From positions 27,350 to 91,349 of the forward strand of contig CAWBGE010000013.1 in the NCBI GenBank assembly GCA_963788185.1: a stretch of 64,000 nt of DNA, read 5' to 3'. The position numbers and the translations under genes were made by a program. Origin of the DNA: an uncultured beta proteobacterium (lineage in GTDB: Bacteria > Pseudomonadota > Gammaproteobacteria > Burkholderiales > Casimicrobiaceae). Below, piece after piece: positions 1-64,000 of this stretch (positions are counted from its first letter, which is position 1; every line of letters begins with the position of its first letter). The notes beneath the pieces are model-generated. The model was not told the DNA's origin, searched no databases, and saw only the letters and a program-made list of their open reading frames with translations.

Positions 1-1
1 C

Positions 2-922
2 TTTGCGAGCTTTGTCGCCGGCGAGGAGCGGGGCGCCGAATTGGGCCAGATCTACGGTGTCGCGCTGGCCGAGGGGCGGGTCTACGCGGTCGACAGCAAG
101 GGCCCCGGGCTGGCGGTGTTCGACCTCAACAAGCAGCAATACAGCCTGTTCACTGGATCCGGGGGCGGGCGTATGCGTCGCCCGATCAACCTGACCATCG
201 ACGCGGATGGAACCAAGTACGTCACCGACACCGGCCGCGACCAGGTGCTCATCTACGACCGCGACAACAAGTACGTCGGCGCCTTCGGCGAGCAGGGACA
301 GTTCCGCCCGGTCGACACCGCGATCGCCGGCGACCGGCTTTATGTGGTCGACATCCAGCACCACGCAATCCAGGTGCTGGACAAGAAGTCCGGCAAGCTG
401 CAGTTCAAGTTCGGCAAGCCGGGATCGAAGGAAGGCGAGCTTTACCATCCGACCAACATCGCCATCGGGCCCAACGGCGACGTGTTCGTCACCGAGACCA
501 GCAACTTCCGTGTCCAGCGCTTCACCGCCGAGGGCAAGACGTTGCGCACCTACGGCGAGGTTGGCGACACGCCCGGCAAGTTCGCCCGCCCCAAAGGCAT
601 CGCGCTCGACAAGGCGGGGCGGCTGTACGTCGCCGACGCCGCGTTTCAGAACGTGCAGATCTTCGACGCCAACGGCCTGTTGCTGATGGCGTTTGGGCAG
701 CCGGAAGGGGGCGACGGCCTGAGCCTCCCCGCGGCGATCGCCATCGATTACGACAACGTCGCACTGTTCAAGCGCTACGCCGATCCGAAGTTCAGCATCG
801 AATACCTGATCCTGGTGGCCAGCCAGCTCGCGCCGAACAAGGTCGACGTCTTCGGTTTCGGGCGCATGGCCGGCGCCGATTACTCACGCGACGACAGGAC
901 CGTCGCCGCGCCGCCGAAGTGA
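2..922 (+). CDS. NHL-repeat beta-propeller protein (5' end outside window)
   Basis: The reading frame is open from the window edge. It contains repeated NHL-type blocks: LYVVDIQHHAIQVLD, VFVTETSNFRVQRFT, LYVADAAFQNVQIFD. The stop lies 7 nt before the next gene. Confidence 0.8.
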   Translation, partial: FASFVAGEERGAELGQIYGVALAEGRVYAVDSKGPGLAVFDLNKQQYSLFTGSGGGRMRRPINLTIDADGTKYVTDTGRDQVLIYDRDNKYVGAFGEQGQFRPVDTAIAGDRLYVVDIQHHAIQVLDKKSGKLQFKFGKPGSKEGELYHPTNIAIGPNGDVFVTETSNFRVQRFTAEGKTLRTYGEVGDTPGKFARPKGIALDKAGRLYVADAAFQNVQIFDANGLLLMAFGQPEGGDGLSLPAAIAIDYDNVALFKRYADPKFSIEYLILVASQLAPNKVDVFGFGRMAGADYSRDDRTVAAPPK

Positions 923-929
923 TGGAACG

Positions 930-3032
930 GTGCGGCCACGATTCCCCAGTGCTGATTTCGCCTCCACGACGGCCACGGCAGCGGTGCCCCGCGCGTTGCG
1001 TCGCCGATTTGTCCGGCAGTGCTGCGTCCGGCGACCGCTGCTGGCCGTGATCGTCGGCCTAGCCATCGGCTCTGCCCAGGCGGAGGAGTTCACCACCACC
1101 CGTTTGACCGGCTGGGACGGGTACGTCTCCACCAGCTACTTCGCCGACCAGTTGTCGACGTCGCAGGCGCCGACCGGGAACACTCCCGGCAGCTCGTCGA
1201 GCACCACCCAGAGCGACTTTCGGGTCGACGCGTTTCTGATGACGCACGGCTACGTCTACCACCCGAAGTTCATGACCTTCGACGTGGGCGGCGGGCCGAT
1301 TTTCCAGGTCAGCCGGCTGACGACCGACGGCACCACGGACCGGACCCAGCAGCCGCTGTACAACCTGAGCGCGACCGCCACCTTCCTCGCGGACAAGCCG
1401 TACACCGGAAAGATCTACTACGAGCACCTGAACCCGACCGTCATGCTGAGCCCCGGCGAAGTGTTCCAGGAGGAGACTACCAAGGCCGGCCTCGCCTTCT
1501 CGCTGCTGGCGCCGGTCAGCCCGGTGCCATTCACCGTCGAATTGTGGCAGTTGCATACGCAGGGCGAGAGCACGTTGCGCAGCGTCGACGATCGCATCGA
1601 TCAGTTCACGTTCAAGGGCGACCGCGCCATCGGGACCTACGGCAACACCCAGATCGGCTATCAGGCGCTGCAGCAGGAATCCGCGAGCGGCAGCCTGAAC
1701 CTGCCGATCCAGAGTTCGCGGCTGCGCTCGCAGCAGTTGAACGCCGACACCAGCCTGGAGTTCGGTGCCGATCGCAATTACCGGGTGTTCAACAGCATCG
1801 TCTATTCGAAGAACGACTACACGCTGGAGCAGGGCGCCTCGCCCAAGCTCGACGACTTTCGCGTGCTGCTCAACTATCGCGGCACGCACGCGCGCGAGCT
1901 GCAGTCGGTCGGGAACTACAACTATCTGCGCAGCGTCCAGGACGGGCTGGCGACGACCGTCAACAACATGAACGCGGGGGTGAACTGGCTGCCGATGGCC
2001 GGGTCCTGGGTCTCGGCCGGCGTATTCGGCAGCGACACGCGATCGCCCGATTTCACGCTGCGCAGCTATGGCCCCGAGGCCAGCTTCAATTACGAGCGCC
2101 CGCTGCCGTTCGGCACGGCAACCGTCGGCTACGGCGTGCGCTACGACACGCGCGATCAGCGTGCCGGCACGCCGCAGACTCCGGTCGTGGGCGAGCGCGT
2201 GGTGCTGCGCGGAACCTCGCCGTCGAACCTGGCGCAACCGCTGGTGATCGAGTCGTCGGTGGTCGTCAACAACGCGCAACGCACCCAGGTCTATACGGCC
2301 GGGATCGACTACGAGTTGACCGTGGTCGGGGTGATGACACGGATCCAGCGCATCCTGTCGGGAAGTATCCTCGACGGCGAGGAGGTCCAGGTCGACTATG
2401 TCTACGACGTCGGTGGCACCTTCGCCAGCACCATACTCGACCAAAGCGCCAATCTCAATTGGCGGTGGTCGAACTATCTCAACCTGTACCTTCGCTACTA
2501 CGATTCGCGGCCGCAGGTAACGTCGGGGGTGCCGTCCGCGCCGCTCAACACGATCCACGACCTGACCTACGGCACGCGAGTCGATTGGCCGCTGCGCTTC
2601 GACCTGGAGATGCTGGTGGGCGGCTACGTCGAGCGCGAGGATCGCAACGAGACCATCGCGCCGTTTGTGCGCACCGAGGGCGAGCTCTATGTCCAGTCCG
2701 AATTGCCGCTCGTCACCAACGCGGATCTGCGGGTGGGACTGCGGCGAACGCGCACCGTGGCTGAGAACGAACTTCAGAACGTCAACCTGACTGGGTACGA
2801 CCTGTTGCTGACGTGGCGCTCGCCGCTCGGCATCACCCTTGCGGCCTCCGGCATCTATGAGCGCGACACCGGCGGCATCGACGAGCGTGAGCGCCGCCTC
2901 GGCAAGCTGCGGGCGCTATGGCGGTTCCGGCGGCTCGTCCTGACGCTGGATGTCATTCGCTCGCGCGAGTTGCAGGGCAGCTTCTCGCGCGATCACACCA
3001 GCGGCCAGATCACGCTGCGGAGGGATTTCTGA
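930..3032 (+). CDS. Predicted outer-membrane beta-barrel protein, 700 aa, unknown family
   Basis: The N-terminus has a signal peptide (RRPLLAVIVGLAIGSAQA/EEF). The mature part has no Cys and is rich in G/Y/T/N/R/D with alternating hydrophobic patterns. The C-terminus ends ITLRRDF, and a terminal Phe is typical of BAM substrates. Spacing to both flanking genes is 2-7 nt. Confidence 0.7.
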   Translation: MRPRFPSADFASTTATAAVPRALRRRFVRQCCVRRPLLAVIVGLAIGSAQAEEFTTTRLTGWDGYVSTSYFADQLSTSQAPTGNTPGSSSSTTQSDFRVDAFLMTHGYVYHPKFMTFDVGGGPIFQVSRLTTDGTTDRTQQPLYNLSATATFLADKPYTGKIYYEHLNPTVMLSPGEVFQEETTKAGLAFSLLAPVSPVPFTVELWQLHTQGESTLRSVDDRIDQFTFKGDRAIGTYGNTQIGYQALQQESASGSLNLPIQSSRLRSQQLNADTSLEFGADRNYRVFNSIVYSKNDYTLEQGASPKLDDFRVLLNYRGTHARELQSVGNYNYLRSVQDGLATTVNNMNAGVNWLPMAGSWVSAGVFGSDTRSPDFTLRSYGPEASFNYERPLPFGTATVGYGVRYDTRDQRAGTPQTPVVGERVVLRGTSPSNLAQPLVIESSVVVNNAQRTQVYTAGIDYELTVVGVMTRIQRILSGSILDGEEVQVDYVYDVGGTFASTILDQSANLNWRWSNYLNLYLRYYDSRPQVTSGVPSAPLNTIHDLTYGTRVDWPLRFDLEMLVGGYVEREDRNETIAPFVRTEGELYVQSELPLVTNADLRVGLRRTRTVAENELQNVNLTGYDLLLTWRSPLGITLAASGIYERDTGGIDERERRLGKLRALWRFRRLVLTLDVIRSRELQGSFSRDHTSGQITLRRDF

Positions 3033-3034
3033 TC

Positions 3035-4057
3035 ATGCGTCCGCTTGCTCCCGTCTTGTTGGCTGCCGCGATCCTGCTGGGCGCTTGTGCCAGCCCCGCG
3101 ACCCCCCCCATCGACGATAGCGCTGCATTGGTTTGGCCGTCGGCGCCGGCCGAGCCGCGGATCAAGTACGTGCGCGCGTTCTCGACGCCCGAGGATCTCG
3201 GCATCGCCAAGGGCTTTGGTCAGCGGCTGCTCGAGCTCCTGCTCGGCGCGACGCAGGTGCAGCTGGTGCGTCCCATGGCTGTCGTCGAGGCCGACGGCAT
3301 GCTGTATGTCGGGGACCCGGGTGCCAAGGGCGTGCATCGCTTCGATCTCGCGAACGGCAATTACGCCCTTGTCGGCGTCGACGGGGGCACGACGCTGCCT
3401 TCTCCGGTTGGGCTCGCGCGTGGCGAGGCGGGTGCGATTTACATTGCCGACTCGGCGTTGGGGGCGGTGTTTCTGTTGCCGCGAGGGGCAGCGGCTGCGT
3501 CGCGGGTCGCGCTCGCAGGCGAGTTGCGCCAGCCGACTGGAATAGCCTTCGATCCCGTTGCCAGGAGGCTCTACGTCGTCGACACCGGCAATCACAGGAT
3601 CAACGTGTACGCGGCGGACGGCAGCCTGGTGACGACGATCGGGCAGCGCGGCGGTGGCGACGGCGAGTTCAACTTCCCGACGATGATCTGGCGCGGAGCG
3701 GGCGGCCGGTTGCTGGTCACCGACTCGCTCAATTTTCGCACCCAGATCTTCGATGCCGACGGCCGCTTTGTCGCCAAGTTCGGCCGTGCCGGCGACGGAT
3801 CGGGGGATTCGCCGCGGCAAAAGGGTGTGGCCACCGATCGGTACGGCCACGTCTACGTGGTCGACTCGCTGCTCCACGCAGTGCAGATCTTCGACGACTC
3901 CGGACAGTTCCTGCTGTCGATCGGCGGCCAGGGCCGCGAGCGTGGCGATTTCTGGCTGCCCACCGGAATCTTCATCGGCGACGACGACACCATCTATGTC
4001 GCCGATTCGTACAACCAGCGGGTGCAGGTGTTTCGCTACGTGGGAGGTCCGACATGA
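3035..4057 (+). CDS. NHL-repeat lipoprotein
   Basis: The ATG at 3035 follows the previous stop by 2 nt. A lipobox is present (MRPLAPVLLAAAILLGAC). NHL blocks: LYVVDTGNHRINVYA, LLVTDSLNFRTQIFD, VYVVDSLLHAVQIFD, IYVADSYNQRVQVFR. Confidence 0.85.
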   Translation: MRPLAPVLLAAAILLGACASPATPPIDDSAALVWPSAPAEPRIKYVRAFSTPEDLGIAKGFGQRLLELLLGATQVQLVRPMAVVEADGMLYVGDPGAKGVHRFDLANGNYALVGVDGGTTLPSPVGLARGEAGAIYIADSALGAVFLLPRGAAAASRVALAGELRQPTGIAFDPVARRLYVVDTGNHRINVYAADGSLVTTIGQRGGGDGEFNFPTMIWRGAGGRLLVTDSLNFRTQIFDADGRFVAKFGRAGDGSGDSPRQKGVATDRYGHVYVVDSLLHAVQIFDDSGQFLLSIGGQGRERGDFWLPTGIFIGDDDTIYVADSYNQRVQVFRYVGGPT

Positions 4058-5736
4058 GACGGGCGGTACGAGGGGCGATCGCTGCCCTGTTGCTTGCGGC
4101 GCTGGCCGGAACGATGCCGGCATGGGCTGCGGTCGCGACGACCAAACACAACCTGTCGACGAGCGGCCCGGGGACGGTCAAGTCCACCACCGAGAGCGAA
4201 ACCTGCGTGTTCTGTCATGCGCCGCACAATGGCGCGCCCGCGGGGGCGCTGTGGAACCGACGGGCGCCGGGCAGCACCTACACTCCGTACACGAGCTCGA
4301 CCGCCCGCGGCAATGCCGGGCAACCCAATGGGGCGTCGCTGCTGTGCCTCTCCTGCCACGACGGGACGATTGCGCTGGGCGAACTGCTCAATCGTGCCAC
4401 GACGGTGGCGATGACATCCGCGAACATGCCGGTGGGTACGACCCGGCTGGGTACCGATCTCTCCGACGATCATCCGGTATCGTTCGCGTATACGGCATCG
4501 CTTGCAACTGCACGCGGCGGCGAACTGGTCAATCCGGCAACGTTGACAGGGAGCGTCAAGCTCGACGGTTCCGGGCAGATGCAGTGCACGTCGTGCCACG
4601 ACCCGCACAACGATGCCAACGGCAAGTTCCTGGTGATGGTCAACCAGGCATCGGCGTTGTGCATGACCTGCCACAGCAAGAGCAATTGGTCGACAAGCGA
4701 CCACAAGCTGTCGGCGCGAACCTGGAACGGCGTGGCGCCGGATCCCTGGCCGCATACGGCAGGTACCACGGTGGCGGCCAACGCCTGCGAGAACTGTCAT
4801 CAGCCGCATTCGGCGCCGGGCAAGAAATGGCTGCTCAACACGGCAGCCGAAGAAAGTACTTGTTTCTCCTGCCACAACGGCAACGTGGCGGCCAAGAACA
4901 TGCAGTCGGAGTTCAACAAGGCGTCGGTCCACTTCGTGTCTGGCACGACGGGGGTTCACGATCCGGCCGAGTCTGCCGTAGTTTCGTCACGCCACGTCGA
5001 ATGTGCCGATTGCCACAATCCCCACGCCGCGTCCGCCGGCGGACCGCTGAGCGGCGTGCGCGGCGTCTCGATTGCCAACACGGAAGTGAATCCGGTCACA
5101 GCCGAATACCAGATCTGCTTTCGTTGTCACGGCGACAGTCCCGGCAAGCCGTCTCCGCGCACGCCACGCCAGATCGCTCAGGCCAACACGCGGCTCGAGT
5201 TCAGCACGACCAACCCGTCCTACCACCCGGTGGCAGGGGTCGGCAAGAACACCAGCGTGCCGAGTCTGATTTCACCGCTGACGACCGCCAGCTCGATCGG
5301 CTGCGGCAGCTGTCACAACAACAACGCGGGCCCCGGCGCCAACGGAACGGGACCCAAGGGGCCGCACGGGTCGACCTACACGCCGTTGCTCGAGCGGCAG
5401 TACGTGACCACCGACAACACCACGGAGAGCGCCGCGAACTACGCGCTCTGCTACAAGTGCCACAGCCGCACCAGCATTCTCGGCAACGCGAGTTTCAAGG
5501 ACCACAACAAGCACATCGTCGGCGAGCGTACACCGTGCAACGTCTGCCACGACCCGCATGGCATCAGTTCGACGCAGGGCAACACGACCAACAACAGCAA
5601 ACTGATCAACTTCGACACCTCGGTGGTGACCGCCGTGTCGCCAACGGTGCCGATCCGCTTTGTCGTGACGGGCACCAACAAGGGAAGTTGCTACCTCGTC
5701 TGTCACGGCAAGTCCCACAACCCGCTGACCTACTGA
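4054..5736 (+). CDS. Multihaem cytochrome c (11 CXXCH plus 1 CX3CH), secreted, 560 aa
   Basis: The start overlaps the upstream stop (ATGA at 4054-4057). Signal peptide: MRRAVRGAIAALLLAALAGTMPAWA. Haem motifs: CVFCH, CLSCH, CTSCH, CMTCH, CENCH, CFSCH, CADCH, CFRCH, CGSCH, CYKCH, CNVCH and a C-terminal CYLVCH. Several sit in CxxCHDPH/CxxCHxPH contexts that resemble doubled-CXXCH domains. Confidence 0.9.
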   Translation: MRRAVRGAIAALLLAALAGTMPAWAAVATTKHNLSTSGPGTVKSTTESETCVFCHAPHNGAPAGALWNRRAPGSTYTPYTSSTARGNAGQPNGASLLCLSCHDGTIALGELLNRATTVAMTSANMPVGTTRLGTDLSDDHPVSFAYTASLATARGGELVNPATLTGSVKLDGSGQMQCTSCHDPHNDANGKFLVMVNQASALCMTCHSKSNWSTSDHKLSARTWNGVAPDPWPHTAGTTVAANACENCHQPHSAPGKKWLLNTAAEESTCFSCHNGNVAAKNMQSEFNKASVHFVSGTTGVHDPAESAVVSSRHVECADCHNPHAASAGGPLSGVRGVSIANTEVNPVTAEYQICFRCHGDSPGKPSPRTPRQIAQANTRLEFSTTNPSYHPVAGVGKNTSVPSLISPLTTASSIGCGSCHNNNAGPGANGTGPKGPHGSTYTPLLERQYVTTDNTTESAANYALCYKCHSRTSILGNASFKDHNKHIVGERTPCNVCHDPHGISSTQGNTTNNSKLINFDTSVVTAVSPTVPIRFVVTGTNKGSCYLVCHGKSHNPLTY

Positions 5737-5778
5737 GGCCCGCGGTACGAAAACGGCACCACGAGAGAGAGAACGAAC

Positions 5779-6543
5779 ATGCTGCGACGCCGAACGCTAC
5801 AGGATCTTGCGGCGATGTTGTCGCTGGCGCTGCTGGCTTGCGTCGGAACGACGGCCCGCGCGCAGGATTCGGCCTGCCTGCAATGCCACAGCGACCTGGC
5901 CAAGGAGAAGGTCGTGCACGCCGCATTGCAAATGGGCTGCAAGACCTGCCACACCGGGATCGACGCGTCGAAATACCCGCACAAGCTGACCGGAACGATC
6001 GCCAAGGGACTCTCGGCGCCCGAGGCAGAGCTTTGCATCGGCTGCCACGAGAAGGAGAAGTTCAAGAAGAAGGTCACCCACGCCGCAGTCACCATGGGCT
6101 GCAGTGGCTGTCACGAGCCGCACTCGTCGGCAAACGAGAAGCTGCTGACCGCCAAGCTGCCGGCGGTCTGCCACACGTGCCACGACAAGAAGGAGTTCGC
6201 CGGCAAGATTACCCACGCGCCGGCCGAGGCCGGGATGTGCGGCGCGTGCCATGACCCGCATGCGTCCGATCACGCGGCCCTGCTCACCAAGCCGACAGCG
6301 GCGCTGTGTCTGGAGTGCCACGACGAAGTGAAGAAGAAACCCCACGTGGTGGCGGGCTTCTCCCGCAATGGCCATCCGTTGGGTGACGAAAAACGGCCAG
6401 CACCAGTCGCTGATCCGCTGCGCAAGGACAAGACTTTTTCGTGCACCAGTTGCCACGAACCGCATCGCTCGGAGGTGCCCAGGTTGAACCGCATGGACCC
6501 GAAGTCGTCGACCGGGTTTTGCCAGAAATGTCATCCGATGTGA
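5779..6543 (+). CDS. Nonahaem cytochrome c (9 CXXCH), periplasmic, 254 aa
   Basis: A signal peptide ends in ARAQD. Haem motifs: CLQCH, CKTCH, CIGCH, CSGCH, CHTCH, CGACH, CLECH, CTSCH, CQKCH. They are arranged as repeated dihaem units of the form CxxCH-(about 10)-(V/I)xHA-(about 6)-CxxCH(E/D)PH. Confidence 0.9.
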   Translation: MLRRRTLQDLAAMLSLALLACVGTTARAQDSACLQCHSDLAKEKVVHAALQMGCKTCHTGIDASKYPHKLTGTIAKGLSAPEAELCIGCHEKEKFKKKVTHAAVTMGCSGCHEPHSSANEKLLTAKLPAVCHTCHDKKEFAGKITHAPAEAGMCGACHDPHASDHAALLTKPTAALCLECHDEVKKKPHVVAGFSRNGHPLGDEKRPAPVADPLRKDKTFSCTSCHEPHRSEVPRLNRMDPKSSTGFCQKCHPM

Positions 6544-6623
6544 GCGTCGCCCGAAATTCCGTCTCTCAGGCTGCCACTTCAATTTACAATCCACGATCTC
6601 GTCCCCCATTGGAGAAGTTGACC

Positions 6624-7334
6624 ATGAAGCAGTTGTTGATAATTGTCGCGATGTGTTGCGCGAGTATTGCCTGGGCCGCGGACAAGGCGCCGCCGCCTCA
6701 AGCCGCACCGATCAAGGGTGCGGTTCTCGAAGTCATGGAAGTGGACGTCTACACCTACGTTCGTCTCAAGACCGCGACCGGGGAGACCTGGGCCGCGGTG
6801 CCCAAGGCGGTCGTGGTCAAGGGCAGCGAAGTGACGATCGAGTCCCCGATGATCATGGACAATTTCGAGAGCAAGACGCTGAAGCGGAAGTTCGACAAGA
6901 TCGTCTTCGGCACGCTGGGCGGCAAGGCGCCGAGTGCCGGCGGCAAGGCTGGCGTGGGCGAGCTAGCTGCGGCCCACGAAAGTGCGGGCAAGGCCACGGA
7001 TGTCGGCGACGTGAAGGTGTCGAAGGCCACCGGGCCGAATGCGCGCACGGTGGCGGAAGTCACCACCAAGACCACGGAACTCAAGGACAAGCCGGTCGTC
7101 GTGCGGGGCAAGGTGGTGAAGTACAACGCAGCGATCATGGGCAAGAACTGGATTCACCTGCGCGACGGAACAGGCTTGACGGCCGACAAGACCAACGACG
7201 TGCTGGTGACGACCGTCGACCAGGCCAAGGTCGGCGATGTGGTGACGGTGAAGGGTGTCGTACGCACCGACCGGGATCTCGGGTCGGGCTATTCGTACAA
7301 GGTACTGATCGAGGAAGCCACGCTGCAGAAATAG
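6624..7334 (+). CDS. Secreted protein of unknown function with OB-fold-like C-terminal half
   Basis: An RBS (GGAGAAG) lies 8 nt upstream of the ATG at 6624. Signal peptide: MKQLLIIVAMCCASIAWA. The C-terminal segment GKVVKYNAAIMGKNWIHLRDGTG...VTVKGVVRTDRDLGSGYSYKVLIEEA resembles families usually annotated as OB-fold. That assignment is from memory only. Confidence 0.7.
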   Translation: MKQLLIIVAMCCASIAWAADKAPPPQAAPIKGAVLEVMEVDVYTYVRLKTATGETWAAVPKAVVVKGSEVTIESPMIMDNFESKTLKRKFDKIVFGTLGGKAPSAGGKAGVGELAAAHESAGKATDVGDVKVSKATGPNARTVAEVTTKTTELKDKPVVVRGKVVKYNAAIMGKNWIHLRDGTGLTADKTNDVLVTTVDQAKVGDVVTVKGVVRTDRDLGSGYSYKVLIEEATLQK

Positions 7335-7343
7335 CAGAGCGCC

Positions 7344-7407
7344 TGTAGGAGCGACTTTAGTCGCGAACTGGCGCCAATTTCCATCGCGGCTGAAGCCGCT
7401 CCTACAG
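7344..7407. repeat. REP doublet (REPIN-like inverted pair)
   Basis: TGTAGGAGCGACTTTAGTCGCGA (7344-7366) and the inverted TCGCGGCTGAAGCCGCTCCTACA (7385-7407). Each arm contains its own short palindrome. The reverse complement closely matches the doublet at 16722-16788. Confidence 0.8.
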
Positions 7408-7439
7408 CAGACGACCCTCGCTTGTACGCGGTTGTTTTG

Positions 7440-7453
7440 TTGACTCCGATCAA
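7440..7453 (+). promoter_or_regulatory. FNR/Anr-type box TTGAC-TCCG-ATCAA upstream of hemN
   Basis: This matches the TTGAT-N4-ATCAA consensus at 9 of 10 half-site positions. It is centred about 77 nt upstream of the hemN ATG. TAACAT (7475-7480) lies where a -10 would sit for a class II (-41.5) promoter. Confidence 0.6.
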
Positions 7454-7523
7454 CGCTCGGAGGGACCTTTGCAGTAACATTGCCGCTCATTCGCGGGTGT
7501 ACCACCGCTTATAGGGAGTTGCC

Positions 7524-8921
7524 ATGGCCAATGCCGCCGCCGCCGATCTCGTCCTCGACACCGATCTGGTGAAGAAATACGACGGGTTCGGTCCCCGCTA
7601 CACCTCGTATCCCACTGCTGACCGCTTTCACGGCGGAGTCCGTGCCGAGCAGTACGTGAACGCGCTCTCGACGCGCAATCACGAGCGGCCGACGGCGCCG
7701 CTTTCGCTGTACGTGCACATCCCGTTCTGCAACACCATCTGTTACTACTGCGCGTGCAACAAGGTGATCACCAAGGATCACGGGCGCTCGGCGAAATACA
7801 TCCGTTACGTGGGCCGGGAGATCGACATCGTCGGCGGCCTGATCGAGGGCGGGCCGAAAGTCGAGCAGCTGCACTGGGGCGGCGGCACGCCGACGTTCCT
7901 CGCCCGCGACGAGATGACCACCCTCATGGGGATGCTGCGCGGCGGCTTCGAGTTCTCGCCGCAGGCGGAAGTCTCGATCGAAGTCGATCCGCGCAAGGTC
8001 GGCGCCGACACGATCGTGTTCCTGAGCGAGCTCGGGTTCAATCGCATCTCGGTCGGCATCCAGGATTTCGATCCGGCGGTGCAGGAGGCGGTCAACCGCA
8101 TCCAGACCGAGGCCGAGACGATGACGGTGATCGAAGCGGCGCGCGCCAACGGCTTCGTGTCGGTGAACGCGGACCTGATCTACGGCCTGCCGCGGCAGTC
8201 GGTGGCGGGGTTCTCGGCCACGCTCGACAAGGTGATCGCGGTCGCGCCCGATCGCATCGCGCTCTACAGCTACGCGCACGTGCCGCACCTGTTCAAGCCG
8301 CAGCGGCGCATCGACATCGACGCCATGCCCGCGCCGGAGACCAAGCTCGCGATCCTGGCGCTCGCCATCGAGAAGCTCGGCGCGGCCGGCTACGTCTACA
8401 TCGGCATGGACCACTTCGCCAAGCCGACCGACGAACTCGCGGTCGCGCAGGCGAACCGAAAGCTGCACCGGAACTTCCAGGGCTACTCGACCAAGCCCGA
8501 CTGCGACATGCTGGCCTTCGGCATCTCGGCGATCGGCAAGGTCGGCGCGTCGTACGTCGCCAACGTGAAGACGCTGGACGAGTACTACGACAAGCTCGAC
8601 GCCAACGAGCTGCCGGTGATGCGCGGCGTCGAGCTCAACGCCGACGATCTCCTGCGTCGCAACGTCATCCAGAAGCTGATGTGCAATTTCGAGCTCGACT
8701 TCGCCGAGGTCGGGGCCGAGTACGGGATGCCGTTCGCCGAGTACTTCGCGCCGGATCTCGCGGCGTTGAAGCCGCTCGCTGTCGATGGCCTGGTCGAGCT
8801 CGACGGTCGATCGGTGCGCGTCACCGCGCGAGGGCGCCTGCTGGTGCGGACGGTGGCGATGCACTTCGACCGCTACCTGCGCGAGGCGCAGGCCAAGGCG
8901 CAGTACTCGAAGGTGATCTGA
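7524..8921 (+). CDS. hemN: Oxygen-independent coproporphyrinogen III oxidase (radical SAM)
   Basis: The radical SAM motif HIPFCNTICYYCACN is present. The protein is full length (465 aa) and HemN-like throughout (YTSYPT, QLHWGGGTPTF, GISAIG). Confidence 0.95.
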   Translation: MANAAAADLVLDTDLVKKYDGFGPRYTSYPTADRFHGGVRAEQYVNALSTRNHERPTAPLSLYVHIPFCNTICYYCACNKVITKDHGRSAKYIRYVGREIDIVGGLIEGGPKVEQLHWGGGTPTFLARDEMTTLMGMLRGGFEFSPQAEVSIEVDPRKVGADTIVFLSELGFNRISVGIQDFDPAVQEAVNRIQTEAETMTVIEAARANGFVSVNADLIYGLPRQSVAGFSATLDKVIAVAPDRIALYSYAHVPHLFKPQRRIDIDAMPAPETKLAILALAIEKLGAAGYVYIGMDHFAKPTDELAVAQANRKLHRNFQGYSTKPDCDMLAFGISAIGKVGASYVANVKTLDEYYDKLDANELPVMRGVELNADDLLRRNVIQKLMCNFELDFAEVGAEYGMPFAEYFAPDLAALKPLAVDGLVELDGRSVRVTARGRLLVRTVAMHFDRYLREAQAKAQYSKVI

Positions 8922-8924
8922 CGA

Positions 8925-9182
8925 TCAGTGCCTCGGGCGCGGCGCCGCGATCGGGCCGCGGCCCTCGATGTGCCGGAAAGTGATCCGTCCCTTGGACAGA
9001 TCGTACGGCGAAAGCTCCAGCGAAACCTTGTCGCCCGCGATGATGCGGATGTGGTGCTTGCGCATCTTGCCCGCGCTGTAGGCGACGAGGTTGTGGCCGT
9101 TCTCGAGCGTGACGCGATAGCGGGCGTCGGGCAGTACTTCCTGCACGACGCCATTCATTTCGAGGAGTTGTTCCTTGGCCAT
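8925..9182 (-). CDS. infA: Translation initiation factor IF-1 (85 aa, short C-terminal extension)
   Basis: [70 protein letters not shown] aligns along its length with E. coli IF1 as I remember it. Confidence 0.93.
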
Positions 9183-9202
9183 TGCCGCGCCTGCCCCTGC
9201 GT

Positions 9203-9409
9203 TCAGGTTGCCGCGCGGATGTTCGACGCCTGCAGCCCCTTGGGCCCGGTCGTGACGTCAAAGCTGACCCGCTGACCCTCGGCCAGTGTCTTGAAGCCCT
9301 GCTCCTGAATCGCGGAAAAATGGGCGAAGAGATCCTTGCTGCCGTCTTCCGGGGTGATGAAGCCAAAGCCCTTGGAATCGTTGAACCACTTTACTGTGCC
9401 GTTTGCCAT
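9203..9409 (-). CDS. Cold-shock protein, CspA family (68 aa)
   Basis: [35 protein letters not shown] carries the RNP1/RNP2 motifs KGFGFI and DLFAHF. The stop lies 20 nt upstream of infA on the same strand. Confidence 0.93.
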
Positions 9410-9552
9410 GTCTTGAGTATCCTGAAAAAAGCGGGGGGAGGCCCCCAGGGTGGGGCGACGGTCAAGACGGCGGGATGGTGAAGGGAGAAGTACCGCAGGA
9501 CTGCGGGTACTGAACCGGACAACAACAACACAACTTGAAGATCGCTGCAAGG

Positions 9553-9581
9553 ATTATACGCGGCATCGTCAGGATATGCAA
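9553..9581 (-). promoter_or_regulatory. Sigma70-type promoter for the csp-infA unit (TTGCAT-17-TATAAT)
   Basis: The minus strand reads TTGCAT (9581-9576), a 17-nt spacer, then TATAAT (9558-9553). An AT-rich stretch lies upstream. This implies a leader of about 135 nt, in line with the long 5' UTRs of cspA genes. The leader contains a hairpin at about 9490-9512. Confidence 0.55.
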
Positions 9582-9776
9582 ATAAAATCAATGGCTTTTG
9601 CGTTGGCCCGGGAGGCGTGACGCGTGCTGCCTCAACCGAAAAACCATCCGCGGGATCTTTCAACATCCACAATCGGCTGGTCTGCGAGATTTTCGCAAAG
9701 GAACGAAAAGTTCGCGTCCTTCGAATGTGGACCCACCATGAATGAGATTCCCCGGCAACTTTCGACCCAAGCCCGC

Positions 9777-10319
9777 TCAGGGCGGCAGCGCAGCCGCGCC
9801 GAGACCGCGCCGCGCCGCCATTTCGCGGCTCACCTCCACCAGTGCCGACGGCGGGAGGAGCGCGCCTGCGAGCGGGATCAATTCGGCCTCTTCTCGGGCG
9901 ATGTGCAGGTCGTAGGCGCGCCGAATCTCGATGACCTGCCTCGGGCCGAGATTCGCCCGCGCACCGGCAGCGATGGCGGTGAGCAAGGGGCGCAGATGCA
10001 TCCAGCTGCTCGCCAGCCGGTGATGATCGGCAGCGAGTTCGGCGACGAGCGTTGACGCGACCTGCGGCGCCAGCGCGACCAGCCGGGGGAAGATGCTCTC
10101 CTCCTCGTCCGCATGATGATGGACCGCGGCCGTGTCGAAATACCTGAGTATCCCGCGCGCCGCGCCACGCGCATCGTCGTCGCAGCCGTGCTCCGGCAAG
10201 TGCCGCTGCAATCGGGCGAGCGTCGCGAGCTGCCGCTCGATCCGGCGATGGCACGCCGACAGCATGCCCAGCGGATCGTCGTAGCCCGGAGCCGCGTCGC
10301 CGAGAAGGTCCGAGACCAT
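9777..10319 (-). CDS. Hemerythrin-like (HHE cation-binding) domain protein
   Basis: His/Glu ligand-like motifs are present: CHRRIE, HHHADEEESIFP, DHHRL, HIAREE. The start is 11 nt downstream of the Crp-family gene stop. Confidence 0.75.
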   Translation of the reverse strand: MVSDLLGDAAPGYDDPLGMLSACHRRIERQLATLARLQRHLPEHGCDDDARGAARGILRYFDTAAVHHHADEEESIFPRLVALAPQVASTLVAELAADHHRLASSWMHLRPLLTAIAAGARANLGPRQVIEIRRAYDLHIAREEAELIPLAGALLPPSALVEVSREMAARRGLGAAALPP

Positions 10320-10330
10320 CGTCGTTGGCC

Positions 10331-11053
10331 TCAGCCGCGCGCCAGCGCTGCCAACGCAGTTCGATCGACGACGCGGATGCGTTCGCGGCCGAGGTCGACC
10401 CAGCCGCGATCCTCGAAGTTGCGCAGGAGCCGCGACACGATTTCACGCACGCTGCCAAGCTCGTCGGCGAGGGCCTGATGCGTCGCATGGATATCGCCGA
10501 CGGGAGACTTGCCGACCAGCAGCGCGGCAAGCCGCTGGTCGAGTTTCTGGTAGGCGACCGCCTCGACCACCTGCATCAGCGATGACAGCCGCTCGCCGAA
10601 CATGGCGAAGACGTGGCGGCGAAAAGTCTCGTCGCCGGCGATCAGTGCCTGGAACTCCTGCGGAGGAATCACCAGCAGTTCGACCTCGGTCTCGGCAATG
10701 CCCGAGGCGTCGTAGTTGGCCTGGCCCAGTAGGCAGCTGCCGGACAGCAGGCAGGACTCGCCGGGCTTGACGCGGTACAGCTGCAATTCCCGCCCGTTGG
10801 GATAGCGCTGCAGCACCCGTATGCTGCCGCCCAGCACCAGCGGATACCCCGAGCACGGCGAATGCTCGCTGAACATCACCGTACCGGCCGGAACCTTGCG
10901 ATAAACGCTCGCCCGGACCAGGCGCTCGAGGGTTTCGCGCGGCGCGGGCGCCAGCGAAGGAAACGATGCGACGACGCGCGCCGCGAGGGGCGACAGTCCA
11001 TCGATCACGGGGGCGGGCATGGCGGGCAAGGGTGGCGGCTGGGGGGGGCGCAA
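10331..11053 (-). CDS. Crp/Fnr-family transcriptional regulator (no FNR-type N-terminal Cys cluster)
   Basis: A cNMP-binding-like beta-roll (GTVMFSEHSPCSGYPLVLGGSIRV) is followed by a C-terminal HTH, ATHQALADELGSVREIVSRLLRNFEDRGWV. An alternative start exists at 11020. Confidence 0.85.
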   Translation of the reverse strand: MRPPQPPPLPAMPAPVIDGLSPLAARVVASFPSLAPAPRETLERLVRASVYRKVPAGTVMFSEHSPCSGYPLVLGGSIRVLQRYPNGRELQLYRVKPGESCLLSGSCLLGQANYDASGIAETEVELLVIPPQEFQALIAGDETFRRHVFAMFGERLSSLMQVVEAVAYQKLDQRLAALLVGKSPVGDIHATHQALADELGSVREIVSRLLRNFEDRGWVDLGRERIRVVDRTALAALARG

Positions 11054-11118
11054 ACGGCAATCCAGCCGGGATTCTACAATGCGAAACCTCGCCAGTTTCC
11101 TGGCGCCAATCTCCCGCC

Positions 11119-11784
11119 ATGGATCTGACCCGAATCACCCTGCCCCCGGAATGGGCCGCGCTCGGCTGGTGCATCGCCATTCCCGCGCTCGCCCTGGCCG
11201 CGCGGCGCGCGCCGTGGAAGCGGTTCGCCGACGGCGAGCAGGTCCATGTCTGGTACGGAACCATCTTTGCCGTGCTGATGCTCTGGAACCTCCAGGCCAC
11301 CGTCGGTGAAGGATTCACCTTCCACCTGCTTGGAGTGGCGGCTTTGACGCTGATCGCCGGGCCGCCTTTGGCGCTCATCGGTGCGGCGCTGGCCGTCGCC
11401 GTGGTGATGCTTGTACGAGGCGGCGTGCCGGCGAGTGCCGGGCTTGCCTGGTGCACGATGGTGCTGGTTCCCGCCGGCGTATCGTGGCTGACGCTGCGCT
11501 TCGCCGAGAGGCGCCTGCCGCCCAATTTCTTCGTCTACATCTTCGTCGTCGCGTTCTTCGGCGCGTCGCTGTCGCTGATGGCGGCGGGGTTCGCCAGCGC
11601 GGTTGCCCTCACTGCCGGCGCCGGATGGCCGCCGGAACTCGTCTTCGGCGACTACCTGCCCCACCTGCTGTATCTGTCGTTCGGCGAGGGAACGCTCACC
11701 GGCATGGCGCTCACGCTGATGGTCGTGTATCGCCCGCGGTGGGTCGCCACGTTCGACGACGCCCGCTATATCGACGGCCGTTGA
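11119..11784 (+). CDS. Polytopic inner-membrane protein, unknown function (221 aa)
   Basis: About six hydrophobic segments and good GC3 periodicity. The family could not be identified by eye. Confidence 0.65.
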   Translation: MDLTRITLPPEWAALGWCIAIPALALAARRAPWKRFADGEQVHVWYGTIFAVLMLWNLQATVGEGFTFHLLGVAALTLIAGPPLALIGAALAVAVVMLVRGGVPASAGLAWCTMVLVPAGVSWLTLRFAERRLPPNFFVYIFVVAFFGASLSLMAAGFASAVALTAGAGWPPELVFGDYLPHLLYLSFGEGTLTGMALTLMVVYRPRWVATFDDARYIDGR

Positions 11785-11829
11785 CCGACCGCGGAGTGGC
11801 GGCAATTCGCCGCAGCATCCGCGCAGGAA

Positions 11830-11847
11830 ATGTGATTCAGGTCACAT
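11830..11847 (+). promoter_or_regulatory. Perfect CRP-type palindrome A-TGTGA-TTCAGG-TCACA-T
   Basis: TGTGA (11831-35), a 6-nt spacer, TCACA (11842-46). The centre lies 67.5 nt upstream of the ATG at 11906. CATACT (11868-73) sits where a -10 would be if the site were centred at -41.5. Confidence 0.6.
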
Positions 11848-11905
11848 AGTTGACGCCGCGCGACCTCCATACTTTGAAGCTTCAACAACGTATCGGAGGT
11901 GGGTC

Positions 11906-12100
11906 ATGGAAACCAACGTCGGCGGGACCGACCGCATCGTGCGCATCGTGGTTGGGGTCGCGCTGCTTTCACTTGTGTTCATCCTCGACGGTGGCAACCG
12001 GTGGTGGGGTCTCGTCGGCCTCGCGCTGCTGGCGACGGGTCTCTTGCGCTGGTGCCCCGCGTACATCCCATTCGGCATCAAGACCTGCCGCGGCAAGTGA
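11906..12100 (+). CDS. DUF2892-like small membrane protein (64 aa)
   Basis: An RBS (GGAGG) is 8 nt upstream. There are two TM segments and a C-terminal WCPAYIPFGIKTC motif typical of the YgaP-C/DUF2892 family (from memory). Confidence 0.75.
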   Translation: METNVGGTDRIVRIVVGVALLSLVFILDGGNRWWGLVGLALLATGLLRWCPAYIPFGIKTCRGK

Positions 12101-12108
12101 GCATTCCG

Positions 12109-13197
12109 ATGCAAGGTTTCGCTGACCGGCGGCTCGCCCGGCTTCTTCTTGCCAGTGCAACGGCGCTGCTGTTCGCGCAGCCCGGAAGTGCGTCGGCCCA
12201 AACGCCGCCGCCGGCGGCGAATGTCGGTCCCACGCTCGAGGTAGCCGTGCGCGAACTGGCGCAGACGATTCAAGCCGAGGGCGTGGTGGAGGCCGTGCGG
12301 CAGGCGACACTGGGCGCCCAGGTGGCCGGGCGCATCGTCGAACTCGCGGTGAAAGCGGGCGACACGGTGCGCGCCGGGCAGGTGCTGGCGCGCATCGACG
12401 CGCGAACCGCCAACCAGGCAGTGGCCGCCAGCCAGTCGCAGGTCGCCGAAGCCGAGGCGAATCTCGGCAACGCCAGGCGCAAGCACGAGCGCAACCAGAG
12501 CCTGCTCGCGCAGAAGTTCGTCAGCCAGGCAGCGGTCGATCAGTCCGATGCCGAATACAAGGCCGCGCAGGCCCAGCTCGACGCCGTGAGGGCCAACGCC
12601 GGCGTGGCGACCGCGGCGCAGACTTTCAACACCATCACCGCGCCCTATGCCGGCGTGGTCGGCGCCACGCACGCGGAACTGGGCGACATGGCGCAGCCGG
12701 GCCGTGCGCTGGTGACGGTGTTCGATCCGCGCGAGATGCGCGTGACCGCGACGCTGTCGCAGGCGGCGCTCGCGAAGGTGCAGTTGAAGGCGCCGGTTCG
12801 TATCGAGTTGCCGGCGCAAGCCGCAATGGTCACGGCGACGCGCGTCACGCTGCTGCCGCTGGCGGACTCCCGCGCCCACACCAGCCGCGTCCGTCTCGAC
12901 CTGCCGGTGACCGAAGGCGTGCTGCCCGGCCAGTATGCACGCGCGCATTTCGTCACCGGCAGCGTGCGCGCGCTGGCCGTCCCCGCGACGGCACTTCTGA
13001 AACGCGGCGAGGTGACCGCCGTGTACGTGATCGACCGCGATGGTCGGGCGCTGCTGCGTCAGGTGCGCGCCGGCGAGGCGGTCGCCGACGGCCAGGTCGA
13101 GATCCTGTCCGGCCTCGCCGGGGGCGAGCGCATTGCGCAGAACCCGGTGCAGGCGGGCATCGCCGCGTCGGCGATCGGCGCACCGGCCGCCAAGTGA
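12109..13197 (+). CDS. Efflux RND periplasmic adaptor (MFP) subunit
   Basis: The protein has a signal peptide and HlyD-like lipoyl/coiled-coil/barrel segments (QVAGRIVELAVKAGDTVRAGQVLARID ... ITAPYAGVVG). Confidence 0.85.
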   Translation: MQGFADRRLARLLLASATALLFAQPGSASAQTPPPAANVGPTLEVAVRELAQTIQAEGVVEAVRQATLGAQVAGRIVELAVKAGDTVRAGQVLARIDARTANQAVAASQSQVAEAEANLGNARRKHERNQSLLAQKFVSQAAVDQSDAEYKAAQAQLDAVRANAGVATAAQTFNTITAPYAGVVGATHAELGDMAQPGRALVTVFDPREMRVTATLSQAALAKVQLKAPVRIELPAQAAMVTATRVTLLPLADSRAHTSRVRLDLPVTEGVLPGQYARAHFVTGSVRALAVPATALLKRGEVTAVYVIDRDGRALLRQVRAGEAVADGQVEILSGLAGGERIAQNPVQAGIAASAIGAPAAK

Positions 13198-13210
13198 TGA
13201 TGGAACACAC

Positions 13211-16458
<3,248 letters not shown>

Positions 16459-16462
<4 letters not shown>

Positions 16463-16665
16463 ACACCAATCGCATGATCCGCATTTTCGCCGGAGCCTTC
16501 GTGCTCGTGTCACTGGGGCTGGGCGCGCCGGGGAGCCCGCTGTTCGTCAACGCCAACTGGCTGTGGTTCACGGCCTTCGTCGGCGCCAACCTGTTCCAGA
16601 GCGGGTTCACGTGCTTCTGCCCGCTGGAAAAGATACTCCTGAAGCTGGGCGTCAAGGCGGCCTGA
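16459..16665 (+). CDS. Second DUF2892-like small membrane protein (68 aa)
   Basis: The ATG overlaps the RND stop (ATGA). There are two TM segments and an FTCFCPLEKILLKLG motif. Confidence 0.7.
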
Positions 16666-16721
16666 GGGGTGCGTCGCGGCTGTCCTCGATCCGGCACGAC
16701 GAAGTCCCGAATGGCGCTGTT

Positions 16722-16788
16722 CGTAGGAGCGGCTTCAGCCGCGAATCGCAGTCCCGCCAATGCGTTCGCGACTGAAGTCGCTCCTACA
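16722..16788. repeat. REP doublet (REPIN-like), same family as 7344-7407 in opposite orientation
   Basis: CGTAGGAGCGGCTTCAGCCGCGA (16722-44) and TCGCGACTGAAGTCGCTCCTACA (16766-88). The 22-mer GTAGGAGCGGCTTCAGCCGCGA is identical to the reverse complement of 7385-7406. Confidence 0.8.
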
Positions 16789-16954
16789 GCGATTCAATCG
16801 TCCCCCTGTACCCCGCGCCAGCACGGCGCTTGACCCGCACCGCGCCATCTCGCAGTATCTTCACTTTCGCGGTCGCCGCGCCGCTCGCCGAGGCAAGCGC
16901 GCGAAGCTACTGCGTTCAGCGCGCGACGTTCACCACGATCCAGGACCCCCAACC

Positions 16955-17587
16955 ATGCCGGACACGCTCACCGTCGTCGGTCATCCGCTGATCCTGCACA
17001 AGCTCACGATCATGCGCCGCAAGGACACGACGACGGACAATTTTCGCCGTCTGCTGCGGGAGATCGCGCAGTTGCTCGCCTACGAAGTGACCCGCGACCT
17101 GCCGCTCGAAATGGTACCGATCGAAACACCGCTGGCGGCGATCGACGCACCGCAGATCAGCGGCAAGAAGCTGTGTCTGGTGTCGATCCTGCGGGCCGGC
17201 AACGGCATGCTCGACGGCATGCTGGACATCCTGCCTGCAGCGCGCGTCGGGCACATTGGCCTCTACCGCGATCCGAAGACGCTGGCGGCGGTGCAGTACT
17301 ACTTCAAGGTGCCGGAGGATATCGCCGATCGCCTGGTCATCGTCGTCGATCCGATGCTCGCCACCGGTCATTCGGCGGTCGCCGCCATCAACCGCCTGAA
17401 GGAAGCCGGGGCCGTGACGATCAAGTATGTCTGCCTGCTGGCAGCGCCGGAAGGCGTGGCGGCGTTGCAGGCGGGGCATCCCGACATTCCGATCTACACC
17501 ACTGCGATCGACGATCATCTCAACGATCACGGCTACATCGTGCCGGGATTGGGCGACGCCGGGGATCGGTTGTTCGGCACCAAGTAG
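16955..17587 (+). CDS. upp: Uracil phosphoribosyltransferase
   Basis: [41 protein letters not shown] (PRPP-binding motif) and [17 protein letters not shown] are all present. Confidence 0.93.
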
Positions 17588-17621
17588 GTTTGCGCGCGAC
17601 GCTGCCGATGAGGCTTTGAGT

Positions 17622-17886
17622 GTGAGCGCGCACCCGGTCGTTCACTGGTCCGAGGACGGCGAGGCGCGCTCCGCGCGCTGGCGCTCGGAGAGCGGAGTGC
17701 CGCCTCCAGCGCGCGTGGTGATCGCCGACGACTGCATGACGGCCGATCATGCGTATGTCCTCGCGTCCCAAGGGACTGCACTGCTGTGGCGGGGCGATTT
17801 CCAGAATGCGCGCCAGATGCTGATTGCGCTGGCGAGCCGCGCCGACCGCCCGCCGCGCAAGGCGAAGAGATCGGCTACAGTCCGCG
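17622..17886 (+). other. Coding-like segment in a different frame from the downstream methyltransferase (possible N-terminal part of a frameshifted gene)
   Basis: The frame starting at GTG 17622 reads VSAHPVVHWSEDGEARSARWRSESGVPPPARVVIADDCMTADHAYVLASQGTALLWRGDFQNARQMLIALASRADRPPRKAK with GC-rich third positions. Codon quality collapses after about 17870, exactly where the +1 frame becomes coding-like. Confidence 0.35.
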
Positions 17887-18783
17887 ATGACCGCATCGCC
17901 CGCCGAAGCCTTCCATCTCCACCGTCAGGCGCGGTCGCAACGTGCGCGCACGCTGCGCGCGCTGCTGCTGCCGCTCGACGCGGACTACCACGTTCCGCTG
18001 CGACGCGCGCCCGACATTCGTCAAGCCTGTGCGGAAGCCTACGGCCCGGGAGCGGGTGCATCGGTCGCCTCGCTGCGGGAGTTGCTGGGCCTCATCGGCG
18101 CGCACGAGTGGCGCAGCAAGGGAATCGAAATCCCCGCGATCGGCGGCCGAATCCATCCGCACTACGGGGTGTTCGCGCCGATTCGCAGCGAATACGTCGA
18201 TCTGATCGCCAGGGCGCCTCTGCCGGCGCTGATGGCGTCGTCGGGCGTGGCCTTCGACATCGGCACCGGCACGGGCGTGCTGGCCGCAGTGCTCGCGCGG
18301 CGCGGCATCGGTCGCGTGGTCGCCACCGATCAGGATCCCCGCGCGCTGGCCTGCGCTCGCGAGAACCTCGAACGTCTCGGGCTGGCGAAGCACGTGGAAG
18401 TCGTGCAGGCGGACCTTTTCCCCGAAGGGCGGGCCGCGCTGGTGGTGTGCAATCCGCCCTGGATTCCCGCGCGGCCGAGCTCTCCGATGGAGCGCGGGAT
18501 CTACGACCCGGAGAGCCGTATGTTGCGTGGGTTTCTGGCCGCGCTGCCTGCACACCTGGCGCCGCAGGGCGAGGGTTGGCTGATTCTCTCGGATTTTGCG
18601 GAGCACCTGGGGCTGCGAACGAGGTCGGAACTGCTCGCCGCGTTCGACGCAGCCGGACTGGAGGTCGTGGATCGGAGCGATTTGCGGCCGAGACATCCCA
18701 GGGCGTCCGACGAATCCGATCCGCTGCACGCGGCGCGAGCCGCCGAGGTCACATCCCTCTGGCGGCTCGCCGCGCTGAAGTGA
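17887..18783 (+). CDS. Class I SAM-dependent methyltransferase (NPPW motif)
   Basis: SAM-binding motif VAFDIGTGTGVLAAVLA. Catalytic-type motif VVCNPPWIP. The start is uncertain; see the upstream fragment at 17622-17886. Confidence 0.8.
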   Translation: MTASPAEAFHLHRQARSQRARTLRALLLPLDADYHVPLRRAPDIRQACAEAYGPGAGASVASLRELLGLIGAHEWRSKGIEIPAIGGRIHPHYGVFAPIRSEYVDLIARAPLPALMASSGVAFDIGTGTGVLAAVLARRGIGRVVATDQDPRALACARENLERLGLAKHVEVVQADLFPEGRAALVVCNPPWIPARPSSPMERGIYDPESRMLRGFLAALPAHLAPQGEGWLILSDFAEHLGLRTRSELLAAFDAAGLEVVDRSDLRPRHPRASDESDPLHAARAAEVTSLWRLAALK

Positions 18784-18954
18784 TGCTACCGAAGGTGATC
18801 GCGGCGTTTGCTTGTCGGAGGAATCGGGCACCGACCATCGCCCCGCGGCGCAATGAAATCACTACCAGCCCGGACATTCCGGATAACGGGCAATTTTGCT
18901 GTGTTAACGACAGGTCCTGGCCACTGCCGCGCGTAGACTAGGGTTCCATCCCCG

Positions 18955-19263
18955 TTGCAAAGTGGACCCAATATGGACAAGCCCAGCAGCATGCGCGTGA
19001 ACGAAAATATCGACCAAATACACCGGGAAGTCTATTCGCTGCTGGAGAAATTCCTGCACAGCTACCACGCCTGGTTGTACATCAGCGACAAACACAACCC
19101 GATTCTCAATGCCGCCCAAGCCAAAGGCCTGATGCTCGCGCACCGGCAGCGGTGGCTTGACGCCGAAGCTGTCTATGTTGAGTTTCTGTCGCGCCTGGCA
19201 GCGAAGAAGCCCAAGCAAAGCGAGCCATCGAAGGAGGAGCGAGGGACATCGCCGCCTACGTAA
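18955..19263 (+). CDS. Hypothetical protein in a locally lower-GC segment
   Basis: A 102-aa ORF with codon periodicity but atypical composition for this window. I recognise no homologue. Alternative starts exist at M7 and M13. Confidence 0.45.
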   Translation: MQSGPNMDKPSSMRVNENIDQIHREVYSLLEKFLHSYHAWLYISDKHNPILNAAQAKGLMLAHRQRWLDAEAVYVEFLSRLAAKKPKQSEPSKEERGTSPPT

Positions 19264-19285
19264 TACTCGATGTCGAGATATCGGG

Positions 19286-19597
19286 TGGGCCGTGTTGGAC
19301 TTGAACCAACGACCAAAGGATTCAGGTTTCGTGCGGGTTTCCCCGCTCCCCGGACTATCTCATCACCCACCATCGCTGGTTGGGGTGTCGGGCGCTCTTG
19401 GCGGTCTTAAAGGGACTGAACCCCACCCGCTAGTCTCTGCACCTTCCACCGATGCATCGGTGGCTTGGCTCAGGATTGCCGTGGCCTGGAACTGGCTTTA
19501 GGTTTCCCTGAATTCACCCGATTCTCGGTCTGCGGTTTCCCGCAGGCGACACCATTCTTGATGAGTCCTCTGCTCTGACCAGCTGAGCTAACGGCCC
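19286..19597 (-). tRNA. tRNA-Ile(CAU) (ileX-like) interrupted by a group I intron
   Basis: The 5' exon is GGGCCGTTAGCTCAGCTGGTCAGAGCAGAGGACTCAT (19597-19561). The 3' exon is AATCCTTTGGTCGTTGGTTCAAGTCCAACACGGCCCA (19322-19286). Joined, they fold into a canonical 74-nt cloverleaf with anticodon loop CUCAUAA. The variable loop and T-arm resemble E. coli ileX as I remember it. A Met identity cannot be excluded. Confidence 0.85.
19323..19560 (-). ncRNA. Group I intron (238 nt, IC3-like) in the tRNA anticodon loop
   Basis: The intron is inserted after CAU, with U at the 5' splice site and a terminal G (omega-G) before the AA of the loop. It contains the blocks GGGAAACCTAAAGCC, GGCAATCCTGAGCCAAGC and GGAAGGTGCAGAGACTAGCGGG. 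These closely resemble the core of the Azoarcus pre-tRNA-Ile intron as I recall it. No ORF is present. Confidence 0.8.
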
Positions 19598-19606
19598 TAG
19601 GCATGG

Positions 19607-19612
19607 ATTATA
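19607..19612 (-). promoter_or_regulatory. Candidate -10 element (TATAAT) for the tRNA gene
   Basis: The minus strand reads CCCTATAATCC, ending 9 nt upstream of the mature tRNA 5' end. No convincing -35 was found. Confidence 0.4.
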
Positions 19613-19838
19613 GGGGGATTGGCTCGAACGTGGTTCGCGAGGCGCACGAGTCGCGAACGCCATGAGCCTACTCAGCCGCGCGGCAGCGCGTTAGAATCGC
19701 GTCGACCGACCATGGAGCCATGGCCGTGTGCGCTCCGGCGCCGCAGGCCCCAAGCGAGCATCCCTCGGCAGGAGGATTTTCTTACCATCGTCGCCGGACT
19801 CCTGCCGCCATGACTTCCCCCTTCCGTGAGCTGTCCGC

Positions 19839-22529
19839 ATGAGTTCGCTGCAGCACTATCTGCGCCCGCTGCTCGCCCCGGCGTCAGTGGCGCTGGTCGG
19901 TGCTTCCGACAAGCCGGCCACGCTGGGTCGCATCGTGCTCGAGAATCTGCTCGAAGGCGGGTTCAAGGGTGATCTGTACCCGGTCAATCCCAAGCATCGG
20001 CGCGTGCTCGGCAAGCGCTGTTACGCGTCGCTTCCGGCTATCGGCAAGCCGGTTGAACTCGCGCTGATCGGGGTTCCGTGCGCGGCGGTGCCGGGCGTGC
20101 TCGACGACGGCGCCCGCGTCGGCGTCAAGGCCGCGATCATCCTCTCGGCGCCGCCGATCGACGAGGGGGAGGCGCGGCGCTGGCAACGCGACCTGGTCGC
20201 CACGGCCAAAAAGCGCAAGATCCGCCTGCTGGGACCGCACGCGTATGGCGTCATCCGCACCGAAATCGGGCTCAACGCGACGATGGGCGCGGGGCTGGCG
20301 CTTCCCGGCCGCCTGGCGCTGATCGCGCAGTCGGGGGCGGTGTGCACGGCGATGCTCAATTTCGCCGCACCCAACGGCATCGGCTTCTCCACCGTGGCTG
20401 CGGTCGGGGGCGCGCTGGACATCGGTTTTGGCGAGCTGCTCGACGCCCTGGTGCTCGATCCGCAGACCGATGGCATCCTGCTGTACGTGGAGAAGGTCTC
20501 CGACGCGCGCCGTTTCCTGTCGGCGCTGCGGGCGGCCGCGCGGACCAAGCCCGTGGTCGTGCTGCGCGCCGGACGTTCCGCCGAGGCGCATCTCGCGGGC
20601 AGCGGCTCGGATGCGCCGTCGCCGGACGCCGTGTTCGATGCGGCGATGAAGCGCGCGGGCACGGTGCGCGTGATGACGTACACGCAGCTCTTCGCGGCGG
20701 CGCGCATTCTCGCGATGGGCAAGCTGCCGCGGGGCGATCGGCTGGCGATCATCACCAACGGCCATGGACCGGGAACGATGGCCGCTGACGCCGCGGCCGA
20801 TCGCGGCGTGGTGCTGGCCGAATTGTCGCCGGAGACCGAAAAGGCATTGGCCGCGGTGCTGCCGCCCAACGTGGCCTCGAAGAACCCCATCAACGTGCGC
20901 GGGGACGCGTCGCCGGAGCGGCTGGCCGCGGCCGTATCCGCGACGCTAGCCGATCCGCAGGTCGACGCCGTGCTGGCGCTGCACGTCCAGCGGCCGGCGA
21001 CCGGGGCGACGGACGCGGCGCGGGCGGTGGCCAAGGTCGCGCGCGGCGCGTCGAAGCCGGTGCTCGGCGCCTGGCTCGGTGCCATCGGCGGCCGCGAAGT
21101 GCGCGACGCGCTGGAGGCGGGCGGCGTCGCCGATTTCTATACGCCGGAGAATGCGGTCGATGCGTTCTCTTTCCTCGCCGCCTACCGGCGCAACCAGCAG
21201 TGGCTGCTGGAAGTGCCGGCATCGCAGCCGGAGCCCGAGCCGCCGGATACCACCTTGGCCGAGCGCATTCGCGACGATGCGGCCGCCGCGAATCACACGG
21301 TGTTGAGCGACTGGCAAACGCGGCAGCTGCTGGCGGCGTTTGGAATGCCGGTCGAACGCGTGGAGCCCGCCGATACGCTGGCGGAGGCGCTCGCCGTCGC
21401 GCGCAGGCTGGGGTACCCGGTGCGGCTCAAGCTCGACATTTCGGGCCTGCATCCGCGCGCTCCGCTGCCTGTGGACGGATTGCTGCGAACCAGTCTGCGC
21501 AACGGCCGGATGCTCTCCCGCGCGTATGGCGACATGCTGGCGAACGTCGGGTTGCCTTCGGACCGCGGCGATTTCCAGGTGCGCGCGCTGGTCGGCAAGC
21601 TGCCGCCGGTGCCGGACGCGCGGGAGGTCGCCATCGGCGTCTATGCCGATGCCGTTTTTGGTCCGGTGATCACCTTCGGCAACAGCGGGGCGGCGGCGCT
21701 GATCGACGCCGAGCGCACGGTGCTGCTGCCTCCGCTCAACCACCGTCTCGCGACCGATCTCATCAGCGGCAGCCGTGCAGCCGCGTCGCTGCGCAAGAAC
21801 CGCGACACGGCGCCCGACCTCGATCCGCTGGTGCGCATCCTGCTGCAGGTCTCGAGCCTGGTCTGTGCGTTGCCGTGGGTGAGTTCGCTGACGCTCGATC
21901 CCGTGCTTGTCGGCGCCGGAGTCGCGGTCATCGCAGCGGCCCGGATCACCATCGATCCCAAGCGCAAGTTCGCGACGGGCGGCTACCGGCACATGGCGAT
22001 CCATCCGTATCCGATCGAAATGGTCGCCGACGTGCCGTTGCGCGACGGGACGGTGCTGCACGTGCGTCCGATCATGCCGGAAGATGCCGAGCGCGAACGC
22101 GCGTTCGTCCATGCGCTGTCGGAGCAGACCCGTTACTACCGGTTCTTCTACCGGATGCACGAGCTGACGCCGGCGATGCTGGCGCGGTTCACGCAGGTCG
22201 ACTACGACCGCGAACTGGCGCTGGTCGCGATCGAAGACAATGCCACCCATCCGACGTTCGTCGGCGTGGCGCGCTACATCGGAAATCCCGATCAGGAGAG
22301 CGCGGAGTTCGCGGTGGTGGTGGCGGACGCATGGCAGAACCGCGGCGTCGCGCGGATGCTGATGGAGCGCCTGATTGCGTGCGCGCGGAAGCGCGGACTG
22401 CGGCGGCTGGAAGGCGCGGTGCTGCGCAACAACGCCAACATGATCCGCTTCACCGAGGGCCTGGGCTTCGTCACACACGACGATCCGGAAGAGCCCGAGC
22501 AGGTGAACACCGTGCTCGAACTCTCCTGA
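19839..22529 (+). CDS. Pat-type protein acetyltransferase: NDP-forming acyl-CoA synthetase-like domains fused to a C-terminal GNAT
   Basis: The N-terminus has a CoA-binding region ([37 protein letters not shown]). An ATP-grasp-like region sits in the middle. The C-terminal GNAT carries an acetyl-CoA loop, [22 protein letters not shown]. Total length is 896 aa. Confidence 0.88.
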
Positions 22530-22531
22530 AG

Positions 22532-22547
22532 GCGCTCCTACAGCGAA

Positions 22548-22550
<3 letters not shown>
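22532..22550. repeat. Truncated REP fragment between convergent pat and rpoD stops
   Basis: GCGCTCCTACAGCGAATCA matches the right end of the 16722-16788 doublet (GTCGCTCCTACAGCGATTCA) with 2 mismatches. Only one arm is present. Confidence 0.45.
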
Positions 22551-25001
<2,451 letters not shown>

Positions 25002-25062
25002 GGTGTTCCTAGCGATTCGAAAGCAGAGCCCCTGGACGTGGGGCCGATCGGGAAAACTTCAA

Positions 25063-25071
25063 ATTATAACA
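25063..25071 (-). promoter_or_regulatory. Candidate extended -10 promoter (TGTTATAAT) upstream of rpoD
   Basis: The minus strand reads TGTTATAAT in the 90-nt dnaG-rpoD spacer, about 60 nt upstream of the rpoD ATG. There is no clear -35, which fits extended -10 promoters. Confidence 0.45.
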
Positions 25072-25091
25072 TGATGTTAGAGGGCGACCCG

Positions 25092-26900
25092 TCATTCCAG
25101 CGGCCCTTGAGGCTCGTCGTTCGGGCGCGGCAGGCCGCGACGGACGATGCCGAGTTGGCGCAGGCGCTCCAGTTCCTCCACCGAGCGGCCGTCGCCTGTG
25201 GCGATCGAAGGCGCCTCGCCGGCGCGCTCGGCCTGCTGCCACAGCCGCGCGACGCCGGCCGTGACTGCAAGCGCCGCCTGGTCCGATGGCAGCGCGTGAT
25301 CGGTCGCCGTGGCGAGTGCCGCCGCAAGGATCGGCTCGTGCTCGGAGGTGCTGAAAGCCTGCATGATCGCGGGTGTCGTCGGGTTGCGCGTCTGGGCCTG
25401 GCAATGCTCGATCAGCGCACGGAGCGCGGCGATTTCGCCAATGCCGGCCACGAATTCCGGCAATACGATTCCGTGCGCGAGTTCGGGTTGGAACAGGAGA
25501 TTCTGGATCAGTTCGCGGACCAGCGACGGCGCGCGCCGGCGGACGGGTCCGGCGCCGCCGCGGTTGCGTCGGTCCACCGGCGCACTGTCCTGCCGCCTTG
25601 CCTCCCGCAAACCCGGCGCGCCGCTGCCGGCCGGCAGCAGCTGGCGCAGCTCGGCATCGGGCAATTGCGTCAGTTCCCCCAGCCGATGCCGCAGCAGCGC
25701 CGAGAGTATCGGCGCGGTGATCTCGCCCATCAGCGGACGCGCCGCCGCGAGCAGCGCCGAACGGCCTTCCGCACTCACCGGGGGGTGCCGCGCCGACAGT
25801 TCCATCAGCAGGAACTCCGACAGCGGCGTCGCGCGGTCGATCAGCGCTTCGAACGCCGCCTTGCCGCGCTGGCGGATGAAGTCGTCGGGATCCTCGCCTT
25901 CGGGCAGGAACAGGAAGACGGCCTGCTTGCCGTCGGCGATGACCGGCAGGGTGTTTTCCAGCGCCCGCCACGCGGCCTTGCGCCCTGCCGCGTCCCCGTC
26001 GAAGCAGTAGACGACGGTGTCGGCCACGCGAAAGAGCTTTTGCGCGTGAGTCGGCGTGGTCGCGGTGCCCAGCGTCGCGACGGCATAGTCGACGCCGTGC
26101 TGCGCCAGTGCGACGACGTCCATGTACCCCTCGACGACGACGACCCGGCCGGCGTCGCGGATCGCATTGCGCGCGAGGAACAGGCCATACAGCTCGCGCC
26201 CTTTGGAAAACAGCGGGGTCTCGGGCGAGTTGAGGTACTTGGGCTCACCTTGACCGAGAACTCTTCCGCCGAAGCCGATGACTTGGCCGCGGGTATCGTG
26301 GATCGGAAACATGATCCGGTCCCGAAAGCGGTCGTAGCGCTTGCCGCCGTCGCCGGCGATGACCAGTCCGGCGGTTTCCAGCGCCGGATTGTCGTAGTCG
26401 GTGAGGGTCGCGGCCAACGGCTGCCAGCCGTCGGGCGCGTAGCCGATGCCGAAGCGCGCGGCGATCGCACCGGTGAGGCCGCGCTCCTTGAGGTAGGCGA
26501 TGGCCTTCGGGCTGTCCTTGAGCGCGGCACGATAGAACTTTGCCGCCGCCAGCAACCAGCCGGTGAGATCCTGCGCCTGCTCGCGCCGCTGCGCGTCGCC
26601 GGGTTGCTCGATGCGCGGTACGGCGAGGCCCACATCGCGCGCCAGTTCTTCGACGGCTTCGGGAAACGACTTGCCGGCGTGTTCCATCAGGAAGCCGATC
26701 GCAGTGCCGTGAGCACCGCAGCCGAAGCAATGGTAGAACTGCTTCGATTGGCTCACCGTGAACGACGGCGATTTCTCGCTGTGGAACGGGCAGCAGGCGA
26801 CGTGGTTGGCGCCGGCCTTTTTCAGCGGCACGTGACGATCGATCACCTCGACGATGTCGACCCGCGACAACAGCGTCTCGATGAAATCGCCTGGAATCAT
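25092..26900 (-). CDS. dnaG: DNA primase
   Basis: The N-terminal zinc ribbon CCPFHSEKSPSFTVSQSKQFYHCFGCGAHG is present. The TOPRIM segment VVVVEGYMDVVAL is also present. Length is 602 aa. Confidence 0.95.
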   Translation of the reverse strand: MIPGDFIETLLSRVDIVEVIDRHVPLKKAGANHVACCPFHSEKSPSFTVSQSKQFYHCFGCGAHGTAIGFLMEHAGKSFPEAVEELARDVGLAVPRIEQPGDAQRREQAQDLTGWLLAAAKFYRAALKDSPKAIAYLKERGLTGAIAARFGIGYAPDGWQPLAATLTDYDNPALETAGLVIAGDGGKRYDRFRDRIMFPIHDTRGQVIGFGGRVLGQGEPKYLNSPETPLFSKGRELYGLFLARNAIRDAGRVVVVEGYMDVVALAQHGVDYAVATLGTATTPTHAQKLFRVADTVVYCFDGDAAGRKAAWRALENTLPVIADGKQAVFLFLPEGEDPDDFIRQRGKAAFEALIDRATPLSEFLLMELSARHPPVSAEGRSALLAAARPLMGEITAPILSALLRHRLGELTQLPDAELRQLLPAGSGAPGLREARRQDSAPVDRRNRGGAGPVRRRAPSLVRELIQNLLFQPELAHGIVLPEFVAGIGEIAALRALIEHCQAQTRNPTTPAIMQAFSTSEHEPILAAALATATDHALPSDQAALAVTAGVARLWQQAERAGEAPSIATGDGRSVEELERLRQLGIVRRGLPRPNDEPQGPLE

Positions 26901-27073
26901 GGAATGGGGACTCGCATCGTCGCGGGCTGCACCGGGCTCCGGAGCGGAACCGCGACGGCCGGGCCGGATACGTCACAACGTGGGGGCGATTCGGATTATA
27001 GGCAACCCCGCCGCTGCGATGAGAACATTGTGCGTTGCCGGCGCGCGTGCGTCGCGTCGGCGCCGCGATCGGA

Positions 27074-27520
27074 TCATCCGGCCAGCCGCGCCTTGATCCG
27101 GGCGGACACGATGCTCATGTCGGCCCGTCCGGCGAGATTCGGCTTGAGCGCCGCCATCACCTTGCCCATGCCGGCCATCCCCGAGGCCCCGGTGGTTGCG
27201 ATCGCCTGCGCGATCAAGGTGTCGATCTCGGCATCGGACAGTTGTGCGGGCATGTACGTCTGAAGCACGGCGACCTCCGCTTGCTCGACCGCGGCCAGGT
27301 CGGGGCGCTTGCCGGCTTCGAACTGCGTGATCGAGTCCTTGCGCTGCTTGATCATCTTGTCGATCACCGACAGCACGTCGGCGTCGGTGAGTTCGACGCG
27401 CTCGTCCACCTCGCGCTGCTTGATCGCGGCCAGCAGCATGCGGATGGCCGACAGGCGCGCGGCGTCCTTCGCGCGCATCGCGTCCTTCATGTCGTCGGTG
27501 ATCTTGGTCTTCAGGGGCAT
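27074..27520 (-). CDS. GatB/YqeY domain protein
   Basis: MPLKTKITDDMKDAMRAKDAARLSAIRMLLAAIKQREVDERVELTDADVLSVIDKMIKQRKDS is typical of the YqeY family. Length is 148 aa. Confidence 0.85.
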   Translation of the reverse strand: MPLKTKITDDMKDAMRAKDAARLSAIRMLLAAIKQREVDERVELTDADVLSVIDKMIKQRKDSITQFEAGKRPDLAAVEQAEVAVLQTYMPAQLSDAEIDTLIAQAIATTGASGMAGMGKVMAALKPNLAGRADMSIVSARIKARLAG

Positions 27521-27590
27521 CGCGGACTCCGTCGTGGGCGGGATGGACCGGCGCCGTGCCGTCGTGCCGGCGGCGCGACGGGCGTGCCGG

Positions 27591-27620
27591 AAATGCAAAA
27601 GGGGCGAATCGCTTCGCCCC
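27591..27620 (-). terminator. Rho-independent terminator/attenuator downstream of rpsU
   Basis: The minus-strand transcript reads GGGGCGAA-GCGA-TTCGCCCC followed by UUUUGCAUUU, starting 30 nt after the rpsU stop. The E. coli operon has a terminator in the equivalent position between rpsU and dnaG. Confidence 0.6.
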
Positions 27621-27650
27621 TCGTCGAGTACGGTACGTGCAGCGCCGGCG

Positions 27651-27863
27651 TCAGAAGAGCTTGGGCGGCAACTGCTGGCTGCGCAGGCGCTTGTAGTGAC
27701 GCTTGACCGCGGCGGCGAGCTTGCGCTTGCGCTCGGAGGTCGGCTTTTCGTAGAACTCGCGGGCCCGCAGCTCGGTGAGGAGGCCGGTCTTTTCGATGCT
27801 GCGCTTGAAGCGGCGCAGCGCCACCTCGAACGGCTCGTTCTCGCGAACGCGAACACTGGTCAT
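27651..27863 (-). CDS. rpsU: 30S ribosomal protein S21
   Basis: [63 protein letters not shown] (70 aa). Confidence 0.95.
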
Positions 27864-27908
27864 GAATCTGGTTCCTTGTTGGGAAGCTGCCAAAGGCGAT
27901 AGCCCTGA

Positions 27909-27937
27909 AATATAGCGCGAAACACGGGCCGTGGCAA
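27909..27937 (-). promoter_or_regulatory. Sigma70-type promoter for rpsU (TTGCCA-17-TATATT)
   Basis: The minus strand reads TTGCCA (27937-32), a 17-nt spacer, then TATATT (27914-09). It lies about 45 nt upstream of the rpsU ATG. Confidence 0.5.
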
Positions 27938-28162
27938 CAGGGATGAAACCGCCCGAGCGTTCCGCCCTGAGCAGCATGAGCCCGAAGGGCCGCCCCGAGG
28001 GCGAATACCGGAGTGCGCAGCATGAAGGTAGTCCAGTGAGCGTTCGCCCCGAGCTTGTCGAACGATGCCGGCAGCGGTAGCCGGGGCGCGCCCGCGTCCC
28101 CCGAGGCCCCCGATTCAGGTATCGTGACGGCCCCAGTTCACCTCCCGGCCCTCCCTGCCGCC

Positions 28163-29191
28163 ATGCGCGTCCTCGGTATCGAGACCTCCTGCGACGAGAC
28201 CGGGCTTGCCGTCTACGACAGCGAGCGGGGCCTCGTCGCCCACGCGCTGCACTCGCAGGTGGCGATGCACGAGGCGTACGGCGGCGTCGTGCCGGAACTC
28301 GCGTCGCGCGATCACGTCCGCCGGGTGGTTCCGCTGGCGCAGAAGGTGCTGGGCGAGGCGGGACTTGTACTGGCGGATCTCGACGGGTTCGCCTGCACGC
28401 AGGGGCCGGGCCTCGCGGGGGCGCTGCTGGTCGGCGCCAGCGTCGCCCATGCGCTCGGTTTTGCGCTGCAGAAACCGGTCGTGCCCGTGCATCACCTCGA
28501 AGGGCATCTGCTCTCGCCGTTGCTCGCCGAACCCAAGCCGGCGTTCCCGTTCGTCGCGCTGCTGGTGTCGGGCGGCCACACGCAATTCTTCGAAGTGTCC
28601 GGCGTGGGCCGGTATCGGCTGCTGGGCGAGTCGCAGGACGACGCCGCCGGCGAGGCCTTCGACAAGACGGCAAAGCTCCTCGGTTTGGGGTATCCGGGCG
28701 GCCCGGCGCTGGCTCGGTTGGCCGAGCGCGGGCGCCCAGGCTTGATCCGCCTGCCGCGACCCATGCACGACAGCGGCGATCTCGACATGAGTTTTTCCGG
28801 CCTCAAGACCGCGGTGCTGACGGTCGTGAGGCGGGCAGCGGACGCAGGCAACCTCGACGACGCGAAGCGCGCCGACATCGCCGCCGAATTCCAGGCTGCC
28901 GTGGTGGATGTCCTCGTCGGCAAGTCGGTCGCCGCGCTTGCCCAGACCGGCCACTCCCGGCTGGTCGTCGCCGGCGGCGTCGGTGCCAACCGTGAGTTGC
29001 GCGCGCGGTTGCCGGCGGCCATCACCCGGCGCGGCGGCAGTGTGTATTTCCCCGACCTTTCGTTCTGCACCGACAACGGGGCGATGATCGCGCTGGTCGG
29101 CGCGCTGCGGCTCGCGGGTACGCCGCGCGGCGATTACGCGTTCTCGGTGCGGCCGCGGTGGAATCTCGCATCGCTGGAAGTGCCGGGGTAA
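28163..29191 (+). CDS. tsaD: tRNA N6-adenosine threonylcarbamoyltransferase
   Basis: [19 protein letters not shown] matches the canonical TsaD N-terminus. HMEGHLL-type (HLEGHLLSP) and VSGGHT motifs are present. The gene is divergent from rpsU, as in E. coli. Confidence 0.93.
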
Positions 29192-29791
29192 TCAGCGTCC
29201 GATCGGGCGCTCTTGGCCCTCGAGCAGCTGGCGAATGTTGCTCTTGTGACGCCAGACGAGCAGGACGGCGATGGGCAGCATCGCCCACGCGGTCAGCGTG
29301 TTGCCGAAAACGTAGAAAGCGCCGACCGGCATCAGCACGGCGGCGGTGAGCGCCGCCAGCGAGGAGATCTTGAAACCGAAGGCCATCACCATCCACAGCG
29401 CGGCCAGCGCGAGCCCCAGCGGCCAGTGCAGCGCGAGCACGATGCCCGCGCCGGTGGCCACGCCCTTGCCGCCTTCGAAACCGTGGAAGACCGGGAACAC
29501 GTGCCCGACAAACACTGCGATCGCCGACAGCGGGACGACCCAATCGGCGGCGCCAAGCGTGACGCCGAACGTCTGTGCCAGCCACACGGCGAGCCAGCCC
29601 TTGGCGCCGTCGCCGATCAGCGTCAACAGCGCCGCCGCCTTGTTGCCGGTGCGCAATACGTTGGTGGCGCCGGGGTTTCCCGAGCCATAGGTCTTGGGAT
29701 CGGGCAGGCGGAAAGCCTTGCTCGATACCACCGCAAACGAGATCGATCCGATCAGGTAGGCGGCAACGAGGATTCCCAGGGAAGCAAGCAT
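29192..29791 (-). CDS. plsY: Glycerol-3-phosphate acyltransferase PlsY
   Basis: AYLIGSISFAVV, GSGNPGATNVLRTG and HVFPVFHGFEGGKGVATG are present. Confidence 0.92.
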   Translation of the reverse strand: MLASLGILVAAYLIGSISFAVVSSKAFRLPDPKTYGSGNPGATNVLRTGNKAAALLTLIGDGAKGWLAVWLAQTFGVTLGAADWVVPLSAIAVFVGHVFPVFHGFEGGKGVATGAGIVLALHWPLGLALAALWMVMAFGFKISSLAALTAAVLMPVGAFYVFGNTLTAWAMLPIAVLLVWRHKSNIRQLLEGQERPIGR

Positions 29792-29849
29792 CGCGAGGTG
29801 CCCGCGAGGGCGTCGGTTAGAATGGCGTGGCCGATTCTAGCAAAGCACG

Positions 29850-30203
29850 ATGAACACGATCTTCATTCAGGACCTGCGCCTGCGCACGCGCATAGGCATC
29901 TATGCCTGGGAGCGCGCGCTGCCGCAGACGCTGAAGCTCGACGTCGAGCTGGGACTCGCGTCGGACAAGGCCTTCCACAGCGATGACTTTGCCGACGCGC
30001 TCGATTACGCGGCGGTGGTCGCGCGGCTCACCGTCTACGCCGACAGCCACGGCCACCAGTTGATGGAGCGCTTTGCGCAGGGCGTGGCCGACATCGTGCT
30101 GGGCGAGTTCTCCGCGGCGTGGGTCAAGGTGCGCGTCGCGAAGCTCGCGGCGCTCACCGGGGTCAGGGAAATCGGCGTCGCCATCGAGCGCCGCCGGGGT
30201 TGA
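29850..30203 (+). CDS. folB: Dihydroneopterin aldolase
   Basis: MNTIFIQDLRLRTRIGIYAWERALPQTLKLDVEL and DYAAVVARL are present. Length is 117 aa. Confidence 0.85.
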   Translation: MNTIFIQDLRLRTRIGIYAWERALPQTLKLDVELGLASDKAFHSDDFADALDYAAVVARLTVYADSHGHQLMERFAQGVADIVLGEFSAAWVKVRVAKLAALTGVREIGVAIERRRG

Positions 30204-30247
30204 CGCCGTTGGTGCGCGTGCGGCCGACCGTCTGCGTCGGTGGGCGC

Positions 30248-30742
30248 TCAGGCGTGCGGATCTACGGCAACCGACACGCTCTGCGGCTTCAACACCCGGA
30301 CAAGATCTGCCGGCGCGACGCCGACGAGATATCCGCGCCTGCCGCCGTTGATGTAGATGCGCGGCAGCTCTGCGATCGTTGCCTCCATGTACACCGGCAT
30401 CGCTCGCCTGAGTCCGAAGGGGCTGGTGCCGCCCACCTGATAGCCCGAGTGCCGGTCCGCCACGGCCGGCGCACAGGGCATGATCGTCTTGACGTCGAGG
30501 AAGCGCGCCAGATTCTTCGTCGACACCGCGCGGTCGCCGTGCATCAGCACCACCAGCGGACGTTTCCGGTCGTCTTCCATGATCAGCGTCTTGATCACTG
30601 CATGCTCGTCGACGCCGAGCTCGCGGGCCGAGACCTCGGTGCCGCCGCGCGCTTCGTACTCGTAGGGGTGGTGCGTGAATTCGACACCGTGCTCGCGCAG
30701 GACGCGCACGGCGGCGGTGACGGGAGCCTTGTCCCTGGTCAT
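30248..30742 (-). CDS. ybaK: Cys-tRNA(Pro)/Cys-tRNA(Cys) deacylase, YbaK family
   Basis: TAAVRVLREHGVEFTHHPYEY, VIKTLIMEDD and GYQVGGTSPFG are present. Confidence 0.85.
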   Translation of the reverse strand: MTRDKAPVTAAVRVLREHGVEFTHHPYEYEARGGTEVSARELGVDEHAVIKTLIMEDDRKRPLVVLMHGDRAVSTKNLARFLDVKTIMPCAPAVADRHSGYQVGGTSPFGLRRAMPVYMEATIAELPRIYINGGRRGYLVGVAPADLVRVLKPQSVSVAVDPHA

Positions 30743-30840
30743 CGGGCGACGGCGCGCTGGACGCGGAGAAAGGGCATGGGGCTGAGAGCGGTCGGCGATG
30801 CGGGAAATCCCGCGATTCTATCGCGTCAGCCGGTCGGAGA

Positions 30841-31761
30841 TCAGCCGCGCGGATGATGCTGCGCGTGCAGCGCCTTGAGCCTTTCGCGCGCGACGTGCGT
30901 GTAGATCGTCGTCGTCGTGATGTCGGCGTGGCCCAGCAGCAGCTGCACAACGCGCAGATCTGCGCCGTGATTGAGCAGGTGGGTGGCAAACGCGTGCCGC
31001 AGCACGTGCGGCGACAGCCTCGCGGCCGGGATGCCGGCCTTGATCGCATGGCGCTTGACCAGCAGCCAGAACGCCTGCCGGGTGAGCGGTGCGTGCCGCG
31101 CGGTCAGAAACAGCGCATTGCTCCTGGCGTCACCGGCGAAGCCCGGGCGCGCGTCGGCGAGGTAGCGTTTGATCCATGCGATCGCCTCCTCGCCCAGCGG
31201 CACCAGGCGTTCCTTGCTGCCCTTGCCCAGCACCCGCACCACGCCCATGTCGAGCGACACCTCTCCGAGCGTGAGACCTGTCAACTCCGAGACGCGGAGG
31301 CCCGTGGCGTACAGCGTTTCCAGCATGGCACGGTCGCGCAGCCCACGTGCGGTACCGACATCGGGCGCGGCCAGCAGCGCCTCGACTTCCTTTTCGCTCA
31401 GGTTCTTCGGCAGGCGGCGCGGCAGCTTCGGCGCCCGCACGCGCAGCGTCGGGTCGGCCGCGAGGGTTCCCTGCTGCAGTTGCAGCCCGTAATAGCGCCG
31501 GATTGCCGACAGCCGGCGGGCGATCGACGTCGCTTTCGCCTGCGACCGGTACTGGTAGGCTAGAAAGGCCTCGACCTCGGCCTTGGTCGCGGCCAGAAGC
31601 GAGCTCTCCCGTCCGCGCAGCCAGAGTGACCACCCGATCAGATCCCGGCGGTAACTCGCGAGCGACGAGGGCGCGAGACCATCCTGCAGCCACAGCTGGT
31701 CGCAGAAGGCGTCGATCTGGCGCAGGGCGTCGGTGTCTGGGGGAGGGGACGCAGCGGCCAT
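30841..31761 (-). CDS. xerD: Site-specific tyrosine recombinase XerD
   Basis: The protein aligns end to end with E. coli XerD as I remember it (LWLQDGLA..SYRRDL, LYATGLRVSEL, KGSKERLVPLGEEA, LSPHVLRHAFATHLLNHGADLRVVQLLLGHADITTTTIYTHV). Confidence 0.92.
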   Translation of the reverse strand: MAAASPPPDTDALRQIDAFCDQLWLQDGLAPSSLASYRRDLIGWSLWLRGRESSLLAATKAEVEAFLAYQYRSQAKATSIARRLSAIRRYYGLQLQQGTLAADPTLRVRAPKLPRRLPKNLSEKEVEALLAAPDVGTARGLRDRAMLETLYATGLRVSELTGLTLGEVSLDMGVVRVLGKGSKERLVPLGEEAIAWIKRYLADARPGFAGDARSNALFLTARHAPLTRQAFWLLVKRHAIKAGIPAARLSPHVLRHAFATHLLNHGADLRVVQLLLGHADITTTTIYTHVARERLKALHAQHHPRG

Positions 31762-31789
31762 CGGCGTACGCGGACGGTGAGTACGCGCG

Positions 31790-32377
31790 TCACCCGCCGA
31801 AGCGATAGCCTTCGTGCACGAGGAGCCAGCGCTTGATCAGCAACGGGTCGCCCGCGGACGTGCCCCCGAAGCCACCCAGCGCCCCGCGGCTGCCGACCAC
31901 GCGATGGCAGGGTGTCACCAGCGCGATCGGATTGGCACCGCAGGCGTTGCCGACGGCGCGCGGCCCCGTCCGAAGCCGGCGCGCGAGTTCGCCATAGGTG
32001 CGCGATTCCCCGACGGGAATGCGGTCGATCTCACGCCAGACGCTGCGCTGGAAGGGCGTGCCCTCAGGCGCGAGCGGCAGCGAAAACCGGAATGCGGGGT
32101 CGGCGAGATAGCGCGCAATCTGGCGCACGACCTCCACGGCAAAGTCGCCTTTCGGCCGCTGTGCACGCTCGGACAGCGGCAGATAGGCGACACCGGTCAA
32201 GGTTTCGTCGCGGCACCGGACTCCCAGCACCGCGAACGGGGTGCGGATCTTGGCGGCAAAGTCGTCGCACTCGATGCGAGGGCGGGAGGACCGAACGCGT
32301 GCACGAGCGCCTCCTGACGCGAAAGCATCGGCGGAAACGCGGTTCGCGGCCGAAGCCGCCCGTGCGGGAATCTTCAT
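31790..32377 (-). CDS. ogt: Methylated-DNA--protein-cysteine methyltransferase
   Basis: The active site PCHRVV is present, with TYGELARRL and NACGANP. The ATG overlaps the dctM stop. Confidence 0.85.
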   Translation of the reverse strand: MKIPARAASAANRVSADAFASGGARARVRSSRPRIECDDFAAKIRTPFAVLGVRCRDETLTGVAYLPLSERAQRPKGDFAVEVVRQIARYLADPAFRFSLPLAPEGTPFQRSVWREIDRIPVGESRTYGELARRLRTGPRAVGNACGANPIALVTPCHRVVGSRGALGGFGGTSAGDPLLIKRWLLVHEGYRFGG

Positions 32378-33675
32378 CCGAGTTTCATCTGCCTGGGCAG
32401 GGCGGTGACGAGGTCGGGGAAAAACCAGATGAGCAGCACTGCCGCAATGACCAGGCAGAACATCGGCAGTGCCTCCTTTCCGATCCAGGTGATCTGCTTC
32501 TTCGTCATCCCCTGCAGCACGAACAGGTTGAAGCCCACCGGCGGTGTGATCTGCGCCATCTCCACGACCAGCACGATGAAGATGCCGAACCACAGCAGAT
32601 CGATGCCTGCGGTCTGGACCGTGGGCAGGATCACGCCCATCGTCAGCACCACCATCGAGATGCCGTCGAGGAAGCAGCCCAGCACGACGTAGAAGACCAT
32701 CAGCGCGACGATGAGCGCGAACGGCGGCAAACCCAAGCCTCCGATCCACTCGGCGAGATGCCGGGGCAGGCCGATGTACCCCATCGCCAGCGTCAGGAAC
32801 GCTGCCCCGGAGAGGATCAGCGCGATCATGCAATACAGGCGCGTGGCGCCCAGCAGGCTGTCGCTGAAGGTGCGGCGTGTGAGCGATCCCTGCGTCGCCG
32901 AGATCGCGAGCGAGCCCAGCACGCCGAAAGCGGCCGCTTCGGTGGCGGTGGCGATCCCCACGTAGATCGAGCCCAGCACCAGCCCGATCAGCAGCATCAC
33001 GGGTATCAGGTGGCGCGATGCGTGCAGCTTCTGCAGGAACGTCGTCGCTTCGGTCGCCGCGGGAATGGCGCCCGGATGCAACAGCGACCAGACGACGATG
33101 TAGCCGGAGAAGAGCAGGGCCAGCAGCACGCCGGGAATCACGCCGGCGATGAACAGCTGTGAGATCGACACCTCGGCGGTGACGCCGTAGACGATCATGA
33201 TGATGGACGGCGGAATGAGCAGGCCCAGCGTGCCGGCACCCGCCAGCGTGCCGATGGTCATGCCCTCCGGATAGCCGCGCGACTTCAATTCGGGAAGCGT
33301 CATCTTGCCGATGGTCGCGCAGGTCGCGGCGGACGAGCCCGATACCGCGGCGAAGATCGTGCAGCCGATGATGTTGGTGTGCAGCAGGCGCCCGGGCAGG
33401 CGCTCGAGCCAGGGCGCGAGCCCCTTGAACATGTCTTCGGACAGCCGGGTGCGGAACAGGATCTCGCCCATCCAGATGAACAGCGGCAAGGCGGTCAGCG
33501 TCCACGACGATGCCGAGCCCCAGATCGTCACCGCCATCGCGTCGCCGGCGGGGCGCGACGAGAAGAGTTCCATGCCGATCCAGGCGACACCCGCAAGCGC
33601 CAGGCCGATCCACACGCCGCTGCCCAGCAGCACGAACAGCACGACGACCAGCAGCACGGTGATCAGAGCATCCAC
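32374..33675 (-). CDS. dctM: TRAP transporter large permease
   Basis: 433 aa with about 12 TM segments and typical DctM segments (LPLFIWMGEILF, GTLGLLIPPSIIMIVYG, PPVGFNLFVLQG). Confidence 0.9.
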   Translation of the reverse strand: MDALITVLLVVVLFVLLGSGVWIGLALAGVAWIGMELFSSRPAGDAMAVTIWGSASSWTLTALPLFIWMGEILFRTRLSEDMFKGLAPWLERLPGRLLHTNIIGCTIFAAVSGSSAATCATIGKMTLPELKSRGYPEGMTIGTLAGAGTLGLLIPPSIIMIVYGVTAEVSISQLFIAGVIPGVLLALLFSGYIVVWSLLHPGAIPAATEATTFLQKLHASRHLIPVMLLIGLVLGSIYVGIATATEAAAFGVLGSLAISATQGSLTRRTFSDSLLGATRLYCMIALILSGAAFLTLAMGYIGLPRHLAEWIGGLGLPPFALIVALMVFYVVLGCFLDGISMVVLTMGVILPTVQTAGIDLLWFGIFIVLVVEMAQITPPVGFNLFVLQGMTKKQITWIGKEALPMFCLVIAAVLLIWFFPDLVTALPRQMKLG

Positions 33676-33687
33676 GGCGCGCGCGGC

Positions 33688-34212
33688 CTATTCGTTGTGC
33701 AGGGCGGCATCGCCGGTGGCACGATGCCGTCGCCCGGCGAGTTCAGCGACGAATTCGTCGACCAGCGCGATCAGCAGCACGACGGTTCCCGCGGCCATCA
33801 CCAGCTGCGGCAGCCACAGCGGTGTCGCATCGTTGGCGGTCGAGATGTCGTTGAACTGCCACGACTGGAAGGCGAGGCGGACGCTGTAGAACGCAAACAG
33901 TCCGGCAAGGAGCGTCGCCACTGCCAGTGCGACCCGCGCCAGCGCGCGCTGCGGCGTCGCACTCAGGTGCTCGAGTATCAGCGTCACACGAATGTGCTCG
34001 CCGCGCCGGAAAGTGTGGGCGAGCGCGAGGAACCCGGCACCCGCCATGCAGTAGCCCGCGTAGGCGTCGGTGCCCGGGACGTAGAAATTCAGAATGCGCC
34101 CGCTGATCCCGATCAGCACGAACACGAGTGTGCCGATCAGGAACGCGGCGCCGAGCCAGCCGGCGCCGTCGTACAGCGCGTCGAGCGCGCGGCGCAGCGT
34201 CATGACGCGCAA
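33688..34212 (-). CDS. dctQ: TRAP transporter small permease
   Basis: 174 aa with 4 TM segments. It lies directly between dctP and dctM. Confidence 0.85.
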   Translation of the reverse strand: MRVMTLRRALDALYDGAGWLGAAFLIGTLVFVLIGISGRILNFYVPGTDAYAGYCMAGAGFLALAHTFRRGEHIRVTLILEHLSATPQRALARVALAVATLLAGLFAFYSVRLAFQSWQFNDISTANDATPLWLPQLVMAAGTVVLLIALVDEFVAELAGRRHRATGDAALHNE

Positions 34213-35184
34213 TTACATCGCGCGATAGGCGTCGACCACCTTGCGGCCGTCGTCACCGGACTTGCGCAGCCATTCGGCGAGCATGAGGTTGCCCACCTTG
34301 CGCATGTCCGCCATCAGCTGCTCGGATGGCTTGTGGATGGTCATGCCCTTGGCAGTGAGTTGCTCGTTGTACCACTTCGTCTTTTCTTCCGACGTCTTCC
34401 AGCCGCGGGCTTCGGCCTCGGCGGCGGCCTTCAGGACGGCGGCCTGCGTGGGCTTGTCGAGTGCGTCGAACGCCTTCTGGTTGACGATGATGGCATTCTT
34501 GGGCAGCCATGCCTGCGTGTCGTACAGGTTCTTGATGTGCTCGTAGGTCTTCGAGTCGTATCCAGTCGCGCCCGACGACATGTAGGAATCGATGACGCCG
34601 GTGGCAAGCGCTTGCGAAACTTCCGCGGCCTGCACAGTCACTGGTTGCGCACTGACCAGTTCGGCGATCTTCGAGGTGGCCGGGCTGTAGGCGCGCCACT
34701 TGAGGCCTTTCATGTCGGCCGCGCTGGCGAGGGTCTTCTTGCTGTAGATGCCCTGAGGCGGCCAGGGCACGGCAAACAGCAGCTTCATTCCCTGCTTCGC
34801 GAGCTTGCCGTCGACGGCCGCCTTCGATGCCTTGTAGAGCTTCAGCGACTCGGCATAGGAGGTGGCGAGGAACGGGATGCCGTCGAGGCCGTAAAGCGGA
34901 TCTTCGTTCTCGAAATTGACCAGCAGGATCTCGCCGGCCTGCGCCTGGCCGCCCTGCACCGCCCGCTTGATCTCGGGCGCCTTGAACAGCGATGCGTTCG
35001 CATGCACGGTGATCTTGAGTTTGCCGCCGGTCGCCTTGTCGACGTCGGCGGCAAACCGCTGGATGTTCTCGGTATGGAAGTTCGTCGCCGGATACGCGGT
35101 CGGCAGGTCCCACTTGGTCTGCGCGACTGCGGGGAGGGTGACGGCGAGGCTGACGGCCGCCGCAAATGCGGAAAGGCGTTTCAT
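34213..35184 (-). CDS. dctP: TRAP transporter substrate-binding protein
   Basis: Signal peptide MKRLSAFAAAVSLAVTLPAVAQ. The protein has DctP-like features (WDLPTAYPATNFH, KLKITVHANASLFK). The ligand is unknown. Confidence 0.88.
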   Translation of the reverse strand: MKRLSAFAAAVSLAVTLPAVAQTKWDLPTAYPATNFHTENIQRFAADVDKATGGKLKITVHANASLFKAPEIKRAVQGGQAQAGEILLVNFENEDPLYGLDGIPFLATSYAESLKLYKASKAAVDGKLAKQGMKLLFAVPWPPQGIYSKKTLASAADMKGLKWRAYSPATSKIAELVSAQPVTVQAAEVSQALATGVIDSYMSSGATGYDSKTYEHIKNLYDTQAWLPKNAIIVNQKAFDALDKPTQAAVLKAAAEAEARGWKTSEEKTKWYNEQLTAKGMTIHKPSEQLMADMRKVGNLMLAEWLRKSGDDGRKVVDAYRAM

Positions 35185-35324
35185 CGAGTGTCTCCTGGGA
35201 AAAGGCACGAGGGTAACGAGGTTGGTCCAACGATGGCTATTTACCACATTTGACTCCGGCCTGTACGATAAGCCTGCACGTCCCGCGACCTCGCTCCGCC
35301 TCCCGCCTACCACCGGACCTTCCC

Positions 35325-38300
35325 ATGGCCAAACCGACCGTCCACGGCGCCGACCGCGCGCGCTGGCAATTCTGGATCGACCGCGGCGGCACGTTCACCG
35401 ACATCGTTGCCCGCAGGCCCGACGGAACGCTCTGCACGCACAAGCTCCTGTCCGAGAATCCGGAGCGCTATCGCGATGCCGCCGTCCACGGCATCCGGGA
35501 GCTGCTCGGCCTCGCTGCGCAGGCACCCATTCCTGCGGCGGCAATCGATGCGGTCAAGATGGGGACGACGGTGGCCACCAACGCGCTTCTCGAGCGCAAG
35601 GGCGAACGCACCCTGCTCGTCATCACCCGCGGTTATGCCGACGCGCTCGCCATCGGCTACCAGAACCGGCCGAAGCTTTTCGTCCGGCGGATCGAACTGC
35701 CGTCGCTGCTGTACGCGTCGGTGATCGAAGTCGACGAGCGGATCGGCGCCCGCGGCGAAGTGGTCCGGCCGCTCGACCTTGCCGCCGCCCGGCGCGATCT
35801 GGTCGCCGCGCGCGCTTCCGGCATCGACGCAGTGGCGATCGTGCTGATGCACGGCTACCGCTTTCCGCAGCACGAGCAGGCGCTGGCGGCGCTCGCCCGC
35901 GAACTCGGTTTCGCGCAGGTGTCAGTGAGTCACGAGGTCAGTCCGCTGATGAAGCTCGTCTCGCGCGGCGACACGACCGTCGTCGACGCCTACCTGTCGC
36001 CGATCCTGCGCCGCTACGTGCGGCAGGTCGAGGACGATCTCGACGGCGGTCAGGCAAACGGCGCGCCGCGGCTGCAGTTCATGCAAAGCTCCGGCGGGCT
36101 GACCGACGCGCATCTCTTCCAGGGCAAGGACGCGATCCTGTCGGGCCCTGCCGGCGGGATCGTCGGCGCGGTCGAGGTGTCGCGCCTCGCGGGATTCGAC
36201 CGGATCATCGGCTTCGACATGGGGGGCACGTCGACCGACGTCACGCACTACGCCGGCGAATACGAACGCGCGTTCGTCACCGAAGTGGCAGGGGTGCGGT
36301 TGCGGGCACCGATGATGCGCATCCACACGGTCGCGGCGGGCGGCGGTTCGATCTGCAGCTTCGATGGCGCGCGCTTTCGCGTCGGTCCCGACTCGGCGGG
36401 GGCAAATCCGGGTCCGGCGTCGTACCGGCGCGGCGGCCCGCTGACGGTGACCGACTGCAACGTCATGGTCGGCAAGCTCGACCCGGCGCTGTTTCCGCAG
36501 GTGTTCGGTCCCGGCGGCGACGAGCCGCTGGACGTCGACGTCGTGCGACGGAAATTCGCCGACCTGGCGGCCGAAGTGAGCGCCGCAGCGGGGGTGAGCC
36601 GCACGCCGGAAGCGGTCGCCGCGGGCTTCCTCGAAATCGCGGTGGCGAACATGGCCAACGCGATCAAGCACATCTCGGTGCAGCGCGGGTACGACGTGAC
36701 CGAGTACACGCTCTGCTGCTTCGGCGGCGCCGGCGGCCAGCACGCCTGTCTCGTCGCCGACGCGCTGGGGATGACGCGGGTGTTCCTGCATCCGCTGGCC
36801 GGCGTGCTGTCGGCTTATGGGATGGGCCTGGCCGACGTGAGGGCGCTGAAGCAGCAGGCGGTGGAGGCGAGGCTGTCGGCAAGCGCGCTGGCGGAGACGG
36901 CCCCCCTTCTTGCCGCGCTGGAAGCTGCCGCGCGCGCGGACGTGCTGTCGCAGGGCATCGAGCCCGCGCGCACCACCGCGAAGCGGACGCTGCACGTCAA
37001 GTACGAGGGCACCGATACGACGCTCGAAACCGCCGTTGCGCAGGAAGCCGACATCGTGGCCGATTTCGAGCGCCGGTACCGCACGCAGTACGGCTTCCTG
37101 ATGCCCGGCAAGCCGCTGGTGATCGAGGCGGTTGCCGTCGAGGCGATCGGCCGGGCGCAGGCCGCAGAGGATGCGCCGATCGTCTTCGCACCGCGCGCAG
37201 GCGCGCTGCCGCCGCTCAAGACCCAGCGCGTCTACACCGAAGGCCGGTTCCACGACGCATGGGTTTACGACCGCGATGCGATGCGCCCCGGCGACGTCGT
37301 GACCGGACCGGCGGTCATCCGCGAAGCCAATGCCACCACGGTCGTCGAACCCGGATGGCGCGCGAGCTTCACCGGCCGCGGCGACATCATCCTCGATCGC
37401 TACCAGGCGGCGCGGCGCGTGCACGCCATCGGCACGACGGCCGATCCGGTGCTGCTCGAGGTTTTCAACAACCTATTCATGGCCATCGCCGAGCAGATGG
37501 GCGTGACCCTCGCCAACACCGCCTACTCGGTCAACATCAAGGAGCGGCTCGACTTTTCCTGCGCCATCTTCGACGCGGCCGGCAATCTCATCGCCAATGC
37601 ACCCCACATTCCGGTGCATCTGGGCTCGATGGGCGAAAGCGTGGAGACCGTCATCGGGCGCCGCGCGGGATCGATGCGCCCCGGCGATGTCTATGTGCTC
37701 AACGCGCCCTACAACGGCGGCACGCACCTGCCCGACGTGACGGTGATCGCGCCGGTGTTCCTCGATTCGCAGGTGCCGGAATTCTACGTGGCGAGCCGCG
37801 GCCACCATGCGGACATCGGCGGCACGACGCCGGGATCGATGCCGCCCGACTCGACGCACATCGACGAGGAAGGCGTGCTGCTCGACAACGTGCAGCTCGT
37901 CGCCGAGGGTCGCTTTCTCGACGCCGAGATGCGCGCGATCCTGGCCGGCGGACGCTACCCGTCGCGCAACATCGACCAGAACCTCGCCGACATGCGGGCG
38001 CAGGTCGCCGCCTGCGCGAAGGGCGCCGAGGAACTCGTGCGCATGGTGGCGCATTTCACGTTGCCGGTGGTTCGGGCCTACATGCAGCACGTTCAGGACA
38101 ACGCCGAAGAGGCGGTTCGCCGCGTGCTCGACGTGCTGAAGGACGGGCATTTCGAGGTCGAAATGGACAGCGGCGCGAAGATCGCGGTCACCATCACCAT
38201 CGACCAGCCGCGACGCGAGGCGAAGATCGACTTCACCGGCACCAGCCCGCAGCAGCCGACCAATTTCAACGCGCCTTCCGCGGTGTGCAAGGCTGCGGTG

Positions 38301-38969
38301 CTGTACGTGTTCAGGACGCTGGTCGACGGCGAGATCCCGATGAATGCGGGCTGTCTGAAGCCGCTGTCCATCGTCATTCCCGAAGGCTCGATGCTTGCGC
38401 CGCGCTACCCGGCGGCGGTGGTCGCCGGCAACGTCGAAACCTCGCAGGCGATCACCGATGCGTTGTACGGCGCGCTGGGCGTGCTGGCCGCCTCGCAGGG
38501 CACGATGAACAACTTCACCTTCGGCAATGCCACCTACCAGTATTACGAAACCATCGCCGGAGGGGCCGGCGCGGGACCGGACTTCGACGGCGCCAGCGTG
38601 GTCCAGACGCACATGACCAACTCCCGGCTCACCGACCCCGAGGTGCTGGAGTGGCGGTTTCCGGTTCGCCTGCAGGCCTATTCGATCCGGCGCGGCAGCG
38701 GTGGCGCCGGCGCGCATCGCGGCGGCAACGGCGGAACGCGAAGAATCGAATTCCTCGAGCCCATGACGGCGGTGATCCTCGCCAACCATCGCCGCGTGCC
38801 GCCTTCCGGCGCCGCGGGCGGCGCGCCGGGTGCCGTGGGCCGCAACTGGGTCGAGCGGCGCGACGGCAGGTGCCAAACGTTTGGCGCCACCGCGGCGGTC
38901 GCAATGGAGCCCGGCGACGTCTTCGTGATCGAGACGCCGGGCGGCGGCGGTTTCGGCATTCCCGAATGA
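35325..38969 (+). CDS. Fused hydantoinase A/B-type 5-oxoprolinase (ATP-hydrolysing), 1214 aa
   Basis: The N-terminus [21 protein letters not shown] is Hydantoinase_A-like. The C-terminal half is HyuB-like ([45 protein letters not shown]). Confidence 0.9.
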
Positions 38970-41083
38970 AGATCCGCCTGCCCGTCATCGGTTGGATGGC
39001 GAGCCTGGCGCGCCTGGTGCGCGGACCGCGCGAACGTCCCGCACTCGACTATCTCCTGGGCGAGATCAATCCCCAGGCACCGCTGGCGCAGCGCGTCGCA
39101 TGGCTGATCGACGTCATCCGCTGGGTCAAGGTCCATCAGCCGCCGAAGACGGTGGTCGCGGGCGAGGGTGTCGCAGAAGGCGATGACGCTCCCGCGGAGA
39201 TGCTCGCCACCGATACGCTTCGATTGCGCGCGGCGCGCGTGCGATTCGTGCTGCGGGTGCTGGATCGGCAACCCGCGTGGAAGTCCGCGTTCGCGAAGAC
39301 GCTGCGTTCGGTGCTGCGCGACGCCCAGGCCGTGCGCCTGTTCGGCGCGACCGGCTTGCCGCAGGAATTTGCGTTCTGGAGCGAAGCGGTGCACCGCGTG
39401 GCGGCGAAATTCCTGCCGGAGCCGCCGGTCGACGACGACCTGGCACAGATCTTCCTGGCACTTTTTCCCGAACACGACGACGCGGTGCTGCTGGAAAGGC
39501 TTCCCCATGCCACGCTGGCCGCATTTCGCGCGCTCTTCCACTACGACGAGGCGCCCGAGGAAGCCTGCTGGGCGGTGTTGCGGCGCGATCTCGACGATGC
39601 GGTCGTCGCGCTGGGCGCAAGGATCGCCGCCGTCGGCGTCGTCGACGCGATACGGCGGCGCGCCGTCCCCGGCGCCTTGCAGTCATCGCCTTTCCTGCGC
39701 GTCGGCCCGGCCGCCGAGGCTGTGATCGCGACGGGGGACGGAAGCGTCTCCGCTGCCGAAGCTGCCGTCACAATCAATCGCTACCACCAGGAACGCGACG
39801 GATGCCGTCGCGCGCTGGCCGAAGTGACCGCGCATCTGGAGGAGAACGGCGTCAGCGTGGCGCTCGTCTACCAGGTGGAGCTCGCACTGTGGCGCCTCGA
39901 CCGCATCGACAGGCTGGTGCTGCTCGCCACCGACGCCGAGCACAGCATCGGCGCCTATGCGCGGTTTGTGGCGCAGCTGGTGCGGGAAATGCACGCGCGC
40001 CGCAGCGTGCGGGCGCTTTTCCGGACCAATCTCACGCTGTTGACACGCAAGATCGCCGAGCGCACCGGCAAGACGGGCGAGCACTACATCACCCACGACC
40101 GCGCCGAATACGGCGACATGCTGCGCTCGTCGGCCAAGGGCGGCGCGCTGACCGGAATCACCGTGTTCGTGAAGTTCCTCACCGTCGGACACGGCCTCGC
40201 GCCGTTCTTCGAAGGCGTCGCGGCCGCGCTCAATTACGCGGTGTCGTTTTGCCTCATCCAGTTCACGCACGGCACGCTGGCCACCAAACAGCCGGCGATG
40301 ACGGCGGCGGCGCTGGCGGGGAAGCTGAAGCACGCGCGCCACCGGGGTCGCCTGCGCGAGTTCGTCGACGAAGTCGCCAACCTCACGCGCTCGCAGGTCG
40401 CGGCGATTTTCGGCAACCTCGCGATCGTGATTCCGGCGGCGCTGGTCGTGGGAGTGTCCTGGGCGCTGGCGGGCGGCGACACGGTGCCCGGCACGACCAA
40501 GGCGCTGGCCACGATCGAGTCGCTGTCGATCCTCGGGGCGACGCCGGTGTACGCAGCGTTCACGGGCGTGTTGCTCTGGACCAGCGCCGTGCTGTCGGGG
40601 TGGGTCGAGAACTGGGCTACCTTTCGCCGATTGCCGGACGCGATCGCGCGCCACCCGCGTCTTGTCTACGCGTTCGGTCCCGAGCGGATGCGGCGAACGG
40701 CCGATTGGTTCGACCGAAATGTTGCGGGGCTGGGCGGCAACATTTCACTCGGCGTCCTGCTCGGCATGATTCCGGTCGTGGCGGCCTTTTTCGGCCTGCC
40801 GCTCGATGTGCGGCACGTCACGCTGTCGACGGGTTCGCTGGCGCTGGCGGTCTATGCGCTGGGCTCCGCAACATTGCTTTCGACCGGTTTCTGGCTCGCA
40901 GTCGCCGGAATCGCGGTCATCGGCGCTTTGAATCTCGGCGTGTCGTTCGCGCTGGCACTGTGGGTTGCGATACGCTCGACAGGGGCACGGGAACTGTCGC
41001 GCCGCCGCGTCTACCGGGCGGTGATTGCGCGCTTCTTCGCCTCCCCGCGCGATTTCCTGCTGCCCCCGCGCGGGAAATCCTGA
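38966..41083 (+). CDS. Large membrane protein (705 aa), resembles the family mis-annotated as 'site-specific recombinase' (PF10136-like, from memory)
   Basis: The ATG overlaps the oxoprolinase stop (ATGA). A soluble N-terminal half of about 380 aa is followed by at least six hydrophobic segments. The family call is not verified. Confidence 0.8.
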
Positions 41084-41159
41084 TTCGGCCTTCGTCGCGG
41101 GATCGCGCAGCAGCGATGCGGGGCGGCATAATCGGAAACATTCACATGGAGGTTGGCTC

Positions 41160-41645
41160 ATGGCTTCAGCTTCAATTTACGACTTCAGCGTCGACGACAT
41201 CGCAGGCAAGCCGGTGGCACTGGAGCGCTACCGGGGCAAGGTGCTGCTGATCGTCAACACCGCCAGCAAGTGCGGATTTACACCGCAGTACAAGGGCCTC
41301 GAGGCGCTGTACAGGAAATACCGGTCGCAGGGGCTCGAAGTGCTCGGATTCCCCTGCAACCAGTTCGGCGCGCAGGAGCCCGGCTCGGCCGAGGAAATCG
41401 AGTCTTTTTGCGAGATCAACTACGGCGTGACGTTCCCGCTGTTCGCCAAGGTCGATGTCAACGGTGACGATGCCGCGCCGCTGTACCGGCATCTGAAGCG
41501 GGAAAGGCCCGGCCTCCTGGGGTCCGAGGCGATCAAGTGGAACTTCACCAAATTCCTGGTGGATCGCGAAGGCAAGGTCGTCGAACGCTACGCACCGAAC
41601 ACCGAGCCGGCCGCGCTCTCCGCAGACGTCGAGAATCTGCTGTGA
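41160..41645 (+). CDS. Glutathione peroxidase (Cys type)
   Basis: LLIVNTASKCGFTPQY, LGFPCNQFGAQEPG and WNFTKFLV are present. An RBS (GGAGG) lies upstream. Confidence 0.92.
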   Translation: MASASIYDFSVDDIAGKPVALERYRGKVLLIVNTASKCGFTPQYKGLEALYRKYRSQGLEVLGFPCNQFGAQEPGSAEEIESFCEINYGVTFPLFAKVDVNGDDAAPLYRHLKRERPGLLGSEAIKWNFTKFLVDREGKVVERYAPNTEPAALSADVENLL

Positions 41646-43471
41646 CGCCGGGGAGCTTCCTGCGATGCCGGCTGACCTGGGCGGTCCTCGGCATGGTCGG
41701 GGCGGCGATGGTGGCGCTGGCGCCGCGGGCGATTGCGCAGGCGGACCCGTCCAAGGTGCTGCGGGTTTCGATCGCCGTCGCCGAGACCGGTTTCGATCCG
41801 CAGGCGGCGGGTGACGCCTTTTCGAATTACGTCAACCAGGCCATCTTCGATACGCTCTATCGATACGATTACCTTGCGCGACCGCACACGCTGGTTGCGA
41901 GGACGGCGCAGGCGCTGCCCGAAATCTCCGCCGACGGCAGGACGTGGACGATGCGCGTGCGGCCGGGCATCCACTTTGCGGACGACCCGGCATTCAAGGG
42001 GCAGAAGCGCGAACTGGTCGCCGCCGACTACGTCTACGCGATCAAGCGGATCCTCGATCCCAAGGTCCGCTCCAACACCCTGCAGTCCGTGGACGGACGC
42101 TTCGTCGGCGCCGACGCGGTGGTGGCGAAGGCGCGGGAGACCGGCAAATTCGACTACGACGCGCCGATCGAGGGGCTGCAGGCGATCGACCGCTATACGC
42201 TGCGCTTCAAGCTCGCGTTTCCCGATTACGAACTCCTCGCCAACCTCACCACCACCGCGTTCGCCGCGGTCGCGCGCGAGGTCATCGACGCCTACGGGGA
42301 CGCCAGCGGCTGGGCGATGGCCAATCCGGTGGGAACCGGTCCGTATCGGCTCAAGGAGTGGCGCCGCGGCCAGCGGATCGTGCTCGAGGCCAATCCGGCA
42401 TTTCGCGACGAGCGCTATCCGCAACCGGCGAATCCGGCCGACCGCGCGCTGGTCGCCAGGCTCGTCGGCCGCAAGCTGCCGCTGATCGGCCGCATCGAAG
42501 TCAGCGTCATCGAGGAGTCGAGCCCGCGGCTGCTCGCCTTCGCGCAGAACCAGCTCGACTACGTGGCCGTGCCCGTCGATCTCGTGCCGAAAGTGCTCGA
42601 TGCAGACAACCGGCTGCTGCCGCAGTATGCCGCTGCCGGGGTGAAGCTGGCGCGCGAGGTGCTGCCGGCGATCAGCTACCTCTACTTCAACATGGAAGAC
42701 CCGGTCGTCGGCGGCACCGCGCCAGAGCGGATTGCGCTGCGCCGCGCGATTGCACTGGCGTACAACGTCGACGAGGACATCCGGGTCATCCGCCAGGGAC
42801 AGGGGATGGCGGCCACGCAGCTGGTGCCGCCCGGCATGAGCGCGCACGACCCGACGGTCCCGGCGCGCGCCGGTTACGATCCGGCCGCCGCCCGTGCGCT
42901 GCTCGACAAGTTCGGCTACAGGGACCGCAACGGCGACGGCACGCGCGAGCGGCCCGACGGCTCGCCGTTGCAGATCAAAATGTACTCGACGCCCTCGGCG
43001 ATCGACCGCCAGATCGACGAGCTGTGGAAGAAGAACATGGCCGCGATCGGACTCGACGTCGAGTTCGTCAAGCAGAAGTGGCCCGATCTCCTCAAATCCG
43101 CGCGGCTCGGACAGCTGCAGGCGTGGCGGCTGGGCAACATCAACACGCACCCCGAGGGCTTCGGGTTCTTCGGCCTGCTCCATGGCCCGAACGCGGGCTT
43201 CTCGAATCTCGCGCGCTTCAATCTGGCCGAGTACGATCGCCTGTACGTCGAGGCGCGCAGCCTGCCGGACGGGTCGCAGCGGCTGAAGCTCACGCGGCAG
43301 ATGAACGAAATCGTCCGCAACTACGCGCCCTGGGTGCTGCTCGCCTTCCGCGTCGACAACGTGATCACCCAACCCTGGGTGCTGGGCTACCGGTTCAATC
43401 CGTACTGGCTCCATCCGTGGGCGTACCTCGACATCGACACCGCGATGCAGGCGAAGGCCGGCGCCAAATGA
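41642..43471 (+). CDS. ABC-type solute-binding protein, family 5 (peptide/opine/nickel type), paralogue 1
   Basis: The GTG start overlaps the gpx stop (GTGA). There is a signal peptide ending AIAQA. Length is 609 aa, with the motif AETGFDPQA. Confidence 0.85.
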   Translation: MTPGSFLRCRLTWAVLGMVGAAMVALAPRAIAQADPSKVLRVSIAVAETGFDPQAAGDAFSNYVNQAIFDTLYRYDYLARPHTLVARTAQALPEISADGRTWTMRVRPGIHFADDPAFKGQKRELVAADYVYAIKRILDPKVRSNTLQSVDGRFVGADAVVAKARETGKFDYDAPIEGLQAIDRYTLRFKLAFPDYELLANLTTTAFAAVAREVIDAYGDASGWAMANPVGTGPYRLKEWRRGQRIVLEANPAFRDERYPQPANPADRALVARLVGRKLPLIGRIEVSVIEESSPRLLAFAQNQLDYVAVPVDLVPKVLDADNRLLPQYAAAGVKLAREVLPAISYLYFNMEDPVVGGTAPERIALRRAIALAYNVDEDIRVIRQGQGMAATQLVPPGMSAHDPTVPARAGYDPAAARALLDKFGYRDRNGDGTRERPDGSPLQIKMYSTPSAIDRQIDELWKKNMAAIGLDVEFVKQKWPDLLKSARLGQLQAWRLGNINTHPEGFGFFGLLHGPNAGFSNLARFNLAEYDRLYVEARSLPDGSQRLKLTRQMNEIVRNYAPWVLLAFRVDNVITQPWVLGYRFNPYWLHPWAYLDIDTAMQAKAGAK

Positions 43472-45297
43472 GCCGGCGTTCGGCGCGGGCCGCGGTGCTG
43501 ATGGCGTGGGTGTTGGCGTCGGCGGTGCTCCTGCCGGCCCCGGCGATCGCGCAGCAGGGCGCGAGCTGGGCCGACCCGGCAAAGGTGATTCGCGTGATGT
43601 TTCCGGTGGCGGAGACCGGCTTCGATCCGCAGGCAACGTCGGACCTCTACTCGGGCCACGTCGAACGCGCGATCTTCGAAACCCTCTACGTCTACGACTA
43701 CCTCGCGCGCCCGTACCGGATGGTCCCCAGCCTCGCCGCCGCGATGCCGGAAATCTCGGCCGACGGGCGGGTGTGGACGATACGCATCAGGCCCGGCATT
43801 CACTTCGCAGACGATCCCGCGTTCAGGGGCCTGCGACGCGAGCTGACCGCCCACGATGTCGTCTATTCGTGGAAGCGGCTCCTCGATCCGAGGATCCGCT
43901 CGCCGTATCTGTGGTACCTCGACGGCAAGCTCGAGGGCGCCGCGCCGGTGCTGGCGAAGGCGAAGGCAGCGGGCAAGCTCGACTACGATCTCGAGATCCC
44001 GGGCCTGAAAGCCATCGACCGCTACACGCTGCGCGTGCAGCTCGTCGAGCCCGATTACGTTCTGCAGGGCTACATGTCGCACAGCGCGATGTCGATCGTC
44101 GCGCGCGAAGTGATCGAAGCGTACGGCGATGCGAGCGGCTGGGCGATGGCGAACCCGGTCGGCACGGGCCCCTTTCGCCTGGCGCAGTGGCGACGCGGGC
44201 AGAAGATCACGCTGGAGGCGAACCCGGGCTACCGCGACGTCCGCCTGTCCGTCGCCGGCGCGGAACCCGGTGACCGCGCCCTGGTGGCGGCGATGCAGGG
44301 CAAGCGATTGCCGCAGGTCGGTCGGGTCGAGATCTCGATCATCGAGGAGTCGAACCCGCAGCTGCTCGCGTTCAACAGCGGCGAGCTGGAGTATGCCAAT
44401 GTTCCCTCCGACCTCATCGCGAATGTGCTGGACCCGGGGAACCGCCTCAGGAAGACCTACGCGGACCAGCAGGTGGTGCTGCATCGAACCACGCAGCCCG
44501 CGCTCGCGTACACGTACTTCAACATCGAGGATGCCGTGCTGGGCGGCTACGCGCCGGAGCGAATCGCGCTGCGGCGCGCGATCATCATGGGCTTCAATGT
44601 CGACGAGCTGATCCGTGTCTGGTACCAGGGACAGGCGCTGCCGGCGACGCAGCCGATACCTCCCGGCGTCGCGGGGCACAGCACGGGATTCGTGGCGCGC
44701 CAGCCCTTTGACCCGGTCGCGGCGCGAATGCTCCTCGACAGGTTCGGCTATCGCGACCGCGACGGCGACGGCTTCCGCGAACTGCCCGACGGAACGCCCC
44801 TCGTCCTGACGATGGGCTCGTCGACCGCCGGGCGCGACCGCGAACGCGACGAACTGTGGAAGAAGAACATGACGGCGATCGGCGTCCGGCTCGACTTCGT
44901 CAAGCAGAAGTGGCCGGATCTGCTCAAGATGGGGCGGGCGGGGAAGCTGCAGATGTGGCCGGTCGGCTGGATCACGCAGTACGGCGAGGGCGATGCGTTC
45001 ATGCAGTTGCTGTACGGCCGCAACATCGGGCAGTCGAACTACTCGCGCTTCTCGCGCGCCGACTACGATGCCCTGTACCGGCAGAGCAAGACGATTCCGG
45101 ACGGCCCCGAGCGCGACGCGCTGTACCGGACGATGGCGAAGATCGTCGCCGCATACAACCCGTGGGATCTGGGCGTCTACCGCATCGAGAATACGCTGGT
45201 GCGGCCCTGGCTCGTCGGTTACAAGAAGCACGTCTACTGGGAGCATCCGTGGCTCTACCATGACGTCGACGTCGCGCGCAAAGGCGCGGCCCGATAG
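43468..45297 (+). CDS. ABC-type solute-binding protein, family 5, paralogue 2
   Basis: The ATG overlaps the upstream stop (ATGA). There is a signal peptide ending AIAQQ. Length is 609 aa, and the protein is colinear with paralogue 1 (for example PEISADGR.W..R.RPGIHFADDPAF). Confidence 0.88.
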   Translation: MSRRSARAAVLMAWVLASAVLLPAPAIAQQGASWADPAKVIRVMFPVAETGFDPQATSDLYSGHVERAIFETLYVYDYLARPYRMVPSLAAAMPEISADGRVWTIRIRPGIHFADDPAFRGLRRELTAHDVVYSWKRLLDPRIRSPYLWYLDGKLEGAAPVLAKAKAAGKLDYDLEIPGLKAIDRYTLRVQLVEPDYVLQGYMSHSAMSIVAREVIEAYGDASGWAMANPVGTGPFRLAQWRRGQKITLEANPGYRDVRLSVAGAEPGDRALVAAMQGKRLPQVGRVEISIIEESNPQLLAFNSGELEYANVPSDLIANVLDPGNRLRKTYADQQVVLHRTTQPALAYTYFNIEDAVLGGYAPERIALRRAIIMGFNVDELIRVWYQGQALPATQPIPPGVAGHSTGFVARQPFDPVAARMLLDRFGYRDRDGDGFRELPDGTPLVLTMGSSTAGRDRERDELWKKNMTAIGVRLDFVKQKWPDLLKMGRAGKLQMWPVGWITQYGEGDAFMQLLYGRNIGQSNYSRFSRADYDALYRQSKTIPDGPERDALYRTMAKIVAAYNPWDLGVYRIENTLVRPWLVGYKKHVYWEHPWLYHDVDVARKGAAR

Positions 45298-45449
45298 CCG
45301 GGCACACGCGCCGAGGGCGCCGGATGCCAAGGACTGCGCTCCACGCCACAAGGCGTGAACATTTGTCGGGTCCGCTGTTGCCTTCCGCTTGTTGCCTCGA
45401 CGGCGACGGCGTAACATCGGCCAGCAAGCACAAAGAACGTCGAGGGACC

Positions 45450-45590
45450 ATGACACACGCGCACATTCAATTTCCGCTCTCTGCCGATCAGGCAGACGGG
45501 GTGGTCGTGCGCGTCGCCGGCATTCCGTTCGGAATGTCGGATCCGGTGCTCACGGTCCGCACCCCGTCCTGCCGCGGCAAGTTGCGGTAA
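45450..45590 (+). CDS. Possible small protein (46 aa), hypothetical
   Basis: The ATG is preceded by GAGGGA. About 78 percent of third positions are G/C (36 of 46 codons by hand count). A GC-rich hairpin follows the stop. I recognise no homologue. Confidence 0.3.
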   Translation: MTHAHIQFPLSADQADGVVVRVAGIPFGMSDPVLTVRTPSCRGKLR

Positions 45591-45722
45591 GCGTCCGCCG
45601 GGTTCCCCCGCCGGATGGCAGGCGGGAACCGAAACAGCAACAACAGCCGTCGTTTCCCCGCCTGTTTCCTGCACCGCGATTGCGGTGCGTAGCCGCTTTG
45701 CGGCGCTGAGAAACGAACAGGT

Positions 45723-47003
45723 TTGATCATGGCCAGAGTGTCGAGACAAGTCGGAAGGTACTTCGGGGGCCTGTGGCGCCGCCCGGATTTCCTGCGCCTG
45801 TGGACGTCGATGACGATCACGTCGTTCGGCGCGCAGATCACCAATCTCGCGTTGCCGCTGACGGCCGCGGTGCTGTTGCAGGCGACGCCGATGCAGATGG
45901 GCGTGCTGATCGCGCTCGAGACGCTGCCGTTCGCGCTGGTGTCGTTGCACGCCGGGGTGCTGCTCGACCGCGTGCGCAAGCTGCCGATCGTCATTCTCTC
46001 CGACGTCGGGCGCGGCATCTCGCTGCTCGCCCTGCCGCTGGCGGCGTTCACCGACCTGCTGTCGATCGAAATCCTCTACGCCGTCGGCTTTCTGTGCGGC
46101 GTCCAGAATGTCGTCGGGGGTGCGGCGTATCAGGTGCTGCTCGCGCAGATGGCAGGGCGCAAGCGCCTCGTCGAGGCGAATGCCAAGATCACGCTGGGCG
46201 AGACCTCGGCGGCACTCGTCGGCCCCGGCCTCGCGGGGGGATTGATACAGATCCTGACGGCGCCTTTCGCGATCGTCATCGATGCGCTGACGTTCTTTCT
46301 GTCCGCGCTGCTCCTGCGTCGCATCCGTGCGCCGAGCGACGTGCCGCACGCGGGTCCGCGGCAATCGGTCGGCGCGGAGATCGCGGAAGGGCTGAAGCTC
46401 GTGCGCGACAACCGCACGCTGCTGGCGTTGGCCTGGCTCGCGGGCCTGTGGCAGCTGTTGCACCACATGCAGCTCGCCGTGCTGATCCTGTTCGCGACGC
46501 GCGACCTCGGATTGTCGGCCGGGGCGATCGGCATCACCTACGCCTTCGGCGGACTGGGCTGCGTGCTGGCGGCAGCGTCCGCGGAGCGCCTCTCGGCGCG
46601 GCTCGGGGTGGGGCCGGTGATCATCTACGGCCTGCTGTTCACCGCGATCGCTTGGCAGGCGTTCGGGCTCATCAGTGGCTCGGTCGCATTCGCCACATTG
46701 GCGCTCGGCATCGCGATGCTGACGTTCGACTTCGGCGGCGTGCTGTTCGGCATCAACTACCTGGCGCTGCGGCAGGCGATCACGCCCGATCGCCTGCTCG
46801 GCCGGATGACGGCGACGATGCGCTTCCTGACCGTTGCCGCCGCCCCGCTGGGTTCGTTCGCCGGCGGCGCACTGGCGACGGCGATCGGCTTGCGCAACAC
46901 GCTGCTCACCGTCGGCGTGCTCGGGCTCGCGCTGGCCGCGGGTGCGATCGCATGGTCGCCGGTGCGCCGGCATCACCGGCTGCCCGGCGTGGCGAGCGAT
47001 TGA
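45723..47003 (+). CDS. MFS transporter (EntS/MFS_3-like)
   Basis: 426 aa with about 12 TM segments. The N-terminus FLRLWTSMTITSFGAQITNLALPLTA is typical of the 'transmembrane secretion effector' MFS subfamily (from memory). Confidence 0.85.
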   Translation: MIMARVSRQVGRYFGGLWRRPDFLRLWTSMTITSFGAQITNLALPLTAAVLLQATPMQMGVLIALETLPFALVSLHAGVLLDRVRKLPIVILSDVGRGISLLALPLAAFTDLLSIEILYAVGFLCGVQNVVGGAAYQVLLAQMAGRKRLVEANAKITLGETSAALVGPGLAGGLIQILTAPFAIVIDALTFFLSALLLRRIRAPSDVPHAGPRQSVGAEIAEGLKLVRDNRTLLALAWLAGLWQLLHHMQLAVLILFATRDLGLSAGAIGITYAFGGLGCVLAAASAERLSARLGVGPVIIYGLLFTAIAWQAFGLISGSVAFATLALGIAMLTFDFGGVLFGINYLALRQAITPDRLLGRMTATMRFLTVAAAPLGSFAGGALATAIGLRNTLLTVGVLGLALAAGAIAWSPVRRHHRLPGVASD

Positions 47004-47025
47004 CGCCGTGAGCTCCCTTCACTGC

Positions 47026-47724
47026 ATGGGGCGTGCTGCTGTCGCGGGCGTCGTGGTTGTCATCCTCGGCGCCTGCGATGCGGTCACGAGCGCGGCGCAA
47101 CGTGCGGGCGTGGTGCCGACGTTCGAGCAGCACTGTGCGAAGGCGCTGCCGCCGACGCGCGTCGACGTTGCCGCGGTTCCCGTGACCTACGCGACCGACG
47201 ACACCCGTCCCTACGCCGAGCTGACGCGGATGGGCGTCGAAGCGGGGGAAGGCGAGCGCGTGATCGGGCTGACACGTGCGCGGATCAGTCACAGCGCATC
47301 GATCGCTGTCGCCGGCATCGAGGATCCGCGATCGAGGCAGGTGTGCGTGCGTCCGGAAATCGAGGTCCGGCTGTCGATGGTCCCGATGACCGTCTACGTC
47401 GGTCGCGAGTTCCGCGGCGACGAGTGCAAGCGGGAAGCGATCATGGAGCACGAGCGCAGGCACGTCGCCGTGTATCGCGACTACCTCGCCGAAGTCGTGG
47501 TGGAAGTGCGCGACGAGATCACTCGCGCCTACGGCAACGTCGTGATGCATTTCGCGGGTCGCGATCAGGCGCAGCATGAAATCGAGACGGCGCTGACCGG
47601 CTACCTCGATCCGATCCTGCAGAGGAGCACGCGGGAGCTGAAATCGCGCCAGGCCGACGTCGACACGCCGGCCGAATACGCGCGCGTCGCCGCCGCCTGC
47701 GGCGGCATCGCGGTGTTCGAATGA
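47026..47724 (+). CDS. Lipoprotein with HExxH motif (possible DUF922-like zincin)
   Basis: A lipobox is present (VVVVILGAC). The sequence contains a single HERRH in IMEHERRHVAVY. An alternative GTG start exists at 47008. Confidence 0.7.
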   Translation: MGRAAVAGVVVVILGACDAVTSAAQRAGVVPTFEQHCAKALPPTRVDVAAVPVTYATDDTRPYAELTRMGVEAGEGERVIGLTRARISHSASIAVAGIEDPRSRQVCVRPEIEVRLSMVPMTVYVGREFRGDECKREAIMEHERRHVAVYRDYLAEVVVEVRDEITRAYGNVVMHFAGRDQAQHEIETALTGYLDPILQRSTRELKSRQADVDTPAEYARVAAACGGIAVFE

Positions 47725-47735
47725 GCGGCGCGAAC

Positions 47736-47903
47736 ACTAGTACCGCGACCCATAAATTTCGCTATGTTCGAGCCGCCCCGCATCGTCATCGGCATTGTCG
47801 CTCATCCTCGCAATAGCACGGGCTATTGCTGCGGTTCGCTTCGCGCCGCTGACGCGCGGATGCGCCTCTCGGCATGTACGCAAACTTATGGGTCGCGGTA
47901 CTA
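47736..47903. repeat. 168-bp element bounded by 18-bp perfect inverted repeats (MITE-like or long terminator stem)
   Basis: TAGTACCGCGACCCATAA (47736-53) and TTATGGGTCGCGGTACTA (47886-903). The similarity continues imperfectly for about 6 more nt inward. There is an internal hairpin GCAATAGC-ACGG-GCTATTGC (47810-29). The right repeat contains the argD stop codon. Confidence 0.6.
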
Positions 47904-49223
47904 CGTCAGCGCGTGGTTCAGCGCCTGCTCGAGCCGGGCGAGGCCTTCGAGCATCTCGTCGAGGCTGATCACCAGCGACGGGGCGATACGGACGACATCC
48001 GGTCCGGCGACCAGCAGCAGCAGGCCGTATTCGCCTGCGGCCTTGACGACGTCCATCGCCTTGCCCTGCCACTTTGCTTCGAGTTCGCAACCGATCCACA
48101 CGCCTTCGCCGCGCAACTCCGAGAACACGCGGCGCCGCGCGTTGATGGCCTTCAGGCCCTCGATGAACAGCGCGTGGCGGGCCTTGACCCCGTCCAGCAC
48201 TTCGACGGTGTTGATGACATCGAATACGGCGCCGGCGACCGCGCACGCGAGCGGGTTGCCGCCGTAGGTGGTGCCGTGGACGCCGACCGAGAACGCACGC
48301 GCGACCTCGGTGGTCGTCAGCATCGCTCCGATGGGAAAGCCGCCGCCCAGCCCCTTGGCGCTGGTCAGGATGTCGGGCGTGACGCCCTTCTGCATGTACG
48401 AGAACAGCGCGCCGGTCCGCCCCATGCCGCTCTGGATCTCGTCGAGGATCAGCAGCGCGCCGTGCTCGGTGCAGAGCCGGCGCGCGGCCTGCAGGAACTC
48501 GGGCGTGCCCGGGATCATGCCGCCCTCGCCCTGCATGGGTTCGAGGATGACCGCGCAGATGTCGGCGCCATGGGCGGCAAATTCGGCTTCGAGCGCGGCG
48601 ATGTCGTTGTACGGCAGGTGGTCGAAACCCGCGGGGTTCGGTCCGAAGCCGCTGGCGTATTTTTCCTGCCCGCCGGCGGTGACGGTGAACAGCGTCCGGC
48701 CGTGGAAGGCGTTCAGCGTCGACACCACGCGCATCTTGTGCGGGCCGAAGCGATCGTGGGCGTAGCGGCGCGCGAGCTTCAACGCGGCCTCGTTGGCCTC
48801 GGCACCCGAGTTGCAGAAGAACACCCGCTCGGCGAACGTGGTGTCGGTCAGCCGCTTGGCGAGCCGCAGCGCCGGCTCGTTCGTGTACCAGTTGGAGACA
48901 TGCCAGAGCGTGCCCGCCTGCTCGGTGATGGCCTTGACCATCACGGGGTGGCAATGGCCCAGCGCCGTGACGGCGACACCGGCGCCGAAGTCGATGTACA
49001 TCCGCCCTGCCTGGTCCCAGACGCGCGAACCCTCGCCGCGCACGGGAACGAATGGCGCCGGCGCGAAGCAGGGCACCATCACTTCGTCGAACAGCGCACG
49101 GGTGACCGGCAGCGTGGCGGCAGAGCTGGGTGTGGCGACGTCGCGCCGGGCGGTGGCGGAGACGATCTGCTGGGCGGCGACGGAGAGCGGTGGCATGGCG
49201 GCGGGAACGGGCGTGGAGACCAT
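47901..49223 (-). CDS. argD: Acetylornithine/succinylornithine-family aminotransferase
   Basis: [37 protein letters not shown] and the PLP-Lys region [16 protein letters not shown] are present. The start was chosen 8 nt after the ridA stop, and the N-terminal length is uncertain. Confidence 0.88.
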
Positions 49224-49231
49224 CGCAGGCG

Positions 49232-49594
49232 TCACGCGGATGCTGTTGCGGCGACGACCTGGATCTCCACCTTGTACTCGGGCGCCGCCAGGTTGGCCTG
49301 GACCGTTGCGCGCGCCGGTGTGTGCCCGGGCAGCACCCAGGATTCCCACACCGCATTGAGCGCCGGAAAATCCTTCATGTCGGGCAGGTAGATGGTCGCC
49401 GAGAGGATGCGCGTCTTGTCCGATCCGGCCTCCGCGAGCAGCGCATCGATCTGCGCCAGCACCTGTTGCGTCTGGCCGGTGATGTCGGCCTTGGGGTCGG
49501 CTGCGACCTGCCCCGCGAGGTACGCAGTGCCCGATGCACGGTTGATCACAAGTTCCGACAGGCGCTTGCCGACGTGGCGGCGTTCGATGGTCAT
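49232..49594 (-). CDS. RidA/YjgF-family protein
   Basis: 120 aa with [15 protein letters not shown] and PARATVQA motifs. Confidence 0.9.
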
Positions 49595-49687
49595 GGTGCT
49601 ATCCTGAGTGCGGCGCGCACGGTCGGCGCGGACGAGGAGGATTGTAAGCGAAATGACGCCGCGGCTTGCCCTGACGACTTGATCGTT

Positions 49688-50680
49688 TCAGTCCACCTTG
49701 GCGCCGGACAGTTTCACGATTCGCGCGTATTTCGTCATCTCGCGGCCGATGAACTGGGCGAACTCCTGCGGCGAGTTGGGGGCCGGTTCCACGCCCAGCA
49801 GCAGCAGTCGCTCGCGCACGTCCGGCGCATTGAGGATCCGCGTGACCTCGCTGTTCCAGCGCGCGACGATGTCCGGGGGCGTGCCGGCGGGGGCGAGCAA
49901 TCCGAACCAGGTCGTGATGTCGAACCCGGGCAGGCCTGCTTCGGCGAGCGTCGGCAGATCGGGCGCGAGTTTCGAGCGTTGCGCCGTCGTCACCGCCAGT
50001 GCCTTGAGTTTTCCGGCCTTGACCTGCGGCGTCGAACTCGCGAGGTTGTCGAACATCAGCTGCGTGTCCCCCGCGAGCAGCGCCTGCATCGCCGGCGCCG
50101 CACCCTTGAACGGCACGTGCAGCATGTCGGCGCCGGTTTCGGCCTTGAACAGCTCACCGGCGAGATGGCCTGCGCTGCCGTTGCTGCCGGAGCCGAAGGC
50201 GAGCTTGCCCGGATTCGCCTTGGCGTAGGCGATGAACTCCCTGGCCGAATTGACGGGCAGCACGGGATTCACCACCAGCACGTTGGGCGTGACCGCCACC
50301 AGCGAGATCGGCGCGAAGTCCTTGACCGCGTCGTAGGGCATCTTCGGATACAGACTGGGATTGACGGCGTGCGTCGACAACGCGCCCATGACTACCGTGT
50401 ATCCATCCGGCGCCGACTTGGCGACGAGGTCCGCGCCGATGTTGCCGCCCGCGCCGGGCCGGTTGTCGACCACGACATTCTGTCCCCAGGCTTCGGTCAG
50501 CTTTTGCGCAATCGTGCGGCCGACGGCATCCAGAGGCCCTCCCGGAGGGAAGGGGATGACCAGCCGAACCGGCTTCGACGGAAAGGACTGCGCCTGGGCG
50601 GTTGGGGCCGCGACGGACGCGACGAGCGCACATGCGGCGAGGGTCAGCAGCGCGGGACGAAGCAGGCGAGGGATCGACAT
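49688..50680 (-). CDS. Tripartite tricarboxylate transporter substrate-binding protein (Bug/TctC family), orphan
   Basis: Signal peptide MSIPRLLRPALLTLAACALVASVAAPTAQA, followed by FPSKPVRLVIPFPPGGPLD and NRPGAGGNIG. Confidence 0.88.
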   Translation of the reverse strand: MSIPRLLRPALLTLAACALVASVAAPTAQAQSFPSKPVRLVIPFPPGGPLDAVGRTIAQKLTEAWGQNVVVDNRPGAGGNIGADLVAKSAPDGYTVVMGALSTHAVNPSLYPKMPYDAVKDFAPISLVAVTPNVLVVNPVLPVNSAREFIAYAKANPGKLAFGSGSNGSAGHLAGELFKAETGADMLHVPFKGAAPAMQALLAGDTQLMFDNLASSTPQVKAGKLKALAVTTAQRSKLAPDLPTLAEAGLPGFDITTWFGLLAPAGTPPDIVARWNSEVTRILNAPDVRERLLLLGVEPAPNSPQEFAQFIGREMTKYARIVKLSGAKVD

Positions 50681-50881
50681 GGGAGGGTGTCGCGGGCGTC
50701 CCGCGCAGAGTGGGGATGGAAATCGAATCTTATCAGCCCGCAGGCACAGGGGCGTCAGCGTGTCGGTTCGTTGCCTGGTATGGGAAGCACGGCGCATAAT
50801 TCGCGCCTTACCCGGTGGCGTCGGCACGGCGTGCGCTGGTCTTGTTCAGAGTGTCGTCTGCGCGGCCCGGCCGCTTCCAAA

Positions 50882-52093
50882 ATGAACAAAAGTGTCGTTG
50901 GCGTCTTCGTTGCGCTCAGTCTCGTCATCGCTGCCGGTGCTGGCTACTGGTTCGGGCAGAAGGCGCCGCCGACGCCGGGCGCATCCGCGACGACCGCTGC
51001 GCCGGTCGGCAAGGGCGCCGGTGGCCCTGGCGGCATGCCGGGAGGCGGCGCGGCGGTAGAGGCGGTCAAGGTTGCCAGCGCGCAGATCACGAAGTCGATC
51101 ACCGCAGTCGGCAGCCTGCGGTCCGACGAGTCGATCACCGTCCGCCCCGAGGTCGCGGGCCGAATCGCGGCGATCGGATTCCAGGAAGGCCAGCGGGTGC
51201 CCAAGGGTGCCACGCTGCTTCGCCTCGACCCGGCCATTACGCAGGCCGAAGTGCAGCAGGCGCAAGCGAACCTGACGCTGGCCAAGGCGAAATACGAGCG
51301 GGCGATCGAGTTGCAGGGCAAGGGTTTCATCTCCGGCCAAGCCAAGGACGAGGCCGAGAACAATCTCAAGGTCGCGGAAGCGGGGTTGGCGCTGACGCAG
51401 GCAAAACTCGCCAAGACCGAGGTGAAGGCGCCATTCACGGGTGTCATCGGCTTGCGCGTGGTATCGGTCGGTGATTACGTGAAGGAGGGTGCCGACATCG
51501 TCAACCTCGAATCGATCGACGCGCTCAAGGTGGATTTCCGCGTGCCCGAAATCTATCTCAAGCAGGTGACCGTCGGGCAGACGCTGGAAGTCAATCTCGA
51601 CGCCCTGCCCGGCAAGACCTATGAAGGCAAGGTCTACGCGATCAATCCGCTCGTCGACGCCGCGGGTCGTGCCATCGTGATCCGGGCGCAGGTCAGGAAC
51701 CAGGATACCGCGCTGCGGCCGGGCATGTTCGCGCGGGTCCGTCTGTTCACCAAGCTGCCGACCGAGGCGCTGGTGTTGCCGGAACAGGCTATGGTTCCGC
51801 AGGGCGACGAGCAGTTCGTCTTCCGGGTGATCGACGGCAAGGCAGTGCGCACGAGAATCGAGGTGGGGCAACGCCGCGACGGCCAGGTCGAGATCGTCAG
51901 CGGGCTTGCCGCGGGCGATGTCGTGGTGAGCGCGGGCCAGCTCAAATTGCGCGACGGGATGCCGGTAGCCATCGCGGCGTCCGGCAACGGCGGATCGAAA
52001 CCCGGAAGCGCGGCGCCGGCAGCCAAGGGCGACAACCTCGCGGCGCCCGCCAAGACGGATGCTCCGGCGCGCGGAACCGCGCCCCGGACCTGA
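50882..52093 (+). CDS. Efflux RND periplasmic adaptor subunit
   Basis: There is an N-terminal TM anchor. HlyD-type segments are present (VRPEVAGRIAAIGFQEGQRVPKGATLLRLD, VKAPFTGVIGLR). Confidence 0.88.
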   Translation: MNKSVVGVFVALSLVIAAGAGYWFGQKAPPTPGASATTAAPVGKGAGGPGGMPGGGAAVEAVKVASAQITKSITAVGSLRSDESITVRPEVAGRIAAIGFQEGQRVPKGATLLRLDPAITQAEVQQAQANLTLAKAKYERAIELQGKGFISGQAKDEAENNLKVAEAGLALTQAKLAKTEVKAPFTGVIGLRVVSVGDYVKEGADIVNLESIDALKVDFRVPEIYLKQVTVGQTLEVNLDALPGKTYEGKVYAINPLVDAAGRAIVIRAQVRNQDTALRPGMFARVRLFTKLPTEALVLPEQAMVPQGDEQFVFRVIDGKAVRTRIEVGQRRDGQVEIVSGLAAGDVVVSAGQLKLRDGMPVAIAASGNGGSKPGSAAPAAKGDNLAAPAKTDAPARGTAPRT

Positions 52094-52108
52094 CGTCCAA
52101 GGAACACC

Positions 52109-55100
52109 ATGCAACTGCCGGAAATCTGCATCAAGCGCCCGGTCCTTGCGACGGTGCTCTCGTTCGTCATCCTGCTCATCGGGATGATCTCGTACACGCG
52201 GCTGTCGGTGCGCGAGTACCCGCGCATCGACGAGCCCATCGTCAGTGTCGCGGTGACTTATCGCGGCGCGTCGGCCGAGGTTGTCGAGTCGCAGGTCACC
52301 AAGCCGCTGGAGGACTCGCTCGCGGGCATCGAGGGCGTCGAGCTGATGACCTCGCAGAGCCGTTCCGAGACGTCGCGCATCAACGTCCGTTTCACGCTCA
52401 AGCGTGATCCCGATTCGGCGGCCGCCGACGTCCGCGACAAGGTGGCGCGGGCACGCGGCAAGCTGCCGGACACGATCGACGAGCCCATCATCGCCAAGGT
52501 CGAGGCGGACTCGCAGCCCGTCATCTACATCGCTGTCGAGGCGGGCTCGCTGTCGTCGCTCGAGGCGTCCGACTACGTCAAGCGCTACATCCAGCCGCGC
52601 CTTTCGGTGCTGCCGGGCGCGGCGGACGTGCGCATCTTCGGCGAGCGGCAGATCTCGATGCGCGTCAATCTGGACCGGTCGCGTCTGGCCGGATACAAGC
52701 TGACGGTGCAGGACGTCGAGGACGCCATCCGTCGCCAGAACGCCGAAATTCCCGCCGGCCGGATCGAATCGCAATCGCGCGAGTTCACCGTCGTTGCCGA
52801 GACCGACCTGCGCTCGGCCGAGCAGTTCAACAGCATCATCATCGCCAACGTCGGCGGTTACCCGGTGCGGCTGCGCGACGTGGGTTCCGCAGCGATCGGC
52901 GCGATCAACGAACGCACGATCTCGCGCTTCAACGGCAAGCCGTCGCTGAACATCGGCGTGATCAAGCAGGCCGTCGCCAACCCGCTCGACCTGTCGACGG
53001 CGGTGCGTGCGGAAGTCGAGAAGATCAACCCCGGCCTGCCCACCGGCATGAGGCTGGTCGTGGCCTACGACACCTCGGTGTTCATCGACCGCTCGATCAA
53101 ATCGGTGTTCGAGACGATTGTCGAGGCCATCGTCCTGGTCGTGCTGGTGATCTTCTTCTTCCTCCGCAGCCTGCGGGCGACGCTGATTCCGATCGTGACG
53201 ATTCCCGTCGCGCTCGTCGGCGCGTTCGGGTTGATGTACCTGTTCAATTTCACCATCAATACGCTGACGCTGCTGGCGATGGTGCTGGCGATAGGCCTCG
53301 TCGTGGACGACGCGATCGTCATGCTGGAGAACATCTTCCGCCACATCGAGGAAGGTATCCCGCGCCGGCAGGCGGCAATCCAGGGAGCGAAGGAAATCGG
53401 TTTCGCGATCGTCGCGATGACGCTGACGCTGGCGTCGGTATTTGCTCCGCTGGCCTTTGCCACCGGGCGCACGGGCCGGTTGTTCATCGAGTTCGCGTTG
53501 ACGCTTGCCGGCGCGGTGATGGTGTCCGGATTCGTCGCGCTGACGCTGACGCCGATGATGTGCTCGCTGCTGCTGCGTCATCAGGAGCGGCACTCGTGGG
53601 TCTACAATTTCATCGAGCGGGGCCTCGACGCGGTGACGCAAGGCTATCGGCGGCTGTTGACGGCGGCGTTGCATGCGCGCTGGCTGGTGTTCATCCTCTG
53701 GCTGGGAGTGGGCATTCTGGGCGCCGTGTTCTTCTCGCTGCTCAAGGCCGAGTTGGCGCCGATCGAGGATCGCGGTGTCGTTTTCGGCACCGTCACGGCA
53801 CCGCAGGGTTCGACGCCGCAGTACACCGCCGACCAGATCCGGCCGGTCGAGGAATTCTATTCGCAGATTCCGGAGGCGATGGCCTACACCGCCATCTCCG
53901 GCTTCCCGACGGTCGTCGACGGCAATGCGGTGTTGCGGCTAAAGCCCTGGGAGGAGCGCACGCGCAAGCAGCAGCAGATCGCCGATTCGCTGCGGCCCAA
54001 GTTCGCGTCGATCCCGGGGGCGATCGCATTTCCAATCAACCCGCCGTCGCTGGGACAGTCGTTCCGCTCTACGCCGATCGAGTACGTGGTGATGTCGCAG
54101 GTGCCCTATCTCGAGCTGCAGCGGATCGTCGACCGTTTCCTCGACGAGGCGCGCAAGTATCCCGGTGTGGCCAACCTGCAGACCGACCTGCGGCTGAACA
54201 CGCCGGAAGTGCGCGTGACCATCAACCGCGACAAGCTCTCCGACATCGGCGTGCCCGTCGACACGGTGGGCCGCACGCTCGAGACGATGCTCGGGGGCCG
54301 CCAGGTGACGCGTTTCAAGCGCGACGGTGAGCAGTACGACGTCATCGTCCAGGTGGCGCCGGTGGATCGTTCGACGCCCGCCGACATCAGCGACACCTAC
54401 GTTCGCGCCCGCGACGGCGGGATGGTGCAGCTGTCCAACCTGGTCGACATCCGCGAAGGCGTGGCGCCACAGTCGCTCAACCACTTCAACCGGCTGCGCG
54501 CGGTCAAGGTCACGGCGACGCTGGCGCCCGGCTACGCGATCGGCGAAGCCCTCGCCGCCATGGACGAGGCCGCGAAGCGCGCGCTTCCCAACACTGCGCA
54601 AACCGATCTCGACGGGCAGTCGCGCGAATTCCGTTCGTCGGGGGGCGAGATCTACTTCACGTTCGTGCTGGCGTTGTTCTTCATCTATCTGGTGCTGGCG
54701 GCGCAGTTCGAGAGCTTCGTCAATCCGTTCGTGATCATGCTGAGCGTCCCGCTGTCGATGACCGGCGCGCTGCTCACGCTGTGGCTCACCGGCGGCACGC
54801 TCAACATCTACAGTCAGGTGGGGCTGGTGACGCTGGTCGGGCTCATCACCAAGCACGGGATCCTGATCGTCGAGTTCAGCAACCAGTTGCGCGCCAAGGG
54901 CCAGGCGATGATCCCGGCGGTCATCGATGCCGCCACGCTGCGGCTGCGACCGATCCTGATGACCACCGGCGCGATGGTGCTGGGCGCGGTGCCGCTGGCG
55001 CTGGCGACCGGTGCCGGCGCGGAATCACGGACGCAGATCGGCTGGGTGATCGTCGGCGGGATGACGTTCGGGACGTTCCTGACGCTCTTCGTCGTGCCGA

Positions 55101-55195
55101 CCGCCTACACGCTGTTGGCCGGGAAGCATCCGGCCGCAGATGAGGTGCCGGCACCTGCGCTCGGCGCCGTGCCGCGGCCTGGTGAGGCGGACTGA
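52109..55195 (+). CDS. Multidrug-type RND efflux permease (HAE1-like), 1028 aa
   Basis: MQLPEICIKRPVLATVLSFVILLIGMISY, AIGLVVDDAIVMLENI and VGLITKHGILIVEF are present. Confidence 0.92.
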   Translation: MQLPEICIKRPVLATVLSFVILLIGMISYTRLSVREYPRIDEPIVSVAVTYRGASAEVVESQVTKPLEDSLAGIEGVELMTSQSRSETSRINVRFTLKRDPDSAAADVRDKVARARGKLPDTIDEPIIAKVEADSQPVIYIAVEAGSLSSLEASDYVKRYIQPRLSVLPGAADVRIFGERQISMRVNLDRSRLAGYKLTVQDVEDAIRRQNAEIPAGRIESQSREFTVVAETDLRSAEQFNSIIIANVGGYPVRLRDVGSAAIGAINERTISRFNGKPSLNIGVIKQAVANPLDLSTAVRAEVEKINPGLPTGMRLVVAYDTSVFIDRSIKSVFETIVEAIVLVVLVIFFFLRSLRATLIPIVTIPVALVGAFGLMYLFNFTINTLTLLAMVLAIGLVVDDAIVMLENIFRHIEEGIPRRQAAIQGAKEIGFAIVAMTLTLASVFAPLAFATGRTGRLFIEFALTLAGAVMVSGFVALTLTPMMCSLLLRHQERHSWVYNFIERGLDAVTQGYRRLLTAALHARWLVFILWLGVGILGAVFFSLLKAELAPIEDRGVVFGTVTAPQGSTPQYTADQIRPVEEFYSQIPEAMAYTAISGFPTVVDGNAVLRLKPWEERTRKQQQIADSLRPKFASIPGAIAFPINPPSLGQSFRSTPIEYVVMSQVPYLELQRIVDRFLDEARKYPGVANLQTDLRLNTPEVRVTINRDKLSDIGVPVDTVGRTLETMLGGRQVTRFKRDGEQYDVIVQVAPVDRSTPADISDTYVRARDGGMVQLSNLVDIREGVAPQSLNHFNRLRAVKVTATLAPGYAIGEALAAMDEAAKRALPNTAQTDLDGQSREFRSSGGEIYFTFVLALFFIYLVLAAQFESFVNPFVIMLSVPLSMTGALLTLWLTGGTLNIYSQVGLVTLVGLITKHGILIVEFSNQLRAKGQAMIPAVIDAATLRLRPILMTTGAMVLGAVPLALATGAGAESRTQIGWVIVGGMTFGTFLTLFVVPTAYTLLAGKHPAADEVPAPALGAVPRPGEAD

Positions 55196-55231
55196 AACTC
55201 CGGCGATACCTTCGCCGCCGGCACGACACCT

Positions 55232-56230
55232 TCAGACTTCTATTCGCGCGCCGGTGTCCTTGTCGAAATAGTGGCGGTGCGCGTCGTCGAAGCGCAACGG
55301 CAGCTTGCCCTCGGTGACGTGCACGGTGGCGGGCAGGCGGGCGATCATCATCGTGCCTTCGATCTTGCCGTGCGCCAGCGTGTCGGCGCCCAGCGGCTCG
55401 ACCAGCGCGATGTCGGCGGTGAAGTTCGCCTCGGCCGGTGCGCAGGGCATCAGGTGCTCGGGCCGCACGCCCAGCAGGACGTCGCGGGTGCCGAGCTTGG
55501 CCGGCAGCAGGTTCATCGGCGGCGAGCCGATGAAGCCGGCGACAAAAGTCGTCGCCGGTTTTTCGTAGACCTCGATTGGCGCTCCGATCTGCTCGGCGCG
55601 GCCGGCGTTCATCACGATCATCCGGTGCGCCAGCGTCATTGCCTCGACCTGGTCGTGGGTGACGTAGAGGCTGGTCGTGCCCAATCGGCGGTGCAGCGCC
55701 TGCAGTTCGACCCGCATCTGCACGCGCAGCTTCGCGTCGAGGTTCGACAACGGCTCGTCGAACAGGAACACCGCGGGCTCGCGCACGATCGCGCGGCCCA
55801 TCGCCACGCGCTGCCGCTGGCCGCCGGAGAGCTCGCGCGGCTTGCGGTCGAGGTAGGTGCCGAGCTCGAGGATCTCGGCGGCGCGCTGCACGCGCTTCTC
55901 GATGTCGGCGGTGGACATCTTGCGGATCTTGAGGCCGTAGGCCATGTTCTGCCGCACCGACATGTGCGGGTACAGCGCGTAGTTCTGGAACACCATCGCG
56001 ATGTCGCGGTCCATCGGCTCGATGTCGTTGACGACGCGGCTGCCGATCGAGATCTCGCCCGAGCTGATGCGCTCGAGCCCGGCGACCATCCGCAGCAGCG
56101 TCGACTTGCCGCAACCCGACGGGCCGACGATCACTACGAACTCGCCGTCGTCGACGTCCATGGTCACGCCATGGATCACCTTGACCGCGCCGAAGTTCTT
56201 CTTGACATCGCGAAAGGACACGCCAGCCAT
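55232..56230 (-). CDS. ugpC: sn-Glycerol-3-phosphate ABC transporter ATP-binding protein
   Basis: Walker [10 protein letters not shown], signature [14 protein letters not shown], and Walker [12 protein letters not shown]. The gene is last in a ugpBAEC-order cluster. Confidence 0.9.
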
Positions 56231-56234
56231 TGTT

Positions 56235-57083
56235 CTATTTCTCCGTTTCGACGAGACCCTTGACGAACCACTTCTGCATCAGCATGACGACCATCGCCGG
56301 CGGAAGCAGCGCGAGCATCGCGGTGGCCATCACAAGGTGCCATTCGGTGAGCGCATCGCCGCCGGTGATCATCCGCTTGATGCCGATGACAGTCGTGTAC
56401 ATCGACTCGTCGGTGGTGATGAGCAGCGGCCACAGGTACTGGTTCCAGCCGTAGATGAACTGGATGACGAACAGCGCGGCCATGCTGGTCTTGGACAGCG
56501 GCAGCAGGATGTCGACAAAGAATCGCATCGGCCCGGCGCCGTCGATGCGTGCGGCTTCGGCGAGTTCGTCGGGGATGGTCATGAAGAACTGGCGGAACAG
56601 GAAGGTCGCCGTGGCCGACGCGATCAGCGGCAACGTGAGCCCGGCGTAGGAGTTGAGGATGCCGAGGTCCGCTGCCACCTTGAACGTCGGGATGATCCGC
56701 ACTTCCACCGGCAGCATCAGGGTGACGAAGATCATCCAGAAGATGAAATTGCGCAGCGGGAATTTGAAATAGACGATCGCGAAGGCGGAGATGATCGAGA
56801 TCGAGATCTTGCCCAGCGGAATCACCAGCGCCACCACCAGGCTGTTCAGCATCATCCGGCCCACGGGCGCCGCCGCGCCGCGCTGCGATCCGGCGGTCAG
56901 CACCTGCGTGTAGTTGTTCCAAAACTGGTCGCCCGGGACGAGCGGCATCGGCACCGACAGGATCTGCTCCAGCGTCAGTGTTGACGCGACGAACGTGATG
57001 TAAAGCGGGAAGGCGACCAGCAGCACGCCGACGACAAGGATCGCGTGCGAAAAGAACGTCAGCCAGGGCCGGTTCTCGACCAT
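56235..57083 (-). CDS. ugpE: sn-Glycerol-3-phosphate ABC transporter permease
   Basis: The [19 protein letters not shown] start matches the E. coli UgpE N-terminus (MIENRPWL...) as I remember it. An upstream in-frame ATG at 57110 is an alternative start. Confidence 0.88.
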
Positions 57084-57109
57084 CCCGGGCGGCGGGGACG
57101 AGAAGTTCA

Positions 57110-57997
57110 TCAGTAGTGCACCTTGCGCTCGATGAAGCGGAACTGGACGACGGTGAGTGCGATGACGATGATCATCAGGATCACCGACTGCGCCGACGAG
57201 CCGCCGAGGTCGGCCGACTTCACGCCGTCGTGGTAGACCTTGTAGACGAGGATGTTGGTCGCACCTGCCGGGCCGCCCTGCGTCGTCGCATCGATGACGC
57301 CGAAGGTGTCGAAGAACGCATAGACGATGTTGATGACCAGCAGGAAGAACGTCGTCGGCGTCAGCAGCGGGAACACGACGGTCCAGAAGCGCCGGATCGG
57401 TCCGGCGCCATCGATCGCCGCGGCCTCGATCATCGACTTCGGCACCGACTGCAGTCCGGCGAGAAAGAACAGGAAGTTGTAGCTGATCTGCTTCCAGATC
57501 GATGCGACGACCACCAGGATCATCGCCTGGTCGCCGCGCAGCACCCAGTTCCACTGGATGCCGATCTGCTTCAGCGCGAAGGTGATGATGCCGACCGACG
57601 GTGCGAACAGGAAAGCGAAGATCACGCCGGCGACCGCGGACGCGACCGCATACGGCCAGATCAGGAACGTCTTGTAACCCATGGCGCCGTGGATCACCCG
57701 GTTGGCCATCGTCGCCAGCAGCAGCGAGATCGAGATGCCGATGGTCGACACCAGGATGCTGAACGTCGCGGTGATCTGGAACGACTCCAGGTACCGAGGA
57801 TCGTGGAACAGCTCGACAAAGTTGCGCAGGCCGACGAATTCGGTCTGCAGCCCGAACGCGTCCTGCAACTGGAACGAGTACCAGGCCGCCTGGAACGCCG
57901 GCCAGAAAAAGAAGATGACGGTGATCGCGATCTGCGGGGCGACCAGCAGATAGGGCAGCCACGCCGAACGGAAGACGACCCGTTTTTCCGTTGCCAT
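57110..57997 (-). CDS. ugpA: sn-Glycerol-3-phosphate ABC transporter permease
   Basis: 295 aa with 6 TM segments and an EAA-type loop ([15 protein letters not shown]). Confidence 0.9.
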
Positions 57998-58066
57998 GGG
58001 GGCGTTGGGGTGGAGAGGGGCAAAGAAAGGGAGGCGGAAGCTGTATGCTCCCGCCCCCCCGGGTGG

Positions 58067-59380
58067 TTACTTGTTGGCCGCCTCGAACTTGCGCAGGATT
58101 TCGTTGCCGCGCTTGACCGCCTGGTCGAGCGCCGTCTTGGCGTCCTTCTTGCCGGCGAAGACCGATTCCATCTCTTCCTCGATCACTTCGCGACCCTGGA
58201 CGAAGTTGCCGAAACGCAGGCCCTTGGAGTTAGCAGTCGGCGCCTTGTTGTTGAGCTGCCGGATCGCCATGTCGGTACCGGGATTCTTGTCGTAGAAGCC
58301 GGCCTTCTTGGTGGCCTCGAAAGCCGCGTAGGTGATCGGCACGTAGCCGGTTCCCTGGTGCCACGCGGTTTGGACGGGCGTCGTCGAGACGTACGACAGG
58401 AACTTGGTCACGCCCTTGTATTCTGCCGGCTTCTTGCCGCTCATCACCCAGAGCGTGGCGCCGCCGATGATCGAATTCTGCGGGGCGCCCTCGATGGTGT
58501 GGTTGTAGGGCAGGAAGTTGACCGAGAAGTCGAACTTGGCGTTCTTGCGGATGTTGCCCTGCGCCGCGGAGCTCGACGTCAGCATCGCGCACTCGCCGCT
58601 GAAAAATCGCGCTTCGCCCTGGTTGGTGCGGCCGGAATAGGTGAACCAGCCCTTCTTGGCGTAATCGGCGAGCATGTTGATGTGCGCGACGTGGTGGGGC
58701 GAGTTGATCTTGAACTCGGTGTCGAGGCCATCGAAGCCGTTCGACTTGGTGGCGATCGGCAGGTTGTGCCAGGCGCTGAAGTTCTCGATGTGGACCCACG
58801 ATGGCCAGCCGGTCGTGTACACGCACTCCTGGCCGGATGCCTTGAGCTTCGCCGCCGCGACCGCGAACTCGGCCCAGGTCTTGGGCGCCTTTTCGGGATC
58901 GATCCCCGCTTTTTTGAACGCGTCCTTGTTGATGTAAAACATGGGCGTCGAACTGTTGAACGGCATCGACAGCATGTTGCCCTTGCTGTCCGTGTAGTAG
59001 CCGGCGACCGCCGAAAGGTAGTTCTTCGGGTCGAAGGGCTCGTTGGCTTCCTTCATCATCTGGTAGACGGGCTTGATTGCGCCCTTGGCCGACATCATCG
59101 TCGCCGTGCCGACTTCGAACACCTGCAGGATGTGCGGCGCGTTGCCGGCGCGGAATGCGGCGATCGCCGCCGTCATCGACTCGGGGTAGGTGCCCTTGAA
59201 GATCGGCACGACCTTGTAGTCCTTCTGGCTCGCATTGAAGCCGTTGGCGATGTCGTTGACGCGGTCGCCCAGCGCGCCGGTCATCGAGTGCCACCACTGG
59301 ATTTCGGTTTGCGCCTGAGCGGCGGACGCGCCGAGCATGCCAATGGCGAACGCCGTGGCAGTAAGTGCTTGGAAACGCAT
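58067..59380 (-). CDS. ugpB: sn-Glycerol-3-phosphate-binding periplasmic protein
   Basis: Signal peptide [24 protein letters not shown], then [11 protein letters not shown]. Length is 437 aa, similar to E. coli UgpB. Confidence 0.9.
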
Positions 59381-59603
59381 GGTATTCTCCTGAAGTGATG
59401 GCGGCTTGATGACATTTCCGACGATGGCGTCGGGCCGACTGTGCCGTCGGTAGGTGACTGCAAGTATAGCCTGAAGCAAAGCAGGTCCGTAGTGTCGATC
59501 GGGGCCTAACATATACGGTTGTTTGATCGAGGTCACAGAATTGTGCCTCCGGTTCGCCACCGAACCGTCGCGCACGCCACCCCAACCCACTCGTCGACCC
59601 ACC

Positions 59604-60386
59604 ATGACTGCGAATCTCGCCCGTGACTGGCCCTATCCCCGCCTCGTTGCCCATCGCGGCGCCGGAAAACTCGCGCCCGAGAACACGCTGGCCTCGATGC
59701 GCCTGGGCCACGCCCATGGCTACCGGATGGTCGAGTTCGACGTCAAGCTCGCCGCCGACGGCGTGACGTTTCTGCTTCATGACGCGACGCTGGATCGAAC
59801 GACCAGCGGCCGGGGCCGTGCCGACGCATCCACCTGGAGCGAACTGTCGCGCCTCGATGCCGGCGGCTGGCACTCGGCGCAGTATGCCGGAGAGCCCGTG
59901 CCGACGCTGGCGGCGATCGCGCGCTTTGCACGCACGCATGGCGTTGCCTGCAACATCGAGATCAAGCCCACGCCGGGACGCGAGCGGGAGACCGGCGCCG
60001 CGGTGGCGATCGATGCGCTGACGCTGTGGCGCGACGCCGAGATTCCGCCGCTGCTGTCGTCGTTTTCGGAAGTCGCGCTGGGCGCGGCCGCCGAAGTGGC
60101 GCCTGCGCTCCCGCGCGCGCTGCTGCTGGACAAGCTGCCGGGCGACTGGCTCTCGCGTCTCGAACGCCTGGATTGCGTCGCGCTGGACGCCAACCACAAG
60201 GCGCTGTCCGCGGAGGTCGTGCGTGCCGCGCACGACGCCGGTCGCCGCGTGCTCTGCTACACGCCCAACAATCCCGATCGCGTGCAGGAACTTGCCCACT
60301 GGGGCGTCGACGGCATCATCACCGATGCGGTCGACATCATCGCGCCGGATAGCCTGCCGCCGGCGCCGCCATTGGATTCCCGCTGA
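59604..60386 (+). CDS. ugpQ: Glycerophosphodiester phosphodiesterase
   Basis: The GDPD motifs VAHRGAGKLAPENTL and VEFDVKL are present. The gene is divergent from ugpB. Confidence 0.85.
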   Translation: MTANLARDWPYPRLVAHRGAGKLAPENTLASMRLGHAHGYRMVEFDVKLAADGVTFLLHDATLDRTTSGRGRADASTWSELSRLDAGGWHSAQYAGEPVPTLAAIARFARTHGVACNIEIKPTPGRERETGAAVAIDALTLWRDAEIPPLLSSFSEVALGAAAEVAPALPRALLLDKLPGDWLSRLERLDCVALDANHKALSAEVVRAAHDAGRRVLCYTPNNPDRVQELAHWGVDGIITDAVDIIAPDSLPPAPPLDSR

Positions 60387-60407
60387 ATCGCCGCTGCGCG
60401 CTATGGG

Positions 60408-61631
60408 CTACGCGTGCCGTGTGGCTACCGGGCGCACGATCTCGCGTTCGTCGATCGGCAGGTTGATGAGGCCGGCGACGATCCCCAGCGCGATCGACAG
60501 CCACCAGACGACATCGTAGCTGCCGGTCGTGTCGTACAGGCGTCCGCCCAGCCACGCGCCGAGGAAGCTCCCGATCTGGTGGCTGAAGAACGTCACGCCG
60601 GACAGCATGGCGAGATAGCGGACGCCGAACACGCCGGCGACGATGCCGTTGGTGGGCGGCACGGTGGACAGCCACAGCAGCCCCAGCGCCACCGCGAATG
60701 CGTACACGGTCAGCTGCGACAGCGGCAGCCAGACGAACAGCGCGATGACGACGGCCCGCGCGAAGTAGATGGTCGACAGGATGTGCCGCTTGGGCATGCG
60801 GCTGCCGAGCCATCCGGTGGTGTAGGTACCGACGATGTTGAAGAGGCCGATCAGCGCCAACGCGGTCACGGCGACGTGCGGTTGAAAGCCCTTGTCGGCA
60901 AGGTACGCCGGAAGGTGGACGCCGACGAACACCACCTGGAAGCCGCAGACGAAGAAGCCCACGGTGAGCAGCACGTAGCCGCGATGACCGAGCGCCTCGC
61001 GCATCGCGGCACCCGCCGATTGCTGGAATGCGTGCGCGGTTCCTTCGTGCTTCTCGACCAGGGCCGCGGCGAGCGGAACCATCAGCAGCCCGGCCGCTGC
61101 GAGTGCCAGCAGCGCGCCGTACCAACCGACGTGCGACAGCAGCCACTGCGTCGCCGGGAGCATCGCGAACTGCCCGAACGATCCCGCGGCCGCGGAAATC
61201 CCCAGCGCCATGCTGCGCTTCTCGGCCGGAAACTTCCGACCCAGCACACCCGCGACGACGCTGAACGTGACGCCGGACAGCCCGGCACCGATCAGCACGC
61301 CGCTGGTCAGCACCATGACCACCGGGGAGGTAGCGTGCGCCATCGACACCAGGCCCAGCACGTAGAGAACGGCGCCGATGACGACGATCCTGCCGGTGCC
61401 GTGCTTGTCGGCCAGCATACCGGTGAAAGGCTGGGTGGCACCCCAGACCAGGTTTTGCACCGCCATGGCCAGCGCGAAGGTCTCGCGGCCCCAGTGCAGA
61501 TCGGCACTCATCGGCTGCAGGAAGAGTCCGAAGCCGTGGCGGATGCCCATCGCCAGGGTGAGGATGAGCCCGCCGCAGACGAGGACGGCGGTGGGGGTTC
61601 GCCAGTCGACGGTCTTTCGGTGGGCGGTCAA
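60408..61631 (-). CDS. MFS transporter, substrate unknown
   Basis: 407 aa with 12 TM segments. The motif GMLADKHGTGR lies in the loop 2-3 position. Confidence 0.85.
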   Translation of the reverse strand: MTAHRKTVDWRTPTAVLVCGGLILTLAMGIRHGFGLFLQPMSADLHWGRETFALAMAVQNLVWGATQPFTGMLADKHGTGRIVVIGAVLYVLGLVSMAHATSPVVMVLTSGVLIGAGLSGVTFSVVAGVLGRKFPAEKRSMALGISAAAGSFGQFAMLPATQWLLSHVGWYGALLALAAAGLLMVPLAAALVEKHEGTAHAFQQSAGAAMREALGHRGYVLLTVGFFVCGFQVVFVGVHLPAYLADKGFQPHVAVTALALIGLFNIVGTYTTGWLGSRMPKRHILSTIYFARAVVIALFVWLPLSQLTVYAFAVALGLLWLSTVPPTNGIVAGVFGVRYLAMLSGVTFFSHQIGSFLGAWLGGRLYDTTGSYDVVWWLSIALGIVAGLINLPIDEREIVRPVATRHA

Positions 61632-61785
61632 GCAGCCTCCGTGGCGAGTCGGATTGCCTTCGCGCTCATGCCCGACGGCCTCCGCGCCGTTGGAGTTGAT
61701 CGTGATGGCGGTGTGGTCGGCCGTCCCTGGGCAATCGCCTTGCCGTCGATCCCCGCGCGTCGCGCGGGGCCCCTCGCCGGATGGC

Positions 61786-63264
<1,479 letters not shown>

Positions 63265-63409
63265 GGAAACGGGTTCCTCGGTGTCGGGGGGCGGCGCAGC
63301 GGCGGTTGCGGGCCCCGGCGGTCGCAGCATAAAATGGCGGCTTTCGTCCTATTGTAGCGACAACGGTCCGCGGGCCGTGGTCGTCGCTGCGACAATCCTT
63401 TCACCGCAC

Positions 63410-63973
63410 ATGCCGCTCCCCTCGAGCACTGCCCAGCGTCAGCGCCTGCACGTGCGCCGCATCGTCTATGAGGGGTGGCGCCGGGAAGACGGCCTTTTCG
63501 ACATCGAGGCGCGCCTCGTCGACACCAAGGATCACGACTACGAACTCCTCGCCGGCACGCGACCCGCCGGCGAACCTGTCCACGACATGTGGGCACGCGT
63601 CACGATCGACCGCGATTTCGCCATCCGCGAGCTCGTGGCTCATACCGACCGGATGCCCTATCCCGGCGCCTGCGACCGCATCACGACCGAGTATCCGAAG
63701 CTGGTCGGCTGCAACCTGATGCACGGTTTTCGCAAGGCGCTGTTCGAGTCGATGGGCGGTGTGCGTGGCTGCAGCCACCTGACCGAACTCATCGCTTTCC
63801 TCCCGACTGCCGCACTGCAGACCTTTGCCGGCCTGCGGAGCGAAGTTGATCCCCACGGAGAGAGACCGTTCCAGCTCGATCGCTGCCACGCGCTGGAACA
63901 CACCACCGAGACGGTACGGCGCTACTACCCGAAGTGGTATCGCGGTCCGGCTGACGTCAACGCCGCAAGATAA
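63410..63973 (+). CDS. DUF2889-like protein
   Basis: The motif GGVRGCSHLTELI and the overall size (187 aa) fit DUF2889 as I remember it. This is not verified. Confidence 0.6.
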   Translation: MPLPSSTAQRQRLHVRRIVYEGWRREDGLFDIEARLVDTKDHDYELLAGTRPAGEPVHDMWARVTIDRDFAIRELVAHTDRMPYPGACDRITTEYPKLVGCNLMHGFRKALFESMGGVRGCSHLTELIAFLPTAALQTFAGLRSEVDPHGERPFQLDRCHALEHTTETVRRYYPKWYRGPADVNAAR

Positions 63974-63982
63974 GGAGCTGTC

Positions 63983-64000
63983 GTGAAAATTCACGAGTAT
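63983..64000 (+). CDS. sucC: Probable start of succinyl-CoA ligase beta subunit (truncated by window end)
   Basis: An RBS (AAGGAG) lies 7 nt upstream of GTG. The frame encodes MKIHEY, the conserved SucC N-terminus. Only 6 codons are visible. Confidence 0.45.

Follow-up and report, generated by a model that had tools for sequence, protein, structure and literature searches.

What do six closely packed genes, all with exported products, build at the left edge of a 64,000-nucleotide stretch of betaproteobacterial DNA (the window)? The open reading frames, g1 to g6, all lie on the + strand between positions 2 and 7334, with successive gaps of 7, 2, -4, 42 and 80 nt, the start of g4 overlapping the stop of g3 by 4 nt. 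A search within this stretch gave no convincing candidate for an internal promoter or for a + strand terminator. A preliminary description of the sequence had this arrangement right, as well as its count of 21 haem-binding motifs, 12 in g4 and 9 in g5. It also placed the start of the operon outside the window, and the relatives of the locus agree, since in these an OmcE-like tetrahaem cytochrome gene (T) lies immediately upstream of the counterpart of g1. T would by analogy be expected just left of the window, and the best explanation of the locus is that the window carries the 3' five-sixths of one operon with the order T-NHL1-barrel-NHL2-J-9-haem-OB-like.

The extent of the module was judged from the synteny of 80 loci, each from a different species, with counts taken over assessable loci only. 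T (about 220 aa) is present in 70 of 72 loci, NHL1 in 75 of 77, NHL2 in 71 of 72 and the 12-haem J in 66 of 68. Together with the barrel gene they keep the same order and strand in two proteobacterial classes (Beta/Gamma), and no part falls below 96% of the assessable loci. This adjacency is far above chance expectation, and the conserved core is the five-gene unit T-NHL-barrel-NHL-J. Co-occurrence of all six genes of the window holds for NHL1, the barrel, NHL2 and J, and less generally for the other two. In 28 of the 51 assessable loci J is followed by g5 or by a multihaem gene analogous to it, which makes g5 a frequent but non-universal member. A homologue of g6 adjoins the module in only about 5 of the 80 loci, among them L001, L031, L049 (where it is directly upstream of NHL1) and L065, and g6 is an occasional accessory outside the conserved core.

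The protein at the centre of the core, g2 (930..3032, + strand, 700 aa), matches no Pfam family and no curated NCBIfam family; its own family comprises 1959 representative clusters at E<=1e-3. Its AF2 model (pLDDT 87.2, pTM 0.73) has about 30 long strands joined by loops of at most 11 aa, with one exception, and the top Foldseek matches of the model are all outer-membrane barrels (TonB-dependent receptors, LptD and MtrB). The model thus supports the earlier suggestion of a large outer-membrane barrel, and g2 is best regarded as a predicted very large beta-barrel of 28-30 strands from no described family. As had also been remarked, the chain ends in Phe (...RRDF) and its only two Cys lie in the N-terminal leader ahead of the predicted cleavage between SAQA and EE, so that the mature chain is Cys-free. 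The signal peptide is probably cut after SAQA (residue 51), and alternative starts are possible at 984 or 996. A conserved stretch of 57 residues (2208..2378, + strand; residues 427-483) forms a small beta domain inserted between barrel strands 18 and 19 (DSSP of the model). Its mean conservation is 0.67, against 0.58 for the barrel body, and Q453, D460, G467, R471 and G478 within it are invariant. An NCBIfam ‘tail tube’ match over residues 441-494 reaches 24.7 bits, below the cut-off of 60. Strand parity in the model suggests that this insert is probably periplasmic, and the number of strands that the lumen may be broad enough for a folded cytochrome to pass through or be sheathed in.

The two proteins flanking the barrel are NHL beta-propellers, as reported before. 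The first, g1 (NHL1; 2..922, + strand; Pfam NHL, E=2.4e-18), is six-bladed and loses its 5' end at the window edge, whilst g3 (NHL2; 3035..4057, + strand; Pfam NHL, E=9.7e-24) is complete, with a lipobox (LLGAC) and a linker motif (VWPSAPAEPRI). Lipidation had been ascribed to g3 alone. However, a full-length g1 homologue in L001 (8728..9858), 95% identical, carries a lipobox, LAGC, and after it the linker motif YPAPPEPPRI, by which g1 is, in relatives, a predicted outer-membrane lipoprotein too. Both propellers have their kin in the omcE loci of the Geobacter type: g1 is homologous to NHL lipoproteins of such loci (E=2e-34 to 2e-43), and g3 is 36% identical over 313 aa to that of the Geobacter sulfurreducens omcE locus (E=1.8e-64) and also matches those of omcE loci L086 and L087 (E~1e-55). 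The linker motif [FWY][WY]P..P..PRI is common to the NHL lipoproteins of the module and of the omcE loci. The earlier remark that NHL proteins occur beside PCC3-type clusters was not supported: the term NHL is absent from the PCC3 paper of He et al. 2017, and the literature found places NHL proteins with Uet, Occ and omcE clusters.

The same kinship is seen in the cytochromes. The secreted product of g4 (J; 4054..5736, + strand, 560 aa) has 11 CXXCH motifs and one CX3CH motif (CYLVCH), all 12 invariant in 65 homologues, and belongs to a very large and well-conserved family (at least 7977 clusters; top matches 64-93% identical). Its N-terminal part is an OmcE-like tetrahaem domain (4129..4680, + strand; mature residues 26-209). 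In a phmmer search of the PDB, residues 8-209 matched the G. sulfurreducens OmcE filament over the full length of OmcE (7TFS, E=2.5e-29) and the domain also matched the OmcE of Desulfuromonas soudanensis (9YUQ, E=1.3e-24); the T protein of the 95%-identical relative L001 matched the same structures with E=5.4e-25 and 8.9e-23, respectively. None of g4, g5 and T matched OmcS in the PDB search. The eight His that ligate haem in OmcE are shared without exception by the 64 T sequences and both solved OmcEs, and in the J domain (47 sequences) seven are invariant and the eighth is present in 98%. Mean identity of the J domain to the two solved OmcEs is 39%, and the range for T and the J domain is 37-39%, compared with 40% between the two solved filament formers. 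The remainder of J is an 8-haem C-terminal extension (4681..5733, + strand; residues 210-560), which carries the CX3CH motif along with seven CXXCH motifs and has another 12 His that are invariant. It scores 48.5 bits against the Pfam MtrC/MtrF domain II/IV-like model and shows only a weak relationship (E~1e-8) to the 8-10-haem proteins encoded in omcE loci of the Geobacter type; the AF2 model of J (pLDDT 44.5) was too poor for use. The fusion of an OmcE-like domain to an 8-haem extension appears to be undescribed so far, and marks J as a candidate base for a filament, if one forms.

The remaining cytochrome, g5 (5779..6543, + strand, 254 aa), has nine CXXCH motifs and is homologous to 8-10-haem proteins of omcE loci L084, L086 and L087 (E=2e-29 to 1e-22). 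It is also distantly related to MtrA (6r2q_A, E=8e-13), with 86.8 bits against the DmsE-family model (cut-off 192.2). The leaders of its relatives are of the SPase-I type and lack a conserved lipobox Cys, and g5 is probably soluble and periplasmic. The secreted product of g6 (6624..7334, + strand, 236 aa) has two OB-like halves, its OB-fold matches are all sub-threshold (RMI2, 19.6 bits; tRNA_anti-codon, 15.3 bits) and no relative of it was found by sequence in the PDB.

Extracellular electron transfer, whether for Fe/Mn/electrode reduction or for electron uptake, is the best reading of these parts; to that extent the earlier idea of an electron-transfer conduit stands, though without the kinship to Mtr, Pio or Pcc systems that came with it. 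The module probably builds a haem-protein wire through the very large barrel and exchanges electrons with the surroundings. With a chance somewhat better than even, it represents in Beta- and Gammaproteobacteria what the omcE-type extracellular-cytochrome (‘nanowire’) cluster is in Geobacter and Desulfuromonas, and works as follows. c-Type cytochromes receive their haems in the periplasm and must therefore be folded by the time they cross or occupy the outer membrane. All of the products would be exported by Sec, and the modelled, nearly loop-free g2 barrel would pass or sheathe the folded cytochrome. The two NHL lipoproteins, with their lipoboxes, may bind at the periplasmic end of the barrel and help in assembly or gating, a role modelled on what has been suggested for propeller and channel proteins of the omcE and osc clusters. 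T, by its homology, would be the extracellular OmcE-like subunit and may polymerise, or at least stack, in the fashion of OmcE, a His of one subunit ligating a haem of the next. Having the same OmcE module at its N-terminus, J could join the T stack as its end unit, with the 8-haem extension reaching the periplasm through the barrel. The MtrA-like g5 could then shuttle electrons between inner-membrane quinol/quinone enzymes and J. Gammaproteobacterial versions of the module also include a membrane protein resembling cytochrome b561 and a membrane trihaem, which would complete the path from quinone to the outside. Expression may be tied to low oxygen in many lineages, as FNR-type boxes lie upstream of T in 16 of 66 loci, where the background rate is 0.015 per 480 bp.

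No host of this cluster has been observed to form a filament, the cultured hosts Aromatoleum toluvorans Td21 and A. tolulyticum ATCC 51758 included, and the same parts could instead form a discrete trans-outer-membrane porin-cytochrome conduit without a polymer. J or g5 would then sit inside the barrel like MtrA in MtrB, a monomeric surface T would cap the OmcE-like domain of J to give a fixed 16-haem wire, and the NHL lipoproteins would stabilise the complex. Such a conduit, essentially the preliminary description's idea and also the model proposed for the Uet cluster, is possible but somewhat doubtful. T carries a ninth invariant His (PLWNH), missing from the solved OmcEs, and the authors of the D. 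soudanensis OmcE work predict such an extra His for a non-extending ‘stopper’ (bioRxiv 10.1101/2025.10.22.684050). T may thus be a self-satisfied unit that does not polymerise; yet it keeps all eight ligand His and is as close to two proven filament formers as those are to each other. Its first place in the operon, usual for a major subunit, is a weak argument on the same side. The relationship of g5 to MtrA and the best TM-score among the matches of the g2 model, that of MtrB (6r2q_B, 0.39/0.41), fit a conduit, but neither the MtrB_PioB nor the DmsE/MtrA models give a match above cut-off and the parts list is that of a nanowire cluster rather than of Mtr, Pio or Pcc. The presence of J in nearly all loci with g5 optional also accords with a conduit, and the Uet authors propose the same architecture for a barrel of 28 strands and its tetrahaem and undecahaem partners (bioRxiv 10.1101/2022.05.06.490989).

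It is improbable that nothing is surface-exposed and that the module serves respiration or detoxification of a soluble substrate in the periplasm, with the NHL proteins as enzymes or binders and the barrel as an uptake pore. NHL/SGL propellers do include enzymes, and weak Pfam matches to SGL, arylesterase and Vgb-lyase were seen, but no catalytic redox enzyme gene is conserved within the module and the nearest kin of the NHL proteins lie in omcE loci. Control of the FNR type is typical of anaerobic respiration and most of the hosts denitrify or oxidise sulfur; against this, T and J are homologous to an extracellular filament cytochrome and a barrel of 28-30 strands far exceeds any solute porin in size. 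That the barrel and propellers serve an unrelated export (polysaccharide, adhesin) and merely adjoin cytochrome genes is very improbable indeed: the barrel lacks a family assignment and locus L057, part of which is masked, has the barrel plus an NHL fusion without recognisable cytochrome genes, but T and J accompany them in unchanged order at 66-70 of about 70 assessable loci in both classes, the coding regions overlap or nearly touch, and the window, L001 and L081 are free of polysaccharide genes.

The module was first presented as uncharacterised, which holds only in part, since the closest relatives, the omcE cluster and, by composition, the Uet cluster, have been described. The omcE cluster of Desulfuromonadia (the GSU0615-GSU0619 region of G. 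sulfurreducens and D. soudanensis WTL; filament structures 7TFS and 9YUQ) shares with the module an OmcE-type tetrahaem, two NHL lipoproteins, a large Pfam-less barrel and extra multihaem cytochromes. The smallest published version, with two multihaem cytochromes, two beta-propeller lipoproteins, OmcE and a large beta-barrel, has the parts list of the module, and homologues of the cluster have been reported in Pseudomonadota (bioRxiv 10.1101/2025.10.22.684050). Homologues of module proteins occur in three Desulfuromonadia-type loci (L084, L086 and L087), and sequence homology to the omcE system reaches E~1e-25 to 1e-33 for the tetrahaem, up to 1.8e-64 for the NHL lipoproteins and 1.7e-29 for the 9-haem protein. 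The barrels differ, no relationship being detectable between g2 and the 713-774-aa barrels of Geobacter-type omcE loci by BLASTP (E=0.036), hmmsearch (2.7 bits) or hhalign (probability 0.3-0.6%). The gene order differs too, T-NHL-barrel-NHL-J in the module and MHC-MHC-NHL-OmcE-(NHL)-barrel in omcE loci, as does the ninth His of T. A 12-haem protein with an N-terminal OmcE third was found in none of the Geobacter-type omcE loci examined, and OmcE operons are reported to encode no OmcE-like tip candidate (bioRxiv 10.1101/2025.10.22.684050). Unlike in the omcE cluster, resB/ccsB or glycosylation genes are not adjacent in the window or L001. Haem ligation by His between OmcE subunits is documented (PMC9473688; PMC12307469), whilst the physiological importance of cytochrome filaments is itself disputed (PMC11077965; PMC13194489).

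The uetABCDEFGHIJ cluster of Ca. Tenderia electrophaga, reported too in Gallionella and Leptothrix (bioRxiv 10.1101/2022.05.06.490989), resembles the module by composition: a tetrahaem (UetA) and an 11-haem cytochrome (UetJ), both predicted to be extracellular, a barrel of about 28 strands (UetC) and two NHL proteins (UetH and UetI), with both systems found in Gamma- and Betaproteobacteria. However, the window, L001 and L081 lack its peptidyl-prolyl isomerase, c7-type trihaems and cupredoxin, and the barrel gene lies between NHL genes in the module but 7-9 genes from the large cytochrome in Uet. Leptothrix cholodnii SP-6, which has UetC and UetJ, is absent from the genome matches of the g2 family. 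The osc (omcS companion) cluster of G. sulfurreducens is alike in concept, as papers citing its description (Shen et al. 2025, Cell Chem Biol) present it: a filament cytochrome is accompanied by channel-like OscEFG and beta-propeller-like OscD, proposed to secrete and shape the filament. By the same accounts, its subunit is the hexahaem OmcS rather than an OmcE type, and it has a prolyl-isomerase chaperone, OscH.

Mtr/Mto/Pio and Geobacter Pcc/Ext systems also combine a large outer-membrane barrel with multihaem cytochromes, and g5 and the g2 model recall MtrA and MtrB of MtrCAB. Assignment to an Mtr/Pio/Pcc-like module was rejected: nothing in the module matches MtrB_PioB, the models of the DmsE/MtrA family give 86.8 and 59 bits where the cut-off is 192.2, and the OmcA/MtrC models are also far under theirs. 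The predicted barrel has 28-30 strands, compared with 26 in Mtr, and the two NHL lipoproteins and OmcE-type cytochromes of the module have no equivalent there. Lastly, the cytochrome-rich Occ cluster of the betaproteobacterium Ca. Dechloromonas occultata (Rhodocyclales), expressed during Mn(III) reduction (bioRxiv 10.1101/695007), is similar by description in having 6-NHL-repeat proteins and an extracellular ‘undecahaem’. It has 19 genes, 10 cytochromes and the 922-aa undecahaem OccP, compared with the 5-7 genes and 560-aa 12-haem protein of the module.

On the evidence of sequence and structural modelling, the module represents a proteobacterial form of the omcE/Uet-type extracellular-cytochrome cluster. 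The assignment draws on the export signals of the gene products, a model of the large barrel, homology of the tetrahaem protein T and of the N-terminal domain of the 12-haem protein J to OmcE, matches of the NHL and 9-haem proteins to homologues in omcE loci, and the tight co-occurrence of the genes.

Six tightly packed + strand genes occupy 2 to 7334 of the window, separated by 7, 2, -4, 42 and 80 nt. The first, g1 (2-922), is truncated at its 5' end by the window edge, so that the window begins mid-operon; it encodes NHL repeats, as does g3 (3035-4057), which carries the lipobox LLGAC. Between the two NHL genes lies that for the barrel protein g2 (930-3032), which ends in Phe and has both of its Cys residues in the leader. 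The products of g4 (4054-5736) and g5 (5779-6543) contain paired-CXXCH multihaem domains, with 11 CXXCH and one CX3CH in g4 and nine CXXCH in g5, and g6 (6624-7334) encodes a secreted tandem OB-like protein with sub-threshold matches to OB-fold Pfam families. NCBIfam results for all six are in line with Pfam. No candidate promoter within the region, and no candidate + strand terminator, was convincing. The preliminary description had correctly read the gene packing, the NHL proteins, the lipoprotein, the haem motifs and the C-terminal Phe. The CX3CH of g4 is invariant in 65 of 65 homologues, which indicates that g4 is a true 12-haem protein. An LLAC sequence in the leader of g5 raised the possibility that g5 is a lipoprotein, which was ruled out, as the leaders of its relatives are of the ordinary SPase-I kind and lack a conserved Cys. 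Elsewhere the 64-kb window holds housekeeping genes, and no further cytochrome, extracellular electron transfer or multihaem gene was found there.

A scan of one genome per species gave 88 relatives of g2, from which 80 loci were retained, and the module is present in at least 88 species-level genomes. A tblastn search of these 80 loci with the six window proteins revealed a fixed gene order, T - NHL1 - barrel - NHL2 - J, where T is a stand-alone OmcE-like tetrahaem gene of about 220 codons and J corresponds to g4. Among assessable loci, NHL1 is present in 75 of 77, NHL2 in 71 of 72, T in 70 of 72 and J in 66 of 68, so the co-occurrence that had been proposed as a check holds for this five-gene core. 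In the closest relative (L001; 78-95% identity), T lies directly 5' of a full-length lipoprotein NHL1. This places the operon boundary one gene to the left of the window, in agreement with the earlier view that it lies outside; the T gene of the window's own operon is inferred from this locus and 69 others. The genes beyond J are less constant. A multihaem gene follows J in 28 of 51 assessable loci, g5-like in Betaproteobacteria and 8-haem in Gammaproteobacteria. Relatives of g6 are found beside the module in just five or so loci, a few of them in distant genomes, and none above threshold is present in Pfam, NCBIfam or the PDB. They include those at 1045-1731 of L049, where the gene sits directly 5' of NHL1 in the usual place of the tetrahaem gene, at 6557-7165 (- strand) of L031 and at 426-707 (- strand) of L065. 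One locus, L016, has a second OmcE-like tetrahaem gene about 22 nt 3' of J.

The barrel protein g2 is a member of a sizeable, undescribed family. A word-indexed search returned 53 relatives, all unnamed and without Pfam domains, and a profile search of 1.84 billion representatives gave 1959 clusters at E<=1e-3. There is no Pfam match to g2 itself, and the family profile has no match among PDB sequences, MtrB included. The AlphaFold2 model, built from 44 sequences (pLDDT 87.2, pTM 0.73), is all-beta with 28-30 long antiparallel strands, and its connecting loops are all of 11 residues or fewer, except for a conserved 57-residue insert at residues 427-483. The top Foldseek matches in the PDB are outer-membrane barrels only (TonB-dependent receptors, LptD and MtrB), which supports the original identification of g2 as a large outer-membrane barrel. 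The TM-scores reach no more than 0.41 (0.39-0.41 to MtrB), and such low values are expected if the g2 barrel exceeds every solved barrel in size. The insert (window 2208-2378) is a conserved small beta domain and the sole long non-barrel segment. A sub-threshold NCBIfam match of residues 441-494 to a phage tail-tube protein (24.7 bits; cut-off 60) is probably meaningless, though it coincides with the most conserved part of g2.

The link to OmcE comes from T and J. A search of PDB sequences with g4 gave two significant matches, the OmcE filament of G. sulfurreducens (7TFS, E=2.5e-29) and the OmcE bundle of D. soudanensis (9YUQ, E=1.3e-24), both spanning g4 residues 8-209 and the full length of OmcE. 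With T of the closest relative, 7TFS is matched at E=5.4e-25 and 9YUQ at E=8.9e-23. An OmcE-family tetrahaem unit is therefore found within the window as the N-terminal domain of g4, and, in 70 of the 72 assessable relatives, as the stand-alone T directly upstream of NHL1. The two solved OmcEs were aligned with 64 T proteins and 47 J N-domains. All four CXXCH motifs of OmcE, together with its four distal His, are fully conserved across the solved OmcEs and T. Among the J N-domains, seven of the eight haem-ligating His do not vary and the eighth occurs in 98%. Identity to the solved OmcEs is 37-39% for T and the J N-domain, as against 40% between the two solved OmcEs. The AlphaFold2 model of g4 (65 homologues; pLDDT 44.5) is too poor for use.

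As to how the module might work, the barrel would pass or sheath folded holo-cytochromes, with the NHL lipoproteins working at its periplasmic mouth, and T would stack or polymerise extracellularly. J would enter the T stack via its OmcE module, and the barrel route would link the stack to carriers in the periplasm, of which the MtrA-like g5 is an example. The chief alternative is a non-polymerising, fixed conduit of Mtr-like type, where T does no more than cap J. This reading is favoured by a ninth His that is invariant in T (PLWNH; 64 loci, for example 7767-8429 of L001) and missing from both solved OmcEs and from J. Counting against it, T is equally distant from two proven filament formers. 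The ninth His of T also matches the 'stopper' with four haems and nine His predicted, as speculation, in the D. soudanensis preprint (10.1101/2025.10.22.684050).

Membership of the Mtr/Pio/Pcc systems themselves is ruled out on family models. The similarity of g2 to the MtrB/PioB family is confined to the Foldseek scores already mentioned, with no Pfam match; against the MtrA/DmsE family (TIGR03508; cut-off 192.2 bits) g5 scores 86.8 and g4 59 bits, and the score against the OmcA/MtrC family (TIGR03507; cut-off 209.3) is 16.1 bits. The electron-transfer module with a giant barrel stands, while the novel Mtr-like conduit of the preliminary description gives way to a cluster of omcE/Uet type. 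g5 is a distant relative of MtrA with nine haem motifs (E=8e-13 to 6r2q_A). The PDB table names this chain 'Cystathionine beta-synthase', and entry 6R2Q is the Mtr complex; we take chain A (333 aa) to be the decahaem MtrA. A Georgfuchsia proteogenomics paper was set aside, as it covers MtrCAB only.

To return to stacking of T, the D. soudanensis preprint calls filament secretion, initiation and termination unsolved, and states that OmcE operons encode no OmcE-like tip candidate (10.1101/2025.10.22.684050). The module bears on the problem, set out explicitly in that preprint, of how the cell secretes, starts and anchors multihaem cytochrome filaments and connects them electrically to itself. 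J, with its OmcE module and 8-haem extension, is a concrete candidate for a filament base or tip. In both OmcE and OmcS a His from the neighbouring subunit ligates one haem (PMC9473688; PMC12307469). It is conceivable, if on balance unlikely, that J serves as the base, initiator or anchor, so far missing for OmcE-type filaments, its rod threading a g2-type channel to the periplasm. The OmcE module of J would then pair with the first tetrahaem subunit by filament-type His-to-haem cross-ligation, and its 8-haem C-terminal rod would thread a new class of channel of about 30 strands, gated by two NHL lipoproteins, and so wire the filament to the periplasm. The g2 channel is unrelated in sequence to the Geobacter channel. 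If this reading of J is true, cytochrome-wire export machines have been assembled more than once, from different barrels. Such machines would also be widespread in denitrifying and iron- or sulfur-oxidising Beta- and Gammaproteobacteria, cultured Aromatoleum strains included.

The hosts span heterotrophic denitrifiers and iron or sulfur oxidisers. The majority are betaproteobacterial, including Rhodocyclaceae, Sulfuritalea, Aromatoleum toluvorans Td21, A. tolulyticum ATCC 51758, Azoarcus sp. Aa7, Leptothrix, Rubrivivax and Ideonella; L. cholodnii SP-6, which has UetC and UetJ, is not among the genome matches of the g2 family. The gammaproteobacterial hosts include Acidiferrobacteraceae, Thioalkalispiraceae, Sedimenticola and Ca. 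Thiodiazotropha. We found no literature linking OmcE with Rhodocyclaceae, Aromatoleum, Thiodiazotropha or Sedimenticola. The three named Aromatoleum and Azoarcus strains are culturable denitrifiers, which makes genetics possible outside Geobacter. Sulfuritalea, Leptothrix, Rubrivivax, Sedimenticola, Ca. Thiodiazotropha and Acidiferrobacteraceae are sulfur- or iron-cycling hosts and, if the module is functional, the hosts' extracellular electron transfer may be under-appreciated in soils, lakes and wastewater.

The regulatory sequences and neighbouring genes point to expression of the module under low oxygen. In 16 of 66 loci the 450 bp preceding T contain FNR/CRP-type boxes (TTGAY-N4-RTCAA), against a background of 0.015 per 480 bp, and 17 of the 36 box matches in 1.2 Mb of loci fall in the 480-bp stretches upstream of T. 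The closest relative has two (7515-7528 and 7559-7572). The window has one, at 7440-7453, ahead of hemN (7524-8921), whose product shares a 90%-identity cluster with a Casimicrobiaceae (Betaproteobacteria) protein, and genes for a hemerythrin (9777-10319) and a Crp/Fnr-family regulator (10331-11053) follow on the - strand. Other neighbours vary between loci. Gammaproteobacterial loci run on downstream (L047 13652-20808; L064 16711-21983; L054 16056-20331; L072 13387-19833) with genes for 7-8-haem cytochromes, a cytochrome-b561-like membrane protein (PF01292), a membrane-anchored trihaem, a third NHL protein and a 12-13-haem protein, which could plausibly provide an inner-membrane link to quinol and the quinone pool. 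Upstream of the module in L001, the - strand (1120-3642) encodes a possible adhesin, a secreted protein of 840 aa that combines a single CXXCH with numerous cadherin/He_PIG/Big_9 repeats. On the + strand there (3910-5946 and 5943-6590) are genes for a PAS sensor kinase and a LuxR-type response regulator, which may be a dedicated regulator pair. In L081, from a Rhodocyclaceae MAG, a gene set divergent from the adjoining module (5650-7948, - strand) encodes a 293-aa protein without a family, a 478-aa c7/c3-type multihaem cytochrome, a ferredoxin/FAD oxidoreductase and a sigma-54 two-component pair.

Clusters of the omcE/Uet kind have already been described. For OmcS, papers citing Shen et al. 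(2025) give the channel-like OscEFG and the propeller-like OscD as proposed assembly factors. In Ca. Dechloromonas occultata, the Occ cluster exceeds the module in size (10.1101/695007). The Uet cluster of Ca. Tenderia comprises a tetrahaem, a PPIase, a 28-strand barrel, c7 trihaems, a cupredoxin, two NHL proteins and an undecahaem cytochrome (10.1101/2022.05.06.490989). Compared by published description, the module has the tetrahaem, the barrel of about 28 strands, the two NHL proteins and a counterpart of the 11-haem cytochrome in g4, with its 11 CXXCH and one CX3CH. Five part types are thus held in common, but Uet has extra genes and a different order; the PPIase UetB, the c7 trihaems UetD/E/G and the cupredoxin UetF are absent from the window, the L001 flanks and L081.

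The closest comparison is with the omcE clusters. The smallest of these are stated always to encode OmcE and a large beta-barrel along with two multihaem cytochromes and two beta-propeller lipoproteins, and homologues with a porin gene nearby are reported from Pseudomonadota (10.1101/2025.10.22.684050). An OmcE query of the protein database gathered four loci for comparison: that of G. sulfurreducens (L084), two others of Desulfuromonadia type (L086 and L087) and a Geobacter-type cluster in a Rhodocyclaceae MAG (L085). These loci begin with resB-ccsB and two 8-10-haem cytochromes, continue with an NHL lipoprotein, OmcE and, in some cases, a second NHL lipoprotein, and end with a 713-774-aa protein without Pfam domains. 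The G. sulfurreducens NHL lipoprotein matches g3 (36% identity, E=1.8e-64) and g1 (E=2.3e-34), and g1 and g3 each match both NHL lipoproteins of L087. Lipoboxes, followed by a linker motif [FWY][WY]P..P..PRI, are common to the g1/g3-type proteins and the Geobacter omcE-locus lipoprotein. The 8-10-haem proteins of L084, L086 and L087 match g5 (E=1.7e-29 to 6.5e-22), and the C-terminal part of g4 matches multihaem proteins of omcE loci weakly (E~1e-8). In the Rhodocyclaceae MAG (CAJPEY010000176, 222-12377), OmcE shares 65% identity with its G. sulfurreducens counterpart, and the 752-aa barrel 66% with the Geobacter barrel, with glycosyltransferase genes then following; the cluster looks like a horizontal transfer, and its presence means that Rhodocyclaceae have two different OmcE-type clusters.

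A gene for a large outer-membrane barrel is common to the omcE clusters and the module, but homology of g2 to the Geobacter-type barrel was not detectable in four sequence tests: BLASTP (E=0.036, one short segment), hmmsearch with the g2-family profile (2.7 bits) and two hhalign comparisons with that profile (probability 0.6% for one sequence and 0.3% for a 4-sequence alignment). No OmcE-like domain was found in the multihaem proteins of the Geobacter-type loci examined. Three features seem to be new: the fusion in J, the ninth His in T, and barrels that form a family distinct from that of Geobacter and without family assignment. The module is the kit of the omcE cluster in a compact five-gene form, to which it adds J, an OmcE module fused to an 8-haem extension, and a distinct family of very large barrels.

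Follow-up and report, generated by a model that had tools for sequence, protein, structure and literature searches.

The group I intron of tRNA-Ile2, known since 1992, is a textbook ribozyme. In Azoarcus sp. BH72 (A. olearius) it is a 205-nt intron of subgroup IC3, inserted after U36 of a tRNA-Ile2 (CAU) gene, with a U.G wobble at the 5' splice site and a terminal G, and the Azoarcus pre-tRNA-Ile self-splices in vitro (PMC13168695). Williams 2020 (bioRxiv 10.1101/2020.01.27.920355) mapped 5292 split tRNA genes in 80,413 genomes, a count that renders outdated the remark, made in an initial annotation of the DNA studied here, that bacterial tRNA group I introns are rare. 'Ile2.5Ug' is one of four classical bacterial classes in that work, where all four are given as IC3 after GISSD.

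Here we describe an intron of this kind from a 64,000-nt stretch of DNA that was analysed as a whole (the window). In all likelihood, the window carries a chromosomal tRNA-Ile2 (CAU) gene of a high-GC betaproteobacterium that is interrupted between U36 and A37 by a 238-nt ORF-less group I intron. The names borne by homologues of its RpoD point to Burkholderiales, possibly Casimicrobiaceae. Host tRNA, insertion after U36, U.G wobble and terminal G are those of the Azoarcus intron, and the gene agrees exactly with the definition of the Ile2.5Ug class (tRNA-Ile2, intron after the fifth anticodon-loop nucleotide, U at -1, G at omega).

The split gene and its locus

The gene comprises two exons of 37 nt and the intron between them.

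19597..19286, minus strand: whole split tRNA-Ile2 gene (37-nt 5' exon, 238-nt group I intron, 37-nt 3' exon)
19597..19561, minus strand: 5' exon GGGCCGUUAGCUCAGCUGGUCAGAGCAGAGGACUCAU, 37 nt (acceptor 5' strand, D arm, anticodon stem 5' strand, C32 U33 C34 A35 U36), from the ARAGORN cloverleaf of the joined exons; G3, C4 and C5 are Ile(CAT) discriminators
19560..19323, minus strand: intron, 238 nt, first bases CAAGAAUGG, last bases GAAACCUG
19322..19286, minus strand: 3' exon AAUCCUUUGGUCGUUGGUUCAAGUCCAACACGGCCCA, 37 nt (A37 A38, anticodon stem 3' strand, variable loop, T arm, acceptor 3' strand, discriminator A73); G68, G69 and C70 are Ile(CAT) discriminators

These coordinates and the intron-final G agree with the initial annotation, which left the strand unstated. 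The splice sites lie at 19561/19560, after U36, and at 19323/19322, after the terminal G, and the exon junction CUCAU/AAUCC shows that the intron enters the anticodon loop between nucleotides 36 and 37. When joined, the exons form in ARAGORN the canonical 74-nt CAU cloverleaf that had been proposed (the program gives a length of 76 nt, as it appends the three genomic bases CCC after A73), and all universal tRNA positions are kept in both exons. Four exon-joining registers give a 7-nt anticodon loop, of which the CAU register alone has U at -1 and G at omega, and because of this splice-site rule we chose it over the alternative offered by ARAGORN. Run in default mode over the whole window, ARAGORN reported no tRNA, missing this gene because of the intron. 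The 238-nt intron is without an ORF, so a homing endonuclease is excluded.

CAU tRNAs of isoleucine and methionine are hard to tell apart; however, G3-C70 has been described as a negative discriminator that is complete for both Met and fMet, and C4-G69 with C5-G68 as typical of Ile(CAT) (PMC1635315). The exons carry G3-C70, C4-G69 and C5-G68, and C11-G24 excludes fMet. Their best E. coli match is a PGAP 'tRNA-Ile' with anticodon CAT, at 85% over the full length. The gene order at the locus, which is tsaD, dnaG-rpoD, one opposite-strand gene and the tRNA, recurs in the nearest relative found (L243) and matches the neighbourhood of ileX in E. coli K-12 (tsaD/rpsU-dnaG-rpoD/mug/ileX), whose tRNA is 85% identical to the exons.

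22548..26900, minus strand: rpoD (22548..25001) and dnaG (25092..26900), upstream of the tRNA and co-oriented with it, an arrangement also present at E. coli ileX; NCBIfam RpoD 910 bits, DnaG 463 bits
19607..19612, minus strand: candidate -10 hexamer TATAAT, ending 10 nt upstream of the tRNA 5' end, read by eye and suggested by comparison with relatives

The two loci are not identical: E. coli ileX is without intron and encodes its CCA, whereas the window gene is split and followed by CCC instead of CCA (ACCC at the 3' end), and the gene between rpoD and the tRNA is mug in E. coli but a Pat-like acyl-CoA synthetase/GNAT in the window. The ACCC end is unusual beside the Comamonadaceae relatives, in which ACCA is encoded, and is shared with L243. 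Hexamers resembling a -10 element also occur 8-12 nt upstream of the tRNA in relatives (TATAAT in L243 and L140, TAGAAT in L229, GATAAT in L025). A consensus promoter and terminator scan of 19100-19900 on both strands returned no sites, the two-hexamer promoter search being empty because there is no good -35. At the 3' end of the tRNA no integrase or repeat of a genomic island was seen; the neighbours there are upp, a HemK-like methyltransferase and a 102-aa ORF without family match.

Fold and covariation of the intron

The Rfam model RF00028 (Intron_gpI) matches 19572..19331 on the minus strand over its full length (model positions 1-253) with 70.4 bits against a gathering score of 50 (E = 8e-16), which is far beyond chance. 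The earlier identification of a small group I intron splitting tRNA-Ile(CAU) after U36 is thus upheld by this score as well as by the discriminators, the E. coli match, the ileX synteny and the covariation given below. We assigned the elements as follows.

19550..19563, minus strand: P1, in which the internal guide UGGUG (19554..19550) base-pairs with exon C34 A35 U36 and intron C1 A2, with AGAA as the loop; 5' splice site marked by the U36.G wobble
19525..19549, minus strand: P2 hairpin with GAAA tetraloop; two-sided changes in 7 of 9 pairs among relatives
19515..19521, minus strand: P3 5' strand UCGGGUG, partner 19394..19388, forming the P3/P7 pseudoknot; pairing in 99.2% of cells and covariation at two pairs (UA in place of CG in 5 sequences)
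19470..19511, minus strand: P4-P5 domain; P4 UCAGGG/UCCUGA, J4/5 AAA, P5 with CCUAAAG...CCACGG internal loop; P4 99% paired with one covarying pair, P5 closing pairs invariant
19441..19469, minus strand: P6/P6a hairpin (GCC...GGU; CCACCG/CGGUGG); compensatory A-U to G-C against L243
19431..19437, minus strand: P7 5' strand G(A)GACUA, guanosine-binding helix, partner 19357..19352 (UAGUCC), from the Rfam alignment
19401..19430, minus strand: extra 30-nt two-stem hairpin in the topological position of P7.1; outer stem GCGG/CCGC, inner stem GGGG/CCCU, loop UUCAGU, purine-rich 3' asymmetric loop UUAAGA
19388..19394, minus strand: P3 3' strand CGCCCGA, from the 17-sequence alignment
19364..19387, minus strand: P8 hairpin with GCGA tetraloop; lower stem 100% paired, three covarying pairs, A-U to G-C against L243
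19352..19363, minus strand: J8/7 (AUGAGA) and P7 3' strand (UAGUCC), invariant or nearly so in 17 sequences
19323..19351, minus strand: P9.0 (GGG/CCU), P9 hairpin with GAAA tetraloop and terminal omega-G at 19323; all four scored P9 pairs covary

Covariation was assessed on a MAFFT alignment of 17 homologous introns, in which 89.8% of cells pair, as compared with 78.9% after shuffling and 34-42% after sliding; 35 pairs changed on both sides, a number reached in 0 of 500 shuffles. The covarying helices are P2, P3, P4, P6a, P7.1, P8 and P9, and these data support every variable helix of the fold. P7 is 100% paired with all six pairs invariant in the 17 sequences, and therefore yields zero covariation information; for the pairing of P7 and of much of the core, support comes from conservation and the Rfam model and not from covariation. 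The low pairing of the P5a and P6a hairpin tips (45-51%) is a misalignment artefact of MAFFT and no argument against those helices. Both splice sites are well marked among the relatives: in P1 the pairs C-G, A-U and U.G are invariant in 17 sequences and the next pair covaries (CG in 15, AU in two), the partners of P9.0, which ends directly before G19323, vary in step (AGG/CCU, AGC/GCU, AAG/CUU), and the intron-final G occurs in 17/17. P5abc is absent, as expected for IC3.

The catalytic-core segments are all identical to the consensus of the 17 homologues. In the syntenic locus L243 the intron is 88% identical, and 11 of the 36 differences fall in pairs; six pairs are affected, five on both sides and one on one side, and none is broken. 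Neutral decay would not yield such a pattern, in which all six changed pairs still pair and five do so by double substitution.

The hairpin between P7 and P3'

Compared with Azoarcus, the window intron has the same set and order of helices from P1 to P9, with shared elements all within 2 nt in length, and both introns bear GAAA tetraloops on P2 and P9. The core strings GAAACCUAA, GAGCCAAGC, GAAGGUG.AGAGACUAG and AUAGUCC are identical in the two, although the overall identity is only 58.7%. The blocks GAAACCUAA, GAGCCAAGC and GAAGGUGCAGAGACUAG that the initial annotation had quoted are all present, except that the last continues as ...UAGCGGG and not as ...UAG.CGG. Smaller differences are seen in P3 (UCGGGUG/CGCCCGA in the window vs. 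GGUGUC/GGCACC in Azoarcus), in J8/7 (AUGAGA vs. AAGGCA) and in the 5' exon, which has 37 nt with a standard D loop vs. 39 nt. The only architectural difference is found between P7 and P3', where Azoarcus has a minimal J7/3 of 3 nt and the window intron a 30-nt covarying hairpin and a 6-nt junction. Accordingly, the estimate that the intron exceeds that of Azoarcus by about 30 nt was right (33 nt, comprising the hairpin at 19430..19401 and 3 nt of junction), but the extra sequence does not lie in P8/P9 as had been thought, since P8 (24 nt, 23 in Azoarcus) and the P9 region (29 nt, 28 in Azoarcus) are of nearly the same length in both introns.

As for the hairpin itself, its outer stem shows two-sided change in three of five pairs and is 92.9% paired in the 17 sequences, its inner stem has a G-C to A-U replacement relative to L243, and the two-stem fold is also predicted in six homologues. 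Folding z-scores on single sequences are modest, from -0.8 to -2.9. The asymmetric purine-rich loop is conserved across introns as UUAAGA, UAAUGA or AUAAG.

Introns of subgroup IA (phage T4 td, Twort), and tmRNA introns as well, have P7.1 and P7.2 as peripheral elements. The window hairpin occupies the same topological position, from the P7 5' strand to the P3 3' strand, and the likeness described here is one of position: the IA module has two helices and the window intron a single two-stem hairpin, and in its remainder the window intron is like the small bacterial tRNA introns, which are listed under IC3 and not under IA. Hairpins of this sort are frequent among other bacterial tRNA introns, and the published alignment already includes this one; the consensus structure line of Williams 2020 annotates both helices (P7.1, P7.2) between P7 and P3', and helices at this position are annotated in its seed alignment for introns of other tRNAs. 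In its file gpI.sto, Lys.2Ug, Asn.4Ug, Phe.2Ug and Leu.1Ug have a helix there like the window intron, as do the Asn, Thr, Asp and Leu loci that we found. Aol6, the representative of Ile2.5Ug in the seed alignment, is without the hairpin, whereas the window intron belongs to the hairpin-bearing subset. The element is not uniform in shape: many Asn-type introns have two hairpins in succession, and Thr-type introns a single short loop.

The window intron and the hairpin-bearing introns of other tRNAs, which sit in different hosts and at different anticodon-loop positions, have a core signature in common (GGGUGAAUUC, GCAGAGACUA, AGCGCCCG and AUGAGAUAGUCC). Among the matches listed, hairpin-bearing introns from genes of tRNA-Asn, Leu, Asp and Phe are nearer to the window intron in their core than are the Azoarcus-like introns of tRNA-Ile. 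Measured over 176 columns, the nearest non-Ile introns among these matches are those of tRNA-Asn (L045, 0.29), tRNA-Leu (L030, 0.33) and tRNA-Asp (L092, 0.34), while the Azoarcus-like tRNA-Ile introns, at 0.41-0.46, are farther from the window intron than about 25 introns of other tRNA genes. The initial annotation described the intron as a variant of the Azoarcus ribozyme; the two are relatives with the same helix order, but the window intron is no mere longer version, its core being nearer to hairpin-bearing introns of other tRNAs. In CAU genes, the matches listed, a sample of species, include at least 4-5 hairpin-bearing and at least 6 Azoarcus-like introns; counts by host tRNA come from two collection scans (at least 120 rows each) that are samples and no census, and the pattern used for the metagenome scan itself selected for an insertion between P7 and P3'.

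Discussion

From sequence and homology, we infer that the window intron is self-splicing and propose the following pathway. Transcription on the minus strand would start probably from the gene's own promoter, with TATAAT 10 nt upstream, and the intron would fold into the standard group I core of P1-P2, P4-P6 and the P3-P7-P8 pseudoknot. The exon-terminal CAU would then pair with the internal guide UGGUG, placing U36 in a U.G wobble, so that a free guanosine in P7 could attack after U36; the terminal G (19323), positioned by P9.0, would next take over the guanosine pocket, and the 3'-OH of U36 would attack after G19323, which would ligate the exons to a tRNA of 74 nt. Maturation would go on with RNase P and trimming of the 3' end, and CCA would have to be added because the gene encodes ACCC. 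Finally, TilS would convert C34 to lysidine, yielding a tRNA that may read AUA and be charged with isoleucine.

Other readings of the locus were weighed against this one. The unencoded CCA and the empty promoter and terminator scan would fit a decayed relic, whose intron had lost the ability to splice while a second tRNA-Ile2 gene elsewhere in the genome served AUA; we nevertheless regard decay as very improbable, given that the universal tRNA positions and a perfect cloverleaf are kept, that the core segments equal the consensus of the 17 homologues, that the changed pairs relative to L243 all still pair, mostly by double substitution, and that the ileX position downstream of rpoD is conserved. 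To a similarly small degree, one may entertain elongator tRNA-Met as the host, in which case the intron would split the Met decoder and TilS would have no role. ARAGORN labels any CAU tRNA 'Met', and the closeness of the two CAU types lends the idea some plausibility (PMC1635315), but the three discriminator pairs defined in the same source, the match to the CAT-anticodon tRNA-Ile of E. coli and the synteny with ileX all argue for tRNA-Ile2. As to the splice register, the intron mode of ARAGORN (-i) returns a tRNA-Gln(CUG) with a 238-nt intron at position 34/35, that is, excision after U33 with an intron ending in C, and since CAU stands at the intron start and CUG at the intron end, a solution from the exons only is ambiguous. 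We rejected this register, which has hardly any chance of being correct: 1) it puts C at the omega position, whereas the U-1/omegaG pair is ranked first in the pipeline of Williams 2020 and is present in 98.5% of cases; 2) P1 sets the U.G wobble at U36, with three pairs invariant in 17/17 relatives; 3) P9.0 covaries and ends directly before G19323; and 4) the tRNA body matches tRNA-Ile2.

A further reading accepts a true group I intron and denies it autonomy in vivo, with the hairpin binding a protein and splicing needing a host cofactor or chaperone. The P8 of Azoarcus carries a receptor-like motif. That motif is missing from P8 of the window intron, and the conserved purine-rich asymmetric loop has no assigned partner, both of which would suit such a dependence. 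On the other hand, the core is complete and compact, L2 and L9 are GAAA tetraloops as in Azoarcus, neither an ORF in the intron nor a conserved cofactor gene next to it was seen, and loci with such introns are flanked by different genes; we thus consider a cofactor-dependent intron improbable, if less so than the readings above, and retain the self-splicing tRNA-Ile2 intron as the preferred one. Our guess is that the hairpin may serve as a peripheral brace for the P3-P7 core by way of its conserved purine-rich asymmetric loop. More tentatively, we speculate that hairpin-bearing introns might form a separate lineage that either entered the anticodon loop of tRNA-Ile2 on its own, apart from the Azoarcus-type lineage, or displaced the latter, so that the site after U36 would be held by two structurally distinct ribozymes in different Burkholderiales, and that the purine-rich loop might make a tertiary contact undescribed for small bacterial tRNA introns; we deem this scenario possible but doubtful.

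As a discovery, the window intron carries little weight, being an ordinary case of a class that is already on record from thousands of bacterial genomes. It does offer a compact 238-nt natural relative of the Azoarcus ribozyme with one added covarying hairpin at J7/3, and hence a clean system for the role of this element in folding and stability. The Rfam model is marginal for this subtype. The L243 intron, an 88% identical homologue, scores 33.9 bits against the RF00028 cut-off of 50 and was located by reading the gap after the Pat-like gene; a search of L243 and L244 at the gathering score gave no match, the L244 stretch ending before the tRNA. With default tRNA finders missing the gene and Rfam being marginal, genomes of this lineage will appear to be without tRNA-Ile2. 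Among the 28 window genes AUA is used 10 times, once in dnaG, and tilS was not found among the 28 window ORFs scanned. It is plausible that AUA decoding is dependent on splicing: if this is the sole tRNA-Ile2 gene, decoding of a rare but used codon would depend on RNA self-splicing.

The split tRNA-Ile2 gene and its splice sites

The tRNA-Ile2 (CAU) gene lies on the minus strand, and the reverse complement of 19640..19250 was read in three parts:

19597..19561 (-), 5' exon, 37 nt, GGGCCGUUAGCUCAGCUGGUCAGAGCAGAGGACUCAU
19560..19323 (-), intron, 238 nt, start CAAGAAUGG, end GAAACCUG
19322..19286 (-), 3' exon, 37 nt, AAUCCUUUGGUCGUUGGUUCAAGUCCAACACGGCCCA

The initial annotation had proposed a tRNA-Ile(CAU) gene split by a group I intron, and both this reading and its coordinates proved exact: 19572..19331 (-) matches Rfam Intron_gpI, the search that it had called for, at 70.4 bits (gathering threshold 50; E = 8e-16) with the whole model covered, and the joined exons give a canonical cloverleaf with anticodon CAU in ARAGORN. 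The conserved core blocks that it listed are all present, but one was misread, the actual run being ...ACUAGCGGG and not ...UAG.CGG. In default mode ARAGORN returned zero tRNA anywhere in the window; with introns allowed, it also offered a second solution, with the intron after U33, C as the last base and anticodon CUG. Exon-only logic is undecided between the two registers because the insert opens with CAU-like bases and closes with CUG; we rejected the CUG register on group I rules, since only the CAU register has U at -1 and G as the last intron position. In P1, exon C34-A35-U36 and intron C1-A2 pair with UGGUG (19554..19550), U36 forming a U.G wobble; across a 17-sequence alignment the three exon pairs are invariant and the next pair covaries. 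The short P9.0 helix stops directly before G19323, and its strands co-vary in relatives (AGG/CCU, AGC/GCU, AAG/CUU).

The best match among 5426 E. coli genomes is a PGAP 'tRNA-Ile' with anticodon CAT (85% over full length), and K-12 ileX is annotated as tRNA-Ile(CAU). Based on identity rules in which G3/C70 point to tRNA-Ile and rule out Met and fMet, C4-G69 and C5-G68 are typical of Ile(CAT), and A11-T24 is the fMet mark (Silva et al. 2006, PMC1635315), we note that the window tRNA carries G3-C70, C4-G69, C5-G68 and C11-G24. CCA is not encoded, A73 being followed by CCC at 19283..19285 (-) (…GGCCC-A-CCC); the nearest relative, L243 on a MAG contig, likewise has ACCC (13328-13330), and Comamonadaceae and Burkholderiaceae relatives encode ACCA. 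The encoded ACCC thus implies 3' trimming and CCA addition in the window/L243 lineage.

Intron anatomy and the extra hairpin

All 238 nt were assigned to elements, in the order P1 with internal guide sequence, P2, P3, P4, P5, P6/P6a, P7, an extra hairpin, P3', P8, J8/7, P7', P9.0, P9 and the terminal G, with GAAA loops on P2 and P9 and GCGA on P8. In a MAFFT alignment of the window intron with 16 homologous introns of CAU-tRNA genes, with P3 and P7 written as a pseudoknot, standard pairs filled 89.8% of cells vs. 78.9% when shuffled and 34-42% with partners slid 1-3 columns; 35 pairs had both sides changed, a number reached by 0 of 500 shuffles. Covariation across these 17 introns was found in P2, P3, P4, P6a, P8, P9 and the extra hairpin; P7 and the closing pairs of P5 and P6 are invariant and are therefore backed by conservation only. 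The poor pairing at the tips of P5a and P6a, hairpins that vary in length, is an artefact of the MAFFT alignment.

As a reference we took the 205-nt Azoarcus olearius intron (row Aol6.Ile2.5Ug in the seed alignment of Williams 2020), which matches the ribozyme template given in PMC8890501; globally aligned, it and the window intron are 58.7% identical. An excess of about 30 nt had been noticed at the outset, and it amounts to 33 nt (238 vs. 205 nt); its supposed location in P8/P9 was wrong, since shared elements differ by at most 2 nt (window/Azoarcus: P2 25/25, P5 24/25, P6 29/31, P8 24/23, P9 region 29/28), and almost all of it comes from a 30-nt hairpin and a 6-nt junction that stand in place of the 3-nt J7/3 of Azoarcus.

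19430..19401 (-), extra hairpin between P7 and P3', 30 nt, GCGGGUGGGGUUCAGUCCCUUUAAGACCGC

By comparative criteria this hairpin is a real helix: 3 of 5 pairs of its outer stem are changed on both sides, with 92.9% of cells paired, and the inner stem has a G-C to A-U exchange relative to L243. The same predicted fold recurs in six homologues: two stems, outer and inner, the latter closed by a 6-nt loop, with an asymmetric, purine-rich loop on the 3' side (variants UUAAGA, GUAAGA, UAAUGA, GAUAAG). From its position and the conserved asymmetric loop, we surmise that it may stabilise the P3-P7 core from the periphery. A hairpin at this position is no novelty, since the published seed alignment already has P7-P3' helices in Lys.2Ug, Asn.4Ug, Phe.2Ug and Leu.1Ug introns (bioRxiv 10.1101/2020.01.27.920355), as well as tmRNA introns with two of them, and annotates such helices in its consensus structure line; Azoarcus, its Ile2 representative, is without one. 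Many tRNA-Asn(GUU) introns (L139, L159, L166, L172, L193 and other metagenome loci) have two successive P7-P3' hairpins, an AGC...GCU stem with a GNRA or UUCG cap, followed after CGUAC by a longer G+C-rich stem, an arrangement like the P7.1 + P7.2 pair in tmRNA introns and those of subgroup IA; in Thr(UGU) introns there is a short single-loop form, GGAGUGACGGAAGAAUAAUCUCC.

Intron class and sub-lineages

Bacterial tRNA group I introns had been called rare, which is at odds with the 5292 split tRNA genes mapped in 80,413 bacterial genomes (bioRxiv 10.1101/2020.01.27.920355). Of the four classical classes in that survey (Leu.3Ug, Arg.5Ug, fMet.2Ug, Ile2.5Ug), the window gene belongs to Ile2.5Ug, and its intron is an ordinary addition to a well-known class. 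A P6-P7 core pattern scan with one genome per species gave at least 120 matches; those listed come from many phyla and sit in tRNA-Leu(UAA), Arg, CAU, Asn, Thr and Phe genes, among others. In metagenomes, the core combined with a 25-45-nt insertion before AGCGCCCG likewise gave at least 120. In the species sample, whose selection was unbiased as to the P7-P3' insertion, 6 CAU-gene introns among the matches listed are Azoarcus-like without the hairpin (Polynucleobacter, Neisseriaceae, Propionivibrio, others) and 4-5 bear it (Comamonadaceae and Burkholderiaceae MAGs, Hydrogenophaga, Variovorax). The hairpin-bearing subtype is common in Burkholderiales, and the published alignment already has it for other tRNAs.

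Lineage distances are p-distances over 176 well-occupied core columns of a MAFFT alignment, and not a phylogeny.

Distance of the window intron to other introns
0.25-0.31, hairpin-bearing CAU-gene introns
0.29-0.36, hairpin-bearing introns of Asn, Leu, Asp and Phe tRNAs
0.41-0.46, Azoarcus-like CAU-gene introns

About 25 introns of unrelated tRNA hosts, among the matches listed, are nearer to the window intron than the Azoarcus-like ones, and the hairpin-bearing group has a common signature (P3 GGGUG/CGCCC, J6/7 GC, J8/7 AUGAGA). These data suggest, but do not prove, two distinct intron sub-lineages at the same tRNA-Ile2 site.

Two tRNA-Ile2 body types have introns at this site (L094, L202, L184 vs. 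window, L025, others): the window type, with a 37-nt 5' exon and standard D loop, and the Azoarcus type, with a 38-39-nt 5' exon and D loop CUCAUG(C/A)UUGGUUA. The hairpin-bearing intron is found in both and the hairpin-less one also in the Azoarcus type; intron and tRNA subtypes are thus not strictly coupled. Two loci in records titled Candidatus Pacearchaeota archaeon (L009, L033) have group I core matches, L009 being a split tRNA-Asn gene; in a like case in a Pacearchaeota bin, mis-binned bacterial scaffolds were suspected (Williams 2020, bioRxiv 10.1101/2020.01.27.920355). On L012, a proteobacterial MAG contig, core matches lie on opposite strands ~500 nt apart (5633-5667(+), 6133-6166(-)), one inside a tRNA-Leu(UAA) gene; ARAGORN gave no host for the other.

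Genomic context and selection

Neighbouring genes (NCBIfam; a Upp gene was named by Pfam)
17824..18783 (+), HemK-like methyltransferase
19839..22529 (+), Pat-like acyl-CoA synthetase/GNAT
22548..25001 (-), RpoD
25092..26900 (-), DnaG
28055..29191 (+), TsaD

Across 19286..29191 the order is tsaD, dnaG-rpoD, one opposite-strand gene and tRNA-Ile2 on the strand of rpoD, matching tsaD, rpsU-dnaG-rpoD, mug, ileX of E. coli K-12, with the Pat-like acyl-CoA synthetase/GNAT fusion in place of mug. This linkage is old and kept between beta- and gammaproteobacteria. In addition, rpoD lies directly upstream at several other intron-bearing CAU loci, and the tRNA-Ile2 locus showed neither an integrase nor signs of an island. 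The ileX-like order and the upstream rpoD elsewhere mark this as the ancestral housekeeping tRNA-Ile2 locus rather than an extra mobile-element copy. RpoD homologues bearing names come from MAGs of Casimicrobiaceae, Burkholderiales or Betaproteobacteria; the G+C of the window is 66.6%.

A 102-aa ORF (18955..19263 (+)), convergent with the tRNA gene and ending 23 nt from its 3' end, lies in a lower-G+C stretch (0.57-0.58 vs. 0.67 for the window), had zero Pfam or NCBIfam matches, and is perhaps a small orphan gene, perhaps non-coding spacer. A 700-aa ORF (930..3032 (+)) has as its sole family match a sub-threshold hit to phage tail tube model NF052337 (24.7 bits, cut-off 60), which is probably not meaningful.

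L243 (GCA_963853075.1) has the same gene order, with RpoD 92% identical over 79% of the query, and carries the same split gene (L243:13016-13327, 312 nt, 88% identical). Paired positions account for 11 of the 36 differences; 6 pairs are changed, 5 by double substitution, and 0 are broken. With pairs kept despite these changes, purifying selection acts in this lineage on the ribozyme fold, extra hairpin included, which argues against a decaying pseudogene.

Proposed splicing and AUA decoding

With self-splicing of the Azoarcus intron as experimental precedent (PMC13168695), we infer the whole pathway from homology: 1) transcription, where TATAAT at 19612..19607, 10 nt ahead of the tRNA, is probably part of the promoter; 2) intron folding; 3) attack by exogenous G after U36; 4) docking of terminal G19323 in P7; 5) exon ligation; 6) end maturation, with CCA added to the ACCC-encoding tRNA; 7) conversion of C34 to lysidine by TilS. 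Relatives have -10-like hexamers 8-12 nt upstream of the tRNA, and a two-hexamer promoter scan of 19100-19900 gave zero sites. Lysidine at C34 would let the tRNA read AUA, which is rare yet used, accounting for 10 of the 719 Ile codons in 28 genes of the window, one of them in dnaG.

As a compact natural variant, the window intron can be set beside the Azoarcus ribozyme for comparison. RF00028 is marginal for the hairpin-bearing subtype: against a cut-off of 50, the L243 copy (13056-13283) scores only 33.9 bits, compared with 70.4 for the window copy, and is missed at the gathering threshold; default ARAGORN misses the split gene in both. Standard tools under-detect this subtype, and genomes of this lineage will therefore look as if they were without tRNA-Ile2.
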